The notes under the pieces were generated by a model. That model saw nothing but the letters and a program-made list of their open reading frames with translations. It did no database searches and was not told the origin of the DNA. A program made the position numbers and the translations under genes. DNA of 64,000 nt from positions 4,000,001-4,064,000 of the forward strand of contig CH464491.1 in the NCBI GenBank assembly GCA_000002445.1. Direction: 5' to 3'. Numbering within the stretch: the first letter of the stretch is position 1; every line of letters starts with the position of its first letter. Shown here one piece after another: positions 1 to 64,000 of this stretch. The stretch comes from Trypanosoma brucei (taxonomy: Eukaryota).

Positions 1-1488
1 ATCTATTTTGCTTCTAATACTGCTTCCGGTTGCAGACCACAACCTCACCGCTACCACACTCACGCGAGCACAGTGAAGCGGACCACTTAAAGATTACAAA
101 GCAACCGGTGAAGAAGGAGATGTGAAGGCTGAGAAAAAAACCACTCATAGAAAAAAAAAAACGGCAACGCAGGAAGGGGTTAAGTCGCACACATGCTTCG
201 AGCATGAACAAGCAACGACATTTCTTGTTTTTCTTTTGTTTTGAGGGGGAAAAAGAAAAAAGAAAGGAACCGGGCGATCACCCACACACACTGGCAGCAA
301 TAATGGTGCAAAACATAGATTGCACAGTGCATTAACTTCGAGGAAGTTATCATCTACCTCTGGACGCAAACTTACGTCCACACGAGGCTGAACATAAAAG
401 AAAAAATGTTTGTTCGGCCAAATGTCCGTTTACACCCTTATATATATATATACGTATAAGAATCAGGTTTCGCGCGGGTGCAGGTGTGAAGTGGATAAAT
501 ACTTGGTGCACCATTCACAACACTTGAAAAAAATGCGATAAGAAAAAAAGATAAATGTACAACGTAAACAAATAAAGTACGTAATAATTACACACTAAGA
601 AGGAAAAAATAATAGCAACAATAAAAATAATTATTGCAATATACGTAACTCCCCTGAAATGGTAGGGACACAGCACCCCGATAGAATCATGTTCCCCACA
701 CCTTCTTTGCCTTTTGGTATTTTTCATTCCGCTGCCCAATTATCCGTACTCCTGTCGATTGCTCAACTGTTACAGTGAAGAAGGAAAAGATGGAAGCTGT
801 AAAGAGCGAAAAAAAGAAAAAGAAAAAGAAAAAGAAGCCAAGGAAGGCAACCACACGCACGCCCCCCCCCCGCACTGCTATTCCGCATCAGCCATTGGAA
901 TTCACACACACATACATACAAGTACCGTAATACTCTATCCTCATCCACTACACCACGCACAAGAGCAAACCCCCGGCCCGTATCACAACAATTTCTTTCC
1001 TCATGAAACTGGCCGTGCGGAAGGGGATCCCCTTGCGTAGGGGATGGAATAGTGTTGACCGCAACAAAAGAAAAAAAAATCAAAAGAGAGAAAAAAATAA
1101 TGATAAGTATCCCAAGTGCCACGAAACACTCGCATATGGAAATGCACACGGTTCGTGACACGATGGCGCGACAAAGCAACCAACCGGAGACCAGAGAAAC
1201 GAGAGTAACTTCAATGCACGTTGAAGAAGTTAGAGAAATCAGAAAACACTCACGAAATGCCGTAACAACGAAAGCGAAGGGAACATATAGATATAGATAG
1301 TTTTATTTATATCTATTCTTTTTTTAAAAAAAAAAAAGCAGCAAAAACATTCCGGGGACGGCACACACATATCTCGAAAGAAAAAAATAGCATAAGTTAA
1401 GCACTAAAAAATTGGCCGCCAAATGTAATCGAATGTTACTGTCGTGTGTGCACAACTGTGTGCCCGTACCGCGCGGCAAACCACGGAC

Positions 1489-3648
1489 CTAGCTGTTTCC
1501 CTTTGGATTGAGGACGAGCACCGATAAACATTTCTTCTTCAGCACTCCGCTTGCAGGAACCATACCGTTCATTAGCGCCTGTATTTCTTTTTTTAATTCC
1601 AACAAGGTGCTCGGCAGTATTCGGTGGTTTACCGTAGAAATGTAAAAGAGTATTAGAGCAACACGCTCAATGAGGAACGGGTCAACGACCAACTGCTGTC
1701 TAACTAATCGTTTGTAGAGAGTTGCTGACTCTCGCTTCATGACATGATCTCGCTCATCAACAGGGAGTTGAGGTACTTTAACAAGCATAATTCTGTTTAT
1801 GTCCCTGCAGATTGGCACGTATTGATCCCGCAGGGACGCCAATTGTTTCCGGTACTCGGGCCGCAAACAGCGTACCAAACCGATGCTCGGCTCCCAACCC
1901 GGAACAGGCCGACCAAAGAACCCGAATTTCTCTTCTCCCTGCAAAATCTCCCTTTCGTAGTCCCGAAAGTCCTCCAGTAATCTTGCAATCTGCTCGTCCC
2001 TGCACACAGCACCAGATGAAAAAGCAGGGTGATACGAAAAATGCACCTCATGCTGGAATGCGGGAGGCACTAGTCGTCTATACATGTTAAACTTCTCCGC
2101 CTCCATGTGAAAATGACCCACTATGATTTTCACCACCTGCTCATCCTCCTTCGGGTAACCCTCAACTGCACTCCCAAACCCGCTACTTACGCCAGGGCTC
2201 TCTTCTCCCGAAATCCCGGGTTCACGATGAACTTCAATGAAGTTACCTTGCGAAAAAGTATTGTCGGAACCTAATTCGCCGCACGATAAGGCACCACTTC
2301 CCGGGGAGCACGTGCCGCTCACCTTCAGTTTGGGTGTGTGACGTCTATGGGATCTGTCGGCCAACGCTGATGATGCCCTGAGCAACAAAAAATCCGAAAG
2401 GAAAAACTTTCGTAGCTCTCCTGCAGCCTTGAACCGATGATAATCCCCTATCCCGAGCCCAGGACGCACTACACCAAGTTCGGAGAGGTTGTTGTCAACG
2501 AAGAAAACAACGTCCCACAACCCACTCATTGCAAGTGAACGCACGATATCCATCTTTCGAAATATTGCACCATCTAAAAAAGCGGTGTGTGGTGACGGAA
2601 CAACGAGACTAGACAGACTGGAAAGGGAAATCCCCCACAAAGAAGGCCGGAATGCCAACCACCGTACACAACTTTCGTCTTCCTCCATCGTGTATTGCTC
2701 GGTGGCAGTAAAAAGAGCTTCGATACCCATCGACACTTTCCTTGGGGCATGCGCTGTGGCAATTCGTATGATGGGAACGTCACTGCCATCAAGAGGACTT
2801 TTCTTCACGCTAGTAACAACTAACGGTCGTGAGCAACAACTACCATCGACGCGGCCTTTTTTCGCTTTGACACCTCCCGGTGTGTCACCATGAAATTTTG
2901 CATCTCCCGTAAAGAATGAAGTAAATCGCTGAAGTTTTCCGCCCCTGGGCCCTGGAACAAACAAGTCATCCACACTACCCCGTGTCAACAGTAAATGTCT
3001 TGCTGGGCAGCTACCAAATGTATGAAGGAGATTATCAGTCTCAAACAGCACATGCTGACGACTGCCCTCCCGACCAGATGTCACAAACGTATCGTCTACA
3101 TCCCAAACGCATAAAACACTTGGAGAACGCGAGGCATTACCATGGAATTGTCGTGAAATGGAGGGTGATATGACACCGTTATCCTGTCCAGATTCTGCTT
3201 GTCCACCTTCAACGGCTCCGCTGAAGGACATCATAGTTTTCCGGACATCTGCAAATGACCTCAACTGCACGAGTTCGGTACTGATGGTTACGTAAGGTGG
3301 TGCAACTCCCGATGTAACACGCTCAGATTCCGAGGCCGGAGAAGATGCGATCATGAAGATGTCTTCGCTAAAGAGATATAACATAAAAAGAAAATGTAGA
3401 GTATACCCATTTCCCAACAAAGGGTTTGAGTGCTTGTCATCGAAAGATTTAATTGTTGGGTGGCGGGAATATCTTAAGAGACAGGACACAAGTTTCTCCA
3501 ACTTGGAAAGTGGAGGTCGTGCAGTAGCGGCAAAAAAAAAAAGAAAAAAAGCGACCTGCATATCCACCAACAGTAACGACGGAGCTTCACAAGATAAACA
3601 GTTAAACACAACAAAAAGCAACCTCAAAAAAAAAAAAATAAAAAACAA
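1489..3648 (-). CDS. Hypothetical protein (maximal ORF 719 aa); weak metallophosphoesterase-like motif order; true start probably internal (near 3351 or 3383)
   Basis: Long intron-less ORF on the minus strand. Its first ~30 residues (MFFIFFFLRLLF..., ...FFLFFFAATA) are translations of poly-T tracts, i.e. the plus-strand poly-A runs at 3530-3660, and are probably upstream polypyrimidine/splice-acceptor sequence rather than protein. Downstream the motifs occur in the order DVDDT..., GDAKFHGD, VDNN, GHFHME..HEVHF, which loosely resembles the ordered motifs of calcineurin-like metallophosphoesterases. No firm family assignment. Confidence 0.5.
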   Translation of the reverse strand: MFFIFFFLRLLFVVFNCLSCEAPSLLLVDMQVAFFLFFFAATARPPLSKLEKLVSCLLRYSRHPTIKSFDDKHSNPLLGNGYTLHFLFMLYLFSEDIFMIASSPASESERVTSGVAPPYVTISTELVQLRSFADVRKTMMSFSGAVEGGQAESGQDNGVISPSISRQFHGNASRSPSVLCVWDVDDTFVTSGREGSRQHVLFETDNLLHTFGSCPARHLLLTRGSVDDLFVPGPRGGKLQRFTSFFTGDAKFHGDTPGGVKAKKGRVDGSCCSRPLVVTSVKKSPLDGSDVPIIRIATAHAPRKVSMGIEALFTATEQYTMEEDESCVRWLAFRPSLWGISLSSLSSLVVPSPHTAFLDGAIFRKMDIVRSLAMSGLWDVVFFVDNNLSELGVVRPGLGIGDYHRFKAAGELRKFFLSDFLLLRASSALADRSHRRHTPKLKVSGTCSPGSGALSCGELGSDNTFSQGNFIEVHREPGISGEESPGVSSGFGSAVEGYPKEDEQVVKIIVGHFHMEAEKFNMYRRLVPPAFQHEVHFSYHPAFSSGAVCRDEQIARLLEDFRDYEREILQGEEKFGFFGRPVPGWEPSIGLVRCLRPEYRKQLASLRDQYVPICRDINRIMLVKVPQLPVDERDHVMKRESATLYKRLVRQQLVVDPFLIERVALILFYISTVNHRILPSTLLELKKEIQALMNGMVPASGVLKKKCLSVLVLNPKGNS

Positions 3649-3665
3649 AATAAAAAAAAGGCATG
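3525..3665 (-). promoter_or_regulatory. Long polypyrimidine tracts (minus strand) 5' of gene 1489..3648; candidate splice-acceptor / polyadenylation-guiding region
   Basis: Plus-strand A-runs 'gcggcaaaaaaaaaaagaaaaaaagcg' and 'ctcaaaaaaaaaaaaataaaaaacaaaataaaaaaaagg'. Translating these produced the spurious poly-Phe N-terminus in the ORF track. Confidence 0.4.
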
Positions 3666-4786
3666 CGCCAACAAGAAAACAAAGTGAGACTTGTGTGAGA
3701 CGAGCAACTCCTCTTTAGTGAGCACATGGCAGCTGTCCACTTCGTGCAACGCCAAAGGTGGTACAGACTGAAAAAGCGCGGTGGTGAAAACCTGATAGCG
3801 TAGCCACAGGACAACGGCACACAGTTAGTGCCCCTCACACCATTTTAACACATCCGCCAAACACTCATCAAATATTCACATCCTCAACGGGGCCACCGGA
3901 ACCGCCAACGGATTGCACGAAACTCACAGACGACACCGTATGCCGCGCACCACTGGAAAAAAAAAAGGCATATCAAGGTCTCTATCTTCCCTGAAAGCAT
4001 ACGCCCAGTTTAACAATTCACACACTCACTTGCATCACACACAAGCTCCTACTCTTCTTTTTTTTCTTTTTCTTTTTTTTTTTTGCTATCCCCTTCACCC
4101 GCCATACGCATAGAGACAACTTCACACAGTTGATTCAAGTGATTTCAAAGGTTTCATCACAACACAACCACACACGCACGTAACATTTGTTGCGGTGCAT
4201 GAGCGAAAGTGACAAAAAAGCATTACCACTGAGAACCCACATTAAGTGAGAGGAACTATTTGTATTAAAGAGGAAGGAAGGGACTGGCGAGTGGAAACAA
4301 AAAAAGAAAAAAAAAAAGAAGCGCACGACCACTGAATGGAAGGCAAACACAACCCGGAGTGAATAAATGTTATCATCCCTCGCTCATGGTTTAATAGTCC
4401 ATCGAGTATTCTCATATGACACAGAAATACGTCCGACTACAAACCACAAGATAGAGATTTTAAACATACAGTAACAAAATTGCCAGGCTATGAAATGTAA
4501 AAATATACATATGCACTCAGAAGACGCTAGGTCCTCTACCCCTACTGCGGGGAAAGCAAAGAGAGAAAAAAACACTTTGTTACTCCGTACACAAACTCTA
4601 CTGTCAACTTTGTTCGCACTATCTTACTGTGATGTTTCAGACTAAACAACAACATGATGGGTATTCCCTCCTTAACTCTTCGTACATACTCATTTTGCAC
4701 GTTGGAGGTCCGATTTATTCCCAGTTTTTTTCCAAAAAGGAGTACATCGCAACGGTTTTTTTTTTTTTGGTGGGGTAGGAAAAATG

Positions 4787-7700
4787 TCATTTTGTTTGAT
4801 TTCGTGCATCCACGCCGATGGGGTGTAAACTCATAAGCTTATATAACCACTTGAAGCCACGCTCCATAGCTTGTTGGGTCCACTTATGAGTATCATGGGT
4901 AATGTCCTTTAGCCATGTTCGTCCACGTGAATCCTTCACTCGCTTGCAGAAGGTTTCTTTGCAACTTTCTTCCGCAAGGCTCCGCATTAGCGTTAAGTTC
5001 ATCAGCGCTGTCAACTCTCCTATGTGTTTAATTCCGTCGAGCGCATTACGGCGGACAATGTGAGAAAGAAGTTGGTGCATAATGCCCGCGTACGACCGCA
5101 CTTCGAGAAACCAATCAGCAGTTTGTATAATAAATCTCGTACAGGAATCGTCTTGTTCCCCCTCAGTCTGCACTTCCGGCGCGGGTTCTTCTTTCATAAA
5201 GTATTCAATGCAACCCTCGAGGTCAGAGTCGAATCGGACATAGGAAGGTAGGACATGCTCGGCTAACGTCCGTGTTGTTAAAAGCATACCATAATCGATG
5301 TGGAATATAGCACCACTCGGATGAATCATAACATTCTCACGATGTCGATCACCGATTGCAAATATATAATTCAGCAATATGAAAAACTTTGCGGAGCACA
5401 TGAAACACTCACGGGCAAGAGCAGCTGATTTTTGACTATCGAAGTCTTTAACTATCAAACTATTAGGTTGTCCACACTGATGTCCCGCTCCTCGTACCCT
5501 TTCATGAAGTTGAGGTTCCGACACCGAGTCCCCCAGCTGGCCTTGTGTCTTCTCAAGTGACACAAGGTGCTGAAGCAGGCGACCCTCTTTGTCCTTTCCA
5601 ATCACACGGTGAATTGTCTGCCCGTCCTTTACCACCTCTATCAAACCCGAAGACGGCGAAAGCAAAATAACGCGATACGTGGGAAGGACCACGTTGCCTA
5701 TTTGCTTGTAGAGCACCCACCGCAAAAACCGCGAGGTGACACACATCACTTTATCCTTTTCAAGGTTTTCCCTCTTGACAAGAATACCCCGCGTCACACC
5801 TTCTGCATCAACGAGCGGAATCGAAACAGGCCGTTGACTAGATTCCATTATCTTGATACCCCCCAAGTCGATGTGTGTTATAACCACACTACTGTCAAAC
5901 GGAAACAGCATAGGCGATACGGCACACAGCCCATTGCGTTCCTGCGCAATCCTCGATGAAGTTGACAAACAACCAGAGACGGATTCGCCGGTCGTTTCCG
6001 CCAAACCCCCCATTAGCCCACTGTTCGAGAGCTGAGTAACAAGCGCCCTCTGATACTCCCTGGCATCCCCACCCACCGGGACAAGATTCACCTCAGGTGT
6101 GATCAAGTTTAAAAACTTAAGTGTATTGAGAAATTTCTGATGTGATTCCGGGAATGTGTCAGCGTTTCTTTCAATGACGCGCTCCTGTAGTGTGCGGTAG
6201 CTGAATTCATTGACCCTCATTCGCGCTGACGCCTCTTGACAAATAACGATCGCCAACTGTGGATCGAGCTTCGACAAGGAGAGTAGAACGGACACAACAC
6301 GGGGCTGGCAGCTCTCGAGATCAAAGATATCCAACAGGAGCAACACAACACATTCTCGTATGCACGTATCCAGCGACGTAATCCAATCTCGCAGCAGGTG
6401 CTTTGTCACTATTTTCCGTATTTTTTCCGCTGTTGCATGGCCTTGTGGTGCACGGTGCAAACACTCCAGAATTTTGATACCAAAGAACGGTGGTAGCATC
6501 CGACCGCAAGTGCGTGTGCACAACATATACCAGTGGCTCAATGGCGGCTTCCAATAGAAGTCACGAAGCTGTGGTGACATTGGCGGCGGTGCGGCTCCCT
6601 TTGCCGTTTGCTCGATTGCTGCGCAGGCCTTCTCAACAAGTTCATTGTTCTCCCAGTCAATAGATATGAAGAGAAATATGAGAGGCTCGGGGTGGCCAAC
6701 CAAAAGATTAACGCTACTGGCAAGGATCTGTGCTGTCCGTTTTGGTATCTTCATGTTCCACATGTTCTCGTAGAGAGATGATCTGTAGTCACTGAGGCAC
6801 AACTCGGCTGCAGCCCTCCACTGCTCGTTGACGGTACGTAAGAGTGCGATATCCACGATAGATAGGCCGGCACAAACGAATGTGGTGCAAAGAAATGTGT
6901 GTTTATTTATCATCATTGCTTGATCGTAGCACCTCTTGCATGCGTGACGCATTCTGCCCTCCTCCGGTTGACCAGGCTTACTTAACTTGGCCAATGACTT
7001 GTCTAGCATCCATGACGTGCACTGCTCACACATGCGCCGGCCACAGCAACGGCAGTTACGCGCCCGAACCGCAGCAAACAACAGAGCCGGCCATGAGGAG
7101 AAAGATCTCTTGCACTCTGAGCACGTCTTAGCCGAGTCTTCCCCCTCCCACACAGGGTTCTGGTAAAGGGTGTGGCCTTTTTTTGCGAAGTCCTCCCCAA
7201 GATACGATGCTTCAGTCATAGTCGTCGAACTGGGGTCAATGGATTGCGTCAAATCCCCAACGTGATAAAATTCGGGATAGAAATAGCGATCCTTCTTCAA
7301 CCATGCCACACATGGGAGCTGATGGTTGGATTTGTCAGCTCCCGTGGCTATTAGCACATCTTTTGATGGCTGGAGCGACCGTGGCTGGGGCGAACCCGGT
7401 TCAGCACTGCCACCACCGATTCTAAATGCAGTCATGACCTTCTCCCGGAAAGCTAAGACTTCACATAACTTCTCTTTGCTGTTTAATGACGCAAGCGAAC
7501 GGATATCAGTGTCACAAAACACTTCCTCCTTGTATATTCGACCAAATTCACCACAAAGGACGGCAAACGTTTTTTCCATTTCTAGACGCGCACTTAACTC
7601 TAAAACCTCCATAAATAATTCCCTGTTGCGTGTCAATTCGCACGCATTGTAGCACGATACGGTTCCGTTCCGGGACAATGTTGTCTCGGAAAAAAAAACA

Positions 7701-8269
7701 CAAGCCTGGCTGTCTTCTCTATGTGGTGCCGCGCTCGTGGAAAAAGAAGACAAAACTTCGTCATCTGCTTCCGACATTCTCGACTTAACATCAGCGCGGG
7801 TCTGACGCCGAGCACGGGAGAGTTTTGAACCTCTCAGATCTAACGCTACTATCCTTTTTAACTCCTCTATGGCAACTTGAGAGCCAAATTCAAGCTGTAC
7901 TGGTTGCTTCTGAGATATCAGTCGCTTGAGATAAGCGCTCTCAGCGAAGTCCAGTGCGCAGTGGGTCCCGTCTCCAAGAATCACATCTACCGCAAGCATG
8001 TCGAACTCCTGTGTGGAATCCCGTACTCCATCTGCGTCCCGAGGTAAATCGGCGCCCACACCATCAGTCGGACGGCCCGGCAGTGGCTGCTCATACGAAG
8101 TCACGGAAACTTCCGCCGACTGGGTCATCAAATCTCGGCTGCCTCCACACACCGCGACGAAATTATAGTAAACAGGGGAAAAGAAAAAACAAACGGGGGA
8201 AAAGTAGTTAAACACAGAAAGTATCGCTAGTGATGGGACTCGAATTATCGACAGGGGATATATACACAT
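4787..8269 (-). CDS. FYVE zinc-finger-containing phosphatidylinositol 3-/4-kinase family protein (1160 aa)
   Basis: C-terminal lipid-kinase catalytic signature 'AIGDRHRENVMI...GAIFHIDYGMLL' (the DRH..N catalytic loop and DFG-like activation loop of the PI3K/PI4K fold). Mid-protein Cys cluster 'CSECKRSF...ARNCRCCGRRMCEQC' consistent with a FYVE/zinc-finger. Long unbroken ORF. Confidence 0.8.
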   Translation of the reverse strand: MCIYPLSIIRVPSLAILSVFNYFSPVCFFFSPVYYNFVAVCGGSRDLMTQSAEVSVTSYEQPLPGRPTDGVGADLPRDADGVRDSTQEFDMLAVDVILGDGTHCALDFAESAYLKRLISQKQPVQLEFGSQVAIEELKRIVALDLRGSKLSRARRQTRADVKSRMSEADDEVLSSFSTSAAPHREDSQACVFFSETTLSRNGTVSCYNACELTRNRELFMEVLELSARLEMEKTFAVLCGEFGRIYKEEVFCDTDIRSLASLNSKEKLCEVLAFREKVMTAFRIGGGSAEPGSPQPRSLQPSKDVLIATGADKSNHQLPCVAWLKKDRYFYPEFYHVGDLTQSIDPSSTTMTEASYLGEDFAKKGHTLYQNPVWEGEDSAKTCSECKRSFSSWPALLFAAVRARNCRCCGRRMCEQCTSWMLDKSLAKLSKPGQPEEGRMRHACKRCYDQAMMINKHTFLCTTFVCAGLSIVDIALLRTVNEQWRAAAELCLSDYRSSLYENMWNMKIPKRTAQILASSVNLLVGHPEPLIFLFISIDWENNELVEKACAAIEQTAKGAAPPPMSPQLRDFYWKPPLSHWYMLCTRTCGRMLPPFFGIKILECLHRAPQGHATAEKIRKIVTKHLLRDWITSLDTCIRECVVLLLLDIFDLESCQPRVVSVLLSLSKLDPQLAIVICQEASARMRVNEFSYRTLQERVIERNADTFPESHQKFLNTLKFLNLITPEVNLVPVGGDAREYQRALVTQLSNSGLMGGLAETTGESVSGCLSTSSRIAQERNGLCAVSPMLFPFDSSVVITHIDLGGIKIMESSQRPVSIPLVDAEGVTRGILVKRENLEKDKVMCVTSRFLRWVLYKQIGNVVLPTYRVILLSPSSGLIEVVKDGQTIHRVIGKDKEGRLLQHLVSLEKTQGQLGDSVSEPQLHERVRGAGHQCGQPNSLIVKDFDSQKSAALARECFMCSAKFFILLNYIFAIGDRHRENVMIHPSGAIFHIDYGMLLTTRTLAEHVLPSYVRFDSDLEGCIEYFMKEEPAPEVQTEGEQDDSCTRFIIQTADWFLEVRSYAGIMHQLLSHIVRRNALDGIKHIGELTALMNLTLMRSLAEESCKETFCKRVKDSRGRTWLKDITHDTHKWTQQAMERGFKWLYKLMSLHPIGVDARNQTK

Positions 8270-8285
8270 GTATGAGTTCTAACAT

Positions 8286-8350
8286 GGAGTATGAAAAAAG
8301 AAAAATAACATAGTCCGTGAACGTCAATGGAAAAAAAAAAAGGAAAAAGT
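8286..8350 (-). promoter_or_regulatory. Polypyrimidine tract (minus strand) in the spacer immediately 5' of the PI-kinase gene; candidate trans-splice acceptor region
   Basis: Plus strand reads 'gaaaaaagaaaaataacat...ggaaaaaaaaaaaggaaaaag', so the coding (minus) strand is T/C-rich just upstream of the ATG at 8269. Confidence 0.4.
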
Positions 8351-8574
8351 CTGGTCCCTTATGCAAACACGTGCCGACGCAAGTCAACCCCCCACCACTC
8401 AACTACAACTCACCGTACGATGTAACAACGCGACCACCTCACAGAAATGCTACAAGAACCAGATTAACTGGGCAGACAACAACTGGAGGTCGGAATCAAC
8501 TTAGGCGAGAACTCCGCTTCGTATGATTTATATTGTTTGCGGGCACCCACTGTATTTCACTGTCAACCACCCCT

Positions 8575-10452
8575 TCACCTTCGCATCGACCAGAAGTAAT
8601 AACTGTCCCACATGACCTCACGGCCTCCAGTTACCTTGTCGTAGATGAAAACCCCAATTCCTGCCAAAATGGAGAGACACAAAAACCCAAAAGTAACGTA
8701 TGTTAAAATTGGAACTGAAGAAGATGTTAATGAAAAAAACGAACACCCCAGTGGATCATCCATCAACTTTCCGCTGTAGATGTAAACAATGGTGAAGACT
8801 ACTTGCACAGCCGCGGCTGGCCAACAAGCAGCCCAGATAACCCTGTGTGCATCGAACACGAGAACTACAACTAACAACACGAAACCAACCACAGTGGCGA
8901 AGGAAGCGGTTGATACAAAGACGACGGTCTCTGTGTGGCACTGACCGATTACCGGAAACGTTAACAGAACGGCGAATAAGCAGCACTCCAAATAACAAGA
9001 AGTAGTTGCAATGAGTATACGGTTCGTGACACTCCTCGGCCTCAGCGAAACCTGCTTCGTGGCTACAACCGCAAAACCGAAGCGGTTACAAGAGAAGTTG
9101 CATATCGCGTTCCGGAGAAACAGGTACGTGGATACACCATACGAGGTATAGTTTGTGATGGCTAAGATTGTGTGCCCAATGAAAGAATCACCGTACGCAT
9201 AGAAAGCTGCGAGGTAATACTGTAAAAGCAGCTGGGGTATGGAAAACAAACAGGTGTGAAGAAGCAAAACATTCGTCAGACCGTTGTATAAATCATACCG
9301 TATAACGAAATACTTAGCCTTGTTCTTTAACAATTCGTACCTTAGCGTGACGTACACGAGCCAGACCTCGAACACGGGGACACACGGAACCACTTTTGTT
9401 GTGTTGTCCGGGTAGTCCCACACGCGATCCTCATAGTCACGTATTCGCCCCTCCTCAGATGTCATCACCGCCACAATACTCACAACGTACCCAACCACAT
9501 AACACACAATTGTCCAACTACTGCATTCAATGTGTCCCACCACCCGCCAATGATAGATAACCCATCCCACACACGCAAGATGCAAAAACACAGCGATCAA
9601 ACCCACCCATGTTAGCGCCATATCCAACACAAAACAAATATGTAAAAAGAACCCCAACAGCCAATTGGGGGGTGGTAGGTTCCGCAAGAGGTGTGGGTTG
9701 TCGTACAGCATTTTCACAAACTCGAGACCCGCGTAGCGGCACGAAAGTGCCTGCTCTTTTGTAAAGGTAGCACTGGGAGCATTGCACAGCACTTTTAGAT
9801 AATCAATGTTTCCTGGGTTAATACGGCCCCCGAAGTTTTCGTCGCCCACCATCAGAGAATCAATCTCCTCTTGGATAATTTGCTGTACACCGACATCATT
9901 CACATCAACACGTCCGGACTTCAATAGCGTCTTCGTAAGATGGCGATCCCCTACTGCAGCCTGCAAAATATCCCCGTTGATTCTGAAATTTTCAGCGTGA
10001 AGCGATGCCTGTATAATACCCATATATGAATCATTTGGTGTCCGCCGATACTGAAGAATTACTTCGCGGAGGTCGACACCTACGTCGTCCGAAGAGCACA
10101 AGGAATTGTCATTGCACAGTAAGGGGGGCCGGGCAGGACCAAATGGATCATGGACCGCTCTATCGTCCCACTGTTCATCGTTAGACGTGGAATCATGGGG
10201 AACTTGCGCAACATTGAAGGGTTCGCTACTCCCCAGGTCCCGCCTTCCAATCAGCGCGGACATTATATAAGATCCTGCGGTGTCAAACAGTCTTCGAAGC
10301 TGTGAGGGACTCCCCGCTTGATCACCAAACGATGGTTGAAGTGGGATAGTGGTCTGACTGTCCTCCATAACCGGCTCCACCCTCGCGATGTGTGAATTCT
10401 GTTCATCGTCAGATGAGTCATAGAAAGCCACATTAAACGGATCCCGTGGCAT
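8575..10452 (-). CDS. Polytopic membrane protein of unknown function (625 aa): ~250-aa hydrophilic N-terminal domain followed by about 8-10 predicted TM helices
   Basis: Long ORF with an acidic, Ser-rich N-terminus (DSSDDEQN...), then multiple 20-residue hydrophobic segments (e.g. LIAVFLHLACVGWVIYHW, FAVLLTFPVIGQ, VGFVLLVVVLVF, FLCLSILAGIGVFIY). No recognisable catalytic motif. Confidence 0.6.
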   Translation of the reverse strand: MPRDPFNVAFYDSSDDEQNSHIARVEPVMEDSQTTIPLQPSFGDQAGSPSQLRRLFDTAGSYIMSALIGRRDLGSSEPFNVAQVPHDSTSNDEQWDDRAVHDPFGPARPPLLCNDNSLCSSDDVGVDLREVILQYRRTPNDSYMGIIQASLHAENFRINGDILQAAVGDRHLTKTLLKSGRVDVNDVGVQQIIQEEIDSLMVGDENFGGRINPGNIDYLKVLCNAPSATFTKEQALSCRYAGLEFVKMLYDNPHLLRNLPPPNWLLGFFLHICFVLDMALTWVGLIAVFLHLACVGWVIYHWRVVGHIECSSWTIVCYVVGYVVSIVAVMTSEEGRIRDYEDRVWDYPDNTTKVVPCVPVFEVWLVYVTLRYELLKNKAKYFVIRYDLYNGLTNVLLLHTCLFSIPQLLLQYYLAAFYAYGDSFIGHTILAITNYTSYGVSTYLFLRNAICNFSCNRFGFAVVATKQVSLRPRSVTNRILIATTSCYLECCLFAVLLTFPVIGQCHTETVVFVSTASFATVVGFVLLVVVLVFDAHRVIWAACWPAAAVQVVFTIVYIYSGKLMDDPLGCSFFSLTSSSVPILTYVTFGFLCLSILAGIGVFIYDKVTGGREVMWDSYYFWSMRR

Positions 10453-10938
10453 CTACATCCAGGTGGTTGATGCAGTCGCTGCTCCCCCTACCCTAAAATC
10501 GGTACCTAGACGGTAATTTCTTGTCAACGACAGGACCCCACTAAACACCTTCCTCCTCTCTTGGCCCTCTTCTTGTGACAAAAGATTGGAAGAAAGCCTT
10601 CTAACCACAAGCATGACACGAAGTGGGAGAACAAGCAGGAAACGACAACTCTATCGCACATGCAACGGGTACAAAGAATGATGCAACAGGGTGAACGCAA
10701 TAACACGCTCGAGAATGGATGGGCTCCCGAGGTAAACAGAGTAAATTGAAAACAATACGAACATAGTAACAACTGGAAGGAACCCCATATGCACCTCGTG
10801 TTAGAAGTCACAAAAAGCCATGTGACACACAAAAATGAAACTTTACAACTGTGAGCAGTCGCATCGATATCGCCGTCCCATCATCGGAGACGCAGATTAC
10901 AGTCCACGAGGAAAATTATGTGGCACTCAGAAGGGTTC

Positions 10939-11760
10939 CTACTCAAGGTCTGCCGCAAGCTCCAGCAACCGTTCTCTCAGTACACCTATTTGTTGACGTT
11001 GCGAAACGTCGGGAATACGATTGAGATCCTCGTCCGTCATGCTCACGATGCGCTCTACTTCTTCCTCGCTCAGCTTCGATAGGATTTCTATTATCTCATC
11101 ATTCTGCTCCCGCGGTGGCTCTACCTTCTCGCCCTCCCCCTCGGCTGGAGCCGCTGGAACCGGTGCATCCACTCTAATCCCTCCGTGCTGAATGGCCTCT
11201 GGTGGCAACGGTCCGAAAGGAAGCCGACCGGCATGCTGTAAAATCATAACAACAGCCAGTCGCAACGCAGGATTATTTTCCAGCAACTTGCGAGCCTCAT
11301 TCTTACGCTCCAACACCAGAACCCGTAACTGCTCCACGGCCTCATAGGCATCTGACTGTTGCATTCCCTGCAAGCACTCAAAAATGCTAGTATCATCGCG
11401 ACCGAGAACCGGATCGGTGTATCCACGAGGAAATGTCATCCCCCCGCGCGGGGCTGGTTGCTGTTGATGGGAAGCGTTCTGTTGACGTTGCCTCTTGCGG
11501 CCCCGCGTGGCCGCTGCGGACATAACTTTCATTGGTCGACCACCAAAGGATGTCCCGTTGAGGCGAGCAATGGCTTCCTCTGCACTAGTAGAATCCAAGT
11601 ACTCGGCAAAGCCGTAGCGAAAATCTTTCCCCACGGGCGGACCAAGCAACCGGAAGTCCGTTATGTGGCCCACACTTTCAAAGTGCTTACGCAAACTTCG
11701 CTCCTCCACAAAAAGCGGAACATCCGTGAAGAACACACTCGTCGTCTGTGTGGAGGACAT
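10939..11760 (-). CDS. RRM-domain RNA-binding protein (273 aa), possibly CstF-64-like
   Basis: N-terminal RRM with an RNP-1-like 'FRYGFAEYLD' and an RNP-2-like 'VFFTDVP'. Gly/Arg-rich linker. The C-terminal helical segment 'EEVERIVSMTDEDLNRIPDVSQRQQIGVLRERL' is reminiscent of the CstF-64 C-terminal domain; the family call beyond RRM is inference. Confidence 0.7.
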   Translation of the reverse strand: MSSTQTTSVFFTDVPLFVEERSLRKHFESVGHITDFRLLGPPVGKDFRYGFAEYLDSTSAEEAIARLNGTSFGGRPMKVMSAAATRGRKRQRQQNASHQQQPAPRGGMTFPRGYTDPVLGRDDTSIFECLQGMQQSDAYEAVEQLRVLVLERKNEARKLLENNPALRLAVVMILQHAGRLPFGPLPPEAIQHGGIRVDAPVPAAPAEGEGEKVEPPREQNDEIIEILSKLSEEEVERIVSMTDEDLNRIPDVSQRQQIGVLRERLLELAADLE

Positions 11761-12149
11761 GCTCGACAGTTAAAGCACGAAAATATATATATGTATACAA
11801 TCCTCACCCCTGTGCCTTCCTCTTCCTTTTTCTCGGTACTACCTAGTACGGACAACGCGAAACAGAAAAGTCGGTGGAAGGATAGAGCAATGGCACTGAA
11901 GTGGGGGGAAAGTGTAGTGGAAAGCGCAAATGAAAACAGAGCGAAAGAAGTGGCACATTATTTATCAAACAACACTACATACTATGCGTTACGGAAAGCT
12001 CACCACACGTTTTTCACTTACGAAGCGGTATTCCCGCAGTGTGTAACAACGTGGCAGCAAAACAGAAGAAGCCGCGCCGCTTTACCCTCTCACTGACACA
12101 TCTTTATTGACCTTTGTTACCCACACAAGCACCTATGTGCACAAATAAA

Positions 12150-12545
12150 TTATTCGGCCACCTCGTCTTCCATCGCATCCTCCCAAGCGTGCACCTCAGA
12201 ATACCATTGTAAGGAATGATACGCGATGTACACCGACCCAATGCCGTATCGCACGTAATCTGGGAACAAACGTTGCAGATAAATGAGCCGCAGATTAGGC
12301 CCAAATGTGAACCCCAACGCCGCCGCGATACCAACCTTCGCTCCCCAAATTGGTTGCTGCATGACTGTGGAAAGTCCTGTCGAGAAGCCTAACGCGTATA
12401 TAAGAATGAGGTTGTTAAAAACATTGGACGAACGCAGCGTTCTGCCCTGGACACTGTTAAACATTATCGACGCTAAACAGATACCCATGAGGGGGGTGTT
12501 AACAGCGTAGGGGTTCATCATTTCACGACTCGAACTACCCCCCAT
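12150..12545 (-). CDS. Small membrane protein (131 aa) with an N-terminal MGxxxS myristoylation-type motif and a glycine-zipper TM helix
   Basis: ORF begins MGGSSSR (consensus for N-myristoylation). 'GAKVGIAAALGFTFG' is a GxxxG-type glycine-zipper helix. 2-3 hydrophobic segments in total. Plausible small gene between two supported genes; family unknown. Confidence 0.4.
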   Translation of the reverse strand: MGGSSSREMMNPYAVNTPLMGICLASIMFNSVQGRTLRSSNVFNNLILIYALGFSTGLSTVMQQPIWGAKVGIAAALGFTFGPNLRLIYLQRLFPDYVRYGIGSVYIAYHSLQWYSEVHAWEDAMEDEVAE

Positions 12546-14061
12546 GGTGGTCCCGACACACCCCTAATCAATACCGCCTCACTGTGATCACAGAAATTGC
12601 TGATACAACAAAGGTGTCACCTTTAGTTCAACACCAATTGCTGCACGTATGCTTCCCTGATCTCCGGCGCTGTCGCTCCCTACGCGACGGCGCAAATGGA
12701 CACGGAAACTAACGCAACTGAGTTTGACAAGAGTTTCCTGCTCCTTCAGTGGTCCTCCACGAGCGGAGAAAGGCACCGAAGAACCGCTGAAGGCAAACGG
12801 AAGGTGGCTACAAAGCGAGTATATATCCCAGCAAGCGCATGCAATTGCCCCTATGCGTTGGGTCAAAAAGAAGAGCTAAACCCAAAACAACAAGCGGAAG
12901 AAAATGAAAAAGGTGCACTGTGACATTGCAAAGTACGAAAAAAATTATCCGTGACTGATCTTCGAGCTAGCAAAGCACACAGTGTAGTTTAAAGATAAAA
13001 TTATATTTAAAAGCTCATGGCGGCATCTGCCCTTCCTACGTGCCGCAGTTGCTCTCTCCCCCTCTACCTTACGTTATTGGCGGTACTACGCAAGGGGGGG
13101 CACACCGCTCCACATTTTTCCTTTTGGTTGCTATGTAATCCCCAACCTCAGCCTCCCTTCTTCATTTCCTCTCCTACACTAAATCCCCTCACCACCACAA
13201 CCGAGTCCTTTTCAACACTCCTTGTTTTAATTATATTTTCTTCCATCCCCCGACTCCGATACAACGGCACGATTGTCCTCCTGGACGGGCTCTCAAGGTC
13301 ATGGATGCCGCACTCACACAGGTAAGACCTTCGAACGTGGACGCCATGGAAGAAAGAAAAAAGGTTATTAAATAAATTGATTCATCTACCCACATATACA
13401 AATATACTTATATGTATATATGTATAGTGTTCAAATTATTGTGTTCGCTTTGCTTATTCGAAATATCGCATGCCATTGGTTGATTCCTTAAAGGGAAGAA
13501 ACGGAATGGCGTGGTAAATGCCGACGAATGTGTGTCCAACACCCAAATAACTGACCCTCCTATCACAAGTTGCTGCGCGAAATGTATTTACTTTACTACG
13601 ACCGAGGTATCACCACTTCTTCTCCGCCCTTGCTTCCTCGCTCTCATTACTGCTTTTATCTCTCCAAATAACCCTTCTGCCCACGAAGTACACAGCCCGT
13701 CCTACGAATCTCAGAGTTTTAAACGACATACTTTTAACGATTTGAAGACCGTGGTTCACAGCCGTAAAGTACCACCGCTAGTGACATAGACAGAGGAATC
13801 AGTAACTGCAGGTGAAACAGCCAACGTGGCAAAAGGGTATTAGGGGTACTTCCGTTGCTCGCCACCTCAAAAAAAAAAATCTGATACTATTTTCCCCTCG
13901 CTCCTCCTTCCGTCGCATAAGGTTAAGAAATTTCCAGAGTCTTACGGGACCAATCTCATTCTACAACCAACCTGTATACGACCTCTTGCCACGCTGCACT
14001 GACGACTCGCGCCTTGTTATCCATCTCCCAGGCAATACCACCGCGCTTCTCATTGAGATCC

Positions 14062-17000
14062 TCACATCGCTGCAAGTTGATTTTTTGTTACTTCGTTCAA
14101 CACATCCTGGTCGGCCGCCTTCATGCGCGCCACGATTTCGCCCGCGTGCCTACCTCGGCCCTGAATCACGGGGTGCTGCTGCACGACCCACATTAACACC
14201 TTCTCGTGCACGCGGCGGGCCTCTACGTCATCGCCTCGAACGGGAAGGTTGCTGACGACTAGTGTAAGAACCTCCACCAGTCCCTGCTCCGGAAGAGTGG
14301 AGTGAAACAAGGAAAGAAGCGTGGTCGCTGCACTTACCGCGTTGCACGTAGTAGACTCATAGTCTCCTGTGCGCTGAACAGCAATGAAGCGAGTGAAGAG
14401 AGAACTTACCCGATGCACGAACTCCGGTGTACTCGGGTCGGGGTTACGGCCAAAGTACTGCAACAACAAGTTCATGAGGTAAAAAGCAGACTGCAAGAGA
14501 TCACAGTCTTCACGGCTCTGCGCGAAGTCCAAACAACTCTCGACAATTGTCGGGATGAAGCTTCCAATATGATTCGGCGCATGCTCCACTAATCCGCAAA
14601 GCAGCGCGAGACCGCAAGTAACCACGGAATCCTTCTCATTCTTCTGCAGCAGTTTCTCTAGAACGGGTGCGAACATGACCAAGAAGACAGGGGCAAATAC
14701 GTCACCCGCCCGCTCAAGCATTTTATCGAGGACATTGCAGGTGTCCGAAATGAGTGTGTCGGCCTCTTCCTCCTCACCCTGAAGCCTATCCAGCTCGTCC
14801 TCGTCGTTCTCACCAACCTGGCTCTCCAAACTTTGCACCCGATTCTCCATGGCCCGTTCTAGCACAGCGAGAACCTTTTCACCAATAACGGTAACCGTAT
14901 CTTGTGAGACAAGGCCTGGGGCACTGTCAATGCAACGGCTAATCACCACCGACATCGCACTTGACGCATCCAACTCATCCTCGTCGGCGAACTGGTTCAA
15001 CAACGGATCCATGATGGCAACAGCCAAGTGAGCCCGCTCATCAACTTCATAAGCGTTTAGAACCTCATCCAAAATCGCCGCCCCACTCTCGCGAATAGAT
15101 GAGTTTGACTGGAAACTGAGCAACTTCACTGCGGATTCTGCGATTGCCGGGAGGTGCGGCCCTAGGTGCTTTCCTAAGTACGTGAGCATGGCGCTGAGTA
15201 CACTAGCCGCAAGGTCCTTCTCCTCAATAAGACCGGTGTGCAGCTTAATCTTTTTCACACCCACGCCAGGGACAACAACCCGCATTGTTGCCACTTCTCC
15301 CCCACTCTTTCTTCCTTGCTCATCCTCGTCATCTTCCTCCCCCACCTCAGCGTTTTCCACCTCCATATCGCACTCCATATTCACCATCGAAAGAAGCACA
15401 GGCAGGACGACCTGCAGATAAGGGACCACATCCTCCCTCAGGCAGTCCGTCATGCAAGTCCACCCGCGCATGACATAACGCAACCGCATGTCGTCCTTGC
15501 ATTCTTCTTGCGACAGATGTTGTAGAAGATCACGCAAGTAGTTGCACATATGCTCCGCATACGGCCCGAACCCTTCTCTTCCAACACCACAGGCGAGAAG
15601 CGTTGTGCACTCGATGGCTTTGCACTTCATTTGAATAACATCCGGGGAGTCAGGAACTGCCAGTACCTCTTGAAACACGGGGACAAGGTTATTAACATAC
15701 GGTTTTAGCATGTCTTTGCAGGTTGATATGATAGAGGAAAGCGCCCCCAGGCAATCTTCACGGAGAAACTGATGCGGCGTTTGCCTCAGAAGAGACACTA
15801 GAGAAGCACATAGCCCCTCGACATAGCGTTCAAATTCTTTAACGAAGTGTGGGCTATCCTCTTCATCCTCTTCACATCGATCAAAGAAAGAGTCTAGGCA
15901 GCGTGCTGCCCTCGTTGCTACGGCAGGTATGGGGTCCTCGAGGCACTGAACGACAGCAGGTAAGATCATGTGGCATAGATTCTCCTGGAGTTGAGGGGCA
16001 AAGTCGGTAGACATCTGGGTAAGGCAATCCAACGCACTCGCACGGACATACTTCATATCATCCCGAAGAGCTGGTAGCACCATGCAAACAATGGACTTCA
16101 GGTGCTTTTCAAGCACAGAAGACATCCCTTCAGCGACATAAGTAATTAGAAGTAATGCCGCATTACGTTGCTTCCAGTCGGGGGACTGGATGTTTTCCGA
16201 GAAAAGCTGTTGAGCGAGAGCTTCCAGCTTTCTACCCCCGAGGGCGGAGGCTAATCGGTCGATACCACTGCTGCCGACGGTCTCGTCAAGGTCTTCATCA
16301 AGATCGTCCTCGTCAGTGTTCACACCTTTGACATCCCAGTCGTCAGGAATCGCGGGGTTAACGGTGTATTCGAAGAGCAAACGCAAAAATGATGTTGAAA
16401 AGTCTGGTACCTTCCGCGCTGTTTTTGGTTCACTCTCACAGTAGGTTAAGAGGGCCTCAATAGCCATGTGTCGAGCACCTGGTGCCACAGATGGTGCGGA
16501 AGCCACCTCCATCAGCCCTTGCAGCAATGGAGCAGTGTGCCGCTCAAAAAGCGTTGCAGAGTGAGACACACCCTCCGCCAACTTGCCAGTTAAAGCTTCC
16601 GCGTCCCCCCAATTCGATGCGTTGAGGGCATCTTGCACAGCCTGCAGTATCAGCGGAACCAAATCGGCAAGCTCACGAGACGGTCTGCACATGGTGAGAT
16701 TAAAAATCGCATCCAAAGCTGCTTTTCGCGAATCCACGGACGGGTCGAGAAGGCAGTTCTTCAGGCCTGCCGCTACCCGAACCACATTCGCCTCAAAATG
16801 CTCCGTTAAGGAAGGACCCGTCGCAGCAATAATCTCACAGCAGATTGTTTTCAGCTGATGCGCGGATTCTAAATCTTCAATTATCTGAAAGATAGACTTC
16901 CAAAGCTCATCCCATTCCTTTTCTATGTTTTTCAACTTAACAACAAGGGCACTCACACAGGCAGCAGCCAATGCACGCTGTGCACCAAATGCTGCTTTCC

Positions 17001-17280
17001 CCAGCACCTGTAGCATCAAACCCTTTACAGCGTTCTGCGTCTCAGCGTCTGCTGTGTCAAAACAGTCAGATTTATTTCCAAAAAGTTTTTTTAACAAGAC
17101 AAGGCCCATTTGCATAGTGGAGGTGTTTTCCGTTGACGCGCATAGCTCTGACAAGCAGCACATCATCCAAGTAGCATTCCCGTGAACAAGGGAATCATAC
17201 TGAGCCTCTGCGGATTTTCGAACCTCATTGTCCGCGGAGAGCAGGTTGGTGACAAGCTGGTTCAGCTGCTCTTGGTTCAT
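14062..17280 (-). CDS. Importin-beta family nuclear transport receptor (1072 aa; importin-5/Kap-beta3-like)
   Basis: N-terminal importin-beta N-terminal-like segment 'LLSADNEVRKSAEAQYDSL', followed by ~1000 aa of repetitive helical HEAT/ARM-like units rich in L/A/E. An acidic insert (DEDDLDEDLDE) is typical of karyopherins. Uninterrupted ORF. Confidence 0.8.
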   Translation of the reverse strand: MNQEQLNQLVTNLLSADNEVRKSAEAQYDSLVHGNATWMMCCLSELCASTENTSTMQMGLVLLKKLFGNKSDCFDTADAETQNAVKGLMLQVLGKAAFGAQRALAAACVSALVVKLKNIEKEWDELWKSIFQIIEDLESAHQLKTICCEIIAATGPSLTEHFEANVVRVAAGLKNCLLDPSVDSRKAALDAIFNLTMCRPSRELADLVPLILQAVQDALNASNWGDAEALTGKLAEGVSHSATLFERHTAPLLQGLMEVASAPSVAPGARHMAIEALLTYCESEPKTARKVPDFSTSFLRLLFEYTVNPAIPDDWDVKGVNTDEDDLDEDLDETVGSSGIDRLASALGGRKLEALAQQLFSENIQSPDWKQRNAALLLITYVAEGMSSVLEKHLKSIVCMVLPALRDDMKYVRASALDCLTQMSTDFAPQLQENLCHMILPAVVQCLEDPIPAVATRAARCLDSFFDRCEEDEEDSPHFVKEFERYVEGLCASLVSLLRQTPHQFLREDCLGALSSIISTCKDMLKPYVNNLVPVFQEVLAVPDSPDVIQMKCKAIECTTLLACGVGREGFGPYAEHMCNYLRDLLQHLSQEECKDDMRLRYVMRGWTCMTDCLREDVVPYLQVVLPVLLSMVNMECDMEVENAEVGEEDDEDEQGRKSGGEVATMRVVVPGVGVKKIKLHTGLIEEKDLAASVLSAMLTYLGKHLGPHLPAIAESAVKLLSFQSNSSIRESGAAILDEVLNAYEVDERAHLAVAIMDPLLNQFADEDELDASSAMSVVISRCIDSAPGLVSQDTVTVIGEKVLAVLERAMENRVQSLESQVGENDEDELDRLQGEEEEADTLISDTCNVLDKMLERAGDVFAPVFLVMFAPVLEKLLQKNEKDSVVTCGLALLCGLVEHAPNHIGSFIPTIVESCLDFAQSREDCDLLQSAFYLMNLLLQYFGRNPDPSTPEFVHRVSSLFTRFIAVQRTGDYESTTCNAVSAATTLLSLFHSTLPEQGLVEVLTLVVSNLPVRGDDVEARRVHEKVLMWVVQQHPVIQGRGRHAGEIVARMKAADQDVLNEVTKNQLAAM

Positions 17281-19330
17281 GGGATGTAGATACTTTTGAT
17301 CTTAAGAAATCTTTTTACAAGAAAAGGGAAAGACTCTCCCGTTCTGTCCCTTTGATCGTTCCCCTGGACGTTCACAAGGTCGATGTTTATTTCGTTAAAG
17401 ATAACCAATTGTTTCTTTCTTATTTCCTTCTTACTCCTTAATTTCTCTTCCGGTTTACAGCTGTCTCCCTTTGTTCACACCTTACGTTTGCAATCGTACT
17501 CGTGGCTATACCACGCGGTAAACCCAAGTGGAGAAAAAGTGTTTCAGAGAAAATTTGATTGGTGTGCTGTTGGGGGGGGGGGAGAGTTGCGCACCAATTC
17601 ATATTGAAGCGAAAACGGTAGCAGAAGTAACAGCAACAATTTGTTTTAAAAGGGAAGCAATGCCCCAGAAGCATTACCCAAAATAAACTACTGTGTAAAT
17701 ACAGGGGGTTCATAATTATGCAGTCGATAAATAAACTAAGAGGACGTGGAATCGCCGTAGAAACCAAACCAACACACGAAAAAAAAAAGAGACTGTGTAA
17801 AAACACGAACTAATAACAAAAGCAGGACAGGCAGTAGAAAATATGCTGTTATTTGTTTCATAGTAGCATATATTACTTCCATGCTAAAACAAAAAGATGG
17901 TTGATGTGTCCGTGGTCGTAGACAAACCCCCGGCGTAGCAACTTGCAAAACGGAAAAAACAGGCAACATGGTAAGTGTTTCACGCACGTTAGAACACAGT
18001 TTACATAGAGGGAGAGCAGGCCACATGCAATTAATTTCGAAATAAAAAAAACTGTTATCCGAGAAAAATTGGTGGGAGAGTAGCTATCCTGTGAGTTGCA
18101 CCAGTTCAGTTACAGTCAAAGGATATGTCACACTGCGCCTGTAAGTTGTTCAAAATGCTCTGACCGCTCCATCTGAGGGTCAGATAAACCACTTACGAAG
18201 AGCCCATCTTTGCTTTGTCGTCTACGTGGGTTCAGTCATACAACAGCATATGGTACGTCCGTGACCCACCGCGGAAAACGAAAACTGTCACTGCACAGAA
18301 CATCGCATAACTTCGGCAACCGAGGTCACTGGAAGTGCGTATGATAGTGGAACAAGTATAGATACAAGTGTGCACCGGGTAACGTCACTTGTGGTGCCGA
18401 AACCGAGACGACTGTATTCGGTAGCAACATCATTTCTCGCATCACTGCGTGATCAAGAATGCACAACAGCCATTTTATTGTATAAATGCGAGCGTACACA
18501 CAACAGTACGAACTTTTTTAAAATTTAAGCTGCAGAGTTTAGTACACAGAATGTGAGGAGGCTAATCCCTTGGGACCGTTACCTAACAAGATTCCAGAAA
18601 ATTTAACTTTCTAGAAACGATTGTACAATGTAGTCTCCACCCTTAACCCTGTAGCAGTAAAAGCTGCAGGTACTCGAGAGGTAGGTCACTATTCTGTCAA
18701 GCTGTCCCCTGCTCGAACCATAATAGAAGATCGGGTGTGCAAATGCGTGAGAGAAGTAAATTTCTTCATCCGCTGGCCTGGGGCGAGGGTCTCGGAAGCC
18801 GTGACAGCATACGACAAACGTATGACACATTGTAGCGCCCTTCTTTATCACCTGTATCCATGATAATCCCGTTTAGTCATACTGTATAAACTAGTCCAGC
18901 AAAATTACGCAATCACACCTTCAATAACCTACAGCGGTACTCTGCAGTGGGCAGGCTCCGGCGTTAGCGTGGGTTCCAACGGCATGAACGAGTGATAGAA
19001 ACCCTCCCTCGCTACGTAGAAAAGAACACAGTTTTGCGCATGCAAACTACACACAATATTCAACAACGAGAAAAAAACTAACACTTGGTCGCGGCGCAAT
19101 GTCCTTTGGAAAAGCTGTATATATGGCAAAAGCAGGGTCACAAATTTTTGAAAGCAAGGTCGTCCCATTTGTTGCAGGTTGTAATTTTGGCATTATCACA
19201 TGAGAAGATAGTGCGTGAAGAGGCGACACTTCTAGTAGAGCCCGGTTACCCAAGAAAAAAACAAGGAACACAAAATAAGAGAGTACCTTCTTAGCCAAAG
19301 AAGTGGAAGAAACGACATAAAATACATATA

Positions 19331-19741
19331 TCACGATTCTTTCGTTCTTGTTCCTTTTTCCTTCCTAAGCAACTCGTTGTTGACCATAACATAAGGATGT
19401 CCACATATTTTTTTGCTGTGCCGCGTATTGTTTCTAAGAAGGTACTGGGATAGCCAAGATATAGGGTGCGTATTTCCAGTAGGTCCGTAGCGATGGGAAA
19501 CCTCGTCGGGTTCCAAAGCGCACTGCTGCTGACGCTTTACTAATTCGTACAGGGCTGGAACGAGTGTTGGGAAGACGTTTTCACGCAAATATGTGACATT
19601 TTCTCCCTCACACGATGCATTGACAGCTGTCTCGACATCCTCATATCCGCACCAAATCTGCTCTTCAATCAGCCGAATCATCATAGCCTCACTAAGAGCC
19701 TGTGTATCCGCCGATACCTCCATTGTAGTTACGTCTATCAA
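19331..19741 (-). CDS. Dpy-30 motif-containing protein (136 aa)
   Basis: 'YLRENVFPTLVPALYELVKRQ...' followed by '...HPISWLSQYLLRNN' matches the Dpy-30 dimerisation/docking motif pattern (YL..V.P.L..GL..L......P.DP...L..YLL.N). Confidence 0.6.
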   Translation of the reverse strand: MIDVTTMEVSADTQALSEAMMIRLIEEQIWCGYEDVETAVNASCEGENVTYLRENVFPTLVPALYELVKRQQQCALEPDEVSHRYGPTGNTHPISWLSQYLLRNNTRHSKKICGHPYVMVNNELLRKEKGTRTKES

Positions 19742-22700
19742 CCCCTAAAAAGAATCAAAAAGTAAGAGGTTGTTATGTTTAAGAATTGATGTGCGTGCAA
19801 GTAGGGGCAAACATCCATAGGTACATTGTGTTTAAGCGGTCGCATCACAGCTCAGCTTCAAAAAAAACGATCCCATTATTATAAATAACTGGCAGTTAAG
19901 CACCCCCAGGTTATGTGTATATGTGTACGTGCGTTTGTGCATATGAATGTGCGTACTTATATAGTGGGTAAATTGGAAACGCAAGGAAACGTGTTGACAA
20001 AAAATTAAACGCATCAGCAACGACGAAGAGAAAAATCCAAATAAACAACAGGGAAGTCTTTTGTAAACCACGCACGTTCCTCCACGTACTATGCGACAGA
20101 AATTTTTATTTATCGATACACCAAGACAGTATTTGCTAAGGAATTGCCACGCAGGTTGATGTGAAGGATAAGATATATCCATTTATTAACTAAATGGACG
20201 AAAGCGGATGGAAGTGTCAAACAATCAAGGAAAAATTAAATGCGCCCAGAAAATCAACGATTTTCACTGGTCGTACGAATAGCAACTTCCATTATACCTC
20301 AATAAAGAAAAAATAGCCCTGGGAAAGTGAGGTAGCTAGAACTGTTACTACTTGCATAGTACGCCTTTTCAAGCAAGCAACTTCAGGCGGTATACCTACC
20401 AACTTATCAAGTCACCTGAGATCAGTGGGGAAATCAAGATATCTAGTAACAGAAAACATGTCCACAATGCAGAGAGAGTGAATTAGATCCACAACATGAA
20501 GAAAAGGATGATTGAGTCAGGAAAAAAAAATCACGGCAAACGTGAGTTTAGTTTTGACATAGCGGTGGAGCGGTACATCAATCCCGAAAAAATACGAAGC
20601 GCAACTCCGTGTGTCCGATGATCAAACGACACTTCTTCACCACGGCACAAATCATAGGAAGGGCACCAAACGACGATGCTACAAAACCTTCAGACCATTG
20701 CATAAGTTCATTACCCCATAGCTCACCGTCGGAAACAAGTTTGCAGAGATATGAGTTACTCAGCCCTGCTTACCGGTAATTTCCGTGATGTCAAAAACGT
20801 CGAAGGTGAAAGAAGGACGAAAACCCCACCCTCGGCAGCTGTCGCTTCCCATTACACGCACCTTGCAGATAATCTTCCAGTTTGTCGCAAACAGGGCAAC
20901 AGCTGCGCCAACAGCACACAAATACAAAGCCACGAAACCGCCTCCTCCTCTGCCTCCCCCCCCCCCAAATATCACACACAATACACTCAAAGGTGTGTGG
21001 TAACGTCAAAATTCTGACGTCTTTTTCGGTGATGCAGCATGCCAAGCCTGAGACTCCTGATGAAATACTGAAGAAGAAAATTAACATTAGCAGGTCAAAT
21101 TTTCGTAGGTTTAATCTCGAGTTTTCCTACAAACTTCAGGAAACCAAGGTTCATAAAGATCATTAGCAACATTTGTTACATAAGCCAAACAGATGCATTA
21201 CTTCAAATAACGAGGACATATACAACCAAAGGCACTGTGCACCGATGGGTGGCACCGTCGTGCAACGACACAAACGCTTTCTGCCGGATGACATATGTCG
21301 GGAAATGCATTTTATCTACTGAAGAGGGAGATAGTGCAACCCTCTTTGATGAGACTGGCCCCTTCGTATATACGCCCTTCCTCCTTACCACCTGAAACGG
21401 TACGACATCGTAACTGTTGCGTCGTTATTATTCCACTCTCATACGTCGACTTCTTCTCATCACAAAACTGGCGCCACGGAACCATTACACAGGGGTGGTA
21501 CAACCCGTGAGCAACAAATAACATACGCAACATCAGTTTTAGAGGGACGTTACAAATTATTTTGGATCATTTCCGGGAAGAGTGAATTTTGACTCAACAA
21601 ACTAAGCGTTGCGCAGCCAATAAATGAGAAATAAGACCCCCTGGCCAACTCGCAGACAAGTGCTCACCACACAAAAGGTTGGTTGTGCAGGGGGGAACGT
21701 GTGAAGACATGAAAATAACGTGGTGACGTCAATACTGGAGTTGTGGTGTCACATATGACTTCCGCTTCACCATATACTTTGCCAACCCACATATCGCTCT
21801 TATACCTAATGGAAAGTAGTGGAGCGCCCAAGAAATACGAAAACTCGCCAACAAGCAACTTCCAAGACATTACAATCACTGTCTACATGTGCTCGAACGG
21901 TCTTCAAACGAACCTCTTCTTGAGGTAGATAGGCTACATTCAGACATAAGCGCATGTTCTTCGAGTAATGAAAGGATGCAAGTTGTATGACAGCACGACT
22001 CTTGTGACCACCAAAGGGTGGCACCCGTTCAAAAGTAAAAAAAAGATTGACGCGTCCACCCAAGATATTTGTCCGCTGCATTATTGCATGGAGACAGGAA
22101 ACGGCAATCGGTTCTTTCGACCGCGCTAGGTGAAAATGCCAACTTCCCGAAGTCTCAGCTCTATCGCCTTTAGTGGAGCCGTTTTCCCCTTCATGCGCTT
22201 TACGACCACAAAGGGCACACAGATCTGTATACCGAATAGCAAGTTCTACCACGTTTGAATAAAGGTGCACAGATGATTGTACAGAGGGGAATGTCATTGC
22301 ACAACCTTTCTACCCTTTAAGCCCCTTGTCCCTGCTGCCCCTCAGCACCCAGTTAATTGACCGTTCAGCCAGGTTCATCCTATTTTTCCAATGGAAACAA
22401 CACTGCCGGATGCAAAAGAGTCAAAACAGGGGAGCAGAAACCAGATTCCTCCCCCTCCTTCCCCCTGAGAATTAATAGCGATACATGAGCTCCCATGTTG
22501 CCCCTAAAGGCATACAAGAAACTAGGCCAAAGGTGAACCACATGGGAAGCGGCCGGAGTAGCAGAAAAACAAATCGATTCTGACCACTTCAACACAGAGC
22601 CAGGGCTCCGCACCTCCCCAAGGTAAGGCGAGACAACTACTCACAACCACCTCACCATAATTATCCTGTGGAGGAAAGACCGAGGTCTTGGTCCGCCGCG

Positions 22701-23354
22701 GGCGGCGCAGCACATCCACAGAGGGACAAATATCGCAGCTAGCGGCTTCGCGGGAGCGGAGTCACCAACAACAACACCAACGGCACCGAATTACCACCTA
22801 CACACCCCTGGAAGAACGCCACTGGGCTCGTGGCGGGGACGGCGCCTAACCATCCTCTCGCCCACTGTTTCCATCACTTTTCTTCAGGGCCTCTCCCTCC
22901 CATTCTCATTTCTCTTGCCCTTAGGCGTCGGCGGCCCTTCGTTTGCGACCATTGTGGGATGCGCCTGTGTTTCCAAACCCCACATGGGGCTAAGCAAACG
23001 CGACGCAAGTGGGGGACGGGCGCGGCACTCGGCGGCACCGTTCCACTGCGGGGGGAGAGACCATGCAGACTTTCTCGAACCCGCATAAATCGTACGATCG
23101 GGCCCTTTACAAAACATTGTTCACGACGAGAACGTTCCAACCAGCAGCGGTTCAGTAAGTGCGACAACGTTTCCCCCCAGTCGTTGCGCTGGCTTATGCC
23201 TTCGAGTGTCGCATGGAAGTGCTGGCCCCCCTCTTATCAAGTGTACGGCTCATCCGATTGCACGCTGTAGCGCGCGCATTGAGCACACCGCCGCCGCGGC
23301 GCGCGTCTGACTAGCAAGTGAAGTCCACCGGCGCCAACTTAATGCACTAGAACC

Positions 23355-23434
23355 CCCTGGCGATGCCGGCCACCTCAACGTGGTGCCAGGGTCCAGTCTC
23401 CCGTATCATCGGGGGAAGCCAAGAGCCAGCAGCG
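23355..23434 (+). mobile_element. Pr77-like 5' signature (~79 nt) of trypanosomatid non-LTR retroposons (ingi/RIME/L1Tc/NARTc/DIRE family)
   Basis: Sequence 'CCCTGGCGATGCCGGCCACCTCAACGTGGTGCCAGGGTCCAGTCTCCCGTATCATCGGGGGAAGCCAAGAGCCAGCAGCG' closely matches, from memory, the conserved first ~79 residues shared by ingi, RIME, L1Tc, NARTc and DIRE elements. In L1Tc this region is reported to act as an internal promoter and an HDV-like ribozyme. Confidence 0.6.
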
Positions 23435-26400
23435 TTCCTTTCATGGGGAACACTGCTGTGCTCCGGCTACAGCGTCATACAGCACGGGGATCAGAAGCGT
23501 CTTGCTGGGACACCGTTTTTCATTTGTCGGTCCCTGGGCACGTGACAGCGTTGCCATCGACGGTATCCGGAGTTTTCCCTATGACGTTGTGTACGTTTGG
23601 AAAACATCCAGTGACATTCTCGCACCCTTTTCTATTGTCAGGGATTCTGTTGGGTTACTGCGGGCCGATGGGGCTGCATTTGCCCGCTTCACGAATATCA
23701 GTCTGTTGCCGTTGCATGTTGTCGAAGCGACCACATATTTCTTTCCAAACAATACAGATTTCTCGGTTCATAATCCGTGGCATCCACCAGGCGGTGATTG
23801 TACACTGTTTCCACTGAATCGTTGTGCAACCTGCCTGTCCCACACTTCCATTTTCATATCTTTGTAATCTTCCGCACGTATGAGTCTTATTCAAGCGTGG
23901 GAGAGGGGTTTACAGCCGCATCGGAGGTTTGCGCAACGTCGACAGCCCTCATGGACATACGCGATGGCGGTAAGATCCGACTAAGGGCTGCTAGCAATTG
24001 TTGAAGCCGTATTGCTGTGCGGCAACTTTGTTGAAGTTCCAAATGCTGTGTTGTAAGCCGAACCTTAACGGTTCTTTCCACCGATCTTCATAGGCACCTC
24101 GTGAGCGTCAGTAGTTCGTATGAGTTTTCATATTTCATTTTCTTACAAGCTGCTAGGGCATGGATGTTCAGACGACACATGATTCTGTTTTGATGTTTCG
24201 ATTCTCTTCTACGGACTCATATCAAACAGTTAAAGCAAGAGCGTAAATTATTTGTTTCTGGGATGTTACTGTGTTTCGCTGCCCAGATAAGGGGAGGCAG
24301 CCGCCGAGACACGTGGTAGCTGATGCGGTGATATCATGAGTTGAAAAAGTGTTATCGTTCGGAGCTATATCATTTTTGTGTTTATAAACACTAACTATTG
24401 TGAGTAGCTATGCCGCTTGAGAGACGAAGGGCATAGGTCAGGGAAGTGCCTCACCCGTTACCGGCCACTGGCAGAAACTTCGTCCGCCATAGCCAGCGGA
24501 GTGCTGTGAAACATTGGAGTATATATACATATACATATGCTGGTGATGCATCACCCATATGGGTCTTAAACCTTTAGTCGTCACAAAAGTGCACACCACC
24601 TCTTCAATGCCACAGGATCCAGCGGTTGCTTCCGCATAGCACTCAGCCCTTCCTCAATTTAGTGAGATCAAGCTCTTAGTAGCGTTTATCTACAGGGTTA
24701 AGAAAGTTCGTGTTCCCAGTGTTGTATTGTACTGTGGTGTTCCCCTACTCACTCGTGGGGCAGCTCCAGCAGGTTGAAATAAGATCGTGGGGTAGAAGTC
24801 AATCGTTTGCCCAACCCACATAAACTCCGCCATTTCTGCCCTTTTTTTCCTTGTACGTTCCCTCGGTCTCCCTTCCGAATTCACCCCACTTAAGTTTTGT
24901 TCATACATGAAAAAGAGGTATCCGACACTGGAGGTTCAGGTTATCCATTGTGTTTTTCCGCTAAATTACACAGGATAAGATAGGGTGATGGTACATATTT
25001 GCTGAAGTGTAGTGATATCCATGCGTACACCCCGCGCCATCTTTACAGGGGATGCATCATGTTCGGGCTTCGCCGCTCAGTGCGGGCACTTGGTGCCATG
25101 GCCAGTTTTTGGTTGACTCGAAAATGGTTGTTGATGCAGCGCCGCATTAAAGTTTCTCCTTTGGTATGTGGTTGGATGGTGCGGCATCAGGAAAGCGCGT
25201 TGGCAAGAGCACCGGCACCAATGAGTTACGCAAGTCAGGTTACGCGCATTGGCTTATTTACCCCTAGCATTAAAGTGTGGCGTGACAGAGTTACTAGTGA
25301 AAGCGGCAATTTGCATCCTATCTTGTAGATGGGCGATGGCCCGCGTATCTTAGACGTGTGAAATGACTTCTATTCATGGCTCTGCTAGAAGGTCTTCCAT
25401 AATGAGTATACGAGCATGCCGCTACCTTCTTACACATGTAAGTTGTCCTGTGATGTGTTGGTAAAAGGTAGAGCTTATGGACCTTGATTATGCAGTTGTT
25501 ATACTAGTTCTATTCACGGCACAGAAGGTTGAAAATGCATCAACGAGCGTTTTATAGAATATACTGGGATTACTTTCCTCTAGAACGTGGTGCAACTCTA
25601 TTGATGTTCCAATGCCAGAACTTTTATAGACCCCCCTTTACGTGAATGGACAGAGGTGTTCTTTGTAGTGGGAAATCGTCGGATAATGCGTTCCCAGGGA
25701 TCGAAGAGTGCATAGTTGTATTCCAGAAAGATGCAACCCTCAAGTATTCCGTGTTTTGTGTAATTCCGTAGCCGTATTATAGTGGTGTTTTCTAGGTGAG
25801 AAACGCTGCCTGCTTTTGGCTTCTTCTGAACACCGTAAAGTACAGGAAAGCGTGCCAAGGCGCTCAGGCAGCCGGCGCCGAGAGGGTGTAACGAAGCAAA
25901 TACTGTGGAAGTGAGTGGTAAAGCTGTGCCACATTGATGTGGAAGGAGAGGGGGAAATACTGTGCGGCGCCCTTCCTTGTTTCGATGGATGCAAATTTTC
26001 AGAACCCGCAACCATTGATACTCGCAAAGTGCGCATTTACACAAAGGCGAAGAGTGACAACACTTTGACTAGTGATTGAAACGTTACAAAAAAGGTGCCC
26101 CCAACATGGGTATGAAAGATATTTAGAAACTCTAAGAAGGTCAGTGCCAGCCACGCCATCGTGATGCCAGGGGTTGCTGCAAGAAGGGGAAGGCCAAGCA
26201 TTTACACGCATCCCTGCTTGTATGAATTGCGGCAGCAGGCGGCAGTCCAGCACACACGACACAACCCTCCTGAAAAAAATTACGGATGGAGGCGCAAAGA
26301 AGTGGAACCTGGTAACGGAAAGTCCCTAGTGTCCGGAGGCAATTTTTCAGAAAGGCTGCCCTGGCACGACACCAAAAAATAGTAGCACATGATTGTGAGG

Positions 26401-28500
26401 GAAAGAAAGGCCACAACGAACCAATAGCCTAGTACCAGGAGATATTCGCTTATTTATTCTGATACCCAAAGCTTGTAAGTGCGATGAAATAAATGGAGCC
26501 AATGGGCACAGTGGAACATGAAGGAGGCCAATCCGAGGAGCCGGAGCAACCCCTTCTGAAACTTTTCAAACTTCCAGATTAAAGCAAGAAAAATCCCATC
26601 GTGAAGAACAACTACGTGGCCGCAGAAGAGAGCCTCGGAATCCCTTACTACAGTTTTGTGGCTCGCCACCAACTCTCTGAGCCCAAACAAAATGTTGCGC
26701 TGCTAAAAGGGGCCGAAAGGATTACCAAATCCTGAAATGAGCACGCAGGGAAACGAGAGCGCACCCTACCTACACAGTTTTCATGCAGAGAAAAAGTTCT
26801 AGGGAACCGCTCGATCCTTCTGTAAGCAAGCGAATGAAAATCAAGCGGCAATGGGGCACGTTCCGGTTGAACGGACGGGGAAGGAAAAGTGCTGTGCACT
26901 ATGCATTCGCAAGTGTGTGAATCTTCTTGCCTTCATCTTGAGCATTCACTCGCGGGCCCCCTATGGGAGGCACATTTGTGCAGAGCCTCTTAGTGAAATC
27001 CAAGGTACCTGATTTATGAGGCGCATCCCAACCACTGGAGCACCATCCCCCCACAAAACTCAGTCGTTGGTGTATTGGGTGATTGTGAAAATGAAGTCAA
27101 CCTCTTATGCCTACGAAATGCTCTCCTGTATCCCTCGATGTCAGGTAGTATCCCACAGCCATTTCATATGCAACTTTATCAACGCATCCCAGTCCCGCCT
27201 CTTTGGGCGTGTGCACTCTCTCCATCCACCGGAAGGTGAGGCTGAGAACCACTAGGCGATGACACCCTAGCACACCCTTGCTTGGGTGATTCCAAAGTAG
27301 GAGGTTCTAGGCGTTTCATTCTCGGGAATTCCACTCTGACGACGCTACTGCTCCGAGTTCTATGAATATTTTTCCCTTCTGACTTTACTGTTTATTGAAC
27401 GTGCTCTAACACTCCCCCTTGGCGGCTTCAACGCGAGTGCCGAAAGCGTTTGGTACCTTTACATTATCAATTTCCCTTCACATAGCAGTGAGATGCAACA
27501 AATCACGAGTACGTACAACACCCGACCGACACTCTGTTGTTCACCATGGTGACCCACGGTGCAGGTTAAACGCACCACGCACTGCCGTACCCTTGAAGTG
27601 ACAGCCTCCGCACCTTTTACTTCTTAGAAGATACCACAAACAGAATTGCCATCCTCCTCCAATTTCCAACCTAGTCCCTCTTTTTCTAACCTCGGACTCA
27701 GCGTTAAAGGGAGAAATAACATTGGGTGCAAAGGGAAAACTTGTACACGCGTTGATTCAGATGCAAGCCCATCCAACTGACTAATGAAAACTAGGGCTTG
27801 AGGGGGGGGGGCACATTTTTATGCAATACACGACAAGCTAATTCCACAGAAGCTGAAGAATTACGGCAAAAAGTGGCATCAACCCCAGCACACTATGCGG
27901 TTAACCTGCAAAATGGAGGCTGTGCCTATTATCACAGTGGAATAAAATCTCTGGTTGGACGTGATTCTGCTTCTTTGCCCCCCTTTTTGGCCATATGCAC
28001 GCCCTCTCCCGTTTTTTATTCTACACTGCGAATATTTACTTCCAACAATGTAGAGCATCAGCAAGCAAAACGCACATATTATCACCAAGCATTGTGACCC
28101 TTCACCCATGCTGTTACTTTCCTCGTCAACGCCATAATGACCCATATGCACTCTTTTTTTTTCTGTCTCAAGAAATTCGTTCGCTTCACCTAGTTAAGCA
28201 TAAATTTCACGACAAAATTTCATCGCCACCACCACCTCCTCCCTATTGAAGTATTGCACTTCTTTATTGACCCGGATACTGCATGTTACGGTGGATGAAC
28301 CCCCGCTTTTGTTTGGGATTTTCGTGAAACGAAGGAGTACAGCTCCACCCTCGCTTCCTTCCCCCGTGCACTTCGATGATGCAACATCCTTGCGTGTTCC
28401 AACAGATAATGCAAACTGGTATTCCACATTCATTTGACAGCGACCAAAAAGAAATCGACAGCGCGTTAAATCACCATTAACCCGATCTGAATCCGATTCC
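23355..28500 (+). mobile_element. Putative degenerate retroposon body (DIRE/ingi-like relic) downstream of the Pr77-like signature; 3' boundary not determined
   Basis: The ~5 kb downstream of the signature has only short, fragmented ORFs in all frames (max ~150 aa) and no terminal poly(A) that I can find. It lies inside a ~10-kb gene-poor interval, which is unusual for this otherwise gene-dense unit. The extent is inferred from the typical 5-5.5 kb size of ingi/DIRE. Confidence 0.3.
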
Positions 28501-28778
28501 GAGACTCCCGATTCGCAACTTCCCGTTACGTTATGATGCCACGGCAACAACCGTAAGAAGGCCTCCTCCCGTACCGGCATCCGTTTAAGGTCCTCTGAAC
28601 GAGATCGCTTCTTAAGCCTAAAATAACGGTTGTTAAATTCATTTAGCAATCTTCCTAAGCTCACACTGTAAACGGTAATATTTGTCTTTAACGCCTTCAT
28701 ATATTCCCTCACCCGTCGTCTCCCCTTTATCTTCAGCTCACTCGTGGGATCAATTACTCCCTTAATGTGCTGTTCCAA
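28194..28778 (-). CDS. Orphan ORF (194 aa) inside the gene-poor / retroposon-relic interval; coding status doubtful
   Basis: Longest ORF in the 19.8-29.9 kb interval, same strand as the flanking genes. No recognisable motifs. Could be chance, or a fragment of degenerated element sequence. Confidence 0.2.
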   Translation of the reverse strand: MEQHIKGVIDPTSELKIKGRRRVREYMKALKTNITVYSVSLGRLLNEFNNRYFRLKKRSRSEDLKRMPVREEAFLRLLPWHHNVTGSCESGVSESDSDRVNGDLTRCRFLFGRCQMNVEYQFALSVGTRKDVASSKCTGEGSEGGAVLLRFTKIPNKSGGSSTVTCSIRVNKEVQYFNREEVVVAMKFCREIYA

Positions 28779-29970
28779 CCAATAGGAATGCTACTCAAAG
28801 AGAGTGATATTGGCTAATAGTTGCCTCTTTATCTGTGCCTTGCGATAGAAGACTTCGTAACCGAAAACCCCCGGATTGTTCATATCTATCTGTGTAGCCC
28901 ATCCTGTATTTTTTTCCGTTGCTCCACAACTGTAAAATATGTGTAACACGAAATAACAAGCATATACCCTTTTCATTCCAGGAATTATCTGCCTCTTCCG
29001 CTTGATTTCGGTGTTACACGTCCAAACCTACTTTGTCCCACCCACCCCCTACGCACACACTGAATAAGTAAATAACCTAATCAATTGACGTCAAGGCTTA
29101 AACCCCCCCTAAAACTGGCGAAGGCGCGAAACCAAGGGGAGAACGAGGTCACATATGTGTTGGGTGGAAAGTAATAACTGGCGCGGGAGCTGTTACATTA
29201 TTTGACATGCGTATGTTTGTTTGGTAGGGCACCGGAAAGAACTGCAGCCCCAGGGCCAAGAACTTTATCCGTGGAATTGGTGATAAGGGCATCCTGTTTG
29301 TTGAAGCATTGCTTTTCTAGCCGTTGCAACTCCCATCATAACCCGCACAAATTGCCCTAATATCCTGAATGTAATTCTACCTACCAAATATCGGAACGTT
29401 GGGGGTGCTTTCGCTAGGCGGGTGAGAAAAAATACTTCACACAATGTAGTAGCACCCGCATCAGATGAATGCTTGATCCTGCTTAATCTTTGCTGTGCGC
29501 ACCAAACATCCAAACTCCACTAGCATCGATATTCTTCCCGCGACAAACGAGGTTCACGTTGTCATCAGAGTCAAATAACTGTGGGAGAGGAAGCCGCCAC
29601 CGCAATCGGACCCATCATGCCGCGCAAATTCTACTCAATAAGAGGCATGTGAGGGGGCGGTGGCGACGTGACGGGTAAAAGTTACGACGAAAAGAGTGTT
29701 ATGTGTGTCTTTGAAAGTGTGGCGAGCGTTGAAGCGACAGCTCTTTAAGTTGTTCCCCAAGTTTGTTTGAGGGGACTGTCGGTGCGGGAATGAAAGCAGA
29801 CAGTTCACGCGGAGAATGGTAAAGACGAAAAGTTGTAATCTTCTTTTAGAAGCACTACACAAATGAAAGCTAACGTGTGCAGGTGGTGACGCATGCGCTT
29901 GGATACTCAGTTCTCCGGGAGACGACGCTTTGCGTACACGAGAATACGCAAGAGCCTGTGAGTGGAAGGG

Positions 29971-32900
29971 TTAGAACCAGCTATTTTTTTGCTTCTGATT
30001 TAACTTCCGGGCCAATGCCTCAAACGTGGTCGCTTCCTGCGCCAACTCACGCGATTTACTTTCAATTTGGGAAATTTTTTCACCTCGCTCATGCACCTTG
30101 ACTTCGTTCTCCCTCATCATCTGCAGCGCCTCGGTCACACTGACGTTCTCCCGCGCGGCGACAGCCTTGAGCTCGCTGTACCGGCTTCCTCTCCTTTCCT
30201 CGCTTCCCTCCCTTTCAGATCTCCTTTGGGACAGGACCGCTCCGTCTCTCCCTCTCTCAACAATGGAATCGGGCCGAGGGTGCTGTGGTGCAGCCCCCTC
30301 CATCTTTTTCACCAAGACATTTGTTTCAATCTTCGTAGCTGCCTCCTCCCAGGACTGTGTGGTCAACCGTTTCAGCAGCCCCTGCTCTTGCTTTACTGCC
30401 GGCGGGGGTGGCAAAAACTGCAAGTAAGACCGGAAGGTTGGTGGTGCGGGTACGTGGCGGATGCCTTCCAAAGGTTCCGCAGTCAAACGAAGCTGGTCAC
30501 TAACATTGCTTTCAGCTGAAACGATAAGATGTCCAAGTGCTCCCGACACTCCTACCACGTAGATGTGAAGCCCACTTCCTTCTATGTAGTGTGTGTGGAG
30601 GCGGAGGTCGTTTTCATCACAAAGACAGAGCATCGTATGCTCCGCCAGTCGCTGACCACTCTCGAGGTCTAATACGTTGAACCATCGCCATCCATTTGCG
30701 TCCCGACTCATCACGACCACCACGCGGAGAGACATGCAAACCCCCACATGCTCAACGGAGCGTCCCCGCCCCACCACAGGGGGTTGCATGCGGTTCGATG
30801 GAGCTTCTCCCGACAAAAGCCGCTCAGCAAGATATAAGTGAACCTTGCGTCCATTCCAAAGAACAACCGTTGTGTCAGGCGGGGAGTCTTCACCCAGTAC
30901 GTTTCTCAGGCGGCTTCTTTCCTCTTCCTGTTTTTCCTGCTCGTCTTCTGCATGAAGATCACACTGCAAGGCATCATAGGGCCATCCGGGATTCACTTCC
31001 ACCGCGACAATTCGACTACCTGGTGTGACAACTCCTCTCAAGGTGTACTCGCCGTCTGCACTCACAACCACTTCCCCACCAGAGACAACAACACTCAGGC
31101 GAAGGTCTTTTGAATTAGACGAGGGGAGCAATGTCCACTCCGTATCGGTCCCACCAACTCTCCCGTACCATAAACCTCCGGGGGGTTCTGCACACCACCG
31201 TAGCTCAACAGCAAAAATGACGCGGCCGAATACATCGCGGAAACTGACGGTGCCTCGAAAATCAGAATTTTTCTCGGCACTGGGGTCGCTTTTACCATCT
31301 GAAACATCGGCATGGGGAGCTCTAACCACAAGGCTGGCGGCCCCTGCCGATACCGAAAACCGTGGAGTTGAACTGCACAACATGACTTTGTCGTAGCTCC
31401 ACCTACCATCATCCTCCCGGTGATAGCCGAGCATCTGCATGTCGGACATGTTCCAGATTATTAGCCCTCGATCGTTTGAGAGAGTACAAAACAAGGCCAA
31501 AAAGCTGTTCTTACCCTCACAAACAGGGCCAGTACTGCCGGCTGAACAACTTCGACCCATCCAAACTGTGTCAAAAGATGTTACAGATGCGCCCGCTGGA
31601 AATAGGCCTCCCGGATAATGAACCATGGCGGGCGCATTCCCTTCCCCAGTGACCCCGCCGCTTAGGTCAACGATGACCAAGTTCCCATTACGCAGTTGCA
31701 GAAGGATGCTCATCCCACCACGCACCAACTGGAAGGCTTGCGGTGTAAGTTCCCGCTGTTCAATTCGGCAGTCTGCCAACTTTGCGGTCCGCGCGATAAT
31801 CTCAGCTTCTCCATCTTGTCCATCGTCCCCGACACTAGCTCCGCCAAATATGAGTTGCTCTTTTGAGAGGGTCATAATATGTTCCACATGTGGTGGTGAG
31901 AATCGCACGGCATTTACTGATACCCCCATTTCGTCAGCCAAAACGCGTAGTATAAACTCAGTCCTGCAAGGATGCTTTGGAAGGGCTTCCTCGAGTATGA
32001 CGACCGCCGAGCCCGTAGGCAATGACGCGCGGGCGTTAGCAGCGGTATTCTGTTCGATTACAGTAGCCGGTACTGGGAGACACTCATTGGTTAGGGGAAG
32101 GAAGCATACAGCCCCAGTAGCCGAATACGGAACCATACCCAGAAGTATTTCTTTCTGTAGTCCCTTTCCTTCCACATCGCCTTCGCACTCCAAGCAGGCT
32201 AGGACAGTAGCCCATGGATCTTCCGGGTCTGGTTGTAAAGAAGCGCCATGCCAAATGGCTCTGGTAACCTCCGCGGGGGGGGACACCAGCAACATTTCAT
32301 CCCACGGAAAGGGTTCGGGCATGACGTTTCTTAACGGGACAGCGGACTCCACATTTCGTTGATATCGTGAGCGCCGTACCAAAAGAGGGCCCAGGTCTTC
32401 AGATAGCACAAGAAGTGTGTCCAAGTCCGAGTCCTTCCATTCGCTCAACCAGTAACCCGGCCCAACGCATGGAATGACACGGCAGAGGTCAAGTGATGAT
32501 GATTCATCGCCTTCACACTGCAGCGGCAGGATTTTCGCCTTTATGTGTGACAAAATGTCCTCCCGCTGAATTAATCGCTTCTCTTCCAAGTTAATCACAA
32601 GTTCCACAATATCACAAGTGGAGTGCAGCAAAAAATGCAGGGGCGACTTCTTCTCGGACCGCGCACCATGTGGTGGGTCGCTGGAGTGCGCGATGTACAT
32701 GCCGGTAGACGACACCACTTCGTCGTCTGGTCCCCCGACCGGGGAGCAAGGACGGCATCCGGTTTGTACACTCCACATGAGTGCCACTGACCTTTCCTTG
32801 TCTTTCTTGCCGTTTTCCGCCCATATGTAAAGGGCGGAAGCGTCAAACGCCGCGGCAACAACGAAGGAAGCTCCAGGGGTATACCTGCATGCCGTAATAC

Positions 32901-33642
32901 CACACCCCGTTTGGGGTTCTGGCAGGGAAAAGAAACGACTGAGACGATTTTCGTCCAAATACCACTTGCACACTCCAGCCGCACCGGCGACAACCGCAAT
33001 AAATGTATTCGGATTACTCGGGCAGCTATTCATAGAAAGCACGTAGCCTCGTGGTGCCCACTCACTTGAAGCTGCTGAGAAAAAGGGGCGGCAAAGATTC
33101 ATTGTGCTCGTTGTTAGTGCCGCCCACACCAACTGCTGAGTTGAACCACTTTCCTGTAGCCTCCAGTACATAACCGTACCATCCTCACAGCCTACTGCGC
33201 CCCACGTCACACCCTGCGGTACGTGAAGACTGGTAAACAGCACCCCCCTTTTCCCGCATGGGGACAACGCAGAAGAGATCCCATGAAATGCGTAGTCGAG
33301 AAGCACCAGCCGCTCCGGGGAGAGCAGCAGCACACTTGAAGTTCCAGAAAAGATGCTACAGTCAATCCAACGGACGCAGTTTGGGACCTGCAGCAGCATC
33401 TGCCGCCTACCACGCGCAACAAGCAGTGCAGGCACGTTATTGCCGACGCATAGGACAACTTGGCGAACCGGGTCATGGGCACAAAGATGATATGAAGTGT
33501 AATCCACCGTTTCATCCACGCACTGCATTTGGGCCCGCTTCAGGGTCGCTGCTTCGGGGTCACCTGCCTCGGTCTTGAACGCCGTTACGTCCGAAGGATT
33601 CAGCCATCGCATCAAATTTTCGAACATCTCCAAGTTACCCAC
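29971..33642 (-). CDS. Tomosyn / Lgl (lethal giant larvae) family protein with C-terminal R-SNARE-like motif (1223 aa)
   Basis: C-terminus 'ALQMMRENEVKVHERGEKISQIESKSRELAQEATTFEALARKLNQKQKNSWF' aligns with the VAMP/synaptobrevin R-SNARE layer pattern (..[33 protein letters not shown].WW), with the central Arg in 'HERGEK'. The long N-terminal region has repeated GxxDG/WD-like beta-propeller character, as in tomosyn/Sro7/Lgl. Confidence 0.7.
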   Translation of the reverse strand: MGNLEMFENLMRWLNPSDVTAFKTEAGDPEAATLKRAQMQCVDETVDYTSYHLCAHDPVRQVVLCVGNNVPALLVARGRRQMLLQVPNCVRWIDCSIFSGTSSVLLLSPERLVLLDYAFHGISSALSPCGKRGVLFTSLHVPQGVTWGAVGCEDGTVMYWRLQESGSTQQLVWAALTTSTMNLCRPFFSAASSEWAPRGYVLSMNSCPSNPNTFIAVVAGAAGVCKWYLDENRLSRFFSLPEPQTGCGITACRYTPGASFVVAAAFDASALYIWAENGKKDKERSVALMWSVQTGCRPCSPVGGPDDEVVSSTGMYIAHSSDPPHGARSEKKSPLHFLLHSTCDIVELVINLEEKRLIQREDILSHIKAKILPLQCEGDESSSLDLCRVIPCVGPGYWLSEWKDSDLDTLLVLSEDLGPLLVRRSRYQRNVESAVPLRNVMPEPFPWDEMLLVSPPAEVTRAIWHGASLQPDPEDPWATVLACLECEGDVEGKGLQKEILLGMVPYSATGAVCFLPLTNECLPVPATVIEQNTAANARASLPTGSAVVILEEALPKHPCRTEFILRVLADEMGVSVNAVRFSPPHVEHIMTLSKEQLIFGGASVGDDGQDGEAEIIARTAKLADCRIEQRELTPQAFQLVRGGMSILLQLRNGNLVIVDLSGGVTGEGNAPAMVHYPGGLFPAGASVTSFDTVWMGRSCSAGSTGPVCEGKNSFLALFCTLSNDRGLIIWNMSDMQMLGYHREDDGRWSYDKVMLCSSTPRFSVSAGAASLVVRAPHADVSDGKSDPSAEKNSDFRGTVSFRDVFGRVIFAVELRWCAEPPGGLWYGRVGGTDTEWTLLPSSNSKDLRLSVVVSGGEVVVSADGEYTLRGVVTPGSRIVAVEVNPGWPYDALQCDLHAEDEQEKQEEERSRLRNVLGEDSPPDTTVVLWNGRKVHLYLAERLLSGEAPSNRMQPPVVGRGRSVEHVGVCMSLRVVVVMSRDANGWRWFNVLDLESGQRLAEHTMLCLCDENDLRLHTHYIEGSGLHIYVVGVSGALGHLIVSAESNVSDQLRLTAEPLEGIRHVPAPPTFRSYLQFLPPPPAVKQEQGLLKRLTTQSWEEAATKIETNVLVKKMEGAAPQHPRPDSIVERGRDGAVLSQRRSEREGSEERRGSRYSELKAVAARENVSVTEALQMMRENEVKVHERGEKISQIESKSRELAQEATTFEALARKLNQKQKNSWF

Positions 33643-33649
33643 AGCTACA

Positions 33650-33700
33650 GAGTCAAATAATCAAAAAAAAAGTATGAACAACAATAGGTAGTGCAAATCT
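33650..33700 (-). promoter_or_regulatory. Polypyrimidine tract (minus strand) 5' of the tomosyn-like gene
   Basis: Plus strand 'caaataatcaaaaaaaaagtatgaacaacaat' immediately upstream (coordinates >33642) of the minus-strand ATG. Confidence 0.35.
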
Positions 33701-34742
33701 GGACCTGTGCGCTGGGGAACAGTGTCTACTTCAAACTGCAGCGAAGCATTACCGAAAAAAAATCCACATACAAGTGAAAATACGTGGGTGGGGCGAGACC
33801 GTTGTCAGAAGGGGGGAAACATACGTCACTGTCCGTGAAATGTGATTGGATGGCAGTAGCATGGAAAAATATTTAGCGTTCTCTCGTTTAAACGGAAGGA
33901 ATATAACAACTGGAAGGAAAAAATAAATACTCATCCGCAGCCGCGCCGGGCACCCTAGAAAAAGTTTCTAGTTTTTACAAGGTAAGTTAGTCTCGGTCCT
34001 TAACTCAACTCATCGTGGCACGGAATGTAACTCAGAGCACCGTTCCGTGGCCTTTTTCTAATCCCGCTGCTGTGGCGCAAGTCGAAATCGTACGTGTGCG
34101 CATAAGATTTATTCGTGGGCACCGAAAATATATTGGTAGTTCATATGAGCTTTATGGTTTGGGCTAGTGGTTGATTCCAAGAGAGAGAGAGAGCAGAGAT
34201 GCAATGAAAGGCGTAATATACGGAAGCTCACCGATCCAATTTCCCCTTCCCCGGTTATCAAACGGAGTGGAATGTCTTGGTCCACTTGATCCGAACTCCA
34301 CGTAAACAGCGGAGGCATTCGTGCAGACGCTTATGGGTCGAGCAAAAAATAAATAAAAGATAAACAACTAAATTAATGAAACACGGCATAAATAATAATA
34401 ATAATAGTAAATGAGCAACGGCGGCATAAAACAAAACTTTTTAATGACGAATAAAAACTATGACAACGTGGAGGAACGTCTCAGCCTTGTATATATCAAT
34501 ACGAACTTCGCCACTAGAAACAACCAGCGCGTATGAAATAAAACAAAAGCGTAAGTGACTGAGTTCTGAATTCAATACAACCAAGTCACAATCCATCCCC
34601 ACGCCCTGTTACGCCCGTTTGCCGCGTTCCCCTATTTTTTCGTTTAACGATATTGAAAATTAAGGCGAAAGGAAAGGGAGGTATTCAAAATAAAAATAAG
34701 AATAAAAAATACGGGTGCAAAAACAACATAGAATAAAAATCT

Positions 34743-35831
34743 TTATGCACCACTCCGTCCGACCACAAGAAAGGGCGGCAAATGTGCGTACTGTGAGGGA
34801 ACGAACGGCCTGAAGGGAGGTAGCGGCTCGACCTCAACACCCACAAGGTGTTCACCCACCTCGACCGGATGTAGATCATTAAAGTACAATACAACTGTCA
34901 GCCTACGACGTTGCTGCGTTTCCTTCGCACAGGAAGGAAACCTGCGCCCATCAAACCATGCCGCAGCATCCTCCGTGGGGTGGCACTCCCCTGTATTAAG
35001 CAACTTCCTTGTGGTACCGAGCAACTTGGAGGCTACAGGGCGGCAGAGGAAAATGTTCACAGCGCCGTAGCCCGTCATATAAGTCACACACGTTTTGGAC
35101 AGCTCCTGTTGCTCTCGCTCCAATATAACACGGATGGGCGGCATGACACTACGCGGCGTCACGCGGTCACTTCTTGGCTCCCACCACAGTCGAATACTCA
35201 TGGAGCGGTGGGCCGCGCATATCTGCAGTTCAGAGTCCAGCCGTGTCAACTTGTGGGTGCCGGAGAGCGTTGTGATCGCCTTCCGAATACGTGGGTCACG
35301 CGTGTCGCCTTGTGTTACGATCCCAACTGTAAAGTAGTTGGCGGACGTTCGTGTGATGTAAACACCCATAACAAGGGCCCTCCGTCGCGGAGTGCAACGG
35401 TCCGTGCCAAATATACTTGCGGCAGCGCGATGTGCTGCATGTTTCCACAGGAGTTCGGCGCTTTTCTCTGAAAGATCCTCCGCTATATGGCTGCGAGTTT
35501 GAACTGTGTACCCGGCATACGAGGCCATCATGGAGAGTGATTCCTGGTGGGCAAGAGCGGAAAGATGCCGGTGCAAAACCGACATATTATCATCGTCGGC
35601 ATTAGAAGTTGGTACCGCGGCTGCCCCCTTTCCAACGTGGTGCTCGACAGTGTGAAAAACGTCCGAAATTTTCTCACAGACTTTAATAGGCTCGCTCTGC
35701 CCAAGCGTCTCGTGTCTGTAGAACACGCATGCGACATCTGTTGGACGCATATACGCTGTAATACTTGTCATTTCCCTTCCGTTATTACACGGCCACTCCC
35801 ACCGGAGAGGGGTATCTGCGGAGTTCGACAC
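34743..35831 (-). CDS. Hypothetical protein (362 aa)
   Basis: Uninterrupted ORF co-oriented with neighbours, with 5' and 3' spacers of plausible size. No recognisable domain. Confidence 0.5.
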   Translation of the reverse strand: MSNSADTPLRWEWPCNNGREMTSITAYMRPTDVACVFYRHETLGQSEPIKVCEKISDVFHTVEHHVGKGAAAVPTSNADDDNMSVLHRHLSALAHQESLSMMASYAGYTVQTRSHIAEDLSEKSAELLWKHAAHRAAASIFGTDRCTPRRRALVMGVYITRTSANYFTVGIVTQGDTRDPRIRKAITTLSGTHKLTRLDSELQICAAHRSMSIRLWWEPRSDRVTPRSVMPPIRVILEREQQELSKTCVTYMTGYGAVNIFLCRPVASKLLGTTRKLLNTGECHPTEDAAAWFDGRRFPSCAKETQQRRRLTVVLYFNDLHPVEVGEHLVGVEVEPLPPFRPFVPSQYAHLPPFLVVGRSGA

Positions 35832-36093
35832 TTTCCTGGGTTGTGTATTTTTTGATTTTTATTGATTAAAGTCAACAGCTTTTGACCTGGATTGCCTTCA
35901 TCAGGGGAAAATGCATGTTAAGAGAAGCAACCAGTGGTGAGATTGCGCAAACACAGCCAACAGAACTAGGAGGGAAGGGTGATGCACCCGACATCAACCT
36001 GTGGGAAACTTGGGGAAAGTAAGGTTGTGAGGAGGAGAAGGTTTATTCGCACAGATTCCCCTTTTAGTCAACAAGTTGCCTCAACGAGGTATG

Positions 36094-36128
<35 letters not shown>
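36094..36128. repeat. Compound microsatellite (AC)6(AT)11
   Basis: 'cacacacacacatatatatatatatatatatatat' in the intergenic spacer. Confidence 0.9.
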
Positions 36129-36235
36129 GCACTTAAACCCCACGGGCGTCCACTCCTGCACCTCCTCAGGCTGGAAGGCGCGTGAAGCACATGAGCGCCT
36201 TCGGAGGGTGACGAACCGCCAACGCGGCCATACAC

Positions 36236-36853
36236 CTACAACGACACAATGGTGACAGTATCTGAGAACCGCTTTAGCTCTTGATTGGAGTCGCTCTCCG
36301 GGGCATTAAAAACTGATTTCTGAAATACCACCGCCTGCTCATCGGCCCCAACAAGCTGCACTGCGTCACCCGCAATGCGTGCCGCCTCCCTCAGCACCTC
36401 TTCAAGCTTTTCTCCTGACTTCAGACCCAGGTAAACACTGAGGTCTTTGGTTTGAATGTGTCCAAGCGTACAGCCAATCACCGTTAGGATGGCGGCGCGC
36501 ATGTTTGGCTCGAAGCTTGGCCGCGCTGGGAGTGTACCTTCGGACTCTCGCCACACTTGCCAGAACTGAGGGAAGTTACCCGAACTGAGGTAATTCTCCA
36601 GATCGTAAATGAGGATTATATCCTTTTCAATATAAGAGGCGTCCTGCACGTGGCTGGAAATGAGAGAGATACAGGCGGAAAAGTCGCTGGTGTGGAAACG
36701 TGGAAGCGCCTGCAGCAAAATTCCCAGCAAAAGCTGTTTTTCCGGTTGACTGCCCGATACGACGTAGCTCTTAAGGAAACGGAGAAACAGTTGGAGATCA
36801 TACTTATCCTGCTGAAGCGCCTCACGCAGCTCCTTGTCCAAATCTTGGTTCAT
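36236..36853 (-). CDS. Small helical protein (205 aa), possibly PCI-like (CSN8 / eIF3k-like)
   Basis: Size (~200 aa), an all-helical leucine-rich N-terminal part ('LQLFLRFLKSYVVSG...LLLGILLQALPRF') and a C-terminal winged-helix-like segment resemble CSN8/eIF3k-type PCI proteins. The assignment is weak. Confidence 0.45.
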   Translation of the reverse strand: MNQDLDKELREALQQDKYDLQLFLRFLKSYVVSGSQPEKQLLLGILLQALPRFHTSDFSACISLISSHVQDASYIEKDIILIYDLENYLSSGNFPQFWQVWRESEGTLPARPSFEPNMRAAILTVIGCTLGHIQTKDLSVYLGLKSGEKLEEVLREAARIAGDAVQLVGADEQAVVFQKSVFNAPESDSNQELKRFSDTVTIVSL

Positions 36854-37977
36854 ATTCCCTTACCTTATTAACTTGTTGCAGAGTTTCTTCTTTCCCTTAG
36901 TCCGTAAACAAAACTTATCTCCTTGTCTTTCGTTCTCCCTTCCGCACCTGTTTCCTTATTGGTTTCCGTGTGCAAAATCGCGGCACTTCTGGCGTAGATA
37001 GGGAGGGGGAGAAGGCATAAGGATGGAGGAAATCTCGCGTGATAACAAAACAGCGCCAGCGGCAAGCATGGATGGCACTTGCCACAGTTGTGAGAGAGGA
37101 AAAGATGCGCTTCAGGTTAGCAATGAGTTATTTACTCCTCCCCCAAAATTCTCAGGCATCAAACAGACACACATCTTCCCAATGCAGTACTTCGTCGCCC
37201 CATTCAAGTAAATCTTGCTTGTACTCCTTTGTCTCCAAACACTCACCATAGGCACCCCTTCCCAACACCTCCCCCTCCCTGAACATTTGAGCGTTAAAAC
37301 AGGCGTGTTAGCACGCCAGAAAAAATTAAACGAGAACAGTAATGGGTAATGGAGGTGCTTTGGACTGGGATGCGCCAAAGGCAGCATTATGTGATTTGCG
37401 TGTGTACGTAAGCAGCGAATTGTCGGCACTACTCCCACCTTCCGACACATCGTGTCAGTCCAAAAGATTATCAATGATCCCCGCCATCCGATTAGGCGAT
37501 GATGAACCAATCCTGTGAAGGAATATAATTTTTGCCGCGCTAACACCCCATTTGCAGTGTCTTAAATCATTCATTATTGTACGCGAGTTACCAACCACAC
37601 GTTGGCAACCTTACGCCCCTCGATGGTTATTCCTCATATCGATTTATTTTCCCACATTGTCTCTGTCCACATGCTGTGCGCGCGCCTCTCTGACTCTTTG
37701 ACGCTAGTGGTCTCGGCAGCGTGTGAATTGCAAACGCGACAAGGTTATGGGATTATCTGCCGAGAAGGAAACGAAACCAGTGTTTAACTTCACCGTGAAT
37801 CACTCACACTGTATGGTCTCGGAGCACGGGTGTACAACGCCTTCCTGAAGAAGCGCTTAATAGATTGATCAAAACGCACATGCACCAGCCGCAGTGGTCA
37901 CGGACAGCTGGAGAGGGGGTATGTGAACGAAGAACGGGCAATGGAAATTGGTGACCACGATGCAATCCACACTTTCC

Positions 37978-40902
37978 TCACATCTGGAACTCTGCGAGAA
38001 GTGGTGGTAATCCCTTGCGGAAGCGTGTTTTCAACGTGAAATCACGTGCTAGCTGGTACCCCCGCGCCGGTTGCAAGGGCCCAATGTGTACCGTTGTGTC
38101 AAACGGGTCCCCTGGAACTGTGTCCCAGCTGTCGAACGCGAAGAGTGGAAGTGCCTCGCCAAGCGTCACCACTCGCAGCTGTGTTTCCAGGCCGAAGCTG
38201 TCGATTGCCGGTACTAACGCCCGGACGCACACAAATGTAGTTGCTGCTATGGGTTCCTCCGATACAATACTCCCGCGACGCATTTGCAGTACCTCTGCAA
38301 TTTTTTCCACAGACCCTGGGGGGCACATAATGTCAACCTTTAGCACTGGCTCAAGAAGCTGCGGATGCGCACCGAGTAGCGCCTGTTTAGCTGCGGTTCT
38401 CGCACCAGCCATAATCGCCGCGTCTCTGGCATCAGGCTCCAGGTCTGCGAAAATGAGGCGCAGTGCCGCTCCGCGAACGACGTCGCCGATCAGCGGCCCC
38501 GCTGCCACTGCAGAGCGGAACCCAGCGGTAATGGCTTGCAACCGCTGCTCTGTGAGTCGTTCGAACTCCTCGTGCTCCTCGTCAAGCGTATCATTAATGA
38601 GCACACTCGGCCCTTTCGTTGTGTGTGGGCCTGTCGCTATTATGTTCCGCGCGTCAAGAGCGTCCATGTCGTGTTGCTGTAACGTCGTCCATAGCTTAAC
38701 AACACTGTCGGTACCGGGCGAAGGAAACAGATTGATTTGCTCATTTTCGATTTGTTCAGTCAGTTTGGTTGGGAGCGAGCCGGCCGTAAAACCAATATGT
38801 GCCCAGTTTGACGAAGTGACAGCTAAAGCACCATCCTTTTCTAACACAGTCTCCGAAAAGGAAACAAATGGCGGAGATATGCCAAGTTTCACCCCTTTGC
38901 ACAAGGCACACCGCAACTCGTGTAGAGCAGTGTCGAGGTGCAACTCCCCATAGCCACTAATGGTGAACTCCCCCGTTTCCTCTTTGTGCGCGTCTAGGCC
39001 AGGTGTTGTGCGAATCAATATTTGAAGACTTTGCTGTAACTGGTTTGCTTTTGCTGGATTTTTCAGTTCAACTCCAACATGCACAAATGGTTTTCCGCAC
39101 TTAAGGGGTAGTACTCTCACTTCATCGAGCCACGAAGCGCCAGACTCTCTGGCGGAGTCTATAGTGTTTTCCTCTTCCCATAACAAACTCGTGGCAGCGA
39201 CTCCGCCGACCATCACAAGGTGACTTCCTGCTCGTGTATCAAAGCCGGTGACGAGAACAACCTGGCCTGCGTACGCGCAATCCACATCGACAAATCCGTC
39301 CAACATTTTCAGCAACAACTCCTTTACCGTAAACGTATAAAAAGGCTCAGCATCACTGGAATGCTCATCCACCACAACCACCTTTACCCCACGTTTCAGT
39401 ACGCCGTGCAGTACACGAACAACGGCAAAGTTCTCCTCACCATTATTTTGAGATCGTATTATCGGTGCGATGGCTGCTGCTGAGTCTTCTTCCTCTACAT
39501 TCAGCCGGTACTGCGTCTTCAGCCACGCTGAGCGTTTGTCAGTTGCGGGCAATACGTTTAGAAGCGCATCAATACCCTCCAACGCGGGGTCACCGCAGAA
39601 AAGTTGCACTGCCTCGCGTACAGCACTGATGGGCCCTCGCGGCAGTGGATTAAGCTTATTGCTGAGTACCTGCGAGCCTTTTCCAGTAAGTGAATGAGCA
39701 ACAACCTTGTACAGAGGCTCAAGCACAAGTGTAACAAAGGAAGGTTTCTGGCGGAAGTTTGTAATGCGAACGAACCTTCCCTCCTCAAAAGTCACTTGCC
39801 CCCACAATTGCTGCGATAAAGCGATCGCATCCACGGATGGGTACTTGCTGCTGTACTTCAACGCAAACGTCTCCGTGGTGAAAAAACATCCGATGTTGGA
39901 GGAAGCGAAACAAACAGTGCCGTTCAGCGGCGACACCAAGAAGGGAGAGCATCCACTTCCAAAACTAGAAATTTCATTGTTTACCGCATCCACCACCATG
40001 CGCAACTTTCGATACGCATCGAGCGGAGGGAGCTTCAAATCCATTATAAGGCGATCAATTTTCGTTATAACAAGCACAATTGGTATTCCTTCCTGCAATA
40101 CAACCTGGCGCAGGAGCCGAGCGCCGTTACTTGTGAGCGACTCAGCGGCGTCAACGCAAAAAAGCACAGCGTCCGCTAGACGTAGCGCGGCTGCTGTTTC
40201 CGCCGCAAAATCGGGGTGACCGGGAGTGTCGACAAACGTCATTAGGTGTGAGGTCTGTTCATAATGTGCACCCGCGACAACCTCCGTCACGACGCTGCTC
40301 TTCACGGATATGCCTCGCTCAACCTCGTCCTCTCGCTGCCTGTAGGCACGACCGCCTAGAAGCAGTGACAAGAGTGAAGTTTTTCCGTGGTGCAAGTGCC
40401 CCGCAACCGCAACGATACGCTGTCGTGAAGGGACGCCTCGCAGGAGATCCAAGAAGTCCCGCGTCGACGGCTCTTTCGACACCACCTCCCCAATTAGAAG
40501 AGGATGTACCAGACGATCTTCCAACAAAAACTTTCCTCCGGCAGCATCCCTGCGATTTTTCATGGTTGATGATGCAACGTCACGACCAGCCACCAAAGGC
40601 TCATCGATTGACTGGTTGGCAACTTCTCCAATGACAAGCTCAACATCGTCGCCAAAGTCACCACTTGACCCACTCGTCGTGTCGTCGTCGTGCCTTCGCC
40701 GCTCGTGTTCTACAGAGTCGCTACCATCACTGCCTCTGTTACTTTCTGTACCGCTCCCGGCTGACCCTGAAGAATCGTTATCGTTGTCGTCGCTAGTAGA
40801 TCTCACTTCGTGGGTGCCGTCGTACTCCCTGCTGGTGCTGTCGCCACACCCACTTTGGTCACTGGGGACTCTGTTCCCCTCTTCATCATAACCAAAGTTC
40901 AT
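37978..40902 (-). CDS. EF-2/EF-G-family translational-type GTPase with acidic Ser/Asp-rich N-terminal extension (Snu114/U5-116K-like or EFL1-like)
   Basis: G1 'AGHLHHGKTSLLSLL', G3 'VDTPGHPDF', G4 'VITKIDRL', and EF-2-like domains II-V downstream. The acidic N-terminal region (SDDNDNDSSGSAGSG...DGSDS) resembles Snu114. The maximal ORF extends to 41301, but its first 133 codons are Cys/Trp/Phe-rich, non-protein-like, and overlap the upstream gene. I placed the start at the ATG at 40902 (MNFGYDEEG...). Confidence 0.75.
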   Translation of the reverse strand: MNFGYDEEGNRVPSDQSGCGDSTSREYDGTHEVRSTSDDNDNDSSGSAGSGTESNRGSDGSDSVEHERRRHDDDTTSGSSGDFGDDVELVIGEVANQSIDEPLVAGRDVASSTMKNRRDAAGGKFLLEDRLVHPLLIGEVVSKEPSTRDFLDLLRGVPSRQRIVAVAGHLHHGKTSLLSLLLGGRAYRQREDEVERGISVKSSVVTEVVAGAHYEQTSHLMTFVDTPGHPDFAAETAAALRLADAVLFCVDAAESLTSNGARLLRQVVLQEGIPIVLVITKIDRLIMDLKLPPLDAYRKLRMVVDAVNNEISSFGSGCSPFLVSPLNGTVCFASSNIGCFFTTETFALKYSSKYPSVDAIALSQQLWGQVTFEEGRFVRITNFRQKPSFVTLVLEPLYKVVAHSLTGKGSQVLSNKLNPLPRGPISAVREAVQLFCGDPALEGIDALLNVLPATDKRSAWLKTQYRLNVEEEDSAAAIAPIIRSQNNGEENFAVVRVLHGVLKRGVKVVVVDEHSSDAEPFYTFTVKELLLKMLDGFVDVDCAYAGQVVLVTGFDTRAGSHLVMVGGVAATSLLWEEENTIDSARESGASWLDEVRVLPLKCGKPFVHVGVELKNPAKANQLQQSLQILIRTTPGLDAHKEETGEFTISGYGELHLDTALHELRCALCKGVKLGISPPFVSFSETVLEKDGALAVTSSNWAHIGFTAGSLPTKLTEQIENEQINLFPSPGTDSVVKLWTTLQQHDMDALDARNIIATGPHTTKGPSVLINDTLDEEHEEFERLTEQRLQAITAGFRSAVAAGPLIGDVVRGAALRLIFADLEPDARDAAIMAGARTAAKQALLGAHPQLLEPVLKVDIMCPPGSVEKIAEVLQMRRGSIVSEEPIAATTFVCVRALVPAIDSFGLETQLRVVTLGEALPLFAFDSWDTVPGDPFDTTVHIGPLQPARGYQLARDFTLKTRFRKGLPPLLAEFQM

Positions 40903-41290
40903 ATTAGAATCAGACGCGCACTCCGGTCGGAAGAGCAATTCCCAACCGACAGTGGGACCGTTATTGTTACTCTTTTTCTTCCACTGGCGGCAGAAACATA
41001 GCAGGCGGGTAGAAACAAGATTGGGGGAGACACAAGAGCAGAATGTATGCGAGGGGAAAACTCCATGGTGAAGGTTCCACGTGCCAGAATTTGCATGCAC
41101 CACGGGCGCAGGATGAAGAGTAGCGGTTAACTCAGTGCCCGCACAGAGGGAAGAAATTTTTGCACCGACACACCCATCCCAACGCCATTCATTAATGACA
41201 AAGAACAAGCCCAGGACTCGCCCCCTGCTAGCAAGCGTGCAACTTAGTGCACCGCAGGGAAAAGGGTCGATAAAAAAGGGAGAACCCCTT

Positions 41291-41911
41291 TCAACCCTCA
41301 TTAGAAACTATGCCATAGGGATTACGCAGGGATGGCGGTTCCAGCCTCACGCCTGGAGCATCGTGGAACGTGGCGAGAACACGGTGCTCCAGCGACAACC
41401 GGTGTTGCTGTCGTTCGAGCCCAGTGCGAATCTGCCTTTCACGTATTTGCCGCAGCTCCTCTGGGGAATTCGCCTCCAAACGCATAGCCATCGCACCCAC
41501 CATTTCGCTTATGTCTGGGTGACGCACCTCAATGGGTTTTGCATTCATCGCTACCACCGCTATGAGCATAAAGCCCAACATGAGAAAAGCAGCAATGAAG
41601 TTTTGTGATTCTGGGGTGAAATTGTACTCCGTGCGGCGTACTTCCCAGTCAAGACACGAGACGAGGCCCAAACGGTTGATGTATAACGTACGCGAGAGCC
41701 GCTCGTCCTCCAAAACCTGCAGGTCTTTGTGGGCCTGATTGATGAGCTCACGCTGTGCCGACGGGCTTGTGATGCCGCGGTTCCTTCTAAAACCCGAGCG
41801 GATTTGCTGCAGGAGCAGCATCCGGATGGTCACATTTGGGATGCTGTTGGCTGCCTTCAGGTAGCGGCGGTAGAGGAGCGCTACCGCCTCCCTTGGAAGA
41901 AGGGCTGACAT
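41291..41911 (-). CDS. LYR-motif (Complex1_LYR-like) protein with one central TM segment (206 aa)
   Basis: N-terminal 'ALLYRRYLKAANSIPN...' (L-Y-R tripeptide plus downstream basic/aromatic residues, as in LYRM proteins). Hydrophobic segment 'FIAAFLMLGFMLIAVVAM'. Confidence 0.55.
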   Translation of the reverse strand: MSALLPREAVALLYRRYLKAANSIPNVTIRMLLLQQIRSGFRRNRGITSPSAQRELINQAHKDLQVLEDERLSRTLYINRLGLVSCLDWEVRRTEYNFTPESQNFIAAFLMLGFMLIAVVAMNAKPIEVRHPDISEMVGAMAMRLEANSPEELRQIRERQIRTGLERQQHRLSLEHRVLATFHDAPGVRLEPPSLRNPYGIVSNEG

Positions 41912-42413
41912 TCCTTCCTGTTACGTCACCCACCACACTTCCTTGTCTCCCCTGAATCAGTGGGGCGTTCCCTCAGCAACTGTTCCTGTTCCTGTATCCG
42001 TTTTTTTAAAAAGTTAAGATGTGGCATGAACAATCGACAAAGCAACAATGACAACAATATGAAGTACATCTGTGCATGCATGCATGTGTGTGGCATTAAA
42101 TCAAATAATGACATGTAAGCGACCGAGCAGCGTAAAACAACAGTGACACGAACAGTAACAATGCCGAGGTTGCGTGAAGGACCTGGGCGAGTTGAAAAGA
42201 AAAAATAAAGAGAAGGCACAAAAATATTATAATAGTGAGGGAGAACTTTAGTTTTACACCATTCATGGTAACGAATAAAATTACTAAAAATGCAACTGAG
42301 AGGAGCAAACTACAATGTTTTTAACGTACACCTTCCCTTCTTCCTCTGCTTCCTTGACGACGGTTCGTACGCTAGGCGCCATGCATAGGGTTGCATCAAC
42401 CACTAACTCAACT

Positions 42414-45400
42414 TTATCCTATGAATTTAAGTCTCAACTCGCGCCGTTGCTTCTTCTTGAACGGCCCTTGCCGTCCTTCCGCAGCAGCTTCTACAGTGGT
42501 ACCTTCTTCAACGGGGCCAAATTTAGCCCCGCAACCGCTGGGTGTCACGCCAAATGGATTAGTATAGCCATCAAACTTTTCGTCGCTGCGACCATTCACT
42601 GTTGCGTTATCGCGGGACTTAATCGGTGTGGAAACATCTTCCCCATCTCTACTGGATAATAAAAACGGTAGCTGCGGTAAAGTTGCAGCGTCCAACGTAA
42701 CTGGAGGCCTGACTTCTTGCTGTTTACGATATTTACTAAGAAGTACCGAAGAAGCAATGCCAGCCCCACCATCTACTGAACAGGATGAGCTCAATGGAGT
42801 ATCAGCAGTGGCTGTAAGCTTCTGACCGATACCACAAAGCGTCTTCCTTGAGTCGTTCACAAGGAGGAAACACGCCTCAAAAATGGGAGCGTCACAAACG
42901 TTAAGGGGTAACGACCTCAGCAAGCAGTACTGAAGTTTCTGCAAAGCTACAGTTAACTTTGCAACAGTGAAACCCGTCAGTTTCCCCCAAGCATCGAAGC
43001 GTTGGGAATACCACGAGCAAAGAGACGCCACTACCAAGATATTGTGGCGTAGCGCTTCAACGACCTCAACCAGCCGCCTGCTCTCTTCATCCCATACAGC
43101 TGTAAATGAAATCGCTCTTTGAAGTCCAACACCAACAACATCGCAAAGAGCCTTCAAGGGTCCAAAGGAAAACGGCAACTCGGGCGCAGAGCATTTAGAT
43201 TTCGACGTCACGGGAGAATAAAATTTATCATCAACAGATAATTTCGCACCTGGAACAATACCTAACTTTTTTGTAACATTCTGGATAAACAACATACGCT
43301 GCTGAGAAAGCACAACAGCATCCGATACGTCAAATTCAAACGAACGCAACTTGTCAAGCACGTTACGAACACCAACACGCAGTTGCTTCGCAACAGAACC
43401 ACGACGAAAAGACGACACAGCAGGGCAACCAACCAAAGAGAAAACGCCACGATCAGAACAAGAAAACTGACTAAAAACAGTATTCACCAACTGTTCTTCA
43501 TCCGAACAAAAGGATATTTTCATATCATCCACAAATAAACGACGAGACATATCAACAACATCAACATCAACTTCGCAACAGTACTGTTCCTTCCCTATAT
43601 CCACCAAACGCGTTACGCACATTTCAGACGCCTGTACACGTTCACGCTCATTTTGTAATTCAGTACGAAGTGATTCCACCTCATGGGTGTATCGAACACG
43701 CTGTTCCTCCATAGCTATCTCAAGAGTTGAAAGTTGTTCCCGATGCAATTTCTCCATACCTTCATGGTTCTCTTGTACAACTTTCTCAGACGCCTGTACA
43801 CGTTCACGCTCATTTTGTAATTCAGTACGAAGTGATTCCACCTCATGGGTGTATCGAACACGCTGTTCCTCCATAGCTATCTCAAGAGTTAAAAGTTGTT
43901 CCCGATGCAATTTCTCCATACCTTCATGGTTCTCTTGTACAACTTTCTCAGACGCCTGTACACGTTCACGCTCATTTTGTAATTCAGTACGAAGTGATTC
44001 CACCTCATGGGTGTATCGAACACGCTGTTCCTCCATAGCTATTTCAAGAGCTAAAAGTTGTTCCCGATGCAATTTCTCCATACCTTCATGGTTCTCTTGT
44101 GCAACTTTCTCAGACGCCTGTACACGTTCACGCTCATTTTGTAATTCAGTACGAAGTGATTCCACCTCATGGGTGTATCGAACACGCTGTTCCTCCATAG
44201 CTATTTCAAGAGTTGAAAGTTGTTCCCGATGCAATTTCTCCATACCTTCATGGTTCTCTTGTGCAACTTTCTCAGACGCCTGTACACGTTCACGCTCATT
44301 TTGTAATTCAGTACGAAGTGATTCCACCTCATGGGTGTATCGAACACGCTGTTCCTCCATAGCTATTTCAAGAGTTGAAAGTTGTTCCCGATGCAATTTC
44401 TCCATACCTTCATGGTTCTCTTGTGCAACTTTCTCAGACGCCTGTACACGTTCACGCTCATTTTGTAATTCAGTACGAAGTGATTCCACCTCATGGGTGT
44501 ATCGAACACGCTGTTCCTCCATAGCTATTTCAAGAGCTAAAAGTTGTTCCCGATGCAATTTCTCCATACCTTCATGGTTCTCTTGTGCAACTTTCTCAGA
44601 CGCCTGTACACGTTCACGCTCATTTTGTAATTCAGTACGAAGTGATTCCACCTCATGGGTGTATCGAACACGCTGTTCCTCCATAGCTATTTCAAGAGCT
44701 AAAAGTTGTTCCCGATGCAATTTCTCCATACCTTCATGGTTCTCTTGTGCAACTTTCTCAGACGCCTGTACACGTTCACGCTCATTTTGTAATTCAGTAC
44801 GAAGTGATTCCACCTCATGGGTGTATCGAACACGCTGTTCCTCCATAGCTATTTCAAGAGTTGAAAGTTGTTCCCGATGCAATTTCTCCATACCTTCATG
44901 GTTCTCTTGTGCAACTTTCTCAGACGCCTGTACACGTTCACGCTCATTTTGTAATTCAGTACGAAGTGATTCCACCTCATGGGTGTATCGAACACGCTGT
45001 TCCTCCATGGCTATTTCAAGAGCTAAAAGTTGTTCCCGATGCAATTTCTCCATACCTTCATGGTTCTCTTGTGCAACTTTCTCAGACGCCTGTACACGTT
45101 CACGCTCATTTTGTAATTCAGTACGAAGTGATTCCACCTCATGGGTGTATCGAACACGCTGTTCCTCCATAGCTATTTCAAGAGTTGAAAGTTGTTCCCG
45201 ATGCAATTTCTCCATACCTTCATGGTTCTCTTGTGCAACTTTCTCAGACGCCTGTACACGTTCACGCTCATTTTGTAATTCAGTACGAAGTGATTCCACC
45301 TCATGGGTGTATCGAACACGCTGTTCCTCCATAGCTATTTCAAGAGCTAAAAGTTGTTCCCGATGCAATTTCTCCATACCTTCATGGTTCTCTTGTGCAA

Positions 45401-48400
45401 CTTTCTCAGACGCCTGTACACGTTCACGCTCATTTTGTAATTCAGTACGAAGTGATTCCACCTCATGGGTGTATCGAACACGCTGTTCCTCCATAGCTAT
45501 TTCAAGAGCTAAAAGTTGTTCCCGATGCAATTTCTCCATACCTTCATGGTTCTCTTGTGCAACTTTCTCAGACGCCTGTACACGTTCACGCTCATTTTGT
45601 AATTCAGTACGAAGTGATTCCACCTCATGGGTGTATCGAACACGCTGTTCCTCCATAGCTATTTCAAGAGCTAAAAGTTGTTCCCGATGCAATTTCTCCA
45701 TACCTTCATGGTTCTCTTGTGCAACTTTCTCAGACGCCTGTACACGTTCACGCTCATTTTGTAATTCAGTACGAAGTGATTCCACCTCATGGGTGTATCG
45801 AACACGCTGTTCCTCCATAGCTATTTCAAGAGTTGAAAGTTGTTCCCGATGCAATTTCTCCATACCTTCATGGTTCTCTTGTGCAACTTTCTCAGACGCC
45901 TGTACACGTTCACGCTCATTTTGTAATTCAGTACGAAGTGATTCCACCTCATGGGTGTATCGAACACGCTGTTCCTCCATAGCTATTTCAAGAGCTAAAA
46001 GTTGTTCCCGATGCAATTTCTCCATACCTTCATGGTTCTCTTGTGCAACTTTCTCAGACGCCTGTACACGTTCACGCTCATTTTGTAATTCAGTACGAAG
46101 TGATTCCACCTCATGGGTGTATCGAACACGCTGTTCCTCCATAGCTATTTCAAGAGTTGAAAGTTGTTCCCGATGCAATTTCTCCATACCTTCATGGTTC
46201 TCTTGTGCAACTTTCTCAGACGCCTGTACACGTTCACGCTCATTTTGTAATTCAGTACGAAGTGATTCCACCTCATGGGTGTATCGAACACGCTGTTCCT
46301 CCATAGCTATTTCAAGAGCTAAAAGTTGTTCCCGATGCAATTTCTCCATACCTTCATGGTTCTCTTGTGCAACTTTCTCAGACGCCTGTACACGTTCACG
46401 CTCATTTTGTAATTCAGTACGAAGTGATTCCACCTCATGGGTGTATCGAACACGCTGTTCCTCCATAGCTATTTCAAGAGTTGAAAGTTGTTCCCGATGC
46501 AATTTCTCCATACCTTCATGGTTCTCTTGTGCAACTTTCTCAGACGCCTGTACACGTTCACGCTCATTTTGTAATTCAGTACGAAGTGATTCCACCTCAT
46601 GGGTGTATCGAACACGCTGTTCCTCCATAGCTATTTCAAGAGCTAAAAGTTGTTCCCGATGCAATTTCTCCATACCTTCATGGTTCTCTTGTGCAACTTT
46701 CTCAGACGCCTGTACACGTTCACGCTCATTTTGTAATTCAGTACGAAGTGATTCCACCTCATGGGTGTATCGAACACGCTGTTCCTCCATAGCTATTTCA
46801 AGAGCTAAAAGTTGTTCCCGATGCAATTTCTCCATACCTTCATGGTTCTCTTGTACAACTTTCTCAGACGCCTGTACACGTTCACGCTCATTTTGTAATT
46901 CAGTACGAAGTGATTCCACCTCATGGGTGTATCGAACACGCTGTTCCTCCATAGCTATTTCAAGAGCTAAAAGTTGTTCCCGATGCAATTTCTCCATACC
47001 TTCATGGTTCTCTTGTGCAACTTTCTCAGACGCCTGTACACGTTCACGCTCATTTTGTAATTCAGTACGAAGTGATTCCACCTCATGGGTGTATCGAACA
47101 CGCTGTTCCTCCATAGCTATTTCAAGAGCTAAAAGTTGTTCCCGATGCAATTTCTCCATACCTTCATGGTTCTCTTGTGCAACTTTCTCAGACGCCTGTA
47201 CACGTTCACGCTCATTTTGTAATTCAGTACGAAGTGATTCCACCTCATGGGTGTATCGAACACGCTGTTCCTCCATAGCTATTTCAAGAGCTAAAAGTTG
47301 TTCCCGATGCAATTTCTCCATACCTTCATGGTTCTCTTGTGCAACTTTCTCAGACGCCTGTACACGTTCACGCTCATTTTGTAATTCAGTACGAAGTGAT
47401 TCCACCTCATGGGTGTATCGAACACGCTGTTCCTCCATAGCTATTTCAAGAGCTAAAAGTTGTTCCCGATGCAATTTCTCCATACCTTCATGGTTCTCTT
47501 GTGCAACTTTCTCAGACGCCTGTACACGTTCACGCTCATTTTGTAATTCAGTACGAAGTGATTCCACCTCATGGGTGTATCGAACACGCTGTTCCTCCAT
47601 AGCTATTTCAAGAGCTAAAAGTTGTTCCCGATGCAATTTCTCCATACCTTCATGGTTCTCTTGTGCAACTTTCTCAGACGCCTGTACACGTTCACGCTCA
47701 TTTTGTAATTCAGTACGAAGTGATTCCACCTCATGGGTGTATCGAACACGCTGTTCCTCCATAGCTATTTCAAGAGTTGAAAGTTGTTCCCGATGCAATT
47801 TCTCCATACCTTCATGGTTCTCTTGTGCAACTTTCTCAGACGCCTGTACACGTTCACGCTCATTTTGTAATTCAGTACGAAGTGATTCCACCTCATGGGT
47901 GTATCGAACACGCTGTTCCTCCATAGCTATTTCAAGAGCTAAAAGTTGTTCCCGATGCAATTTCTCCATACCTTCATGGTTCTCTTGTGCAACTTTCTCA
48001 GACGCCTGTACACGTTCACGCTCATTTTGTAATTCAGTACGAAGTGATTCCACCTCATGGGTGTATCGAACACGCTGTTCCTCCATAGCTATTTCAAGAG
48101 CTAAAAGTTGTTCCCGATGCAATTTCTCCATACCTTCATGGTTCTCTTGTGCAACTTTCTCAGACGCCTGTACACGTTCACGCTCATTTTGTAATTCAGT
48201 ACGAAGTGATTCCACCTCATGGGTGTATCGAACACGCTGTTCCTCCATAGCTATTTCAAGAGTTGAAAGTTTTTCTTTATATTTTTTTTGTTCATTTTGT
48301 TTTTTCGTATTTAAGTTTTCAATGTGTTTATGGTGTTGCTGCTCTTTTGCCTTAATGATGTTTGAAAGTTCCTGTTCCCTTTCGCACTGTGCCGCTAATG

Positions 48401-49295
48401 TTAGTTTCATTGCTATTATTTGTTCTTGGTGGCTTGTTTGAATATCTGCGAGAGTTAGAGTGCCTTGTTTGACTTCTGCGGCTTCCGTATTTTGTATCAT
48501 GTCTCTTAGTGTTTGATGCAGTATCTTTATGTTTTCTCGTAAAGCTGCCTGTTCTTCTTTGTCTATATTATTTTCTTTTATTTTTATTTCTCGTAAACGT
48601 CGTTCGTACTCTTCTTTGGTTTTTGTCATTTCTATTTCCTTTTCTTGTAGTGTGAGTTGAGATTGTTGTAGCTGTGTTGTGGATCGTTGAAGTTTCCTTT
48701 CATGTTCGTGTAGTGCTGCCTTTAATGCACTATTTTCCTGTTGTATTCTTTCGTGTTCATTTTGCAGGATTGCCGTTAGTTGTGAATTTTCTTCATAGTT
48801 TTGAAGCTTTTGTCGGACGCTTTCTAGTTCCTTTACCGTGCTATCGCGCTCACACTTCGTTTTGTGGAATTCTTCTCGCAAGTGTTCAAGGTTAACATCT
48901 GTGTCTTTATAAGTAGTAAAACCCTGCTGCATTGTGTGCGGAGAAAGCGTGTGATCCATTGCGTCTGTCTCGCTAGGTGCTGAGCTGCCAGCGGTGCTCT
49001 CTGGAGCAAGTCCCTCTCGGCGCTTGTAATAATAAATTATGGTACGCCACAGCTTAGCGATGCGGTTTGCCGTTGCAGCTGCTTTGGGTGAGCCGTTAGG
49101 TAACGAAAGGTACGCTGTCAGTGATGTCAGCGCCATGTAAATATCGGCCATGGCTTCTGGTAAGTCATGCGCAGCGCTGCTTGTGAGTTTGTACTGTGCA
49201 TCCCTAAGCGAATTTCCAATTCGCGCTTCTATAGTCCTTCGACTGCCTTCGATATCGCTCGTGTTTTCTATTAACTGAGCGTCCTTGAAACTCAT
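42414..49295 (-). CDS. Giant repetitive protein (2293 aa): K/E-rich coiled-coil N-terminus, ~28.7 tandem 54-aa repeats, ~400-aa non-repetitive C-terminal domain
   Basis: Uninterrupted 6.9-kb ORF. Central array of 162-bp units encodes 'LEIAMEEQRVRYTHEVESLRTELQNERERVQASEKV(A/V)QENHEGMEKLHREQL(LA/ST)'. Units are >99% identical, with only 3-4 variable nucleotide positions. Confidence 0.85.
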   Translation of the reverse strand: MSFKDAQLIENTSDIEGSRRTIEARIGNSLRDAQYKLTSSAAHDLPEAMADIYMALTSLTAYLSLPNGSPKAAATANRIAKLWRTIIYYYKRREGLAPESTAGSSAPSETDAMDHTLSPHTMQQGFTTYKDTDVNLEHLREEFHKTKCERDSTVKELESVRQKLQNYEENSQLTAILQNEHERIQQENSALKAALHEHERKLQRSTTQLQQSQLTLQEKEIEMTKTKEEYERRLREIKIKENNIDKEEQAALRENIKILHQTLRDMIQNTEAAEVKQGTLTLADIQTSHQEQIIAMKLTLAAQCEREQELSNIIKAKEQQHHKHIENLNTKKQNEQKKYKEKLSTLEIAMEEQRVRYTHEVESLRTELQNERERVQASEKVAQENHEGMEKLHREQLLALEIAMEEQRVRYTHEVESLRTELQNERERVQASEKVAQENHEGMEKLHREQLLALEIAMEEQRVRYTHEVESLRTELQNERERVQASEKVAQENHEGMEKLHREQLSTLEIAMEEQRVRYTHEVESLRTELQNERERVQASEKVAQENHEGMEKLHREQLLALEIAMEEQRVRYTHEVESLRTELQNERERVQASEKVAQENHEGMEKLHREQLLALEIAMEEQRVRYTHEVESLRTELQNERERVQASEKVAQENHEGMEKLHREQLLALEIAMEEQRVRYTHEVESLRTELQNERERVQASEKVAQENHEGMEKLHREQLLALEIAMEEQRVRYTHEVESLRTELQNERERVQASEKVAQENHEGMEKLHREQLLALEIAMEEQRVRYTHEVESLRTELQNERERVQASEKVVQENHEGMEKLHREQLLALEIAMEEQRVRYTHEVESLRTELQNERERVQASEKVAQENHEGMEKLHREQLLALEIAMEEQRVRYTHEVESLRTELQNERERVQASEKVAQENHEGMEKLHREQLSTLEIAMEEQRVRYTHEVESLRTELQNERERVQASEKVAQENHEGMEKLHREQLLALEIAMEEQRVRYTHEVESLRTELQNERERVQASEKVAQENHEGMEKLHREQLSTLEIAMEEQRVRYTHEVESLRTELQNERERVQASEKVAQENHEGMEKLHREQLLALEIAMEEQRVRYTHEVESLRTELQNERERVQASEKVAQENHEGMEKLHREQLSTLEIAMEEQRVRYTHEVESLRTELQNERERVQASEKVAQENHEGMEKLHREQLLALEIAMEEQRVRYTHEVESLRTELQNERERVQASEKVAQENHEGMEKLHREQLLALEIAMEEQRVRYTHEVESLRTELQNERERVQASEKVAQENHEGMEKLHREQLLALEIAMEEQRVRYTHEVESLRTELQNERERVQASEKVAQENHEGMEKLHREQLSTLEIAMEEQRVRYTHEVESLRTELQNERERVQASEKVAQENHEGMEKLHREQLLALEIAMEEQRVRYTHEVESLRTELQNERERVQASEKVAQENHEGMEKLHREQLSTLEIAMEEQRVRYTHEVESLRTELQNERERVQASEKVAQENHEGMEKLHREQLLALEIAMEEQRVRYTHEVESLRTELQNERERVQASEKVAQENHEGMEKLHREQLLALEIAMEEQRVRYTHEVESLRTELQNERERVQASEKVAQENHEGMEKLHREQLSTLEIAMEEQRVRYTHEVESLRTELQNERERVQASEKVAQENHEGMEKLHREQLSTLEIAMEEQRVRYTHEVESLRTELQNERERVQASEKVAQENHEGMEKLHREQLLALEIAMEEQRVRYTHEVESLRTELQNERERVQASEKVVQENHEGMEKLHREQLLTLEIAMEEQRVRYTHEVESLRTELQNERERVQASEKVVQENHEGMEKLHREQLSTLEIAMEEQRVRYTHEVESLRTELQNERERVQASEMCVTRLVDIGKEQYCCEVDVDVVDMSRRLFVDDMKISFCSDEEQLVNTVFSQFSCSDRGVFSLVGCPAVSSFRRGSVAKQLRVGVRNVLDKLRSFEFDVSDAVVLSQQRMLFIQNVTKKLGIVPGAKLSVDDKFYSPVTSKSKCSAPELPFSFGPLKALCDVVGVGLQRAISFTAVWDEESRRLVEVVEALRHNILVVASLCSWYSQRFDAWGKLTGFTVAKLTVALQKLQYCLLRSLPLNVCDAPIFEACFLLVNDSRKTLCGIGQKLTATADTPLSSSCSVDGGAGIASSVLLSKYRKQQEVRPPVTLDAATLPQLPFLLSSRDGEDVSTPIKSRDNATVNGRSDEKFDGYTNPFGVTPSGCGAKFGPVEEGTTVEAAAEGRQGPFKKKQRRELRLKFIG
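43627..48270 (-). repeat. Coding tandem repeat: 162-bp unit x ~28.7 copies (54-aa protein repeat), two interspersed variant classes
   Basis: The unit beginning 'gacgcctgtacacgttcacgctcattttgtaattcagtacgaagtgattccacctcatggg...' recurs with exact 162-bp spacing from 43627 to 48163; the last copy is partial. Variants: 'agttgaaag' vs 'agctaaaag'; 'tgtgcaac' vs 'tgtacaac'; 'ctatctc' vs 'ctatttc'. Confidence 0.95.
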
Positions 49296-50112
49296 TTTCC
49301 TTTTTCTGTTTGACGGCGACGATAAGTGTAGGGGGAGGTGGCACCTTGGAGGAACCGCCGCTACGACGCTCTCCTGTCTGCTTCCCCTTCTCGGAGAAAA
49401 GAAAAACGATTACCCAGCTAAGGTGTCCGATACTATTGAGAAAAGTGGTGCAGGGTGAGTTTAAGAAGTCACTTTAAACAACAAACTGTATTGATAACAA
49501 CAACACAAATAAACTAGGATGGTGTCGCACTGGAGGTTAGTCACCGTCACTAATGTGCCAAATACAAATGCCGTAGCAGTCTACTACACTTATTAATGCT
49601 CGTTTCGTTAAGCGTGCCAAATCCATGCGATAACCCCCACCACCTCGCCGAAACAGCCCCTCAATGACCGTTATCCGCCGCTTGAAGCACCGTGGGAGAG
49701 CTCGAACAACCCTCTTCTTCGTTGCTGCTGCCTTGACGACATTCACCAGGGCGACTCTGCATCTCCTTTTGTGCGCCCAACAGAACTTGAGTAAAAGGAC
49801 TCAAGTGACTAATTACTGTGCATGTTTTTCCGGGCCCTGGCGTAGCCGCTTCTGAGGTTTGCAGTTGAGGTGGACATAATCCAAGGCGACACGCCTCCTC
49901 CTCCTTCCCACGACAATCAGAAAAGGGACTGGAAGGGGATGAAACACGTGCCCATCGTGGGGGAGAGGGTGACGACTCAAAAATACCTGCAGCGACCTCC
50001 TTAGGTCACTTAACGCAGAGATATGTGGGAGTCAGGCGACATTTCCAGCGACACCGAATAACGTCTAAATTAGCATGGTGTCTTTAATACGAAAAATGTT
50101 TACGCCCGACTG

Positions 50113-52359
50113 TTAAGACTTCGGAAAAGCCATTCCAACAAATTGCCCATCTTCTGTCCACTGTTTTTTTGTTTTCTGTGCCTCGTAGTACCTCTTCGCC
50201 TCCATCCGACGTTTGTTCAGGGACTTTAACTTCCCCTTAACATACTCCTGCTGCTTCTCTTCCACGGAGCTGCTTGGGAGTGAGACACTCGGCACCGCTG
50301 ATAGGGCAAAGCTCCGCGCCAGTCCCTCCAAGTCTAGCCGGTGAACGTTGAATATGTTTTGAAGGAGGTGACTCTGGTATGCGCCCACGTGAGCTCGGAA
50401 CGCACTTACGGAACTCTTCGCCACGATGGGATCCAACTGCAGTACGTGTTCCAACTTCATCTGGATGGGGGGGAGCTTGGCTGGCATTGGGTACTTTTCA
50501 AGTGAAATACCAAACTTTGAGAGGTAACGCACAAAGCCCGCCTCCTCAGGAGTCAGAAACAGTAACGCATTACCGACATTACCAGCGCGAGCTGTGCGCC
50601 CAATGCGATGCACGTATTCTGTGGGGTCAAGAGGGGGATCGTACTGCAGAATCCACTCCACATCCGGAATATCTAAACCGCGAGCGGCAACGTCGGTACA
50701 AAGCAGCACGCCGGTTGTCCATTCATTGAACGCTTGAAATGCCGCCACGCGCTGGCGGTGCTTCATTTGTCCATGCAGCATTATCACTTCATTATGGAAC
50801 CCAACGGATCCCAACATTTGAAAGTGAAATATAGTGCTGGCCACCGTAGAGCAGAACACCATCGCCTTCGATGTGCGGGCAACGCGCTTGACAAACGCGT
50901 ACAAGCAGAGTAAGCGTTCATGCACAGGGGTAATGTGGCAGAACTGTCGAAGAGTGTCCGGAATGGGTTTGATGTCACCTCCCGCCTCATTGCCACCAGT
51001 GTCTGACGCTCGCCCTCTTTTAAGCTGGTCATCAACATCCGGATCATCATAAGAGCAGTACGGTGGAAAGGTGGCAGATGCAGCATCAACACAACCCGCA
51101 GCTACCGCAGAATCAAAAGCTTCGGTACCTAATTGTACCGGAATCGGGGCACTGCCTGTTGTCGTGATGAAGAGTGGCTTGCGAGAAAGCGAAAGCCGGG
51201 CCAACTCCCCAATAGACTTCGAGTTAGTTGCTGAAAACAAATACGTCTGACGGGAGCGCGGCAGTCGCTGAACAATGGCATCAAGGCTTCTCTGAAAACC
51301 GTCGGCCAGCATTCGGTCTGCTTCGTCCAGAACGAGAGCGCGTAGCCGGGAGAGATCCCACCCCGAGCAATGCTGAACATGGTCATGTATACGTCCCGGC
51401 GTTCCAACCACTATGGAAACGCCTGAGTTAAGTTGCCGCCGTTCCTCTGACACTTTTGTACCCCCAGTAATGAGGTGTACGGAAAACGCAGCAATATCAC
51501 TAGAAATGTGTTGACATATCCCCCTCAGCACATCATGTGTTTGTACGCACAGCTCTTTGGTGGGGGAAAGCATTAAACTGTACGTGACATTCGGCCGCTT
51601 ACTTACGAGACCGATGATGGAATGAAGCACCGGCACACAGAAGGCTAGTGTTTTCCCTGAACCAGTCTGCGCCTGACCGAGGAGATCGTAGCCCTGAAGG
51701 GCATAGGGTATAACTCGCTCCTGAATGGGTGTCATTCGGCAAAATCCCTCCTGCTGAAGTGCTTGAACAACGTTTTCATTAACCCCAATAAGCGGGTGGT
51801 TAAATCGTGCACCAGTCTCAACCTTCTTTCGTACCCTACGAACTCTGGCTTCATCATCCAAAACTTCAGTGATGTTGCTAAGTCTCGTACCTGCCTTCGC
51901 ACCCCCAGTGTTGAAAAGGGTCTGGAAATCCTCTTCATTGTCAAAATGATGCAACAGCAACTTATCCGTCTCAGAAGCAGTGTCTTTCTGTCCTTCCCTG
52001 CTCCTTGTCTTTCGAAGATGTGTTGTGCGGCGATTGGCGTGTTCTTCTGCGAGGCGGTCGAGATACTCCGTGTCTTGCATGTTGTACAATTCTGTTTTCT
52101 TAATAAGCAACTTACCGTGAGGACCTACCGGTGGGCGAAACGGGCCACTTCCCATCACCATTACATCATCGGCGCCGGAGTCGACTTCTTCCTCCCCTTC
52201 TTCCACGTACTCGTTGTCCAATCCTGCCTTGCCATTGGCAGCTTTTGCCTCTCGCTCCCGTTGGCGCTTCCTACGACCCTTGATGCCCATTTGGTTGCGA
52301 CACCCCCGCACTTTACACACGTTTCCCTTGTGTGTTTGATATTTCAATGCGGTATGCAC
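50113..52359 (-). CDS. ATP-dependent DEAD-box RNA helicase (748 aa) with N-terminal extension and basic C-terminal tail
   Basis: Motif I 'AQTGSGKTLAF', Ia 'PTKELCVQT', 'GTPGRIHDHV', II 'VLDEADRML', III 'SAT', VI 'HRIGRTARAG'. C-terminal Lys/Arg-rich tail with a Cys-containing segment (CKVRGCRNQ). Confidence 0.9.
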   Translation of the reverse strand: MHTALKYQTHKGNVCKVRGCRNQMGIKGRRKRQREREAKAANGKAGLDNEYVEEGEEEVDSGADDVMVMGSGPFRPPVGPHGKLLIKKTELYNMQDTEYLDRLAEEHANRRTTHLRKTRSREGQKDTASETDKLLLHHFDNEEDFQTLFNTGGAKAGTRLSNITEVLDDEARVRRVRKKVETGARFNHPLIGVNENVVQALQQEGFCRMTPIQERVIPYALQGYDLLGQAQTGSGKTLAFCVPVLHSIIGLVSKRPNVTYSLMLSPTKELCVQTHDVLRGICQHISSDIAAFSVHLITGGTKVSEERRQLNSGVSIVVGTPGRIHDHVQHCSGWDLSRLRALVLDEADRMLADGFQRSLDAIVQRLPRSRQTYLFSATNSKSIGELARLSLSRKPLFITTTGSAPIPVQLGTEAFDSAVAAGCVDAASATFPPYCSYDDPDVDDQLKRGRASDTGGNEAGGDIKPIPDTLRQFCHITPVHERLLCLYAFVKRVARTSKAMVFCSTVASTIFHFQMLGSVGFHNEVIMLHGQMKHRQRVAAFQAFNEWTTGVLLCTDVAARGLDIPDVEWILQYDPPLDPTEYVHRIGRTARAGNVGNALLFLTPEEAGFVRYLSKFGISLEKYPMPAKLPPIQMKLEHVLQLDPIVAKSSVSAFRAHVGAYQSHLLQNIFNVHRLDLEGLARSFALSAVPSVSLPSSSVEEKQQEYVKGKLKSLNKRRMEAKRYYEAQKTKKQWTEDGQFVGMAFPKS

Positions 52360-52667
52360 TTTACCGCCCTACCTGCCCCAGTAGGCCTAACCTCATTATT
52401 GCGAATGTTGCAAGTGAGTGGATGGATCAAGGGAAAGAAAAATGCACGTAACAACATACAAGTAGAGGTCGTAAAGACTAAATTTATCCAATCACTAATT
52501 ACTACATCCATTTATGCGCCTGTCTGTATGGCTCTCGCGAAACAAGTATCTATGAACACCCCATGTGAAGAAATCAGCAGTATATCCACGCAACCACCAT
52601 CCACACTTCCCGTGGAAAGCACGCAATCCCTACAAGATCTCGTTGTCACACACCAACCCTAACGTAA

Positions 52668-54665
52668 TCAACAGGATGCCAGGTTGCTCCGACACGCAGT
52701 TACCGTAGCGTTTGCGTTAGAAGCGCTACGGCCACCGATATCCCTTGAAGAGCACTTGCCCTTATCATTTGCCTGGACCACGAAGAGGCGCGGATACAGT
52801 ACTCCAGTTTTCATGGCCATTCCTTTCCGCAATAACCCTGCTGACTGCTTGCGTGACCCCTCCAACACAACAGCATTCCATAGGAACCAACCTACACGAC
52901 ACTTGACAGCACATATGTCCTCCGCCGACTTGGGGAAGTAAGCGCTGCCTGCCTCAATAAAGCTTTCCGTGGTGGGGGCGTTTGAGCCACAGTCGCCACA
53001 GTCATGCAAGTTCCGAAAATGCGTGACAGTCCCCTGCTCCAATCGCTGAAGCTCCCATTGGACAGCGCTGGGGGTGCCTTGAGGGTAAACAGCATCCGTG
53101 AAGGTACACCTAACGAGAAGACGGTGGCGGAAATGGTCATGAGACCCAGCATCCTCGGCATCGTCTACTTTTTCTGACGGTTTGCTGCTGGCCACTGTGA
53201 TGTCTTTTCGCTGAACTGCGTTACCTCCCTCGTCCGTCCCACCGCCGCCATGCCCATCTCTCTGCTGTTCCTTCGGAAGTCCCTCATTGCACCTTTCTCC
53301 GCTGAGTTGATCACCGCGGTGCCACACCGTTTGTTTCTCTAGTTCGCATACCGTACGGGACAACAGCCGTTTTATTAGTTGTCCTCGCACGGGGGTCGCA
53401 CCCTTGTCTAACGTGGCGTTGATGGTTGGACTGAAGTACTCACCCCCAACAAACGCTCTCCAGATTCCGTAGGCCTCGTCCGCGGTGACTTTGTGCCAGT
53501 AAATAACGGCTGATTCTCTTTTCAGAAGAGGCGCATGCCACGGATCTTTTGTGAAGTGGAGGTCGTGCCCTTGCTTCCACGCCGCATTCCACAATGCATT
53601 GAATGTCCGTGGCCAATCACAGTAGCCACTGGCTACTGCTGGGCCGAGATGAAGACATCCTGGAGGTGAGCTGAGTGCAGGCGCAACAGGGACCTTACCA
53701 AATAGGCACTCGCAGAGCGCTTCCGCGCCCTGCTCAGTCACGCTGGGAAAGTACTCTCGGATGGTCATCTCCGGTGGTATTGGTATAGTTCGCTGAAGCA
53801 ACACATCTCCGCCATCCATAAACATCCCTCTCGGTGGAAGTTTGATAACGCTAACACCACCCTTGTCGTCCCCCCGAAGCAGCGGAGCAAAGATAGGACT
53901 TGCGCCACGATACCGCGGCAACAAAGAGGGATGCAAATTGACGGTGAATCTCAATTTCTCAAGTAGTTTGTTCGGCAGGAAGTACCGAAACGACACCACG
54001 ACTGCTACATCAAACATCTCCAGGGGTCGCCCCGCGATGTGATCGACTTGCGCCACACCGCTAATGACAGGCGTTGGCAAATGCTTGGGATGCAGCAGGT
54101 ATTCCAGTGTTTTACTTTTCGCCATAGACGTCGGGTGGTCAACAGGCACTAAGGGTATGCCGTGCTCTACACAGTATCGCGCCACGGGGTATTGACGCCT
54201 GTACTGTTTGAACACTGTGAAAGGATCGGCAGGAAGGAAGGGACAAACAACCACAAGTTGGGATTTCTCGCTACCGGTTGCCGCGCTGCACCCTTTTTCC
54301 TGAAGGGGACGAGCATCCATGATTAGCTGAAGGCGGTTGTGAAGAGCCTTCAAAGCTACTAGCGAGACAATATCACCACCGAAGAAAATGATGGAAGGGG
54401 GTTTGGACATTCCGCAAACAGTAAAAGCACAGTTCGGCGTACCCCTCGTTTTATCGCCATTGCCGGTGATCGTGACCTGCTCGACACATCCCACCATAGT
54501 GGAGGGGGCGGGTGGATCGGTGGTGCTGCTTCTCGATCGACGATTTACCAGAAAGGAAGAAATGTGGCTCCAGAAACAAGCTCTTGCCACACTATGTCCA
54601 CACCTCGATATGCACTGCCGCATGCGTGAAGGCACTGATCCGACGCCTGTTGCCGCCTTCCACAC
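52668..54665 (-). CDS. Methionyl-tRNA formyltransferase (Fmt)-like protein with long N- and C-terminal extensions (665 aa maximal ORF)
   Basis: Formyl-transferase N-terminal fold 'PPSIIFFGGDIVSLVALKALH' and active-site region 'NLHPSLLPRYRGASPIFAPLLRGDDKGGVSVIKL' (SLLPxxRGxxPI motif of Fmt / formyl_trans_N). These are followed by a Fmt C-terminal-like domain and ~250 extra residues. The first ~85 codons may be upstream of the real start (MVGCVEQ... or MSKPPS...). Confidence 0.8.
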   Translation of the reverse strand: MWKAATGVGSVPSRMRQCISRCGHSVARACFWSHISSFLVNRRSRSSTTDPPAPSTMVGCVEQVTITGNGDKTRGTPNCAFTVCGMSKPPSIIFFGGDIVSLVALKALHNRLQLIMDARPLQEKGCSAATGSEKSQLVVVCPFLPADPFTVFKQYRRQYPVARYCVEHGIPLVPVDHPTSMAKSKTLEYLLHPKHLPTPVISGVAQVDHIAGRPLEMFDVAVVVSFRYFLPNKLLEKLRFTVNLHPSLLPRYRGASPIFAPLLRGDDKGGVSVIKLPPRGMFMDGGDVLLQRTIPIPPEMTIREYFPSVTEQGAEALCECLFGKVPVAPALSSPPGCLHLGPAVASGYCDWPRTFNALWNAAWKQGHDLHFTKDPWHAPLLKRESAVIYWHKVTADEAYGIWRAFVGGEYFSPTINATLDKGATPVRGQLIKRLLSRTVCELEKQTVWHRGDQLSGERCNEGLPKEQQRDGHGGGGTDEGGNAVQRKDITVASSKPSEKVDDAEDAGSHDHFRHRLLVRCTFTDAVYPQGTPSAVQWELQRLEQGTVTHFRNLHDCGDCGSNAPTTESFIEAGSAYFPKSAEDICAVKCRVGWFLWNAVVLEGSRKQSAGLLRKGMAMKTGVLYPRLFVVQANDKGKCSSRDIGGRSASNANATVTACRSNLASC

Positions 54666-55015
54666 CTTTCTCGGTAGAATTCAGTAGTTAAAAAAACAGC
54701 GCACGGAATTAGGTGGAATTATCATGAAAGTGCGCCACAGCTGCACTGTTTTCCCTCTTCAGATAAGGCTGAAGTGTTGGCCAACCCCTACGCTATAACA
54801 ATAACAACATAAAGCAAGCGGAACGCATTAGGCGAAAAGGTGGTGGTGACCACATTCTCACATTTACCGAACAGCGAGCTTGCTAACAAAGATATAGGGC
54901 CGTCTCGGTTCCGGTGCAAGCGGGACACAACCCACCTTTCGATCACGGCCGCCCGCAGCGGCGATGGAAAAGTGGTTGGTCACTTTCCTACCCACATCAA
55001 CACGAGAAAATGAAA

Positions 55016-55100
55016 TATGATTACTTAATAATAATAATAATATAAAAATAATAATATAATAATATAATAATAATAACGACAATAATGATTGTAATAATTG
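55016..55100. repeat. AAT/ATA-rich low-complexity tract
   Basis: 'aataataataataatataaaaataataatataataatataataataataacgacaataatgattgtaataattgtggtaataaa' in the spacer upstream (5') of the Fmt gene. Confidence 0.85.
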
Positions 55101-55235
55101 TGGTAATAAAATGAAAAGAGGTAGCACAAAATACTCCCTTCTTTGATAATTGAAAAACCTGGGTATGCACAAGAGCACACACCGACGCTCGCGTCCCGAC
55201 GCGAAGAAAGCGAACAGAGAAACAAAACGGAGTTA

Positions 55236-55865
55236 TTAAGCTTTTTCTTCGGCAGCACCGTCCCCCTCGTCCGCTTTGCCCTCGTTTTCTTCATCGGAAT
55301 CGTCTGCATCGGACAACTTGCCATCCTTCTTAGCCAACTCCCACCACGATGTCTCTTCAGCCTTTGCCAGTCGGATCACAATCTGCCCACTCGGGTCCTT
55401 GACTTTGTAGCTGCTTTCTTTGCTCTTTATTGCCTTTGCCAAACAAAGAACAAGTTGTTTCCTTCGCTGCGTTGCGACATCCTTCGAGGTCTGCACATTC
55501 GCAATGTACGACACTGTCAAACGGCGTTTTCCGAATTCCACCTGTAGCGTGTCTTCCACCATTGTTTCTTTTTCATCCAGTTTTGTGTCAATGTATACCG
55601 TAACATTCTTCTTACCGTCACACCAGCTGTGCTTCGTGATCGGATAACTTGCTGTGGAAGCTGGCAACACCGATGGGTCGGACTTCTTCAGCAAAACAGG
55701 TTTCGGCATAGGCGCAACATCGCCTACCTTCGCTCGTTCTTTCTCGTGGTTATGCCAGTAATAATAGGAGTTAGCTTGCTTCTTCTTAGCTGCGGAGTCG
55801 TGCTGCTCATTTTGGGTAGGTGGAATGGCTTCAGTGCCAGCCACTGCCTCCGTATCGGCCATCAC
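55236..55865 (-). CDS. CS-domain (p23/NudC/Sgt1-like HSP20-fold) protein with acidic C-terminal tail (209 aa)
   Basis: 'YPITKHSWCDGKKNVTVYID' and the terminal '...IVIRLAKAEETSWWELAKK' match the CS-domain pattern (Y.W.Q...V.V.I ... K....WW..L). The acidic tail DADDSDEENEGKADEGD is as in p23 co-chaperones. Confidence 0.6.
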   Translation of the reverse strand: MMADTEAVAGTEAIPPTQNEQHDSAAKKKQANSYYYWHNHEKERAKVGDVAPMPKPVLLKKSDPSVLPASTASYPITKHSWCDGKKNVTVYIDTKLDEKETMVEDTLQVEFGKRRLTVSYIANVQTSKDVATQRRKQLVLCLAKAIKSKESSYKVKDPSGQIVIRLAKAEETSWWELAKKDGKLSDADDSDEENEGKADEGDGAAEEKA

Positions 55866-56136
55866 CTACTCAGATTACTTCTTAGACTTCACGCACACAA
55901 CAGCTATACTAAGTACGTTGAAGGTTGCAATGTAAAAGGTGAGGAACTCGGTTTAGAACAATATGATTAGAGAAATTAGGGGCAAAAACTCAACGGGTGT
56001 TCATGCAAACAAAATAACAATGATCATAATCGCAACGTAACACAACTCTCGTCCCGACGGCAAAACCTTAGCAACACCAGTGTGTGCAAAAACTGTTTAC
56101 CCCGCCCAATCACTCCAATTTGGGGAAACAGAAGCA

Positions 56137-58293
56137 CTACCAGTCATCCCACTCCTCCCCCTCATCATCAACTAGTATATCTGCCTTGGCTTTCACAATG
56201 CGTGATTTACCAACAACAGAGCCCGCATCCTGCCTATCAGAAGGAGCAGCTACACTCTCCAAGCGAGCAACAATACTAGGATTTTCGGAGTGGTCACTCT
56301 CGTCTTCATCAACGAAACTAACTGAGGTAGAAACTATATACTTTTGGTAGACAGTAAGATATTCATCTGCTTGCTTCCGGCAAACGATGCTCCTACAAAC
56401 TCCTTCCTCATGCTCAAGAACCGCAAAAAGCTTAGAAAAATGGGGTGAGTGCCCACAGCATGCTTCCTCCTCAGCTCTGAGACGTGCTTCCTCTTCAGCT
56501 CTGAGACGTGCTTCCTCCTCAGCTCTCAGACGTGCTTCCTCCTCAGCTCTGAGACGTGCTTCCTCTTCAGCTCTCAGACGTGCTTCCTCTTCAGCTCTCA
56601 GACGTGCTTCCTCTTCAGCTCTCAGACGTGCTTCCTCTTCAGCTCTCAGACGTGCTTCCTCTTCAGCTCTCAGACGTGCTTCCTCTTCAGCTCTCAGACG
56701 TGCTTCCTCTTCAGCTCTGAGACGTGCTTCCTCCTCAGCTCTGAGACGTGCTTCCTCTTCAGCTCTCAGACGTGCTTCCTCTTCAGCTCTCAGACGTGCT
56801 TCCTCCTCAGCTCTGAGACGTGCTTCCTCTTCAGCTCTGAGACGTGCTTCCTCTTCAGCTCTGAGACGTGCTTCCTCTTCAGCTCTCAGACGTGCTTCCT
56901 CTTCAGCTCTCAGACGTGCTTCCTCTTCAGCTCTGAGACGTGCTTCCTCTTCAGCTCTCAGACGTGCTTCCTCCTCAGCTCTGAGACGTGCTTCCTCTTC
57001 AGCTCTGAGACGTGCTTCCTCTTCAGCTCTCAGACGTGCTTCCTCTTCAGCTCTGAGACGTGCTTCCTCTTCAGCTCTGAGACGTGCTTCCTCCTCAGCT
57101 CTCAGACGTGCTTCCTCTTCAGCTCTCAGACGTGCTTCCTCTTCAGCTCTCAGACGTGCTTCCTCTTCAGCTCTCAGACGTGCTTCCTCTTCAGCTCTCA
57201 GACGTGCTTCCTCTTCAGCTCTGAGACGTGCTTCCTCCTCAGCTCTGAGACGTGCTTCCTCTTCAGCTCTCAGACGTGCTTCCTCTTCAGCTCTCAGACG
57301 TGCTTCCTCTTCAGCTCTCAGGTGTGTCTCTTCCTCGGAGTTATCTGACGTCTTGCAAATCCTAATAAGATGCTCTTTACCATCGTGTTGTCTCATTTTC
57401 CCTTTCTTAGCAGGTGTGTCACTTTCGTTAATTCGAGGATGGAGTTTGCCGCTGCTGGTGCTTATTTTATTTGTGCATTCATTTTGTACGTATTCTCCTG
57501 TGTGAACTCTGCTTTCCTGTGTGCATTGAGCGTGTAGCAAGCTACTGTTTTTGTTTCCTGTGGGTTGAGCCTCTGATCCTATAATGCGATGCTTCGCGGT
57601 CTTATCGTTATTCTGGTCGTGCTGATGTGCGAACTCGCTAGGGATGTCGTTGCCCACTTGGTTAATAAGGTCGTACTTTTCCTCTCTCAACAGCGTTCCA
57701 ATCTTTTTTACAGTTCCCATATCCGCTGTACATGTTTCCCAAATGCTGTTTATGCGCTGTTGAAGATGAACGATGTTCTCTACATTTATCAACCCAGGTT
57801 GCACTTTGTACTCCTCGAAGATCAATTCACACTTGCGGAGACGCTGATCCACGGCATCTTCCCACCAGGTGTAGACGCTGAGAAAGTCACTTGTATGCGT
57901 TATTTTTTCCTCTAGGCTTAATTGAAGGAGGAACTGCGCCTCTCCGTGGATACGTTTGGAAGTGAGAGTTATAAGACTGACAGACTCCGTAATGTATCGA
58001 AACAATTCTTCTGGTTCCAGAGATGTACGCTTTTCTTCCGCAAGACATAAAAGTGGTGGCGGTTTTTCATATTCGCCAGCCAGTTCGGCACTGCCAGCGC
58101 CAGAGTCGAGTACAACAGGGGATGATGTGAGTTTGTTCATCCAACCGACGACGTGCTCCTCGAGGAGGGAAAACCCCGAGCTCATTGCTGCACTTCGTTG
58201 CTGTTTCTGTTCAGGTGCAGCGGCGAGCTCGTCTCGCGTTGGGGCAACCGTGCGCCGAGCCGCGTTCTTTATGTCTATTAAAAAGTTCCACAT
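56137..58293 (-). CDS. Repetitive charged protein (718 aa) with ~36 tandem 8-aa 'EEARLRAE' repeats (predicted ER/K single alpha-helix) flanked by unique N- and C-terminal domains
   Basis: Uninterrupted ORF. Central 24-bp-periodic array encodes (EEARLRAE)n with only synonymous unit variants. Flanking domains are non-repetitive. Confidence 0.8.
56461..57324 (-). repeat. Coding tandem repeat: 24-bp unit 'tgcttcctc(t/c)tcagctct(c/g)agacg' x ~36 (8-aa EEARLRAE)
   Basis: Exact 24-bp periodicity visible over ~860 bp. Only two synonymous polymorphic positions per unit. Confidence 0.95.
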
Positions 58294-58830
58294 GATATAG
58301 AAGTGACGGAAGGAAGTCTCGTGCTAGTGGACGACGGGTAATTTTCTCGTTCTCTAAGCAAACACGAATTCCCTGCCGTAGATGTACGCGAGCGCTCAGC
58401 CCACAACGTTGTGCGGGGAGCGTGTCTTCTTACCCTTTTTTTTTAGCAGAGGACCGAGGGAAAGGAGAGGGGGGGGGGCGAGAAAGCGAATAAAAATTGG
58501 GACAGTATGTGGAATTCATGAATGCTCATGTATACCCCAGAGCACGGAGAATGTAGAACATAGACAAGTGGTCTTTCCGTCTCTCCATCCGTTCGCGGAA
58601 TTTGATACAAATTGGCGTTAAGAATGTAACCTTCAGAAAAGGGTGGTGGTGGTGGTGGTGATGTAAGGAAAAAGCGGCCGCGAGCCCACGCGCTCCATTG
58701 AATTGGATAAACGATATGTGCGAGGCTACACGAAAGGGGAGCTAAAGGGAAACTAATAAAACAGCGACCGCACAACAACTTGTTGTGGAAATGAAAGATT
58801 GGTGGTCTTAAAAAGTTCTCACCACTGCGG

Positions 58831-59682
58831 TTAAGCCGGGTACATATTGTCCTTGAAAAACCCATCTGGTCTGTACAATGGATGAATACGCGTCCCACCA
58901 ACCATCGTACTGAATTTCCCCCATGGGAATTCCCCGGACGGTTGCTCTAGAGTTGTCGGCATAGGCGGACCCGTACGCAAGTGCGGCAGCGCGTAGTATC
59001 GCTCCATTGTTGTTGTTCTTAATATTCCTCGCTCGTGTGCTGCCTTCCTATAGGCTTTCTTTTTATTCTGTAGCACGATATCTTCCGCAAGCATTACGAC
59101 GTGCTGCAACAGGCCGTGTGGAACTACACCCATTTCCTCTTCTCCCCACTCCAACAGTTCCGACGTGGCATCGCAAGCCTGTTGAATAGTGCGCAGTCCC
59201 GTGCGCTCCTCCACCACTTTCAAGTGTCTTTCAATTTCCTTTCGCGACCACGCCCTACTTGTGTACTGATGAATGAAGGGAGCCATGAAGCTTAGCGGAA
59301 AGTGACTGGGTAGGCCGTACTCCTGTCCTACCTCCGCGTAGTAGTTCCAGAGAGGAACACCCTCATTCGCTCCCGTCACAGCAGCCGAAAATGTACGTCT
59401 GCAACTCAACTCCTGATGCTGCCGCACAGGGTCGTCATTCCAACGCGCCCACGGCCAATGACGGTATGCTCCGCGTCGTCGAAGCCGGTGGTACCATTCC
59501 ACTCCAGTACGCGGGTCCCACGTGTTGCCGTACTCATCAGGTGACTTGTTAGCGAGTGGTGAGCGGGCGTGGGCAAGTTTCGGTGGGAGGTACCAAGCGC
59601 GGTGTCGACGGTGGGCGTACACCATAACACGGTTCTCATAGCCCTTTGCACGAGACCCAAGGGCCGGAAAGGTCGGACGCAT
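58831..59682 (-). CDS. Hypothetical basic, Trp/Arg-rich protein (283 aa)
   Basis: Uninterrupted ORF co-oriented with neighbours. No recognisable domain. An overlapping 192-aa ORF (59406..59984) in another frame is judged less likely. Confidence 0.45.
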   Translation of the reverse strand: MRPTFPALGSRAKGYENRVMVYAHRRHRAWYLPPKLAHARSPLANKSPDEYGNTWDPRTGVEWYHRLRRRGAYRHWPWARWNDDPVRQHQELSCRRTFSAAVTGANEGVPLWNYYAEVGQEYGLPSHFPLSFMAPFIHQYTSRAWSRKEIERHLKVVEERTGLRTIQQACDATSELLEWGEEEMGVVPHGLLQHVVMLAEDIVLQNKKKAYRKAAHERGILRTTTMERYYALPHLRTGPPMPTTLEQPSGEFPWGKFSTMVGGTRIHPLYRPDGFFKDNMYPA

Positions 59683-60398
59683 TGCGAAACTGCAATGATG
59701 CTTGCACTATTTACCCTGGCGTGTGGAAAGGTCCAGTTTATTGTATCAGCTGTTGCCACCCGCTGATTCGCTTGCAGTGCAAAAGACAGAACCACATTTA
59801 AGCAAGGAAACGAAAGGAAAGAAGTGATGTTTGAAGTGCAAAAGAGGATATGTTGGCCCGCGAAGGGCACTGCGATAAGATATGCACCACACATATATCT
59901 ATCCAGGTCCGCGTGCGGCCGTATGTCGCGTATCATCCCTTCACCAGGAAGGTTGAATAAAAGTTGATGCATATATTGGACCACATATTTGTTATTGTAA
60001 TTGCCGGTTTGGTAGCTGCATTAACAAGCCGATTCATAGAAAAAAAAACAAAAAAAGTTTTTTTTTTAAAAAAGTAAACCAATAGTGAACAAGACAGGGA
60101 GAAAAAAAAAGCTTCTTGCGGACGTAAGAGGGAAGTGGTTTAGCAACAAAAAAGCCCAAACTAGAATAGCTATGAAAAAAAATAATAATCAGTGAAACAA
60201 AGAAAGCTGACCATGAGAACCTCTTTTCTCTTTTGCCCACTTTTGTGAGACACAGAAGCAAAAAGGCAACGTTGTGACAAGGAAGCGCACCATCAGCAGC
60301 GCCACTGCAATAGATGCAAGGGTTCCATCCCAATGCTGACGCCTCTTCAGCTGCGTAACTGTAAAAATTGAAACGAATGAGGATGGATTAAAATACCT

Positions 60399-61268
60399 TC
60401 AACTCAGCTCGCGTTGCTCTGCACGCCACAAAGTACGGCGTGGAAGCCGCGGCCTGATTATCGTGAGATCACAAGAAATGGACGACGGCCGCGGAGTCGC
60501 TACAGCTGCCGCCGAAGGTCTGAAGGCAGCGGAATGCGCCTCCAGTTGCTCATCGTCGAAAGTGATAACCTTCCGCTTCCGCTTTCCCAATGTGTCATTC
60601 GCATCTTTGCCAACATTAAGCTCTACTCGAGCTGCAGAGACATGTCTCGGCTCTGGAACCGCACCCGCTGCTTCGTCGCCAGTGTTCGACACGGCGGCTT
60701 CAGCGCATTTGAAGTGAACAACAAACGAATGTCTGAACCCTTTCTTGGAGTCTCCCCATCCATCCCCAATGCTTGATGGGCTTTGGTTTTGCTCACAGCA
60801 CAGGTGGTGGTGTTTGATCGCTTCCTCAATTTTCCTTCTTAGGCTCAAGGCAGCGTCTCGGAGCTTCGCTGGGGATATAATTTCGTACGAGGACCGCACT
60901 GTTTTTTTCACGGCAGACACCGCTGGATGAGGCGGCAACTCCGAGCGAAGAATGTCTTCAATTTCTCGGGTTAACGCCTCCCGTGAGCTTGCAAGTGCTT
61001 CTACTGCACCAACACACCGGTGTCGCTGCTCCTCCAATGTGCTTTTCTTCACAGAAACCTCCCTTGAGGCTTCTTCATGCTGCTCCTGTAGCTCGCGCAT
61101 AGATTCCTGTGCTGTTTTTATCTCAACTTCCGCAGTGGCGATAAGAAGGCGAAGAGCCCTAATTTCTTCTTCCTCTGTGTTGGCCTTCAACTGCGCAGCG
61201 CAGAGCATGTCATAAATTCTCTCCACAGAATCAACTGAAGGGGAGGGGGACCGCTTGACCATACTCAC
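60399..61268 (-). CDS. Hypothetical coiled-coil protein (289 aa)
   Basis: ORF with heptad-like helical sequence in the N-terminal half (ALRLLIATAEVEIKTAQESMRELQEQHEEASREV). Co-oriented with neighbours. Confidence 0.5.
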   Translation of the reverse strand: MSMVKRSPSPSVDSVERIYDMLCAAQLKANTEEEEIRALRLLIATAEVEIKTAQESMRELQEQHEEASREVSVKKSTLEEQRHRCVGAVEALASSREALTREIEDILRSELPPHPAVSAVKKTVRSSYEIISPAKLRDAALSLRRKIEEAIKHHHLCCEQNQSPSSIGDGWGDSKKGFRHSFVVHFKCAEAAVSNTGDEAAGAVPEPRHVSAARVELNVGKDANDTLGKRKRKVITFDDEQLEAHSAAFRPSAAAVATPRPSSISCDLTIIRPRLPRRTLWRAEQRELS

Positions 61269-61641
61269 CTCCCTTTGCCTTGTGCAGTGACTTGCGTTTT
61301 GGTGACGATACGTACAAATGTAATAATACGATAAATGGTGCTGTAAAAATGGCAGAAAAAAAGAGAAAGTGGGGTTATGCTCATGTTAGTACTATACAGC
61401 GTCATCGGTCCGGGGGCAGAGTTGTATCAAAATAAAATTCTTGATACACCTTTTTGATGTCAAGTCAATTGTCAATGTCGCTTCCATCAAGAGTTACGCG
61501 CTTTCCTGCACCTTTCAAAACAAGCATCCACAATTCCGCCCACAGTTGTAGTTGACAAAGACGTGCGGGAGATGCTGGGAAGACAGCCACCCTAGATGAG
61601 CAAGGTAACAAATTACGCATTCCCCTCCCCCCCCTGTATAC

Positions 61642-63951
61642 TTAGGAAGTGGCATAGCGCCAAACGTCCTCCAAAATACACGCGGCAGCCTGATGAAAGA
61701 GGGAAAATGACCCACAGCTTCCTTTTGACTGCTGCTGCTGCTGCTGCTGAAGTGCGACCACCTCGGCCTCCCGCCCAACTTCATCACCTTCAAGCAGCAA
61801 CACTTCTTGTACCAGGGAGTCACGCGTGGTGCCTTTAATCAAATGGCGTCTAATGGTGTAGAACGCCGTCATTACGGATGCCTCATCTTCATCGCTATCC
61901 AATGTTGAGCAAGTCGCATCGCAAAAATCATCTCGCAAAACTGAAAGGGGGAAAACCGTCATCCTGGAGGTGAATACTGGTTTATCATCCTTCTGTCTCA
62001 TGTTTATTTGCGGTTTCTTCCGGAACAAAGAACAGCCACCAACCTTCTTTATTTCGTACTTTACCGAAGCACGTGGTCCACCTCCAAGGGAGGTGAGTCC
62101 TTGCAATACCTTGAGACAATCCACATGCACAGAACTGGTACCACCACCATTGTGGAAGTTGTGACTTAACGACGCCGTCTTCCCACGAATGGTACCGCCA
62201 TCAACCTTACCACCCACTTGTCCGCACAATGTGTTGTGCCAGGAATGTTGAAACCAGCCTACGCCATACCGTCTCGAGTTTACCACATCTCCGTCACCGT
62301 CATCATTGCATATCAGCGAGAAGAGGCAGTGGCAGCCCGCCCCACGAATCTTATTCCGCACATGAGCCTCTGCAACAACAATATGGCTTGCTGCCACGCA
62401 CCACATTATGTCAAGCGGAAGAGTAGTGACATCTCTATGCCATACAAACCCTCCAGAGCCAGCTTTCTTATAATTAAATGGCAGGCAGACGGAACAGCCA
62501 CAAGCGCAAGATGAGGGAGGAGCAGTTGCTTTAGTCGGTACCTCATCTTCACCTGCGGGTGCAGCACGGAGGTTCTCCGCTTCAGCGCGATTTATCTCCT
62601 GCAGTAATTCATGAAACCGCGAGGTTGGATGACTAACCTCCACACATAGTGCTAAATGCGATGCGAAAATATCAGTATTCCCTTGGGCTGGTCGGACAGC
62701 CGTGTGAACAGGCGCTAAGGTTTCTGTTTCCGCGCTGCCATGACCGCTGCCTTCCAAATACCTTATTGCGCCACCAGTTCTGACAACCGTCCTTGAAGTG
62801 GCGAGACGTTTCCTCACGAACTGAATAAATCGCTCGTGATCCATTACACCACCACTCCCTTGTGTCTCCACAACAAAACCAAGCACGCAACAGAGAGCGC
62901 TTCCAACGCTTGTAAGAACAACGTTAAAAGGAACGCTACCACCGCAGCACCGGAGAGAGATCTCGCGGACGTGAATAAGTTGCAGGGGATGTGGTGACCC
63001 GCTTTGCGTTTCGTCATATGGCCAACAACTTAGTTGTTCAACAGCCAAAGCAGCGATGAGGAAACGGTCTCTGTGGTCACTTTTGCCAAAGAATGAGGAT
63101 GAGGCACAAAGAAGACCACTTGCAGAGAAAAATGCAACAAAAGGCAGTGCATCACTGTCCGGGGCCCAAAGCTGTTCGCACGACTTCACCTCAATACTGT
63201 ACGTCGCCGCAAGTGATTGAGCAATGACCGCAAACAAACACTGACATGAGCATTGTGCAAGTCCTTCCAACAACCGTAGGCTCTTACGGTCAGCGGTTGG
63301 TAACGAGGATACGGGGGACTTGTATGTGCAGGGGCCCACACGACAAAAAAGGAAACTGATAGGCACAATATCCTGTGAAACGAAAAATAGGAGGGCCTTA
63401 CGCCGTGCCAATAGGCGCCGGCGAGCTACAGACTCTGCTTTGCTTTTTCCTTGTATTTTGCTATCTGTTGCCTCCCAAGCGACGACGCGCCGCTCAAGGC
63501 CATCGGTATCGGGTACATTTCCACCTGCAAGTCCGTCGTACTCCAAAACGTCCTTTCCAGCGTGAGCCATTCCATCACCGCGCGGATTCCCTTTATCAGT
63601 GGGTGACGAAGTCACAGAGAGTGCATCAAGTAGCATCTGCATCCCACTACCACTTGTGCGACAGAGGACGTCCAACACACAGTCAAGTGTGAGTTCCAGC
63701 TCCCCTTCCGTTACGGCTGTTCCACCAACTGCAATTGTCACATCGCCTAATTCACCACCCATTCTCTGCTGGTGTAGGAGAACCAGCATTTCCTCCGCAT
63801 GTTCGTCACTGGTGCTACGGAAACAGTGAAAAACGCGAGATGCGAGCGGCGCCTGAAATAACTGATCTATGTCACTTAAAAAAGGGAGAGGGCCGAGTGA
63901 TGGCGCGAAGAGCCGTCGGCCATCGCTCGACTGAAGGTGAATCCACGGCAT
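61642..63951 (-). CDS. Hypothetical protein (769 aa) with a short polyQ tract and scattered Cys/His clusters
   Basis: Long uninterrupted ORF whose start codon is 49 nt from the window edge. Contains QQQQQQQ and C-x2-C spacing (CSCQC, CACGCSVC). No confident domain call. Confidence 0.55.
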   Translation of the reverse strand: MPWIHLQSSDGRRLFAPSLGPLPFLSDIDQLFQAPLASRVFHCFRSTSDEHAEEMLVLLHQQRMGGELGDVTIAVGGTAVTEGELELTLDCVLDVLCRTSGSGMQMLLDALSVTSSPTDKGNPRGDGMAHAGKDVLEYDGLAGGNVPDTDGLERRVVAWEATDSKIQGKSKAESVARRRLLARRKALLFFVSQDIVPISFLFCRVGPCTYKSPVSSLPTADRKSLRLLEGLAQCSCQCLFAVIAQSLAATYSIEVKSCEQLWAPDSDALPFVAFFSASGLLCASSSFFGKSDHRDRFLIAALAVEQLSCWPYDETQSGSPHPLQLIHVREISLRCCGGSVPFNVVLTSVGSALCCVLGFVVETQGSGGVMDHERFIQFVRKRLATSRTVVRTGGAIRYLEGSGHGSAETETLAPVHTAVRPAQGNTDIFASHLALCVEVSHPTSRFHELLQEINRAEAENLRAAPAGEDEVPTKATAPPSSCACGCSVCLPFNYKKAGSGGFVWHRDVTTLPLDIMWCVAASHIVVAEAHVRNKIRGAGCHCLFSLICNDDGDGDVVNSRRYGVGWFQHSWHNTLCGQVGGKVDGGTIRGKTASLSHNFHNGGGTSSVHVDCLKVLQGLTSLGGGPRASVKYEIKKVGGCSLFRKKPQINMRQKDDKPVFTSRMTVFPLSVLRDDFCDATCSTLDSDEDEASVMTAFYTIRRHLIKGTTRDSLVQEVLLLEGDEVGREAEVVALQQQQQQQSKGSCGSFSLFHQAAACILEDVWRYATS

Positions 63952-64000
63952 GTTAAAAAGTTAAAGCCGTTTTTCCGAGTTGCGGAACTCACCTATACCC

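What the first reader, a model, noticed from the sequence alone, without database searches (positions are those of the whole stretch)
4787..8269. Unusual domain combination: FYVE-type zinc finger fused to a PI3K/PI4K-type catalytic domain
The catalytic C-terminus carries the PI3K/PI4K-type 'GDRH..N' catalytic loop and 'HIDYG' activation loop. This is not the PIPK-type motif found in Fab1/PIKfyve, the usual FYVE-containing lipid kinase. A Cys-rich FYVE-like module ('CSECKRSF...RNCRCCGRRMCEQC') sits ~400 aa into the protein. A FYVE (PI3P-binding) domain on a PI3K/PI4K-fold kinase is an atypical architecture and may be lineage-specific, for example a kinase recruited to PI3P-positive endosomes.
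Basis: partly seen in the sequence, partly recalled or inferred. Interest (0 to 1): 0.55.

Follow-up and report, generated by a model that had tools for sequence, protein, structure and literature searches.

The report
Known trypanosome FYVE-domain PI 3-kinase
The flagged ORF is a real but already described Trypanosoma brucei gene: a lipid kinase of the PI3K type that carries a degenerate FYVE zinc finger, belongs to an old family shared with giant viruses, oomycetes and slime moulds, and has never been studied experimentally.

Summary
ORF 4787..8269 (- strand, 1160 aa) scores above Pfam's cut-offs for FYVE (residues 374-451) and PI3_PI4_kinase (828-1015). The catalytic Lys, DRHxxN and DYG motifs are intact.

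The window is T. brucei TREU927 chromosome 11. The protein is XP_829591.1, almost certainly Tb927.11.15330 (old ID Tb11.01.6980). Published work already calls that gene an "atypical PI 3-kinase with a PI(3)P-binding FYVE domain" expected on endosomes (2008). Its variant FYVE and its orthology to Phytophthora PIK-D were noted in 2013.

The requested motif check fails. R(R/K)HHCR is RARNCR in T. brucei, so canonical PI3P binding is doubtful.

Three things may be new: an F-box-like segment after the FYVE, a conserved His/Cys cluster in the helical domain, and a probably spurious annotated N-terminal "TM helix".

Verdict: already known, function still untested, interest about 0.3.

The parts
4787..8269 (-). 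Annotated ORF, 1160 aa. [quoted passage not shown] Inferred to be Tb927.11.15330 (old ID Tb11.01.6980).
   Evidence: literature PMC7595295, PMC2443814
8129..8269 (-). 47-codon hydrophobic N-terminal extension (MCIYPLSIIRVPSL...). This is the 'putative N-terminal TM helix' of the literature. It is probably untranslated 5' sequence.
   Evidence: Not conserved in orthologues, whose alignment starts at Met48. 64% pyrimidine, with a poly-pyrimidine tract followed by AG dinucleotides just upstream of ATG 8128. Inference, not shown.
7151..8128 (-). N-terminal region, residues 48-373, conserved within Trypanosoma and partly in the long metagenomic relatives. Fold unknown. Contains the conserved motif DLTQSIDP about 45 aa before the FYVE.
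   Evidence: No Pfam hit, no PDB sequence hit, and low AlphaFold confidence.
6917..7150 (-). Variant FYVE zinc finger, residues 374-451. It has eight Cys ligands, a 7-residue hydrophobic insertion (SSWPALLFAAV) in front of the basic motif, and a degenerate basic motif RARNCR (7049..7066).
6749..6919 (-). F-box-like helical segment directly after the FYVE, residues 451-507 (…FLCTTFVCAGLSIVDIALLRTVNEQWRAAAELCLSDYRSSLY…).
   Evidence: A family profile (A7) hits only F-box proteins in the PDB, 20 of 20 hits, best E=0.023. Pfam F-box-like hits in two relatives fall below the cut-off. A kinetoplastid-only profile gives no hit. For T. brucei this rests on homology only.
5960..6748 (-). Helical (PIK/PI3Ka-like) domain, residues 508-770. 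It includes a conserved His/Cys cluster, H526, H579, C584 and C588 (6506..6694), which may be a third zinc site.
   Evidence: hhalign of the inter-domain region (residues 455-778) against the short giant-virus-like group: probability 98.6%, E=8e-16, 232 columns. Pfam PI3Ka is detected in 32 of 60 relatives. Helical in the AlphaFold model at pLDDT 80-98. Cluster statistics.
4829..5956 (-). PI3K/PI4K-type kinase domain, residues 772-1147. Landmarks: ATP-binding Lys832 (5774..5776), catalytic loop DRHREN 974-979 (5333..5350), DYG 992-994 (5288..5296), a divergent activation loop, and an amphipathic C-terminal helix at residues 1118-1145 (4835..4918).

Best explanation
The ORF is the known T. brucei gene for 'PI3K 1' (Tb927.11.15330, old ID Tb11.01.6980). 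It encodes a catalytically intact lipid kinase with the helical-plus-kinase core of the PI3K type, structurally closest to the class III enzyme Vps34. Where Vps34 has its N-terminal C2 domain, this protein has a Trypanosoma-specific N-terminal region, a variant FYVE zinc finger and an F-box-like helical segment.

It is a fast-evolving kinetoplastid branch of an old FYVE-helical-kinase family. That family also includes giant-virus kinases (Mimivirus L615, Klosneuvirus and others), Phytophthora PIK-D and dictyostelid proteins.

Most likely mechanism (inferred, not shown): the FYVE module tethers the kinase directly to endosomal or flagellar-pocket-proximal membranes. Tethering is helped by the FYVE's long hydrophobic loop and by the amphipathic C-terminal helix. 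There the kinase phosphorylates the 3-OH of phosphatidylinositol or a phosphoinositide. It would do so without the Vps15/Beclin scaffold, which Vps34 binds through its C2 domain. This would give the endocytically very active bloodstream form a second, separately regulated 3-kinase.

T. brucei has lost both histidines of the R(R/K)HHCR motif. Membrane recruitment is therefore probably not canonical, pH-switched PI3P recognition. Because the activation loop has diverged, the lipid product is uncertain.
For: Identity. The ORF is 100% identical to XP_829591.1 on a 5.26 Mb T. brucei contig. That product name is paired with Tb927.11.15330 in PMC7595295, Table 1. PMC2443814 describes Tb11.01.6980 as a FYVE-bearing PI3K with an N-terminal hydrophobic helix, which fits this ORF.

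Active kinase. Lys832, D974/R975/H976/N979 and D992 are invariant in 109 of 109 aligned family members.

Family membership. The inter-domain region is homologous to that of the short FYVE-kinases (hhalign 98.6%, E=8e-16). The full-length model matches Klosneuvirus, Yasminevirus and Catovirus PI3K models (E down to 1.7e-26, about 840 columns). One short relative lies on an IMG/VR contig beside TFIIS, an SNF2 helicase and minor capsid protein P8, and is clearly Vps34-like (181 versus 132 bits). A kinase-only profile scores the short group at about 135-160 bits, against about 102 bits for any PDB kinase.

No C2 domain: Pfam finds nothing N-terminal of the FYVE.

Biology from the literature. The mRNA is 7.5- to 10-fold higher in bloodstream forms (PMC2443814) and about 2-fold higher in stumpy forms (PMC5879877). 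Location is listed as cytoplasm/endocytic (PMC7595295).
Against: No experiment on this protein was found: Table 1 of PMC7595295 lists no essentiality data and no reference for it.

Sequence alone does not assign the kinase to class III. The profile scores p110-gamma 101.9, Vps34 101.8 and mTOR 99.8 bits. The Vps34 'DPKP' activation-loop signature is absent.

The AlphaFold alignment was dominated by Vps34-like short relatives (87 of 109 sequences). This may bias the model towards Vps34.

The FYVE lacks most of the residues considered essential for PI3P binding (the requirement is stated in PMC3593210). Membrane targeting through it is therefore an assumption.

Pfam PI3Ka is not detected in the T. 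brucei protein itself.

The link from this sequence to the TriTrypDB IDs is an inference from names and descriptions. No tool printed it.
Confidence: 0.6

Rival explanations
1. A canonical PI3P-binding FYVE recruits a PI3K/PI4K-type kinase to PI3P-positive endosomes, acting downstream of or in positive feedback with TbVps34, and the architecture is an invention of this lineage.
For: The Pfam FYVE hit is above the cut-off. All 8 Zn-ligand Cys are invariant. The modelled FYVE fold matches EEA1 and endofin. Location is listed as endocytic (PMC7595295). The same prediction was made in PMC2443814. The short relatives do carry a canonical R[RK]HHCR motif (85 of 87 have both His), so the feedback idea is reasonable for them.
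Against: In T. brucei the motif is RARNCR: both His are lost and the second basic residue is Ala. The other Trypanosoma species have R[AP]SHCR. RVC is R-H-A-C, WxxD is WEGE, and there is a 7-residue insertion before the motif. These motifs are described as essential for PI3P binding (PMC3593210). The architecture is not lineage-specific (PMC3271019).
Confidence: 0.25
2. It is the trypanosome's class I/II-like PI3K and makes PI(3,4)P2 or PI(3,4,5)P3 rather than PI3P.
For: Brown and Auger report a second kinetoplastid PI3K 'intermediate in homology to Class I and II' (PMC3024228). The T. rangeli genome paper lists a 'PI3 Class I' model in T. cruzi and T. rangeli. PIP3 is reported in bloodstream forms (PMC7595295). 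The top single-sequence PDB hits are class I p110-delta, -beta and -gamma. The activation loop is not Vps34-like.
Confidence: 0.15
3. It is a PIKK/TOR-like protein kinase, as the 'tor2' names on the T. cruzi and T. conorhini orthologues imply.
For: Database names include 'phosphatidylinositol 3-kinase (tor2)'. The mTOR catalytic core scores almost as well as the PI3Ks against the kinase profile (99.8 versus 101.9 bits).
Confidence: 0.05
4. Its main role is as a scaffold or adaptor rather than an enzyme. For example, the F-box-like segment might engage Skp1/SCF, with the kinase domain being regulatory or vestigial.
For: The F-box-like signal in the family profile hits only F-box proteins, 20 of 20. 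Two relatives carry a Skp1 domain above the Pfam cut-off. A FYVE-F-box pairing exists in the trypanosome protein TbFRP (PMC3593210).
Against: All catalytic residues are invariant across 109 sequences, which argues for an active enzyme. The F-box signal is marginal (best E=0.023) and is absent when only kinetoplastid sequences are used. No Skp1-like signal was found in the T. brucei N-terminus.
Confidence: 0.07

Closest known systems
Giant-virus FYVE-PI3K proteins (Mimivirus L615 / Q5UR69; Klosneuvirus KNV1 A0A1V0SL21; Catovirus, Yasminevirus, Faunusvirus and Pithovirus homologues) and the >100 metagenomic proteins of about 630-850 aa found here
   Same: The domain order is the same: FYVE, F-box-like segment, helical domain, kinase. 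The inter-domain region is homologous (hhalign 98.6%). The H/C-C-C plus H cluster and the catalytic residues are invariant. The full-length model matches at E=1.7e-26.
   Different: The short group has a canonical R[RK]HHCR FYVE, a Vps34-type 'DPKP' activation loop and a clear class III sequence affinity, and mostly has no long N-terminal region. The T. brucei protein has a degenerate FYVE with a loop insertion, a divergent activation loop, about 325 extra N-terminal residues, and only about 24% identity in the kinase core.
Class III PI3K Vps34 (including TbVps34, Tb927.8.6210)
   Different: There is no C2 domain, which in Vps34 is the hub for the Vps15/Beclin complexes (established knowledge). 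A FYVE and an F-box-like segment take its place. The activation loop lacks the Vps34 signature. By sequence score the kinase is equidistant from class I, class III and mTOR.
Phytophthora infestans PIK-D and dictyostelid FYVE-PI3Ka-kinase proteins (D3BQ22, Q54UU9)
   Same: The literature reports the same FYVE plus PI3K/PI4K kinase architecture. PMC3593210 calls Tb11.01.6980 the T. brucei orthologue of PIK-D. PMC3271019 lists the dictyostelid proteins.
   Different: PIK-D has a large insertion inside its FYVE that the T. brucei protein lacks (PMC3593210). I could not fetch these sequences, so the comparison rests on the papers alone.
PIKfyve/Fab1 (PI3P 5-kinase; Tb927.11.1460 in T. brucei)
   Same: It is a FYVE-bearing phosphoinositide kinase of the endolysosomal system.
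   Different: It has an unrelated catalytic fold (PIPK, Pfam PIP5K). No such domain is present here.
TbFRP (FYVE - F-box - Ras-like GTPase of trypanosomes)
   Same: A FYVE is followed directly by an F-box(-like) element in a euglenozoan signalling protein (PMC3593210).
   Different: The TbFRP FYVE keeps all the canonical motifs and has a large insertion. Its effector is a GTPase, not a kinase.

Membership tests
FYVE zinc finger (Pfam PF01363) | HMM score above the curated gathering threshold | tested here: met
   37.4 bits against a cut-off of 27.8, E=2.8e-9, residues 374-451. No RING or PHD hit at E<=1.
FYVE zinc finger (Pfam PF01363) | Eight Zn-coordinating cysteines in four CxxC pairs, and the FYVE fold | tested here: met
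Canonical PI3P-binding FYVE | R(R/K)HHCR basic motif | tested here: not met
   RARNCR in T. b. brucei and T. b. gambiense; R[AP]SHCR in the other 7 Trypanosoma species. HMMER alignments to WDFY3, EEA1 and RUFY1 place it opposite RRHHCR/RKHHCR and show a 7-residue insertion just before it.
Canonical PI3P-binding FYVE | WxxD and RVC motifs | tested here: not met
   W374 is kept, but the Asp position is Glu (WEGE; Asp in only 2 of 8 Trypanosoma). RVC is R-H-A-C, the 'RxxC variant' already noted for Tb11.01.6980 in PMC3593210.
Canonical PI3P-binding FYVE | Specific binding of PI3P | not testable with these tools
   Needs liposome or lipid-overlay binding assays.
PI3K/PI4K catalytic domain (Pfam PF00454) | HMM above the cut-off, with ATP-binding Lys, DRHxxN catalytic loop and DFG | tested here: met
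   61.7 bits against 27.1. K832, D974-R-H-R-E-N979 and D992-Y-G. The K, D, R, H, N and D residues are invariant in 109 of 109 sequences.
PI3K-type helical+kinase core | Helical (PIK/PI3Ka) domain packed in front of the kinase domain | tested here: met
   Pfam PI3Ka is not detected in the T. brucei sequence itself. However, the region is homologous (hhalign 98.6%) to relatives in which PI3Ka is detected (32 of 60, best E=1.4e-24). The model also superposes on the Vps34 and p110 helical+kinase core over about 490-650 positions.
Class III PI3K (Vps34) | N-terminal C2 domain | tested here: not met
   No C2 or PI3K_C2 hit. A FYVE occupies the position in front of the helical domain.
Class III PI3K (Vps34) | Kinase domain and activation loop of Vps34 type | tested here: inconclusive
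PIKK protein kinases (TOR/ATM/ATR/SMG1) | FAT and FATC domains flanking the kinase, in a very large protein | tested here: not met
PIPK (Fab1/PIKfyve) | PIP5K-type catalytic domain | tested here: not met
   No PIP5K hit. The catalytic motifs are of PI3K/PI4K type.
FYVE-helical-kinase family (Mimivirus L615-like / PIK-D-like) | Collinear FYVE, helical and kinase domains with homology outside the two Pfam domains, and the shared His/Cys cluster | tested here: met
   hhalign E=8e-16 over 232 inter-domain columns. H526, C584 and C588 are invariant, and H579 is His or Cys in 109 of 109. BFVD full-length matches reach E=1.7e-26.
F-box | F-box profile match, or Skp1 binding | tested here: inconclusive
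   The family profile hits only F-box proteins, but weakly (best E=0.023). Pfam F-box-like in two relatives falls below the cut-off. A kinetoplastid-only profile finds nothing. Skp1 binding is not testable here.

The most novel reading that the evidence does not exclude
The FYVE-PI3K family, this T. brucei gene included, may carry two undescribed modules. One is an F-box-like three-helix segment fused to the C-terminal helix of the FYVE. The other is a conserved His-(His/Cys)-Cys-Cys cluster in the helical domain that could bind a third zinc. Some members add a bona fide Skp1-like domain in front of the FYVE. If the divergent N-terminus of the trypanosome protein is a cryptic Skp1-like domain, an intramolecular Skp1:F-box clamp could gate membrane binding or kinase activity. 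Recruitment of cellular Skp1/SCF is the alternative. Either would link phosphoinositide 3-kinase signalling to the ubiquitin-ligase toolkit in a way not described for any PI3K. The presence of family members in giant viruses, including a weak structural match in Bodo saltans virus, which infects a kinetoplastid, would also allow gene exchange between virus and host.
Probability: 0.15. Interest if true: 0.6.

Novelty: already known. Interest (0 to 1): 0.3.

Why it matters
T. brucei has only two annotated PI 3-kinases. TbVps34 is essential and well studied. This second one has no functional data, although its mRNA is strongly up-regulated in the bloodstream form, whose very high endocytic rate underlies immune evasion. 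It is far from the human PI3Ks (about 15% identity in structural alignments), so it could be a selective drug target.

What this analysis contributes is mostly a correction. The architecture is old and widespread, not a trypanosome invention. Its FYVE should not be assumed to read PI3P. The annotated N-terminal membrane helix is probably not translated. The 'tor2' names on orthologues are wrong. The possible F-box-like and zinc-cluster features are cheap to test and apply to the giant-virus enzymes too.

Tried and rejected
1. Word-indexed homologue searches with the ORF, the Trypanosoma alignment (A1) and an alignment of distant relatives (A4) found only Trypanosoma proteins or the query itself. 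The exhaustive profile search was needed to get further. Leishmania orthologues could not be named; only Angomonas deanei CAD2222933.1 was.

2. The first AlphaFold run, on 8 sequences, was unusable (pLDDT 44). The N-terminal 300 residues therefore remain unmodelled.

3. Synteny test: the neighbours of the long relatives P0026 and P0041 (L003-L005) share nothing with the window's neighbours. Their organisms stay unidentified.

4. Skp1-like N-terminus in T. brucei, an idea from reading the sequence: not supported. hhalign gave probability 0.4%, there was no Skp1 hit in the PDB and no Pfam hit.

5. The F-box-like signal with kinetoplastid sequences only gave no hit.

7. The afdb50 fold library was unavailable.

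8. The key papers Bahia 2009 (TryPIKinome) and Hall 2006 (TbVps34) are not held.

9. The neighbouring genes are functionally unrelated: an RRM/CSTF2-hinge protein, an importin-like HEAT protein and two ORFs without domains. This is expected in a trypanosome polycistron, so there is no operon-type context.

10. The RING/PHD alternative for the Cys cluster is rejected, since FYVE is the only zinc-finger family at E<=1.
Full report
**1. What is at the coordinates**

The window is trypanosome DNA: long intronless ORFs, nearly all on the - strand. ORF 4787..8269 (-) encodes 1160 aa. [quoted passage not shown]

Pfam finds exactly two families. PI3_PI4_kinase covers residues 828-1015 (E=1.3e-16, 61.7 bits, cut-off 27.1). 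FYVE covers residues 374-451 (E=2.8e-9, 37.4 bits, cut-off 27.8). Seven other Trypanosoma species have orthologues at 44-56% identity, all with both domains.

**2. It is an already described gene**

[quoted passage not shown] Its location is given as cytoplasm/endocytic, with no essentiality data and no reference. The only other PI3K listed is TbVps34, Tb927.8.6210 (PMC7595295).

Koumandou et al. [quoted passage not shown] They cite Hall et al. 2006 (PMC2443814). Microarray ratios were 7.5 and 10.3.

A 2013 paper notes that Tb11.01.6980 and its orthologues have a variant FYVE with RxxC instead of RVC. It calls the gene the T. brucei orthologue of Phytophthora infestans PIK-D (PMC3593210). RNA-seq shows about 2-fold higher expression in stumpy forms (PMC5879877).

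I infer that the window ORF is this gene, from the product name, the chromosome, the architecture and the hydrophobic N-terminus. No tool printed the TriTrypDB ID for this sequence.

**3. The architecture is not lineage-specific**

A profile of the eight Trypanosoma proteins was searched against 1.84 billion representative proteins. Beyond the orthologues it found two groups.

- About a dozen long relatives of 900-1460 aa. One is Angomonas deanei CAD2222933.1.
- More than 100 proteins of about 630-850 aa. These have an N-terminal canonical FYVE (R[RK]HHCR) and a kinase with a Vps34-type loop, 'HIDFGYILGxDPKP…MRIT'.

A relative of one short protein lies on a 53 kb IMG/VR contig. Its neighbours include TFIIS, an SNF2-like helicase, an ERCC4 nuclease and minor capsid protein P8, so the contig is from a giant virus. 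Pfam reads that protein as FYVE + PI3Ka + PI3_PI4_kinase. It is clearly class III-like: Vps34 scores 181 bits against 132 bits for class I.

The literature agrees. Mimivirus L615 is FYVE + PI3_PI4_kinase, dictyostelids have FYVE-PI3Ka-kinase proteins, and further examples occur in 'Stramenopiles and Excavata' (PMC3271019). PI3_PI4_kinase is also listed among FYVE-associated domains (PMC2837644).

The resemblance is homology along the whole protein, not just two shared domains. Four results show this.

- The region between FYVE and kinase in the Trypanosoma proteins aligns with that of 87 short proteins at hhalign probability 98.6%, E=8e-16, over 232 columns.
- A kinase-only profile scores the short group at about 135-160 bits. 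No kinase in the PDB scores above about 102 bits.
- In the 109-sequence alignment, the invariant or nearly invariant positions are the eight FYVE cysteines, the catalytic residues, and H526, C584 and C588. Position 579 is His in 21 of 22 long or Trypanosoma sequences and Cys in 86 of 87 short ones.
- Among 60 relatives, Pfam finds the kinase in 60, FYVE in 57 and PI3Ka in 32.

**4. Kinase class**

By sequence alone the kinase is ambiguous. The profile scores p110-gamma 101.9, Vps34 101.8 and mTOR 99.8 bits.

A second AlphaFold model was built for residues 348-1160 from the 109-sequence alignment. It is confident (pLDDT 87.9, pTM 0.88).

- Foldseek ranks human Vps34 helical+kinase structures first (E=1.3e-17, about 650 columns, TM-score normalised to the target 0.70-0.77). 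Class I enzymes follow closely, and no PIKK is in the top 50.
- Against predicted viral structures, the whole model matches Klosneuvirus, Yasminevirus, Faunusvirus, Catovirus and Pithovirus PI3Ks (E=1.7e-26 to 3e-21, about 815-843 columns).

One caveat applies. The alignment was dominated by Vps34-like sequences and may pull the model towards Vps34.

The kinase is neither PIPK nor PIKK (no PIP5K, FAT or FATC domain). The 'tor2' names on some orthologues are mis-annotations. The activation loop (HIDYGMLLTTRTLAEHVLPSYVRFDSDLE) has neither the Vps34 signature nor the class I signature, so the lipid product cannot be read from the sequence.

**5. The FYVE is a variant**

HMMER alignments to solved FYVE domains (WDFY3, EEA1, RUFY1) show a 7-residue insertion, SSWPALL…, just before the basic motif. 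They place RARNCR opposite RRHHCR/RKHHCR.

Column statistics give the following.

- The second basic residue is Ala or Pro in all Trypanosoma.
- The first His is Ser, or Arg in T. brucei.
- The second His is kept in 7 of 8 species but is Asn in T. brucei. T. b. gambiense is the same.
- The Asp of WxxD is Glu in 5 of 8 species.
- RVC is R-H-A-C.

**6. How it most likely works**

Shown:
- an intact active site;
- a PI3K-type helical+kinase core closest to Vps34;
- no C2 domain;
- a zinc-finger membrane module in its place;
- an amphipathic C-terminal helix (hydrophobic moment up to 0.57), comparable to the membrane-binding C-terminal helix of PI3Ks (established knowledge).

Inferred:
- The enzyme is a self-targeting lipid 3-kinase acting on endosomal or flagellar-pocket-proximal membranes.
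- It is independent of the Vps15/Beclin scaffold, which Vps34 needs through its C2 domain (established knowledge).
- It is up-regulated in bloodstream forms, where endocytosis is most intense.

For the short viral and protist members, a PI3P-binding FYVE on a PI3P-making kinase suggests positive feedback. For T. brucei the FYVE changes make this doubtful. I put about 0.95 on the identity and family assignment and about 0.5 on the mechanism. The rivals are canonical PI3P recruitment, a class I-like product, a PIKK-type protein kinase, and a scaffold role. They are weighed in the structured fields.

**7. Things that may be new**

(a) *An F-box-like segment.* The segment directly after the FYVE is residues 451-507. 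A profile of 42 family sequences for this segment hits only F-box proteins in the PDB: 20 of 20 hits at E<=10, each aligned on its F-box (Skp2, FBXW8, FBXO22, KDM2A/B, FBXL2/3, Dia2). The best E is only 0.023. Two relatives have sub-threshold Pfam F-box-like hits at the same place. Two others have a Skp1 domain above the cut-off in front of the FYVE. With kinetoplastid sequences alone the signal vanishes. I could not show that the T. brucei N-terminus is Skp1-like. A FYVE-F-box pairing is already known in TbFRP (PMC3593210).

(b) *A His/Cys cluster.* H526, H579, C584 and C588 form a conserved cluster with a His-to-Cys swap between subgroups. It looks like a structural zinc site. I could not measure its geometry.

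(c) *The N-terminal extension.* The 47-residue hydrophobic extension is probably not translated.

**8. Verdict**

The gene, its odd architecture and the endosome hypothesis have been in the literature since 2006-2008, and the architecture is widespread. Novelty: already known. Interest is modest at 0.3, because function is still untested and the family has unexplored features.

Noticed in passing
window 8129..8269 (-): [quoted passage not shown] They are 64% pyrimidine, are not conserved in orthologues, and contain a poly-pyrimidine tract plus AG dinucleotides just upstream of ATG 8128. The likely true start is Met48. The T. cruzi marinkellei model P0003 has a similar spurious Phe/Leu-rich extension.
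   Followed up: partly
window 6506..6694 (-), residues H526, H579, C584, C588: A His/Cys cluster in the helical domain is conserved in all 109 aligned family members. Position 579 is His in 21 of the 22 Trypanosoma and long-relative sequences and Cys in 86 of the 87 short giant-virus-like sequences. It may be a third zinc site, which is not a known feature of PI3Ks.
   Followed up: partly
window 6749..6919 (-); relatives P0056 res 120-151, P0063 res 115-143, P0070 res 140-170, P0096 res 192-226: There is an F-box-like segment immediately after the FYVE across the family: the PDB profile hits are exclusively F-box proteins, best E=0.023. Two short relatives have a Skp1 dimerisation domain above the Pfam cut-off, N-terminal to the FYVE.
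   Followed up: partly
L001:8001-10046 (IMGVR_UViG_3300009506_002728); P0042-P0171: A large, diverse family of FYVE-PI3Ka-kinase proteins of about 700 aa, Vps34-like, is at least partly encoded by giant viruses. Neighbours on L001 include TFIIS, an SNF2 helicase, ERCC4, minor capsid protein P8 and an unusual PAS-histidine-kinase/response-regulator hybrid. The BFVD search also gave a weak, low-TM match (E=4.5e-10) to a Bodo saltans virus zinc-finger protein; that virus infects a kinetoplastid.
   Followed up: partly
window 7151..7290 approx. (-), motif DLTQSIDP about 45 aa upstream of the FYVE: The short motif (D)LT(Q/H)S(I/V)DP is conserved in all Trypanosoma orthologues and in the long metagenomic relatives P0024, P0025, P0026 and P0030. 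Its function is unknown.
   Followed up: no
window 29971..33642 (-): A 1223-aa ORF combines a strong DUF7914 match (E=6e-199) with a C-terminal synaptobrevin (R-SNARE) domain. This is an unusually long N-terminal extension for a SNARE.
   Followed up: no
window 42414..49295 (-) and 43687..48441 (+): A 2293-aa ORF has no real Pfam domain and a 1584-aa open frame on the opposite strand. It coincides with a strong shift in AT skew and GC skew at about 44-50 kb, which suggests a repetitive or compositionally biased coding region.
   Followed up: no
database names and literature for the orthologues: Annotation is inconsistent. The T. cruzi, T. conorhini and T. cruzi marinkellei orthologues are named 'phosphatidylinositol 3-kinase (tor2)' although they lack FAT and FATC domains. 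One review (PMC6071061) labels Tb927.11.15330 as 'Vps34', whereas other papers give TbVps34 as Tb927.8.6210.
   Followed up: partly

What the first reader, a model, noticed from the sequence alone, without database searches (positions are those of the whole stretch)
19800..29900. ~10-kb interval without a credible gene inside an otherwise dense polycistron
Elsewhere in the window genes are spaced 0.3-2 kb apart. Between the Dpy-30-like gene (ends 19741) and the tomosyn-like gene (3' end 29971) there is ~10 kb with no ORF above 194 aa in any frame. The interval is compositionally heterogeneous: GC-rich around 22.6-23.3 kb, a C11 run at 20956-20966, and many short mutually overlapping ORFs on both strands. 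This pattern fits a decayed mobile element or elements (DIRE-like, see the Pr77 signature at 23355) and/or pseudogenised sequence. Alternatively it may host non-coding genes (snoRNA clusters, long UTRs) not recognisable by eye.
Basis: seen in the sequence. Interest (0 to 1): 0.6.

Follow-up and report, generated by a model that had tools for sequence, protein, structure and literature searches.

The report
Gene-poor gap with dead retroposon relics
This 10-kb stretch of Trypanosoma brucei chromosome 11 is an ordinary non-coding gap holding two decayed mobile-element fragments and two short unconstrained ORFs, at a position where two stercorarian trypanosomes carry a peptidase gene or its pseudogene.

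Summary
Window 19742-29970 has no ORF above 194 aa, and 10-11% of dinucleotide shuffles give an ORF as long. The other gene spacings in the window are about 0.3-2.3 kb. The window is T. brucei chromosome 11. The interval is collinear and 98-99% identical in T. b. gambiense and mostly present in T. equiperdum, so it is not an assembly artefact.

I found two ingi-clade retroposon relics that face each other:
- A ~540-nt element at 23355-23894 (+). Its first ~213 nt are 94% identical to canonical RIME.
- A heavily decayed ingi/DIRE-like 5' end at 25886-25055 (-), with an AP-endonuclease remnant.

Together they cover about 14% of the interval. No Pfam domain appears in any of the six frames, and there is no tRNA, Rfam family or tandem array.

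The reference annotation places two "T. brucei spp.-specific" ORFs here, Tb11.01.7030 and Tb11.01.7040. Against gambiense they show 11 nonsynonymous to 1 synonymous change plus a stop-codon polymorphism, so they look unconstrained.

In synteny, T. theileri has an intact Peptidase_S28 gene between the same flanking genes, T. conorhini has its pseudogene, and T. brucei has no trace of it.

Verdict: an ordinary decayed intergenic region.

The parts
19742..29970 (.). The 10.2-kb gene-poor interval between the Dpy-30-like gene and the R-SNARE gene. All flanking genes are on the minus strand.
   Evidence: The longest ORF is 194 aa, no longer than chance. No Pfam domain in six frames. No tRNA, Rfam family or tandem array. 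Collinear with T. b. gambiense chromosome 11.
23355..23894 (+). Element 1, a ~540-nt short non-coding ingi-clade retroposon relic, antisense to the polycistron. Its Pr77/79-nt signature at 23355-23433 is nearly intact.
   Evidence: Window 23352-23567 is 94.4% identical to the canonical RIME 5' end (L006, L008). From about nt 215 it diverges from both RIME and ingi. An 80%-identical copy of 534 nt lies on another chromosome (L007 8224-8755). It has no poly(A) tail, no 12-nt target-site duplication and no ingi4 target motif.
25055..25886 (-). Element 2, the decayed 5' part of an ingi/DIRE-like retroposon, in the sense of the polycistron and convergent with element 1.
   Evidence: Window 25689-25889 is 63% identical to RIME nt 1-191 (E 1e-12). 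Window 25559-25326 matches residues 79-154 of the ingi AP-endonuclease N-terminus at 29% over 78 aa with in-frame stops. That match starts 327 nt from the element start, against 325 nt in ingi, and 0 of 200 shuffles reach its score. A weaker collinear match lies at 25183-25055.
21806..22297 (-). ORF of 163 aa, annotated as Tb11.01.7030, a 'T. brucei spp.-specific' hypothetical protein.
   Evidence: Exact match to TREU927 EAN80484. Six nonsynonymous and no synonymous differences from gambiense. Codon-usage score 0.073, intermediate. No Pfam hit.
28194..28700 (-). ORF of 168 aa, annotated as Tb11.01.7040, a 'T. brucei spp.-specific' hypothetical protein.
   Evidence: Exact match to TREU927 EAN80485 and to TEOVI_000497400. 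The gambiense allele is 273 aa, because the window has TAG where gambiense has AAG at 28196. Five nonsynonymous and one synonymous difference. Codon-usage score 0.110, intermediate.
22600..23354 (.). GC-rich block immediately upstream of element 1. Its origin is unidentified.
   Evidence: GC 0.53-0.56. No Pfam hit on either strand. No similarity to any fetched locus other than its orthologues.
26997..27236 (+). Fragment of an unidentified old T. brucei repeat.
   Evidence: About 60% identical over 179 nt, and 35% over 78 aa, to L008 8656-8889, which lies in another gene-poor gap of T. equiperdum that also holds a RIME. It has no genuine homologue among 1.84 billion representative proteins.
19331..19723 (-). 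Flanking Dpy-30-like gene (130 aa).
   Evidence: Exact match in T. equiperdum, with orthologues in T. vivax, T. theileri, T. rangeli and T. conorhini. Pfam PF05186.
29971..33627 (-). Flanking R-SNARE (tomosyn-like) gene (1218 aa).
   Evidence: Pfam DUF7914 and Synaptobrevin. 99% identical to the T. b. gambiense protein, and named 'putative R-SNARE protein' in T. conorhini.

Best explanation
The interval is a non-coding, largely unconstrained stretch inside a Pol II polycistron on Trypanosoma brucei chromosome 11.

Shown:
- In two stercorarian species the same two flanking genes, R-SNARE and Dpy-30-like, enclose one Peptidase_S28 gene. It is intact in T. theileri and a stop-riddled pseudogene in T. 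conorhini.
- In T. brucei no trace of that gene remains.
- The gap holds two convergent relics of ingi-clade non-LTR retroposons, one fragment of another old repeat, and otherwise anonymous sequence.
- The only two ORFs that annotators have called there are lineage-specific. They accumulate almost only nonsynonymous changes, and one is polymorphic for a premature stop.

Inferred:
- The S28 gene, taken to be the older arrangement because two stercorarian species share it, decayed in the lineage leading to T. brucei (no outgroup was examined), and the slack region then tolerated retroposon insertions and drift.
- Pol II reads through the interval. The RNA is either part of a long R-SNARE 3' region or is cut at cryptic trans-splice and poly(A) sites into low-value non-coding or short-ORF transcripts.
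- The nearly intact Pr77 of element 1 points antisense to the polycistron. Pr77 is a reported Pol II promoter and HDV-like ribozyme sequence, so it could give a short unspliced antisense transcript. This was not tested.
For: Organism and reality of the interval:
- Two window ORFs are exact matches to TREU927 proteins Tb11.01.7030 and Tb11.01.7040.
- The interval is collinear and 98.3-99.2% identical in T. b. gambiense chromosome 11.

No coding signal:
- The longest ORF is within the chance range.
- Pfam finds nothing in all six frames with stop codons masked.
- No stop-free segment of 30 aa or more matches the syntenic loci of T. vivax, T. theileri or T. conorhini at E < 1e-3, apart from Dpy-30 itself.

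Annotated ORFs are unconstrained:
- The two ORFs pooled show 1 synonymous and 11 nonsynonymous differences from gambiense. Five flanking genes show 27 synonymous and 23 nonsynonymous (Fisher p = 0.0077).
- Their divergence is 1.2% per nt, against 0.54% for the flanking genes.
- There is an AAG/TAG polymorphism at 28196.

Retroposon relics.

Synteny:
- T. theileri: R-SNARE, then Peptidase_S28 (626 aa), then Dpy-30.
- T. conorhini: a 3.3-kb gap with S28 similarity (E 7e-49 over 416 aa) but no plus-strand ORF of 120 aa or more.
- Window: no S28 match even with phmmer --max at E up to 10.

No RNA genes.

Literature: Pr77 promoter and ribozyme properties from PMC1874656 and PMC4035085; short degenerate ingi-clade elements in T. 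brucei from PMC3820030.
Against: - About 85% of the interval has no identified origin, so 'junk' is partly a default.
- The codon-usage scores of the two annotated ORFs (0.110 and 0.073) lie between true genes (0.16 +/- 0.08) and spurious ORFs (-0.04 +/- 0.07), so young lineage-specific genes are not excluded.
- The synonymous/nonsynonymous test rests on only 12 substitutions.
- No expression, splice-site, chromatin or proteomic data could be consulted.
- T. vivax also has at least 10 kb without a clear gene upstream of Dpy-30, but with unrelated, very GC-rich content. The history of the gap in Salivaria is therefore unresolved, and T. congolense could not be examined.
Confidence: 0.7

Rival explanations
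1. The interval does carry real genes. Tb11.01.7030 and/or Tb11.01.7040 would be young, T. brucei-specific protein-coding genes, so the 'gene-free' appearance comes only from their small size.
For: Three genome annotations call them, in TREU927, DAL972 and T. equiperdum. Both lie on the coding strand of the polycistron. Their codon-usage scores are above the mean for spurious ORFs.
Against: - They show 11 nonsynonymous and 1 synonymous difference from gambiense, plus a stop-codon polymorphism that changes the product from 273 to 168 aa.
- Their lengths are within the chance expectation.
- They have no Pfam domain.
- The source annotations name both 'T. brucei spp.-specific protein'. They have no match in the fetched syntenic loci of other trypanosomes.
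- A neighbouring unannotated minus-strand ORF of 73 aa scores higher on codon usage (0.126), so that score is not specific.
Confidence: 0.12
2. Most of the interval is mobile-element sequence. Element 2 would be a full-length (~5 kb) DIRE running from 25886 down to about 20.7 kb, with element 1 inserted into it in the opposite orientation. The GC-rich block at 22.6-23.35 kb would then be its dead reverse-transcriptase region.
For: Element 2 has a 5' signature and a collinear AP-endonuclease remnant. By my arithmetic, with 540 nt removed for element 1, the GC-rich block falls roughly where I recall the ingi reverse transcriptase to lie. This is an estimate, not a test. Nested and adjacent insertions of ingi-clade elements are described in PMC3820030.
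Against: - No RVT_1, RNase H, zinc-finger or Exo_endo_phos hit at E <= 1 on the minus strand of 20000-29900.
- No reverse-transcriptase motif in a regular-expression scan.
- The C-terminal part of the ingi AP endonuclease (L013 8661-9131) finds nothing.
- I could not obtain a full-length ingi protein, so a family-specific reverse-transcriptase search was not possible.
Confidence: 0.12
3. The interval is a functional non-coding locus. It could be a lncRNA gene or genes, or an internal head-to-tail transcription termination and re-initiation site within the polycistron. The retroposon Pr77 might contribute promoter activity.
For: The gap is unusually wide for a T. brucei polycistron. Strand composition switches in 23-26 kb. 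A nearly intact Pr77 is present. The literature reports Pr77 as a Pol II promoter and notes accumulation of these elements at transcription boundaries (PMC1874656, PMC4748587). About 1,500 lncRNAs are annotated in T. brucei (PMC10048164).
Against: - No Rfam family, tRNA or repeat array, which often mark such sites.
- Divergence from gambiense is higher in the interval than in the genes, about 1.0-1.8% against 0.2-1.0%. That gives no sign of constraint.
- The intact Pr77 points against the direction of the polycistron.
- The composition switch is explained by element 1 being in the plus orientation.
- No expression or chromatin data were available.
Confidence: 0.06

Closest known systems
TbRIME, the 500-bp non-autonomous partner of Tbingi (ingi4 subclade)
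   Same: Element 1 begins with the same Pr77/79-nt signature and is 94-95% identical to canonical RIME over its first ~213 nt. It is short (~540 nt) and non-coding.
   Different: From about nt 215 it shares nothing with RIME, whose 5' half runs to nt 250 and is followed by the ingi 3' half. It also shares nothing with ingi, which continues into the 2A peptide and AP endonuclease. It lacks the poly(A) tail, the 12-nt target-site duplication and the GTxGGxT target motif. All three are present at the L006 RIME.
TbSIDER1 / TbSIDER2, short interspersed degenerate retroposons (~570 bp, 10 and 12 copies in T. brucei; PMC3820030)
   Same: Element 1 and its L007 copy share these traits with the SIDERs: about 540 nt, a 5' signature, no coding capacity, low copy number, and 20% divergence between the two copies. 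The paper reports a median 16% divergence from consensus for TbSIDER1.
   Different: TSIDER1 is described as sharing only the 76-79-nt signature with other elements, whereas element 1 shares ~213 nt with ingi/RIME. TbSIDER2 is described with two tandem Pr77 hallmarks (PMC4035085), and I see only one. SIDERs end in poly(dA), and element 1 does not.
TbDIRE, degenerate ingi/L1Tc-related elements (~5 kb vestiges)
   Same: Element 2 has a degraded 5' signature followed, at the right distance and on the same strand, by a frameshifted, stop-containing remnant of the ingi AP endonuclease.
   Different: Only about 0.83 kb is recognisable. No reverse-transcriptase or RNase H remnant was found.
Lineage-specific gene loss at a conserved synteny junction in trypanosomatids
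   Same: The flanking gene order (EF-G-like, CSN8-like, R-SNARE, then Dpy-30, importin, RRM protein) is kept in T. conorhini. T. theileri (from R-SNARE onward) and T. vivax (from Dpy-30 onward) keep the parts their loci cover. The content between R-SNARE and Dpy-30 differs by lineage.
   Different: T. brucei shows no recognisable pseudogene at all, unlike T. conorhini. The loss is therefore inferred from synteny only.

Membership tests
TbRIME (element 1, 23355-23894) | 5' 76-79-nt ingi-clade signature (Pr77) | tested here: met
   Window 23352-23567 is 94.4% identical to RIME nt 1-215 (E 4e-75). There are two mismatches in the first 79 nt.
TbRIME (element 1, 23355-23894) | About 500 bp made of the first 250 bp and the last 250 bp of ingi | tested here: not met
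   Similarity to two canonical RIMEs stops at about nt 213-215, and the RIME 3' half is absent. The RIME 5' half runs to nt 250 in two ingi copies.
TbRIME (element 1, 23355-23894) | 3' poly(A) tail, 12-bp target-site duplication, and the upstream ingi4 motif GTxGGxT | tested here: not met
   There is no A run at 23880-23910. The 12 nt before the element (tgcactagaacc) are not repeated downstream. The upstream 10 nt (gccaacttaa) match 2 of 5 motif positions. The control RIME in L006 shows all three features.
TbSIDER1 / TbSIDER2 (element 1) | About 570-bp degenerate non-coding element with a 5' signature, in low copy number | tested here: inconclusive
   The length (~540 nt), the signature and one 80%-identical copy elsewhere (L007) fit. 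The missing poly(dA) and the ~213 nt shared with ingi do not fit the published descriptions (PMC3820030, PMC4035085).
TbSIDER1 / TbSIDER2 (element 1) | Sequence identity to the TbSIDER1 or TbSIDER2 consensus | not testable with these tools
   The consensus sequences appear only in figures and supplements that are not held, and no T. brucei genome was searchable at the DNA level.
TbDIRE (element 2, 25886-25055, minus strand) | Degenerate 5' ingi-clade signature | tested here: met
   Window 25689-25889 is 63% identical to RIME nt 1-191 (E 1e-12). The conserved blocks GCCGGC, GAAGCCAA and TCGATCCCTGGGAACG are visible in the alignment.
TbDIRE (element 2, 25886-25055, minus strand) | Frameshifted, stop-containing remnants of the ingi coding sequence (AP endonuclease, reverse transcriptase, RNase H) over about 5 kb | tested here: inconclusive
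   An AP-endonuclease N-terminal remnant is present: 29% over 78 aa, at the collinear offset, with 0 of 200 shuffles reaching its score. No reverse transcriptase or RNase H was found by Pfam or by motif scan. A full-length ingi protein was not available.
Protein-coding gene (Tb11.01.7030, Tb11.01.7040) | ORF longer than chance, purifying selection, and homologues or a domain | tested here: not met
   ORF length is within the shuffle range. Synonymous to nonsynonymous differences are 1 to 11, and there is a stop-codon polymorphism. There is no Pfam domain. The sources name both 'T. brucei spp.-specific'. Codon usage is ambiguous.
Protein-coding gene (Tb11.01.7030, Tb11.01.7040) | Evidence of translation | not testable with these tools
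   No ribosome-profiling or proteomic data were accessible, and a literature search for the gene identifiers returned nothing.
snoRNA cluster or tRNA genes | Match to a known RNA family, or a tandemly repeated snoRNA unit | tested here: not met
   ARAGORN found none. Rfam found none at gathering thresholds, and at E <= 1 only a single noise hit. There is no tandem array and no internal repeat other than the two retroposon 5' ends.
Peptidase_S28 pseudogene (syntenic expectation) | Residual similarity to the S28 gene that lies between R-SNARE and Dpy-30 in T. theileri and T. conorhini | tested here: not met
   phmmer --max against six-frame translations of 17281-29970 gave no hit at E <= 10, whereas the T. 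conorhini gap scored 6.6e-57. Pfam PF05577 was not found.

The most novel reading that the evidence does not exclude
The gap is not inert. Either it is a birthplace of T. brucei-specific genes, with Tb11.01.7030 and 7040 as de novo ORFs arising in DNA left by gene loss and retroposition, or it is an internal regulatory boundary or lncRNA locus of the polycistron. In the second case the antisense, nearly intact Pr77 of element 1 would drive a transcript that modulates read-through into Dpy-30 and the genes downstream.
Probability: 0.08. Interest if true: 0.5.

Novelty: already known. Interest (0 to 1): 0.15.

Why it matters
It matters little beyond good annotation.
- It shows that a striking 10-kb "hole" in a dense trypanosome polycistron is explained by gene loss, retroposon relics and drift.
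- The two hypothetical genes annotated there are probably not constrained genes.
- The junction between R-SNARE and Dpy-30 differs among trypanosome lineages: an intact S28 gene, a pseudogene, no trace, or unrelated GC-rich sequence.
- The ~540-nt element, which shares ~213 nt with RIME/ingi and then has a different body, may be a minor unclassified variant of the short ingi-clade retroposons. That would interest only transposable-element annotators.

Tried and rejected
- Hidden protein domain: Pfam on stop-masked translations of all six frames found nothing.
- S28 pseudogene, or a remnant of the 918/986-aa gene, in T. brucei: phmmer --max found nothing.
- snoRNA, tRNA or other RNA family: nothing found.
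- Tandem or dispersed repeats within the window: only the two retroposon 5' ends.
- Reverse-transcriptase motif scan: nothing.
- Polypyrimidine-tract mapping to infer processing sites: uninformative with my criteria.
- Exact-sequence look-up of ten interval ORFs as a proxy for copy number: none is in the collection. Five of these were also mistranslated, because GTG and TTG starts were read as V and L.
- Exhaustive HMMER search with the 80-aa frame at 26997-27236: the only hit is a bacterial repeat adhesin with no aligned stretch, which I treat as spurious.
- Obtaining a full-length ingi: the two gambiense loci I fetched hold only about 1.3 kb and 0.43 kb of ingi 5' sequence.
- Fetching the TREU927 locus itself: not on record.
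- Literature search for the old gene identifiers and for 'tomosyn' with a Tb927.11 identifier: nothing.
- Assembly artefact: rejected, because three independent assemblies agree.

Full report
**Observation**

All long ORFs in the 64-kb window lie on the minus strand, as in one trypanosomatid polycistron. Between the Dpy-30-like ORF (19331-19741; the ATG that matches database proteins is at 19723) and the R-SNARE/tomosyn-like ORF (29971-33642), no ORF exceeds 194 aa in any frame.

In 300 dinucleotide-preserving shuffles of 19742-29970, the longest stop-to-stop frame (198 codons) is reached in 10.7% of cases. The longest ATG ORF (168 aa) is reached in 10.3%. The ORF content is therefore what chance gives.

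The other gene spacings in the window are 0.27-2.3 kb. The C11 run at 20956-20966 and the GC rise at 22-24 kb (0.53-0.56 against 0.43-0.45) are as described.

**Origin of the window and reality of the interval**

- The Dpy-30-like and R-SNARE proteins are exact matches to proteins on two Trypanosoma equiperdum OVI contigs.
- Two small ORFs inside the interval are exact matches to T. brucei brucei TREU927 proteins Tb11.01.7030 and Tb11.01.7040.
- The T. b. gambiense DAL972 chromosome 11 locus is collinear with window 21019-43642 at 98.3-99.2% identity. The only structural difference is a run of N.
- The T. equiperdum contigs end at window 23382 and 25309, the first 28 nt into a repeat.

The interval is a real feature of the T. 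brucei group and not an assembly artefact.

**Retroposon relics**

Element 1, 23355-23894, plus strand:
- Window 23352-23567 is 94.4% identical to the first 215 nt of a RIME that interrupts an RHS pseudogene (L006). It is 92.6% identical to another RIME (L008).
- Both of those are about 500 nt and end in poly(A).
- The L006 copy has the published ingi4 target motif (GTGGGATCCC) and a 12-nt target-site duplication, so it is a valid reference (motif from PMC3820030).
- Beyond about nt 215 the window element departs from RIME. It also departs from ingi, which continues into the 2A-like peptide and the AP endonuclease, as shown by proteins P0008 and P0009 and loci L013 and L014.
- Its continuation to about 23894 is shared, at 80% identity over 534 nt, with one element on another chromosome, whose flanks are unrelated (L007).
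- It has no poly(A) tail, no target-site duplication and no target motif.
- I read it as a short, non-coding, degenerate ingi-clade retroposon. It is RIME-like at its 5' end and SIDER-like in size and state. It cannot be assigned to TbRIME, where defining features were tested and not met.

Element 2, 25886 to 25055, minus strand:
- Window 25689-25889 is 63% identical to RIME nt 1-191 (E 1e-12).
- Downstream on the same strand, 25559-25326 aligns with residues 79-154 of the ingi N-terminal AP endonuclease, at 29% over 78 aa and with in-frame stops. The match starts 327 nt from the element start, against 325 nt in ingi.
- None of 200 locally shuffled intervals reaches its score (30.4 bits; the highest shuffle score is 26.9).
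- A weaker collinear match follows at 25183-25055.
- This is the 5' part of a DIRE-like element, oriented with the polycistron and convergent with element 1.

These are the only two ingi-clade 5' ends in the 64-kb window. None occurs in the syntenic loci of T. vivax, T. theileri or T. conorhini.

A further fragment, 26997-27236 on the plus strand, resembles a piece of another gene-poor, RIME-bearing gap in T. equiperdum (60% at the DNA level, 35% over 78 aa). It has no genuine protein homologue in an exhaustive search.

**What is not there**

- Pfam scans of stop-masked translations of all six frames gave no reverse transcriptase, endonuclease, RNase H, peptidase or any other credible domain.
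- A motif scan found no reverse-transcriptase signature.
- ARAGORN, Rfam (gathering thresholds and E <= 1) and Tandem Repeats Finder gave nothing.

Recognisable mobile-element sequence is about 1.4 kb of 10.2 kb. That the whole interval derives from mobile elements is therefore not shown. A nested full-length DIRE remains possible, because I could not obtain a full-length ingi protein for a family-specific search.

**The two annotated ORFs**

Tb11.01.7030 (21806-22297, 163 aa) and Tb11.01.7040 (28194-28700, 168 aa) are named 'T. brucei spp.-specific protein' or 'hypothetical' by their sources.

| Comparison with T. b. gambiense | Synonymous | Nonsynonymous | Divergence per nt |
|---|---|---|---|
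| Tb11.01.7030 + Tb11.01.7040 | 1 | 11 | 1.2% |
| Five flanking genes | 27 | 23 | 0.54% |

- The difference in the synonymous to nonsynonymous ratio gives Fisher p = 0.0077.
- The gambiense allele of 7040 is 273 aa, because the window has TAG where gambiense has AAG at 28196.
- Codon-usage scores (0.073 and 0.110) fall between true genes (0.16 +/- 0.08) and spurious ORFs (-0.04 +/- 0.07). An unannotated 73-aa ORF nearby scores 0.126.
- The balance favours unconstrained ORFs. The counts are small and no expression data were available.

**Synteny**

| Species (locus) | Arrangement |
|---|---|
| T. theileri (L012) | R-SNARE, Peptidase_S28 (626 aa), Dpy-30, a 986-aa gene, importin |
| T. conorhini (L005) | R-SNARE, 3.3-kb gap, Dpy-30, a 918-aa gene, importin |
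| T. brucei (window) | R-SNARE, 10.2-kb gap, Dpy-30, 2-kb gap, importin |
| T. vivax (L010) | at least 10 kb without a clear gene, Dpy-30, importin |

- In T. conorhini the gap matches the S28 protein at E 7e-49 over 416 aa. It has no plus-strand ORF of 120 aa or more, so it is a pseudogene.
- In the window, neither S28 nor the 918/986-aa gene leaves any trace.
- In T. vivax, Dpy-30 is preceded by at least 10 kb with only small ORFs lacking domains. The composition is very GC-rich and then AT-rich, and the sequence is unrelated to the T. brucei interval. R-SNARE is not within reach.
- The junction is therefore evolutionarily labile.

**Mechanism**

Shown: the absence of coding and RNA-family signal, the two relics, the unconstrained ORFs, and the syntenic S28 gene or pseudogene in other species.

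Inferred:
- The S28 gene was lost in the lineage leading to T. brucei.
- Pol II reads through the interval. The RNA is a long 3' region of R-SNARE, or it is processed at cryptic sites into low-value transcripts.
- The antisense, nearly intact Pr77 of element 1 might give a short unspliced transcript, because Pr77 is reported as a Pol II promoter and HDV-like ribozyme sequence (PMC1874656, PMC4035085).

None of these inferences could be tested with sequence tools.

**Verdict**

This is an ordinary, decayed intergenic region of a known kind: T. brucei gene-poor gaps with RIME, SIDER or DIRE vestiges and orphan ORFs. It is already covered by the reference annotation.

The interval does contain decayed mobile elements, one of them DIRE-like. 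The flagged Pr77 element is not a DIRE, mobile elements account for only a minority of the interval, and the non-coding-gene alternative finds no support.

Noticed in passing
window 17281-19330; L012 10736-13696; L005 18134-20890: T. theileri and T. conorhini carry a 986-aa and a 918-aa gene (43% identical to each other, no Pfam domain on record) between Dpy-30 and importin. T. brucei has a 2-kb gap there and T. vivax a 1-kb gap, with no trace of the gene. This is a second gene absent from both salivarian species at this locus.
   Followed up: partly
window 33643-34742; L005 7534-9669; L012 1-2146: A gene of about 711-722 aa lies immediately upstream of R-SNARE in T. conorhini and T. theileri (56% identical to each other). 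It has no counterpart in the 1.1-kb spacing of the window, nor anywhere else in the window (tblastn).
   Followed up: partly
window 43624-48275, inside ORF 42414-49295, minus strand: A long tandem array with a 162-nt period (54 aa) at about 99% identity sits inside a 2293-aa ORF. An overlapping 1584-aa ORF on the opposite strand is probably a by-product of the repeat.
   Followed up: no
window 23382 and 25309; L003 18013-18024: The T. equiperdum OVI assembly breaks exactly 28 nt into element 1 and again at 25309, leaving 23383-25308 unassembled. It also has a 96-nt near-duplicate plus an N gap at window ~25615-25710, inside element 2. This is probably collapse at a repeat or at a heterozygous site.
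   Followed up: partly
L008 4501-15268 (T. equiperdum CM010682.1): This is another gap of about 10.7 kb with no called gene other than one 219-aa hypothetical ORF that runs into a RIME. It holds a canonical RIME (10436-10945), an older ingi-type 5' signature (2950-3166, just outside the gap) and the fragment similar to window 26997-27236. Such gene-poor gaps with retroposon relics recur in the T. brucei group.
   Followed up: partly
L010 1-7000 (T. vivax SOPI01000762.1): The region upstream of T. vivax Dpy-30 is 62-69% GC, with long overlapping ORFs on both strands (up to 589 aa) and called genes of 289, 107 and 166 aa without Pfam hits. It is followed by 3 kb at 33-35% GC. I did not determine what this is.
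   Followed up: no
L006 1350-2092 (T. b. gambiense chromosome 11, RHS cluster): Two short called genes carry RNA polymerase Rpb2 domains 4 and 6 (74 and 92 aa) next to RHS pseudogenes. They are apparently fragments of an RPB2 pseudogene.
   Followed up: no

What the first reader, a model, noticed from the sequence alone, without database searches (positions are those of the whole stretch)
23355..23434. Pr77-like retroposon 5' signature embedded in a gene-poor interval
The 80-nt stretch 'CCCTGGCGATGCCGGCCACCTCAACGTGGTGCCAGGGTCCAGTCTCCCGTATCATCGGGGGAAGCCAAGAGCCAGCAGCG' matches, from memory, the conserved first ~79 nt common to trypanosomatid non-LTR retroposons (ingi, RIME, L1Tc, NARTc, DIRE; SIDER in Leishmania). 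In L1Tc this region is reported to be both an internal Pol II promoter and an HDV-like self-cleaving ribozyme. Here it sits on the plus strand, antisense to the surrounding minus-strand polycistron. If the promoter is still active it could drive antisense transcription into the upstream genes, and it would mark a retroposon insertion/relic site.
Basis: partly seen in the sequence, partly recalled or inferred. Interest (0 to 1): 0.7.

Follow-up and report, generated by a model that had tools for sequence, protein, structure and literature searches.

The report
Truncated ingi/RIME retroposon head inside DIRE
The 80-base motif is the real, well-preserved 5' "Pr77" signature of a Trypanosoma brucei ingi/RIME retroposon, but only about 212 bases of that element survive, lodged backwards inside a much older dead retroposon, which is an ordinary, already catalogued kind of genomic relic.

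Summary
The quoted string sits exactly at 23355-23434 (+). The window is T. brucei brucei TREU927 chromosome 11. The string matches 78 of 80 positions of a consensus built from four other T. brucei ingi/RIME 5' ends. It matches 36 of the first 40 nt of the experimentally defined T. cruzi L1Tc Pr77. Homology begins exactly at element position +1. The DPE (CGTG, +25..+28), CCACC (+16..+20) and CCCT (+1..+4) are intact, and helices P1-P4 of the HDV-like ribozyme can form.

The plus-strand element ends after about 212 nt (23566). It has no ORF remnants, no RIME 3' half, no poly(A) tail and no 12-bp target-site duplication.

The degenerate coding remnants in the interval lie on the minus strand. 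They belong to an ancient DIRE whose own decayed Pr77 starts at 25886 and runs leftwards to about 23012. The young fragment interrupts it in inverse orientation. The same arrangement, with identical junctions, is present in T. b. gambiense.

Most likely a retrotransposition into the DIRE was followed by a deletion. Promoter or ribozyme activity at this copy is untested. The antisense-copy scenario is already in the literature. Verdict: already known, low interest.

The parts
23355..23434 (+). Pr77 hallmark (77-79-bp signature) of a T. brucei ingi/RIME element. It has CCCT at +1..+4, CCACC at +16..+20 and the DPE CGTG at +25..+28. The HDV-like ribozyme helices are P1 (1-7/31-37), P3 (16-19/26-29), P4 (44-49/56-61) and P2 (8-12/75-79, with one mismatch).
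   Evidence: PMC4748587
23355..23566 (+). 3'-truncated 5' fragment of a relatively young ingi or RIME element (ingi nt 1 to about 213). It is 92-94% identical to other copies. Unrelated flanking sequence begins immediately upstream of +1. A weak, low-confidence extension of the alignment reaches 23604.
23569..25886 (-). Right (5') arm of an ancient degenerate ingi-related element (DIRE). Window 25885->24062 aligns to ingi nt 2-1771, and 23963->23604 aligns to ingi nt 2893-3242. All frames are riddled with stop codons.
   Evidence: nhmmer E 6e-55 and 2e-7
25804..25886 (-). Decayed Pr77 signature at the 5' end of the DIRE. The DPE has become CGCC, the P1 helix is broken, and it is about 58-60% identical to the young copy.
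   Evidence: (E 2e-15)
25007..25559 (-). AP-endonuclease coding remnants of the DIRE, found by tblastn with ingi ORF pieces (29-37% identity).
   Evidence: E 2e-9
24263..24652 (-). Weak remnant of the region between the endonuclease and the RT of the ingi ORF.
   Evidence: tblastn E 0.002, 31.5% over 130 aa
23012..23309 (-). Probable left (3') arm of the same DIRE (ingi nt 4550-4804), on the other side of the young fragment. The match is weak.
   Evidence: nhmmer E 3e-5
23343..23354 (+). The 12 bp immediately upstream of the element (TGCACTAGAACC), which would be the 5' copy of a target-site duplication. No second copy lies downstream within the interval.
   Evidence: positive control: the 11-12-bp TSD of RIME L001

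Best explanation
This is a dead, 3'-truncated 5' end of a T. brucei ingi or RIME non-LTR retroposon. Its first ~212 nt survive, including an intact Pr77 hallmark. It lies in inverse orientation inside an ancient degenerate ingi-related element (DIRE) that occupies about 23.0-25.9 kb on the minus strand of a polycistronic gene cluster on chromosome 11.

Inferred history: an ingi-encoded endonuclease and reverse transcriptase inserted an ingi or RIME copy into the DIRE by target-primed reverse transcription. A later deletion then removed the rest of the new copy, its poly(A) tail and 3' target-site duplication, and about 1.2 kb of the DIRE. All of this happened before T. b. brucei and T. b. gambiense separated.

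Present-day role: most likely none, i.e. a neutral relic. The promoter/ribozyme module is intact in sequence, so it could in principle start unspliced Pol II transcripts at 23355 running antisense to the cluster. Read-through of the cluster necessarily produces RNA antisense to ingi/RIME 5' ends, which could feed the known ingi siRNA pool.

Shown here: identity, boundaries, strand, nesting and conservation. Inferred: the insertion-then-deletion order and any transcriptional activity.
For: Organism and context: five ORFs match TREU927 chr11 proteins EAN80479-EAN80498 exactly, all on the minus strand. The flanking annotated ORFs are EAN80484 and EAN80485.

Identity: the motif matches 78/80 positions of the consensus of four ingi/RIME 5' ends. 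It matches L1Tc Pr77 at 36/40 over the first 40 nt. Homology starts exactly at +1 and the upstream flanks are unrelated.

Reference elements were validated. L001 is a RIME (ingi 1-249 + 5008-5265, poly(A), 11-12-bp TSD). L003 and L004 are 5.27-kb ingi copies with EN, RT and RNase H genes. L002 carries the 2A peptide DVEENPGP and an EN whose relatives are named 'Tbingi protein'.

Truncation: blastn and nhmmer homology on the plus strand ends at about 23566. No plus-strand Pfam or tblastn hits were found.

DIRE: collinear minus-strand nhmmer hits to ingi nt 2-1771 (E 6e-55), 2893-3242 (E 2e-7) and 4550-4804 (E 3e-5) bracket the fragment. EN remnants were found by tblastn at E 2e-9. The decayed Pr77 at 25886 scores E 2e-15.

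Age: the T. b. gambiense locus is 98.45% identical over 17000-26853, with identical junctions.

Module integrity: RNAfold recovers P1, P3 and P4. In the named four-helix structure, 85% of cells are paired against 35-49% when partners are slid, and 7 pairs change on both sides. Every position named as essential in PMC4748587 is unchanged.

Literature: ingi-derived siRNAs from both strands make up 52% of T. brucei small RNAs (PMC3447711).
Against: The left DIRE arm (23012-23309) rests on one weak nucleotide hit (E 3e-5) with no protein-level support. The nesting claim is therefore less secure than the claim that a DIRE abuts the right side.

General Pfam models see no EN or RT on either strand. 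The DIRE is supported only by ingi-specific comparisons.

The order of events (insertion, then deletion) is inferred. No TSD or empty site is available to prove a TPRT insertion at 23354/23355.

Folding energy of the 80-mer is not exceptional (z = -1.16). The covariation test uses only 7 sequences, and the structure was derived from one of them.

No expression data were available, so 'inert' is an assumption.
Confidence: 0.82

Rival explanations
1. The orphan Pr77 is a working internal Pol II promoter. It fires rightwards from 23355, antisense to the gene cluster, and produces unspliced RNA across the DIRE towards Tb11.01.7040 and the V-SNARE gene. That RNA would either interfere with sense transcription or be diced into siRNAs.
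For: All promoter positions named as essential in L1Tc (CCCT 1-4, CCACC 16-20, TCAA 21-24, DPE CGTG 25-28) are identical here. The signature differs from the ingi/RIME consensus at only 2 of 80 positions. The first 80 nt are also conserved in T. b. gambiense except at +44/+45. Transcription of antisense-inserted copies from Pr77 is an explicit published model (PMC3383444, Fig. 2B).
Against: Promoter activity has been shown for T. cruzi L1Tc Pr77 in T. cruzi. The 2012 review states that no data show the function is kept in other clade members. The fragment diverges between brucei and gambiense at about 4%, no slower than its non-coding flanks, so there is no sign of selection. The genome holds hundreds of such signatures; 470 TALE target sites were reported in PMC12975129. 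No expression data were examined here.
Confidence: 0.12
2. The fragment is not an insertion. It is a gene-conversion patch: the 5' end of a second ancient plus-strand DIRE was overwritten by about 212 nt copied from an active ingi/RIME.
For: The alignment to ingi continues weakly (about 50% identity, with gaps) for another ~38 nt to 23604 and ends in TGGAAAA, as ingi does at nt 245-251. 3'-truncated non-LTR fragments are not the usual product of TPRT.
Against: No plus-strand ingi homology exists beyond 23604. From there on, the homology is on the minus strand. The upstream boundary coincides exactly with element position +1. That is expected for an insertion and would be a coincidence for a conversion tract.
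Confidence: 0.04
3. The juxtaposition is an assembly artefact, with a repeat-induced mis-join in the TREU927 chromosome 11 sequence.
For: ingi/RIME 5' ends are multi-copy repeats. T. equiperdum OVI contigs carrying the neighbouring genes are only 18-19 kb long, which is consistent with assemblies breaking near here.
Against: The independently assembled T. b. gambiense DAL972 chromosome has the same junctions on both sides, base for base.
Confidence: 0.02

Closest known systems
T. brucei ingi (5.25-kb LINE) and RIME (about 0.5-kb truncated derivative)
   Same: The first ~212 nt are 92-94% identical to ingi/RIME copies fetched from T. b. gambiense and T. b. equiperdum. Homology starts at the exact element 5' end. 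That divergence is in the range reported for TbRIME, whose median is 4% (PMC3820030).
   Different: There is no ORF, no RIME 3' half, no poly(A) tail and no 12-bp TSD. The copy is cut off at about nt 212, before the RIME junction at nt 249.
L1Tc Pr77 promoter / L1TcRz HDV-like ribozyme (T. cruzi)
   Same: Of the first 40 nt, 36 are identical. The DPE, CCACC and +1 CCCT are the same, and the P1, P3 and P4 helices are the same. P2 and P4 are kept through compensatory changes, for example U10-A77 here versus A10-U76 in L1Tc.
   Different: The 3' half of the signature differs in sequence: nt 41-80 show 26 identities over 42 alignment columns, 62%. P2 has one A-G mismatch. Activity was measured for L1Tc in T. 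cruzi, not for this copy or in T. brucei. No Rfam family matches.
[quoted passage not shown]
   Same: The minus-strand element at about 23.0-25.9 kb is long and collinear with ingi. It starts with a decayed 79-bp signature and is full of stop codons and frameshifts.
   Different: It is shorter than the ~5 kb typical of DIREs. About 2.4 kb of ingi-equivalent sequence is missing in two gaps. No A-rich 3' end or TSD was recognised.
TbSIDER1 / TbSIDER2
   Same: They share the 5' signature.
   Different: SIDERs share only the signature with ingi (PMC3820030). Here, homology to ingi continues to about nt 212, so this is not a SIDER.

Membership tests
[quoted passage not shown] | Sequence similarity to the experimentally defined L1Tc Pr77 (77 nt) | tested here: met
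   Identical at 36 of the first 40 nt and at 62 of 82 alignment columns to oligonucleotide R77 of PMC1874656
[quoted passage not shown] | Lies at the exact 5' end of an ingi-related element (homology begins at +1) | tested here: met
   In alignments with four other copies, the flanks are unrelated up to the base before CCCTGG
[quoted passage not shown] | Downstream promoter element CGTG at +25..+28, with CCACC at +16..+20 and CCCT at +1..+4 | tested here: met
   Read directly from the sequence against the positions given in PMC4748587
[quoted passage not shown] | Pol II promoter activity with initiation at +1 | not testable with these tools
   Needs a reporter assay or 5'-end mapping in T. brucei
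HDV-like ribozyme (L1TcRz type) | Nested double-pseudoknot fold with helices P1, P2, P3 and P4 | tested here: met
   RNAfold gives P1, P3 and P4. With P2 added, 85% of cells are paired against 35-49% for slid partners, and 7 pairs change on both sides. The sample is small (7 sequences) and P2 has one mismatch. The P1.1 pseudoknot and the catalytic cytosine in J4/2 were not assigned.
HDV-like ribozyme (L1TcRz type) | Self-cleavage immediately 5' of +1 | not testable with these tools
   Needs in vitro co-transcriptional cleavage. PMC4035085 mentions active ribozymes in T. brucei LINEs only as unpublished work.
HDV-like ribozyme (L1TcRz type) | Match to a curated Rfam HDV-like covariance model | tested here: not met
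   No Rfam family reached gathering score over the window. At E<=10 over 23200-23600 there were only chance miRNA/snoRNA hits.
Full-length ingi | About 5.25 kb with an EN-RT-RNase H ORF on the same strand as the signature | tested here: not met
   Plus-strand homology ends at about 23566. No Pfam hits in plus-strand frames. No plus-strand tblastn hits with ingi ORF pieces beyond nt ~220.
Full-length ingi | 3' poly(A) tail and 12-bp target-site duplication | tested here: not met
   No A run of 6 or more between 23355 and 26087. TGCACTAGAACC has no second copy near the element, and matches with up to 2 mismatches occur at the chance rate. The method recovers the TSD of RIME L001.
RIME | ingi nt 1 to about 250 joined to the last ~258 nt of ingi, followed by poly(A) | tested here: not met
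   nhmmer with the RIME L001 matches only its nt 2-230 on the plus strand. The 3' half has no match.
DIRE (the minus-strand element 23012-25886) | Long collinear but highly diverged homology to ingi/L1Tc, beginning with a degenerate signature | tested here: met
   nhmmer hits to ingi nt 2-1771, 2893-3242 and 4550-4804, all on the minus strand and in order. The signature at 25886 scores E 2e-15.
DIRE (the minus-strand element 23012-25886) | No coding capacity (many stops and frameshifts), but recognisable EN/RT remnants | tested here: met
   66-110 stops per ~2200 codons in the minus frames. EN remnants by tblastn at E 2e-9, spread over different frames. An RT remnant proper was not detected, and Pfam is negative.
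SIDER1/SIDER2 | Similarity to ingi is confined to the 5' signature | tested here: not met
   Similarity to ingi runs to nt ~212 at 92-94% identity

The most novel reading that the evidence does not exclude
An orphan, sequence-intact Pr77 module, stripped of its retroposon body and retained since before the brucei/gambiense split, acts as a cryptic antisense Pol II start site inside a polycistronic unit. Its RNA overlaps sense read-through across the DIRE and makes this locus a local source of double-stranded RNA and siRNA. It would then modulate the adjacent T. brucei-specific ORFs or the V-SNARE gene.
Probability: 0.06. Interest if true: 0.5.

Novelty: already known. Interest (0 to 1): 0.15.

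Why it matters
It matters little beyond correct annotation. The 79-bp signature, ingi, RIME and DIRE are well-described families. PMC2323293 states that all copies in the T. brucei genome have been identified and annotated. Hundreds of such signatures exist per genome.

The useful outcome is a precise dissection of this locus, in four points:
- The conspicuous Pr77 belongs to a different, younger and truncated element in the opposite orientation.
- The coding remnants a reader might attribute to it are on the other strand.
- If Pr77 copies in T. brucei are ever shown to fire, orphan antisense copies like this one would be the simplest places to look for effects on polycistronic transcription.

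Tried and rejected
- Rfam was searched at gathering threshold over the window and at E<=10 over 23200-23600. It gave only chance miRNA/snoRNA matches, so no curated RNA family applies.
- Pfam scans of stop-masked translations were run on all three plus frames of 23300-29900 and all three minus frames of 23400-26300. They gave no EN, RT or RNase H hit. General domain models are too insensitive for this degree of decay, and only ingi-specific comparisons worked.
- A protein search with the spurious 145-aa ORF 23380-23814 returned only three 'hypothetical/unlikely' T. brucei proteins. These are themselves translations of ingi/RIME 5' ends. They were useful only as handles to fetch other copies.
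- P0015 (Tb11.01.0560) had no contig on record.
- L002 turned out to be an internally deleted ingi, so it missed DIRE homology beyond nt ~1000. It was replaced by the near full-length L003.
- The TSD search was negative.
- I checked whether the young fragment and the DIRE 5' end form an inverted repeat that could give a hairpin RNA. The arms are only about 58-60% identical and no long complementary arms were found, so this was rejected.
- I checked for excess brucei-gambiense divergence in the fragment as a sign of gene conversion. The fragment has 9 differences in 212 nt and its immediate flanks have 5 in 139 nt, so there is no excess. Rejected.
- SIDER identity was rejected because homology extends well past the signature.
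- Bringaud et al. 2009 (PMC2756862), which holds the insertion-site consensus, is not in the paper library. The upstream target motif could therefore not be scored.

Full report
**Source and context.** Five long minus-strand ORFs of the window match proteins EAN80479, EAN80480, EAN80483, EAN80495 and EAN80498 of Trypanosoma brucei brucei TREU927 exactly. All lie on the 5.26-Mb chromosome 11 record. Every ORF of 180 aa or more that looks like a gene is on the minus strand, so the window sits inside one polycistronic cluster transcribed right to left.

The finding lies between two small annotated ORFs, Tb11.01.7030 (21806-22297) and Tb11.01.7040 (28194-28700). Both are labelled 'T. brucei spp.-specific protein'. 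The nearest annotated conserved genes are the HEAT/TOG protein, ending at 17280, and a V-SNARE-domain protein, starting at 29971. A 130-aa ORF at 19334-19723 is annotated 'hypothetical protein, conserved' in T. equiperdum only. 'Gene-poor interval' is therefore a fair description.

**The observation.** The quoted 80-mer is at 23355-23434 on the plus strand, letter for letter. Its first 42 nt are unique in the window with up to three mismatches allowed, against none in 100 shuffles.

The only Pr77 sequence I could take from a paper rather than from memory is the L1Tc oligonucleotide R77 in PMC1874656. The window sequence shares 36 of its first 40 nt and 62 of 82 alignment columns overall.

To compare with T. 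brucei elements, I fetched other copies through the spurious ORFs that annotators have called across ingi/RIME 5' ends. I then validated them:
- L001 is a textbook RIME: ingi nt 1-249 joined to nt 5008-5265, a poly(A) tail, and an 11-12-bp target-site duplication TTAGAGTTTCC.
- L003 and L004 are 5.27-kb ingi copies. L003 has called genes with Exo_endo_phos, RVT_1 and RNase_H domains.
- L002 is an internally deleted ingi that still encodes the 2A peptide DVEENPGP and an endonuclease. Relatives of that endonuclease are named 'Tbingi protein'.

Against the majority consensus of these four 5' ends, the window copy is identical at 78 of 80 positions, differing only at +44/+45. A profile of the signatures scores it at E = 1.6e-24. 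In all alignments the similarity begins at the first C of CCCTGG, and the upstream flanks are unrelated.

**Integrity of the module.** The positions that PMC4748587 names as needed for L1Tc promoter activity are all unchanged here (sequence). These are CCCT at +1..+4, CCACC at +16..+20, TCAA at +21..+24 and the DPE CGTG at +25..+28.

Folded as RNA, the 80-mer gives P1 (1-7/31-37), P3 (16-19/26-29) and P4 (44-49/56-61). These are the nested helices of the L1TcRz HDV-like fold. The energy is not unusual for its composition (z = -1.16).

I added the pseudoknotted P2 (8-12/75-79) and counted pairs on seven sequences: this copy, four T. brucei copies, L1Tc and the local DIRE. 85% of cells pair, against 35-49% when partners are slid. 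Seven pairs change on both sides, for example U10-A77 here versus A10-U76 in L1Tc, and four pairs in P4. The set is small and the structure was derived from one member, so this shows compatibility only. It does not prove catalytic competence. P2 carries one A-G mismatch in all T. brucei copies. No Rfam family matches.

**What follows the signature on the plus strand.** Very little does. blastn against L001-L004 aligns 23355-23566 at 92-94% identity and then stops. nhmmer with a RIME or an ingi stretches the alignment to 23589-23604, but the last ~38 nt are about 50% identical with gaps and low posterior probability.

The RIME 3' half has no match. No plus-strand frame of 23300-29900 gives a Pfam hit. 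tblastn with ORF pieces of two ingi copies gives no plus-strand hit beyond the first ~70 codons. There is no A run of six or more between 23355 and 26087. The 12 bp upstream of the element, TGCACTAGAACC, has no second copy in the interval. The plus-strand element is therefore a 3'-truncated fragment of about 212 nt. It is neither a full ingi nor a RIME nor a SIDER.

**What fills the interval instead.** The same searches gave collinear hits on the minus strand.

With the near full-length ingi of L003, nhmmer aligns:
- ingi nt 2-1771 to window 25885->24062 (E = 6e-55);
- nt 2893-3242 to 23963->23604 (E = 2e-7);
- nt 4550-4804 to 23289->23033 (E = 3e-5).

tblastn finds endonuclease remnants at 25559-25007 (E = 2e-9) and a weaker piece at 24652-24263 (E = 0.002).

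The minus strand at 25886 begins CCCTCTCGGCGCCGGCTGCC. This is a decayed signature (profile E = 2e-15) in which the DPE has become CGCC and P1 no longer pairs. All minus frames carry dozens of stop codons.

This is a DIRE, and it runs in the same direction as the gene cluster. It is only about 58-60% identical to the young fragment over the shared 5' region, so it is far older. The two do not form a usable inverted repeat.

**Relation between the two elements.** The young fragment (23355-23566, plus strand) lies between the DIRE segment that ends at ingi nt ~3242 (window 23604, envelope to 23569) and the segment that resumes at ingi nt ~4550 (window 23289, envelope to 23309). Its 5' end abuts DIRE-type sequence on the left, and its truncated end abuts DIRE sequence on the right. 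About 1.2-1.3 kb of ingi-equivalent DIRE sequence is missing at exactly this place.

The simplest history is a target-primed insertion of an ingi or RIME into the DIRE in inverse orientation. A single later deletion then removed the rest of the insert, its poly(A) tail and 3' TSD, and the adjoining DIRE segment. This order of events is inferred. The left DIRE arm rests on one weak hit.

Nesting of ingi elements in inverse orientation does occur elsewhere. The full-length ingi in L004 is inserted into another ingi at nt ~4581 on the opposite strand.

**Age.** The syntenic region of T. b. gambiense DAL972 (L005) is 98.45% identical over 17000-26853, with only 27 gapped positions. Both junctions of the fragment are identical base for base.

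Within the fragment the two subspecies differ at 9 of 212 positions, and at 5 of 139 in the immediate flanks. There is thus no sign of constraint or of excess change. At each differing site, one subspecies keeps the ingi consensus base. This fits independent neutral decay since the split. The shared junctions also rule out a TREU927 assembly artefact.

**How it most likely works.** As a mobile element it is dead: it has no ORF, no 3' end and no way to be reverse-transcribed. As a sequence module it is intact.

Because it is antisense to the cluster, cluster read-through does not produce the ribozyme strand. The ribozyme could matter only for plus-strand transcripts that start upstream of 23355. 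A transcript initiated by Pr77 itself starts at +1 and would have nothing to cleave. Any activity would therefore be as a promoter, giving unspliced RNA antisense to the DIRE and heading towards Tb11.01.7040. This scenario is drawn in Fig. 2B of PMC3383444.

That same review states that, as of 2012, no data showed the promoter or ribozyme functions outside L1Tc. PMC4035085 mentions active ribozymes in T. brucei LINEs only as unpublished work. Read-through of the cluster must also produce RNA antisense to the ingi/RIME 5' end. ingi-family siRNAs from both strands make up about half of T. brucei small RNAs (PMC3447711). I judge a neutral relic to be most likely, and an active antisense start site possible but unproven.

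**Comparison with what is known, and novelty.** The signature passes every sequence-level test for the Pr77/79-bp hallmark. The fragment fails the tests for full ingi, RIME and SIDER, and is best called a truncated ingi/RIME 5' fragment. The minus-strand element passes the tests for DIRE.

These families have been described since the 1980s-2000s. PMC2323293 states that all ingi/RIME and DIRE copies of T. brucei have been identified and annotated. A 2026 study counted 470 target sites for a TALE directed at this 79-bp region (PMC12975129). Nothing here departs from that picture. Interest is low. The value of the follow-up is the corrected anatomy of the locus.

Noticed in passing
window 26141-26179 (+): A third, very degenerate Pr77-like stretch: TCAGTGCCAGCCACGCCATCGTGATGCCAGGGGTTGCTG. 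It matches signature positions 6-44, including CGTG and GCCAGGG. It lies 250 bp beyond the DIRE 5' end and points away from it. E = 0.021 over the window. No ingi homology follows it. It could be the head of another ancient relic or SIDER, or it could be chance.
   Followed up: partly
L004:7400-12758: A full-length ingi (95% identical to the L003 copy) in T. b. equiperdum is inserted in inverse orientation into another ingi at about nt 4581. This is the same kind of antisense nesting seen in the window.
   Followed up: partly
window 23380-23817 (+); proteins P0015, P0016, P0017: ORFs reading through ingi/RIME 5' ends have been annotated as 'hypothetical protein' or 'hypothetical protein, unlikely' in TREU927, DAL972 and T. 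b. equiperdum. They are translations of retroposon 5' UTR and leader sequence, and are very probably not genes.
   Followed up: partly
window 17281-29970: The 12.7-kb stretch between the HEAT/TOG and V-SNARE genes holds two small ORFs annotated as T. brucei-specific (Tb11.01.7030 and Tb11.01.7040), plus a 130-aa ORF (19334-19723) annotated 'hypothetical protein, conserved' only in T. equiperdum. The retroposon relics explain only about 3 kb of this stretch, and the rest was not examined. T. equiperdum OVI contigs carrying the flanking genes are only 18-19 kb long, which suggests that assembly breaks in this interval.
   Followed up: no
window 42414-49295 (-) and 43687-48441 (+): A 2293-aa minus-strand ORF overlaps a 1584-aa ORF on the opposite strand. 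The region has strongly negative GC and AT skew (44-50 kb). This pattern is typical of a long repetitive or low-complexity coding sequence.
   Followed up: no
window 23340-23354 versus L002:7898-7912: The 15 nt upstream of the window fragment (TTAATGCACTAGAAC) and of the L002 ingi (TTGATGCATTATATT) agree at 10 of 15 positions. This may reflect the known insertion-site preference of the ingi endonuclease. The published consensus was not available to score it.
   Followed up: no

What the first reader, a model, noticed from the sequence alone, without database searches (positions are those of the whole stretch)
42414..49295. Giant protein with ~29 near-identical 54-aa (162-bp) tandem repeats
Seen directly: a 6.9-kb ORF contains a 4.65-kb array of 162-bp units with exact periodicity (43627 + 162n, n=0..28). 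Only 3-4 nucleotide positions vary across all copies, so two or three variant unit types are interspersed. The repeat is E/R/Q/K-rich ('LEIAMEEQRVRYTHEVESLRTELQNERERVQASEKVAQENHEGMEKLHREQLLA') and predicted helical, i.e. coiled-coil or single alpha-helix. Identity this high implies ongoing concerted evolution (gene conversion or unequal crossover). It is the hallmark of trypanosomatid cytoskeleton/flagellum-associated repetitive antigens. Examples of the class, by analogy rather than identity, are T. brucei MARP/GM6, T. cruzi FRA/CRA and Leishmania K39. Such genes are often immunodominant and have collapsed copy number in assemblies. The non-repetitive C-terminal ~400 aa (42414-43600) carries the probable localisation domain.
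Basis: partly seen in the sequence, partly recalled or inferred. Interest (0 to 1): 0.75.

Follow-up and report, generated by a model that had tools for sequence, protein, structure and literature searches.

The report
Known basal-body protein TbBBP270, repeat-rich
The giant repeat gene is real, but it is already catalogued as the Trypanosoma brucei basal-body protein TbBBP270; its 54-residue helical repeats are kept almost identical within each species while they diverge between species, and what the protein does has never been tested.

Summary
ORF 42414-49295 (-) encodes 2293 aa (269.6 kDa). It has 28 complete 162-bp units plus one truncated unit, in exact register. Only 5 nucleotide positions vary.

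The window is T. brucei chromosome 11. The gene is Tb927.11.15450, published as TbBBP270 (Dang et al. 2017). That paper lists 269.6 kDa and '31 x CC', found the protein by TbCEP57 BioID, and placed the tagged protein at the distal ends of the pro-basal and mature basal bodies. TrypTag-derived data show more signal at the new-flagellum basal body.

Syntenic orthologues in T. cruzi and T. rangeli also carry 54-aa repeats. These are near-identical within a species but only about 40% identical to the T. brucei unit. The T. b. gambiense assembly has 14.6 units, dominated by a different variant. This is concerted evolution with rapid turnover.

AlphaFold predicts four repeats as one unbroken helix, which would make the array a rod of about 230 nm if it stays extended. 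The two termini match no Pfam family or solved structure.

The 'cytoskeletal repeat protein' reading holds. The 'immunodominant antigen' reading is untested. No homology to any named antigen family was detected (Pfam and PDB sequence searches only). Function is uncharacterised; I infer a length-setting helical spacer or tether, like p197. Low novelty, modest interest.

The parts
42414..49295 (-). Complete coding sequence of Tb927.11.15450 / TbBBP270 (2293 aa, 269.65 kDa, pI 5.3; stop codon at 42414-42416)
   Evidence: ORF list and translation. The computed mass of 269.65 kDa equals the 269.6 kDa listed for TbBBP270 in Table S1 of PMC5210500. The gene order matches the published IDs of the neighbours.
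49011..49295 (-). Conserved N-terminal region (about aa 1-95), with invariant motifs RIGxS..AQ and YLxLPNGxPKAAAxxxRIAK
   Evidence: Three-sequence alignment of T. brucei, T. cruzi and the UniParc fragment P0004: 47-62% identity with 33 invariant columns. No Pfam or PDB match.
48261..48905 (-). Non-repetitive helical / coiled-coil region (about aa 131-345) leading into the array. Its last part (HQEQIIAMKLTLAAQ) resembles a unit junction (HREQLLALEIAMEEQ).
   Evidence: It aligns along its length with the T. cruzi orthologue. The strongest hydrophobic periodicity is at 3.5 residues. The AlphaFold model of aa 292-561 is helical throughout.
43725..48260 (-). 28 complete 162-bp (54-aa) tandem units, consensus LEIAMEEQRVRYTHEVESLRTELQNERERVQASEKVAQENHEGMEKLHREQLLA
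   Evidence: Only 5 nucleotide positions vary. Four units are predicted as one uninterrupted alpha-helix with mean pLDDT 87.9.
43623..43724 (-). Truncated 29th unit (first 34 aa of the unit). The array ends at about the same place within the unit (around residue 31-34) in T. cruzi and T. rangeli.
42417..43622 (-). Unique C-terminal region (402 aa, pI 8.6); the fold is unknown
   Evidence: It is 99% identical to T. equiperdum TEOVI_000498000. An exhaustive HMMER search found only Trypanosoma relatives. The AlphaFold model was unusable, with pLDDT 32.8. No Pfam or PDB match.
42786..43343 (-). Conserved core of the C-terminal region (C-terminal-region residues 94-279), including the motif AKxxVALxKxQxCLLxSxxLxxxDAxIxEACxLLxND
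   Evidence: phmmer match to the T. cruzi protein P0003 (E = 8.3e-06) and to the T. rangeli protein P0002 (E = 6.4e-07); alignment A2.
49390..49408 (-). Polypyrimidine tract followed by AG, about 95 nt upstream of the ATG; a candidate trans-splice acceptor (inferred only)
   Evidence: Read directly from the sequence. No transcript data were available.

Best explanation
Identity: the feature is the T. brucei chromosome-11 gene Tb927.11.15450. Its product has been published as TbBBP270, a trypanosome-specific basal-body protein.

Architecture: the protein has three parts. (1) A 345-aa N-terminal region with a conserved ~95-aa head and a non-repetitive helical stretch. (2) A 1546-aa central domain of 28.6 nearly identical 54-aa helical units. 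(3) A 402-aa C-terminal region with a ~190-aa conserved core.

Evolution: the array was already present in the common ancestor of T. brucei, T. cruzi and T. rangeli. All three share the 54-aa period, and where the locus could be read (T. brucei, T. cruzi) it sits at the same syntenic position. Since then it has been homogenised separately in each lineage by in-register unequal crossover or gene conversion. Copy number and the dominant variant differ even between T. brucei subspecies assemblies.

Mechanism (inferred, about 35% confidence): the repeat domain forms a long helical rod, probably a coiled coil, up to about 230 nm if fully extended. It would act as a length-setting spacer or tether between partners bound by the two conserved termini at the distal end of the basal and pro-basal bodies, and preferentially on the newly built flagellum's basal body. 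This would parallel p197 in the tripartite attachment complex.

What is shown: localisation and proximity to TbCEP57 (by others), and architecture and evolution (here). What is inferred: the spacer function.

The confidence of 0.85 refers to identity, architecture and evolutionary mode.
For: Identity:
- The neighbours match published IDs in order. The CS-domain ORF is Tb927.11.15480. The formyltransferase is Tb927.11.15470. The LYR protein is Tb927.11.15440. That leaves 15460 for the DEAD-box gene and 15450 for the repeat gene.
- Table S1 of Dang et al. [quoted passage not shown] My computed mass is 269.65 kDa.

Localisation:
- In the TrypTag analysis the signal is stronger at the posterior, new-flagellum kinetoplast. 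The N-terminal tag gives log2(anterior/posterior) = -1.37, p = 3e-13, n = 64. The C-terminal tag gives -0.42, p = 0.0013, n = 61.

Architecture:
-.
- AlphaFold models the flank plus four units as a single helix over residues 2-269, mean pLDDT 87.9.

Evolution:
- The T. cruzi orthologue is syntenic (formyltransferase, DEAD, X, LYR, U5-116K). It has 17 full and 2 partial 54-aa units that differ at 3 or fewer of 162 nt from each other, yet are only 22/54 aa and 85/162 nt identical to the T. brucei unit.
- The T. rangeli unit is also 54 aa: 36/54 identical to T. cruzi and 21/54 to T. brucei.
- The T. b. gambiense DAL972 assembly has 14.6 units. Twelve of its 14 full units carry the LST-type ending, and a private M->I variant is present, whereas LLA-type units dominate in the window (17 of 28).

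Precedent for a spacer role:
- p197 has about 26 near-identical 175-aa helical repeats. Its termini anchor at the basal body and the mitochondrial outer membrane, and its length sets the distance between them (PMC9546609).
Against: - No functional data exist for TbBBP270. Dang et al. did not include it in their RNAi set, and I found no follow-up paper.
- 3D-SIM shows one compact focus per basal body. That does not obviously fit a 230-nm extended rod, unless the rod lies within or across the structure or only one terminus was tagged.
- The test for a continuous hydrophobic seam was not significant for the T. brucei unit: 10 of 15 seam positions hydrophobic, matched by 131 of 200 shuffles. A canonical coiled coil is therefore not demonstrated.
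- Between the window and T. b. gambiense the unique termini show pN/pS of about 0.9-1.0, against 0.14-0.36 in neighbouring genes. Counts are small. This hints at weak constraint on the supposed anchoring domains.
- Conservation of the 54-aa period follows automatically from in-register recombination, so it is not in itself evidence of selection on length.
Confidence: 0.85

Rival explanations
1. One reading: the gene belongs to the class of immunodominant repetitive cytoskeletal antigens (like MARP, GM6, FRA, CRA, K39), and the biologically relevant property of the array is that it is a multivalent B-cell epitope.
For: It has near-identical charged tandem repeats in an intracellular cytoskeletal protein, which is the general architecture of those antigens. 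Tandem-repeat proteins of trypanosomes are used in serodiagnosis (titles and abstracts returned).
Against: None of ten literature searches turned up a report of serological reactivity for Tb927.11.15450 / TbBBP270, although the tandem-repeat antigen papers listed were not opened. No domain is shared with K39 (kinesin) or GM6 (calpain-like), and no Pfam family reaches threshold. A basal-body protein is present at only two to four small foci per cell, so it is likely to be of low abundance. The array is conserved across Trypanosoma, including T. rangeli, which fits a structural role better than a host-directed one.
Confidence: 0.12
2. The array is real, but the copy number in this window (28.6) is an assembly product and differs from the true number in the strain. 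It could be collapsed or mis-joined, as happened for p197.
For: Runs of up to five identical units (810 bp) occur in the array. Short-read assemblies of T. equiperdum and T. rangeli break inside the array. DAL972 has only 14.6 units. The p197 reference model held 3.5 repeats, against about 26 in a long-read assembly. The window's protein has exactly the mass quoted from the reference annotation in 2017, which suggests the window comes from the older, Sanger-based reference.
Against: The window contains no N. The interspersed variant units are aperiodic, which gives an assembler some anchors. The T. cruzi long-read assembly shows an array of the same order of size, 18-19 units. No read data were available, so this cannot be settled here.
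Confidence: 0.3
3. The repeat domain is a stable single alpha-helix (SAH) rather than a coiled coil. It would then be a monomeric, spring-like spacer.
For: AlphaFold models a monomeric unbroken helix. The hydrophobic seam is not better than in shuffled sequence for T. brucei. The unit is rich in E, R, Q and K.
Against: Only 39% of residues are charged, with a net charge of -5 per unit and about 6 opposite-charge i/i+4 pairs per 54 aa. From my own knowledge this is far below typical SAH domains. LIVMFYW residues make up 26% of the unit. Positions L1, V16, L19 and L23 are identical hydrophobic residues in all three species, and position 5 is always hydrophobic (M or L). Dang et al. list 31 predicted coiled-coil segments.
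Confidence: 0.2
4. The coding strand is the plus strand: the 1584-aa ORF 43687..48441 is the real gene.
For: A long open frame exists on the plus strand.
Against: That ORF lies wholly inside the array, starts with GTG, and exists only because the unit has no stop codon in that frame. The ORFs with Pfam domains or orthologue support all lie on the minus strand. Minus-strand orthologues with conserved unique termini exist in three other taxa.
Confidence: 0.01

Closest known systems
TbBBP270 (Tb927.11.15450), Dang et al. 2017, mBio 8:e02120-16 (PMC5210500)
   Same: It is the same gene. The chromosomal position inferred from neighbour IDs agrees, the predicted mass is identical (269.6 kDa), and the '31 x CC' annotation fits 29 repeat units plus the N-terminal coils.
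   Different: Nothing differs. The main text and Table S1 of that paper, which is all I read, do not describe the 54-aa repeat structure, its evolution or any function.
p197 (Tb927.10.15750), exclusion-zone filament protein of the tripartite attachment complex (PMC9546609)
   Same: It is a basal-body-associated giant T. brucei protein with unique termini flanking about 26 near-identical alpha-helical repeats. Its copy number is mis-assembled in the reference. It acts as a monomolecular spacer whose length sets a distance.
   Different: Its unit is 175 aa, not 54. p197 orthologues in other kinetoplastids lack repeats, whereas the BBP270 repeats are conserved in T. cruzi and T. rangeli. p197 sits at the proximal base of the basal body, whereas BBP270 is at the distal end. 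Homology was not tested directly; no shared domain was found.
Trypanosomatid repetitive antigens: MARP-1/2 (38-aa repeats; MARP2 = TbBBP268, Tb927.10.10280), GM6/FRA (68-aa repeats, calpain-like), CRA, Leishmania K39 (kinesin)
   Same: They are tandem, near-identical, charged repeats in cytoskeleton-associated proteins. MARP2 was even recovered in the same basal-body BioID study.
   Different: The period and sequence differ. BBP270 has no kinesin or calpain domain, and its antigenicity is untested. The repeat lengths and domain contents of these antigens are from my own knowledge, not from a tool.
Spacer coiled-coil proteins such as yeast Spc110 (cited in PMC9546609) and the trypanosome lamina protein NUP-1 with near-identical long repeats (own knowledge)
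   Same: They are long helical rods whose length defines a cellular dimension. NUP-1 likewise has highly homogenised repeats.
   Different: There is no sequence relationship, they occupy different compartments, and no length-function data exist for BBP270.

Membership tests
TbBBP270 / Tb927.11.15450 orthologue group | Chromosomal position between the DEAD-box helicase (15460) and the LYR protein (15440), downstream of the formyltransferase (15470) and the CS-domain protein (15480) | tested here: met
   Pfam domains of the neighbours matched to published gene IDs. The same order is seen in T. cruzi and T. b. gambiense.
TbBBP270 / Tb927.11.15450 orthologue group | Predicted mass of 269.6 kDa with about 31 coiled-coil segments | tested here: met
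   Computed mass 269.65 kDa against Table S1. There are 29 repeat units plus the N-terminal helical region.
TbBBP270 / Tb927.11.15450 orthologue group | Basal-body localisation of the protein | not testable with these tools
   Taken from the literature: 3xHA tagging and 3D-SIM, and TrypTag mNeonGreen tags at either terminus.
Trypanosomatid immunodominant repetitive antigens (MARP, GM6/FRA, CRA, K39) | Long array of near-identical tandem amino-acid repeats | tested here: met
Trypanosomatid immunodominant repetitive antigens (MARP, GM6/FRA, CRA, K39) | Sequence or domain homology to a named member (kinesin motor for K39, calpain-like domain for GM6/FRA, 38-aa MARP unit) | tested here: not met
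   No Pfam family reaches threshold in the N terminus, the repeat or the C terminus, even with the E-value limit raised to 10. The 54-aa period differs from all of these.
Trypanosomatid immunodominant repetitive antigens (MARP, GM6/FRA, CRA, K39) | Recognition by sera of infected hosts | not testable with these tools
   No report found.
p197-like monomolecular helical spacer | Unique termini flanking a long alpha-helical domain of near-identical repeats | tested here: met
p197-like monomolecular helical spacer | The two termini occupy spatially separate structures, and the distance scales with repeat-domain length | not testable with these tools
   This needs expansion microscopy of doubly tagged and shortened variants, as was done for p197.
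Canonical coiled coil | A hydrophobic a/d seam with periodicity of about 3.5 residues, better than chance | tested here: inconclusive
   Power in the repeat splits between the 3.38 and 3.6 harmonics, and also 2.84. The best 3/4-step seam is 10/15 hydrophobic in T. brucei (131 of 200 shuffles reach that) and 12/15 in T. cruzi and T. rangeli (11 and 13 of 200 shuffles).
Single alpha-helix (SAH) domain | Very high, balanced E/K/R content with a dense network of i/i+4 salt bridges | tested here: not met
   39% of residues are charged, net charge -5 per unit, 6 i/i+4 opposite-charge pairs per 54 aa. The thresholds for SAH domains are from my own knowledge.

The most novel reading that the evidence does not exclude
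The BBP270 array may be a true molecular ruler for a distal basal-body or transition-zone dimension. Repeat number (14.6 in the gambiense assembly, 28.6 here, about 18 in T. cruzi) would then tune a measurable architectural distance, with the protein loaded preferentially during construction of the new flagellum. The repeats are conserved as repeats across Trypanosoma, unlike those of p197. Natural copy-number variation would therefore offer a ready allelic series for testing how a helical repeat protein sets organelle geometry.
Probability: 0.15. Interest if true: 0.55.

Novelty: already known. Interest (0 to 1): 0.25.

Why it matters
The gene is already annotated, named (TbBBP270) and localised, so finding it is not a discovery.

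What this analysis adds is modest:
- An exact description of the array.
- Evidence that the 54-aa period and the point in the unit where the array ends are ancestral to T. brucei, T. cruzi and T. rangeli, while the unit sequence has been homogenised separately in each lineage.
- Evidence that T. brucei subspecies assemblies differ two-fold in copy number and in their dominant variant.

This makes the locus a clean textbook case of concerted evolution inside a coding region. It is also a candidate second example, after p197, of a repeat-built helical spacer at the trypanosome basal body. If the spacer idea were confirmed, natural copy-number variants could be used to probe how basal-body and transition-zone dimensions are set.

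There is also a practical point: copy number at this locus in any short-read or Sanger assembly should not be trusted.

Tried and rejected
1. Homologue searches in the 5.8-billion-protein word-indexed database gave almost nothing. The C terminus found only the T. equiperdum fragment. The N terminus found only one UniParc fragment. A profile of the N-terminal head found nothing. That index evidently covers trypanosomatid proteins poorly, so these negatives say nothing about Leishmania.

2. The exhaustive HMMER search with the C terminus found only Trypanosoma proteins. I had a single job of this kind, so the N terminus was not searched exhaustively. Presence or absence outside Trypanosoma stays open.

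3. The AlphaFold model of the C-terminal region, built on a 4-sequence alignment, had pLDDT 32.8 and pTM 0.21. It is unusable, so I ran no fold search.

4. PDB sequence searches with the N terminus and with the C-terminal profile gave only noise, with E of 0.12 or higher.

5. Pfam at E up to 10 gave only sub-threshold coiled-coil noise for the repeat and nothing for the termini.

6. I guessed from the mass that the protein was 'BBP268'. That was wrong: BBP268 is MARP2, Tb927.10.10280.

7. My guesses at old-style IDs (Tb11.01.7080-7120) and at T. cruzi CL Brener contig IDs gave nothing relevant.

8. The held supplements of the TrypTag main paper, the cell-cycle RNAi screen and the transition-fibre preprint do not contain the ID.

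9. I tested the idea that 54 aa = 15 turns of 3.6 residues gives an in-phase hydrophobic seam across units. The seam is no better than shuffles in T. brucei, so I drop it as evidence.

10. The exact-sequence look-up of the full 2293-aa protein found no record, so the source assembly could not be named directly.

11. An Rfam scan of the whole window gave no hits.

12. The plus-strand ORF 43687-48441 is rejected as an artefact of the repeat unit lacking a stop codon in that frame.
Full report
**1. Observation**

Tandem Repeats Finder reports a single array at 43624-48275: period 162 bp, 28.7 copies, 99% matches, no indels, score 9108. It lies inside a 6882-bp minus-strand ORF (42414-49295; 2293 aa; ATG start).

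Cutting the coding strand every 54 codons from residue 346 gives 28 complete units (window 43725-48260). A 29th unit follows the consensus for 34 residues and then runs into unique sequence (43623-43724).

Among the 28 full units only five nucleotide positions vary. Two changes are silent. Three change the protein: A->V in 'EKVAQ', and L->S and A->T in the terminal 'QLLA/QLST'. There are seven distinct DNA unit types, with counts 17, 7 and five singletons (one being the truncated terminal unit). The full units run in the aperiodic order AABAAAAACABABABAAABADAABBAEF.

The unique N terminus is 345 aa and the unique C terminus is 402 aa.

**2. Organism and locus**

The ORFs in the window that have Pfam domains or orthologue support all lie on the minus strand. 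The neighbours are eukaryotic housekeeping genes:
- a U5 snRNP 116-kDa-type GTPase
- an LYR protein
- a DEAD-box helicase with an SPB4-type C-terminal extension
- a formyltransferase
- a CS-domain protein
- an eIF3K/CSN8-family protein

The C-terminal region is 99% identical to T. equiperdum TEOVI_000498000. 11.2 kb of that contig aligns to the window at 99.55% identity. The window is therefore T. brucei sensu lato.

Published IDs fix the position:
- the formyltransferase homologue is Tb927.11.15470 (PMC7314023)
- the CS/ACD-like protein is Tb927.11.15480 (PMC6197667)
- the LYR protein found with complex I is Tb927.11.15440 (PMC8312217)

Two genes lie between 15470 and 15440 in the window: the helicase, then the repeat gene. 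The repeat gene is thus Tb927.11.15450.

**3. It is a known protein**

Table S1 of Dang et al. [quoted passage not shown] The mass I computed from the window ORF, before finding that table, was 269.65 kDa. The match confirms the identity. It also implies that the window carries the same repeat number as the reference gene model used in 2017.

By 3D-SIM, TbBBP270 forms one focus on each of the mature and pro-basal bodies. [quoted passage not shown] The authors did not include it in their RNAi set. I found no later paper that uses the name.

A 2026 preprint on programmatic access to TrypTag uses Tb927.11.15450 as its example of a protein specific to the new basal body. Its Table S1 covers 2K2N cells and compares the anterior with the posterior kinetoplast region:

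| Tag | Anterior mean | Posterior mean | log2(ant/post) | p | n |
|---|---|---|---|---|---|
| N-terminal | 2796 | 7653 | -1.37 | 3e-13 | 64 |
| C-terminal | 4024 | 6143 | -0.42 | 0.0013 | 61 |

. In procyclic cells the posterior kinetoplast belongs to the new flagellum, as the preprint's figure legend and Results text state. One sentence in its text has the two labels swapped.

**4. Relatives and evolution**

The exhaustive HMMER search with the C terminus found only three proteins: the T. equiperdum fragment, T. rangeli P0002 and T. cruzi P0003 (PWV05998.1, 1744 aa).

*T. cruzi.* The gene sits in the same order: formyltransferase, DEAD, X, LYR, U5-116K, eIF3K. Its N-terminal head aligns with the T. 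brucei head (RIGxS..AQ; YLxLPNGxPKAAAxxxRIAK). It has its own array of 17 complete and two partial 54-aa units. These differ from one another at 3 or fewer of 162 nt. The unit consensus is only 22/54 aa and 85/162 nt identical to the T. brucei unit, and aligns to it without gaps.

*T. rangeli.* The contig ends inside the array. The readable unit is again exactly 54 aa: 36/54 identical to T. cruzi and 21/54 to T. brucei.

In all three species the array stops at about the same place within the unit, around residue 31-34. The array, its period and its 3' boundary are therefore ancestral, while the unit sequence has been homogenised independently in each lineage. That is concerted evolution.

*T. 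b. gambiense.* Turnover is still going on. The DAL972 chromosome-11 assembly encodes a 1537-aa orthologue with 14.6 units. Twelve of its 14 full units have the 'LST' ending and four units carry a private M->I change. In the window 17 of 28 units are the 'LLA' type.

Some of that two-fold difference could be assembly collapse. Three short-read or draft contigs break at the array: T. equiperdum, T. rangeli and a Logan contig. The p197 reference model was collapsed from about 26 repeats to 3.5.

Between the window and DAL972 the unique termini differ at 7 and 10 residues, giving pN/pS of about 0.9-1.0. The neighbouring genes give 0.14-0.36. Counts are small, so this is only a hint of weak constraint.

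**5. Structure**

AlphaFold2 on residues 292-561 (one flanking segment plus four units, single sequence) gives one uninterrupted helix over residues 2-269. Mean pLDDT is 87.9, with 162 residues at 90 or higher and no break at the conserved glycine. At 0.1485 nm per residue the 1546-aa array would be about 230 nm long, or about 260 nm with the N-terminal helical stretch.

Composition favours a coiled coil over a single alpha-helix: 39% charged residues, net charge -5 per unit, 26% LIVMFYW, and few i/i+4 salt bridges. Dang et al. also list 31 coiled-coil segments.

My own periodicity and seam tests were inconclusive, so the oligomeric state is not established.

The N-terminal head and the C-terminal region match no Pfam family and no PDB sequence. 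The C-terminal model failed, with pLDDT 32.8.

**6. Mechanism**

Shown by others: the protein is at the basal body, lies close to TbCEP57, and is enriched on the new-flagellum side.

Shown here: the tripartite architecture, a helical repeat domain, conserved termini, and concerted evolution with copy-number change.

Inferred: the repeat domain is a rod-like spacer or tether, and the conserved head and C-terminal core bind different partners at the distal end of the basal or pro-basal body. The analogy is p197, where a single molecule with about 26 near-identical helical repeats bridges about 270 nm and its length sets the distance (PMC9546609). I put this at roughly one in three.

Two points argue against it. 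The SIM signal is a compact single focus, and the termini appear weakly constrained within T. brucei.

**7. Comparison and novelty**

The antigen aspect is untested, and there is no homology to MARP, GM6/FRA, CRA or K39.

The feature itself is already known and named. What may be new is the description of the conserved 54-aa period, the lineage-specific homogenisation and the subspecies difference. This is a tidy but unsurprising example of a well-known phenomenon.

Interest is low to modest (0.25). The most novel reading still open is a natural 'ruler' whose repeat number tunes basal-body or transition-zone geometry. I give that about 0.15 probability.

Noticed in passing
window 56137-58293 (-), array 56461-57321: There is a second repeat gene two genes upstream. 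It is a 718-aa ORF with a 24-bp x 35.9 tandem array (96% matches) that encodes about 36 copies of the 8-aa unit LRAEEEAR. By position it would be Tb927.11.15490 (inferred). Its Pfam hits DUF2345 and Cornifin look like low-complexity artefacts.
   Followed up: partly
L002 10001-15235 (T. cruzi TCC, PRFC01000121.1): The T. cruzi array shows a higher-order repeat. The pattern of single-nucleotide variants in units 0-7 (66C, none, 114A, 66C, none, 91G, 114A, none) recurs exactly in units 8-15. This implies a recent duplication of an 8-unit (1296-bp) block. The T. brucei array shows no such pattern.
   Followed up: partly
L004 4885-9498 (T. b. gambiense DAL972, FN554974.1): The gambiense orthologue is 1537 aa with 14.6 units, exactly 14 units fewer than the window. 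It is dominated by the LST-type unit and carries a private M->I variant in four units. I could not tell whether this is real polymorphism or assembly collapse.
   Followed up: partly
window 42417-43622 and 48261-49295 versus L004: Between the window and T. b. gambiense the unique termini of BBP270 show pN/pS of about 0.93 (7 nonsynonymous, 2 synonymous) and 1.04 (10 nonsynonymous, 3 synonymous). The neighbouring DEAD-box and U5-116K genes give about 0.36 and 0.14. Counts are small.
   Followed up: partly
window 43687-48441 (+): A 1584-aa antisense ORF lies entirely within the array. It exists only because the 162-bp unit has no stop codon in that frame, and it is not a gene.
   Followed up: yes
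window 17281-29970: This 12.7-kb stretch has no ORF of 200 aa or more, only 19 short ORFs of 90-194 aa on both strands. One has a marginal Dpy-30 motif hit. There are no Rfam matches and no internal repeats of 40 bp or more. The region is unexplained; it could hold several small genes and long UTRs.
   Followed up: partly
window 37978-41301 (-) versus 41291-41911 (-): The mechanical ORF for the U5-116K-like GTPase (1107 aa) overlaps the end of the LYR ORF. It is 133 aa longer than the 974-aa product called in T. equiperdum and T. b. gambiense, so the true start is probably an internal ATG.
   Followed up: no
bioRxiv 10.64898/2026.02.17.706163, section 'Asymmetry of dividing cells': One sentence labels anterior as new and posterior as old. 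The figure legend, another passage of the text and Table S1 imply the opposite (posterior = new flagellum). I followed the legend and the table.
   Followed up: yes
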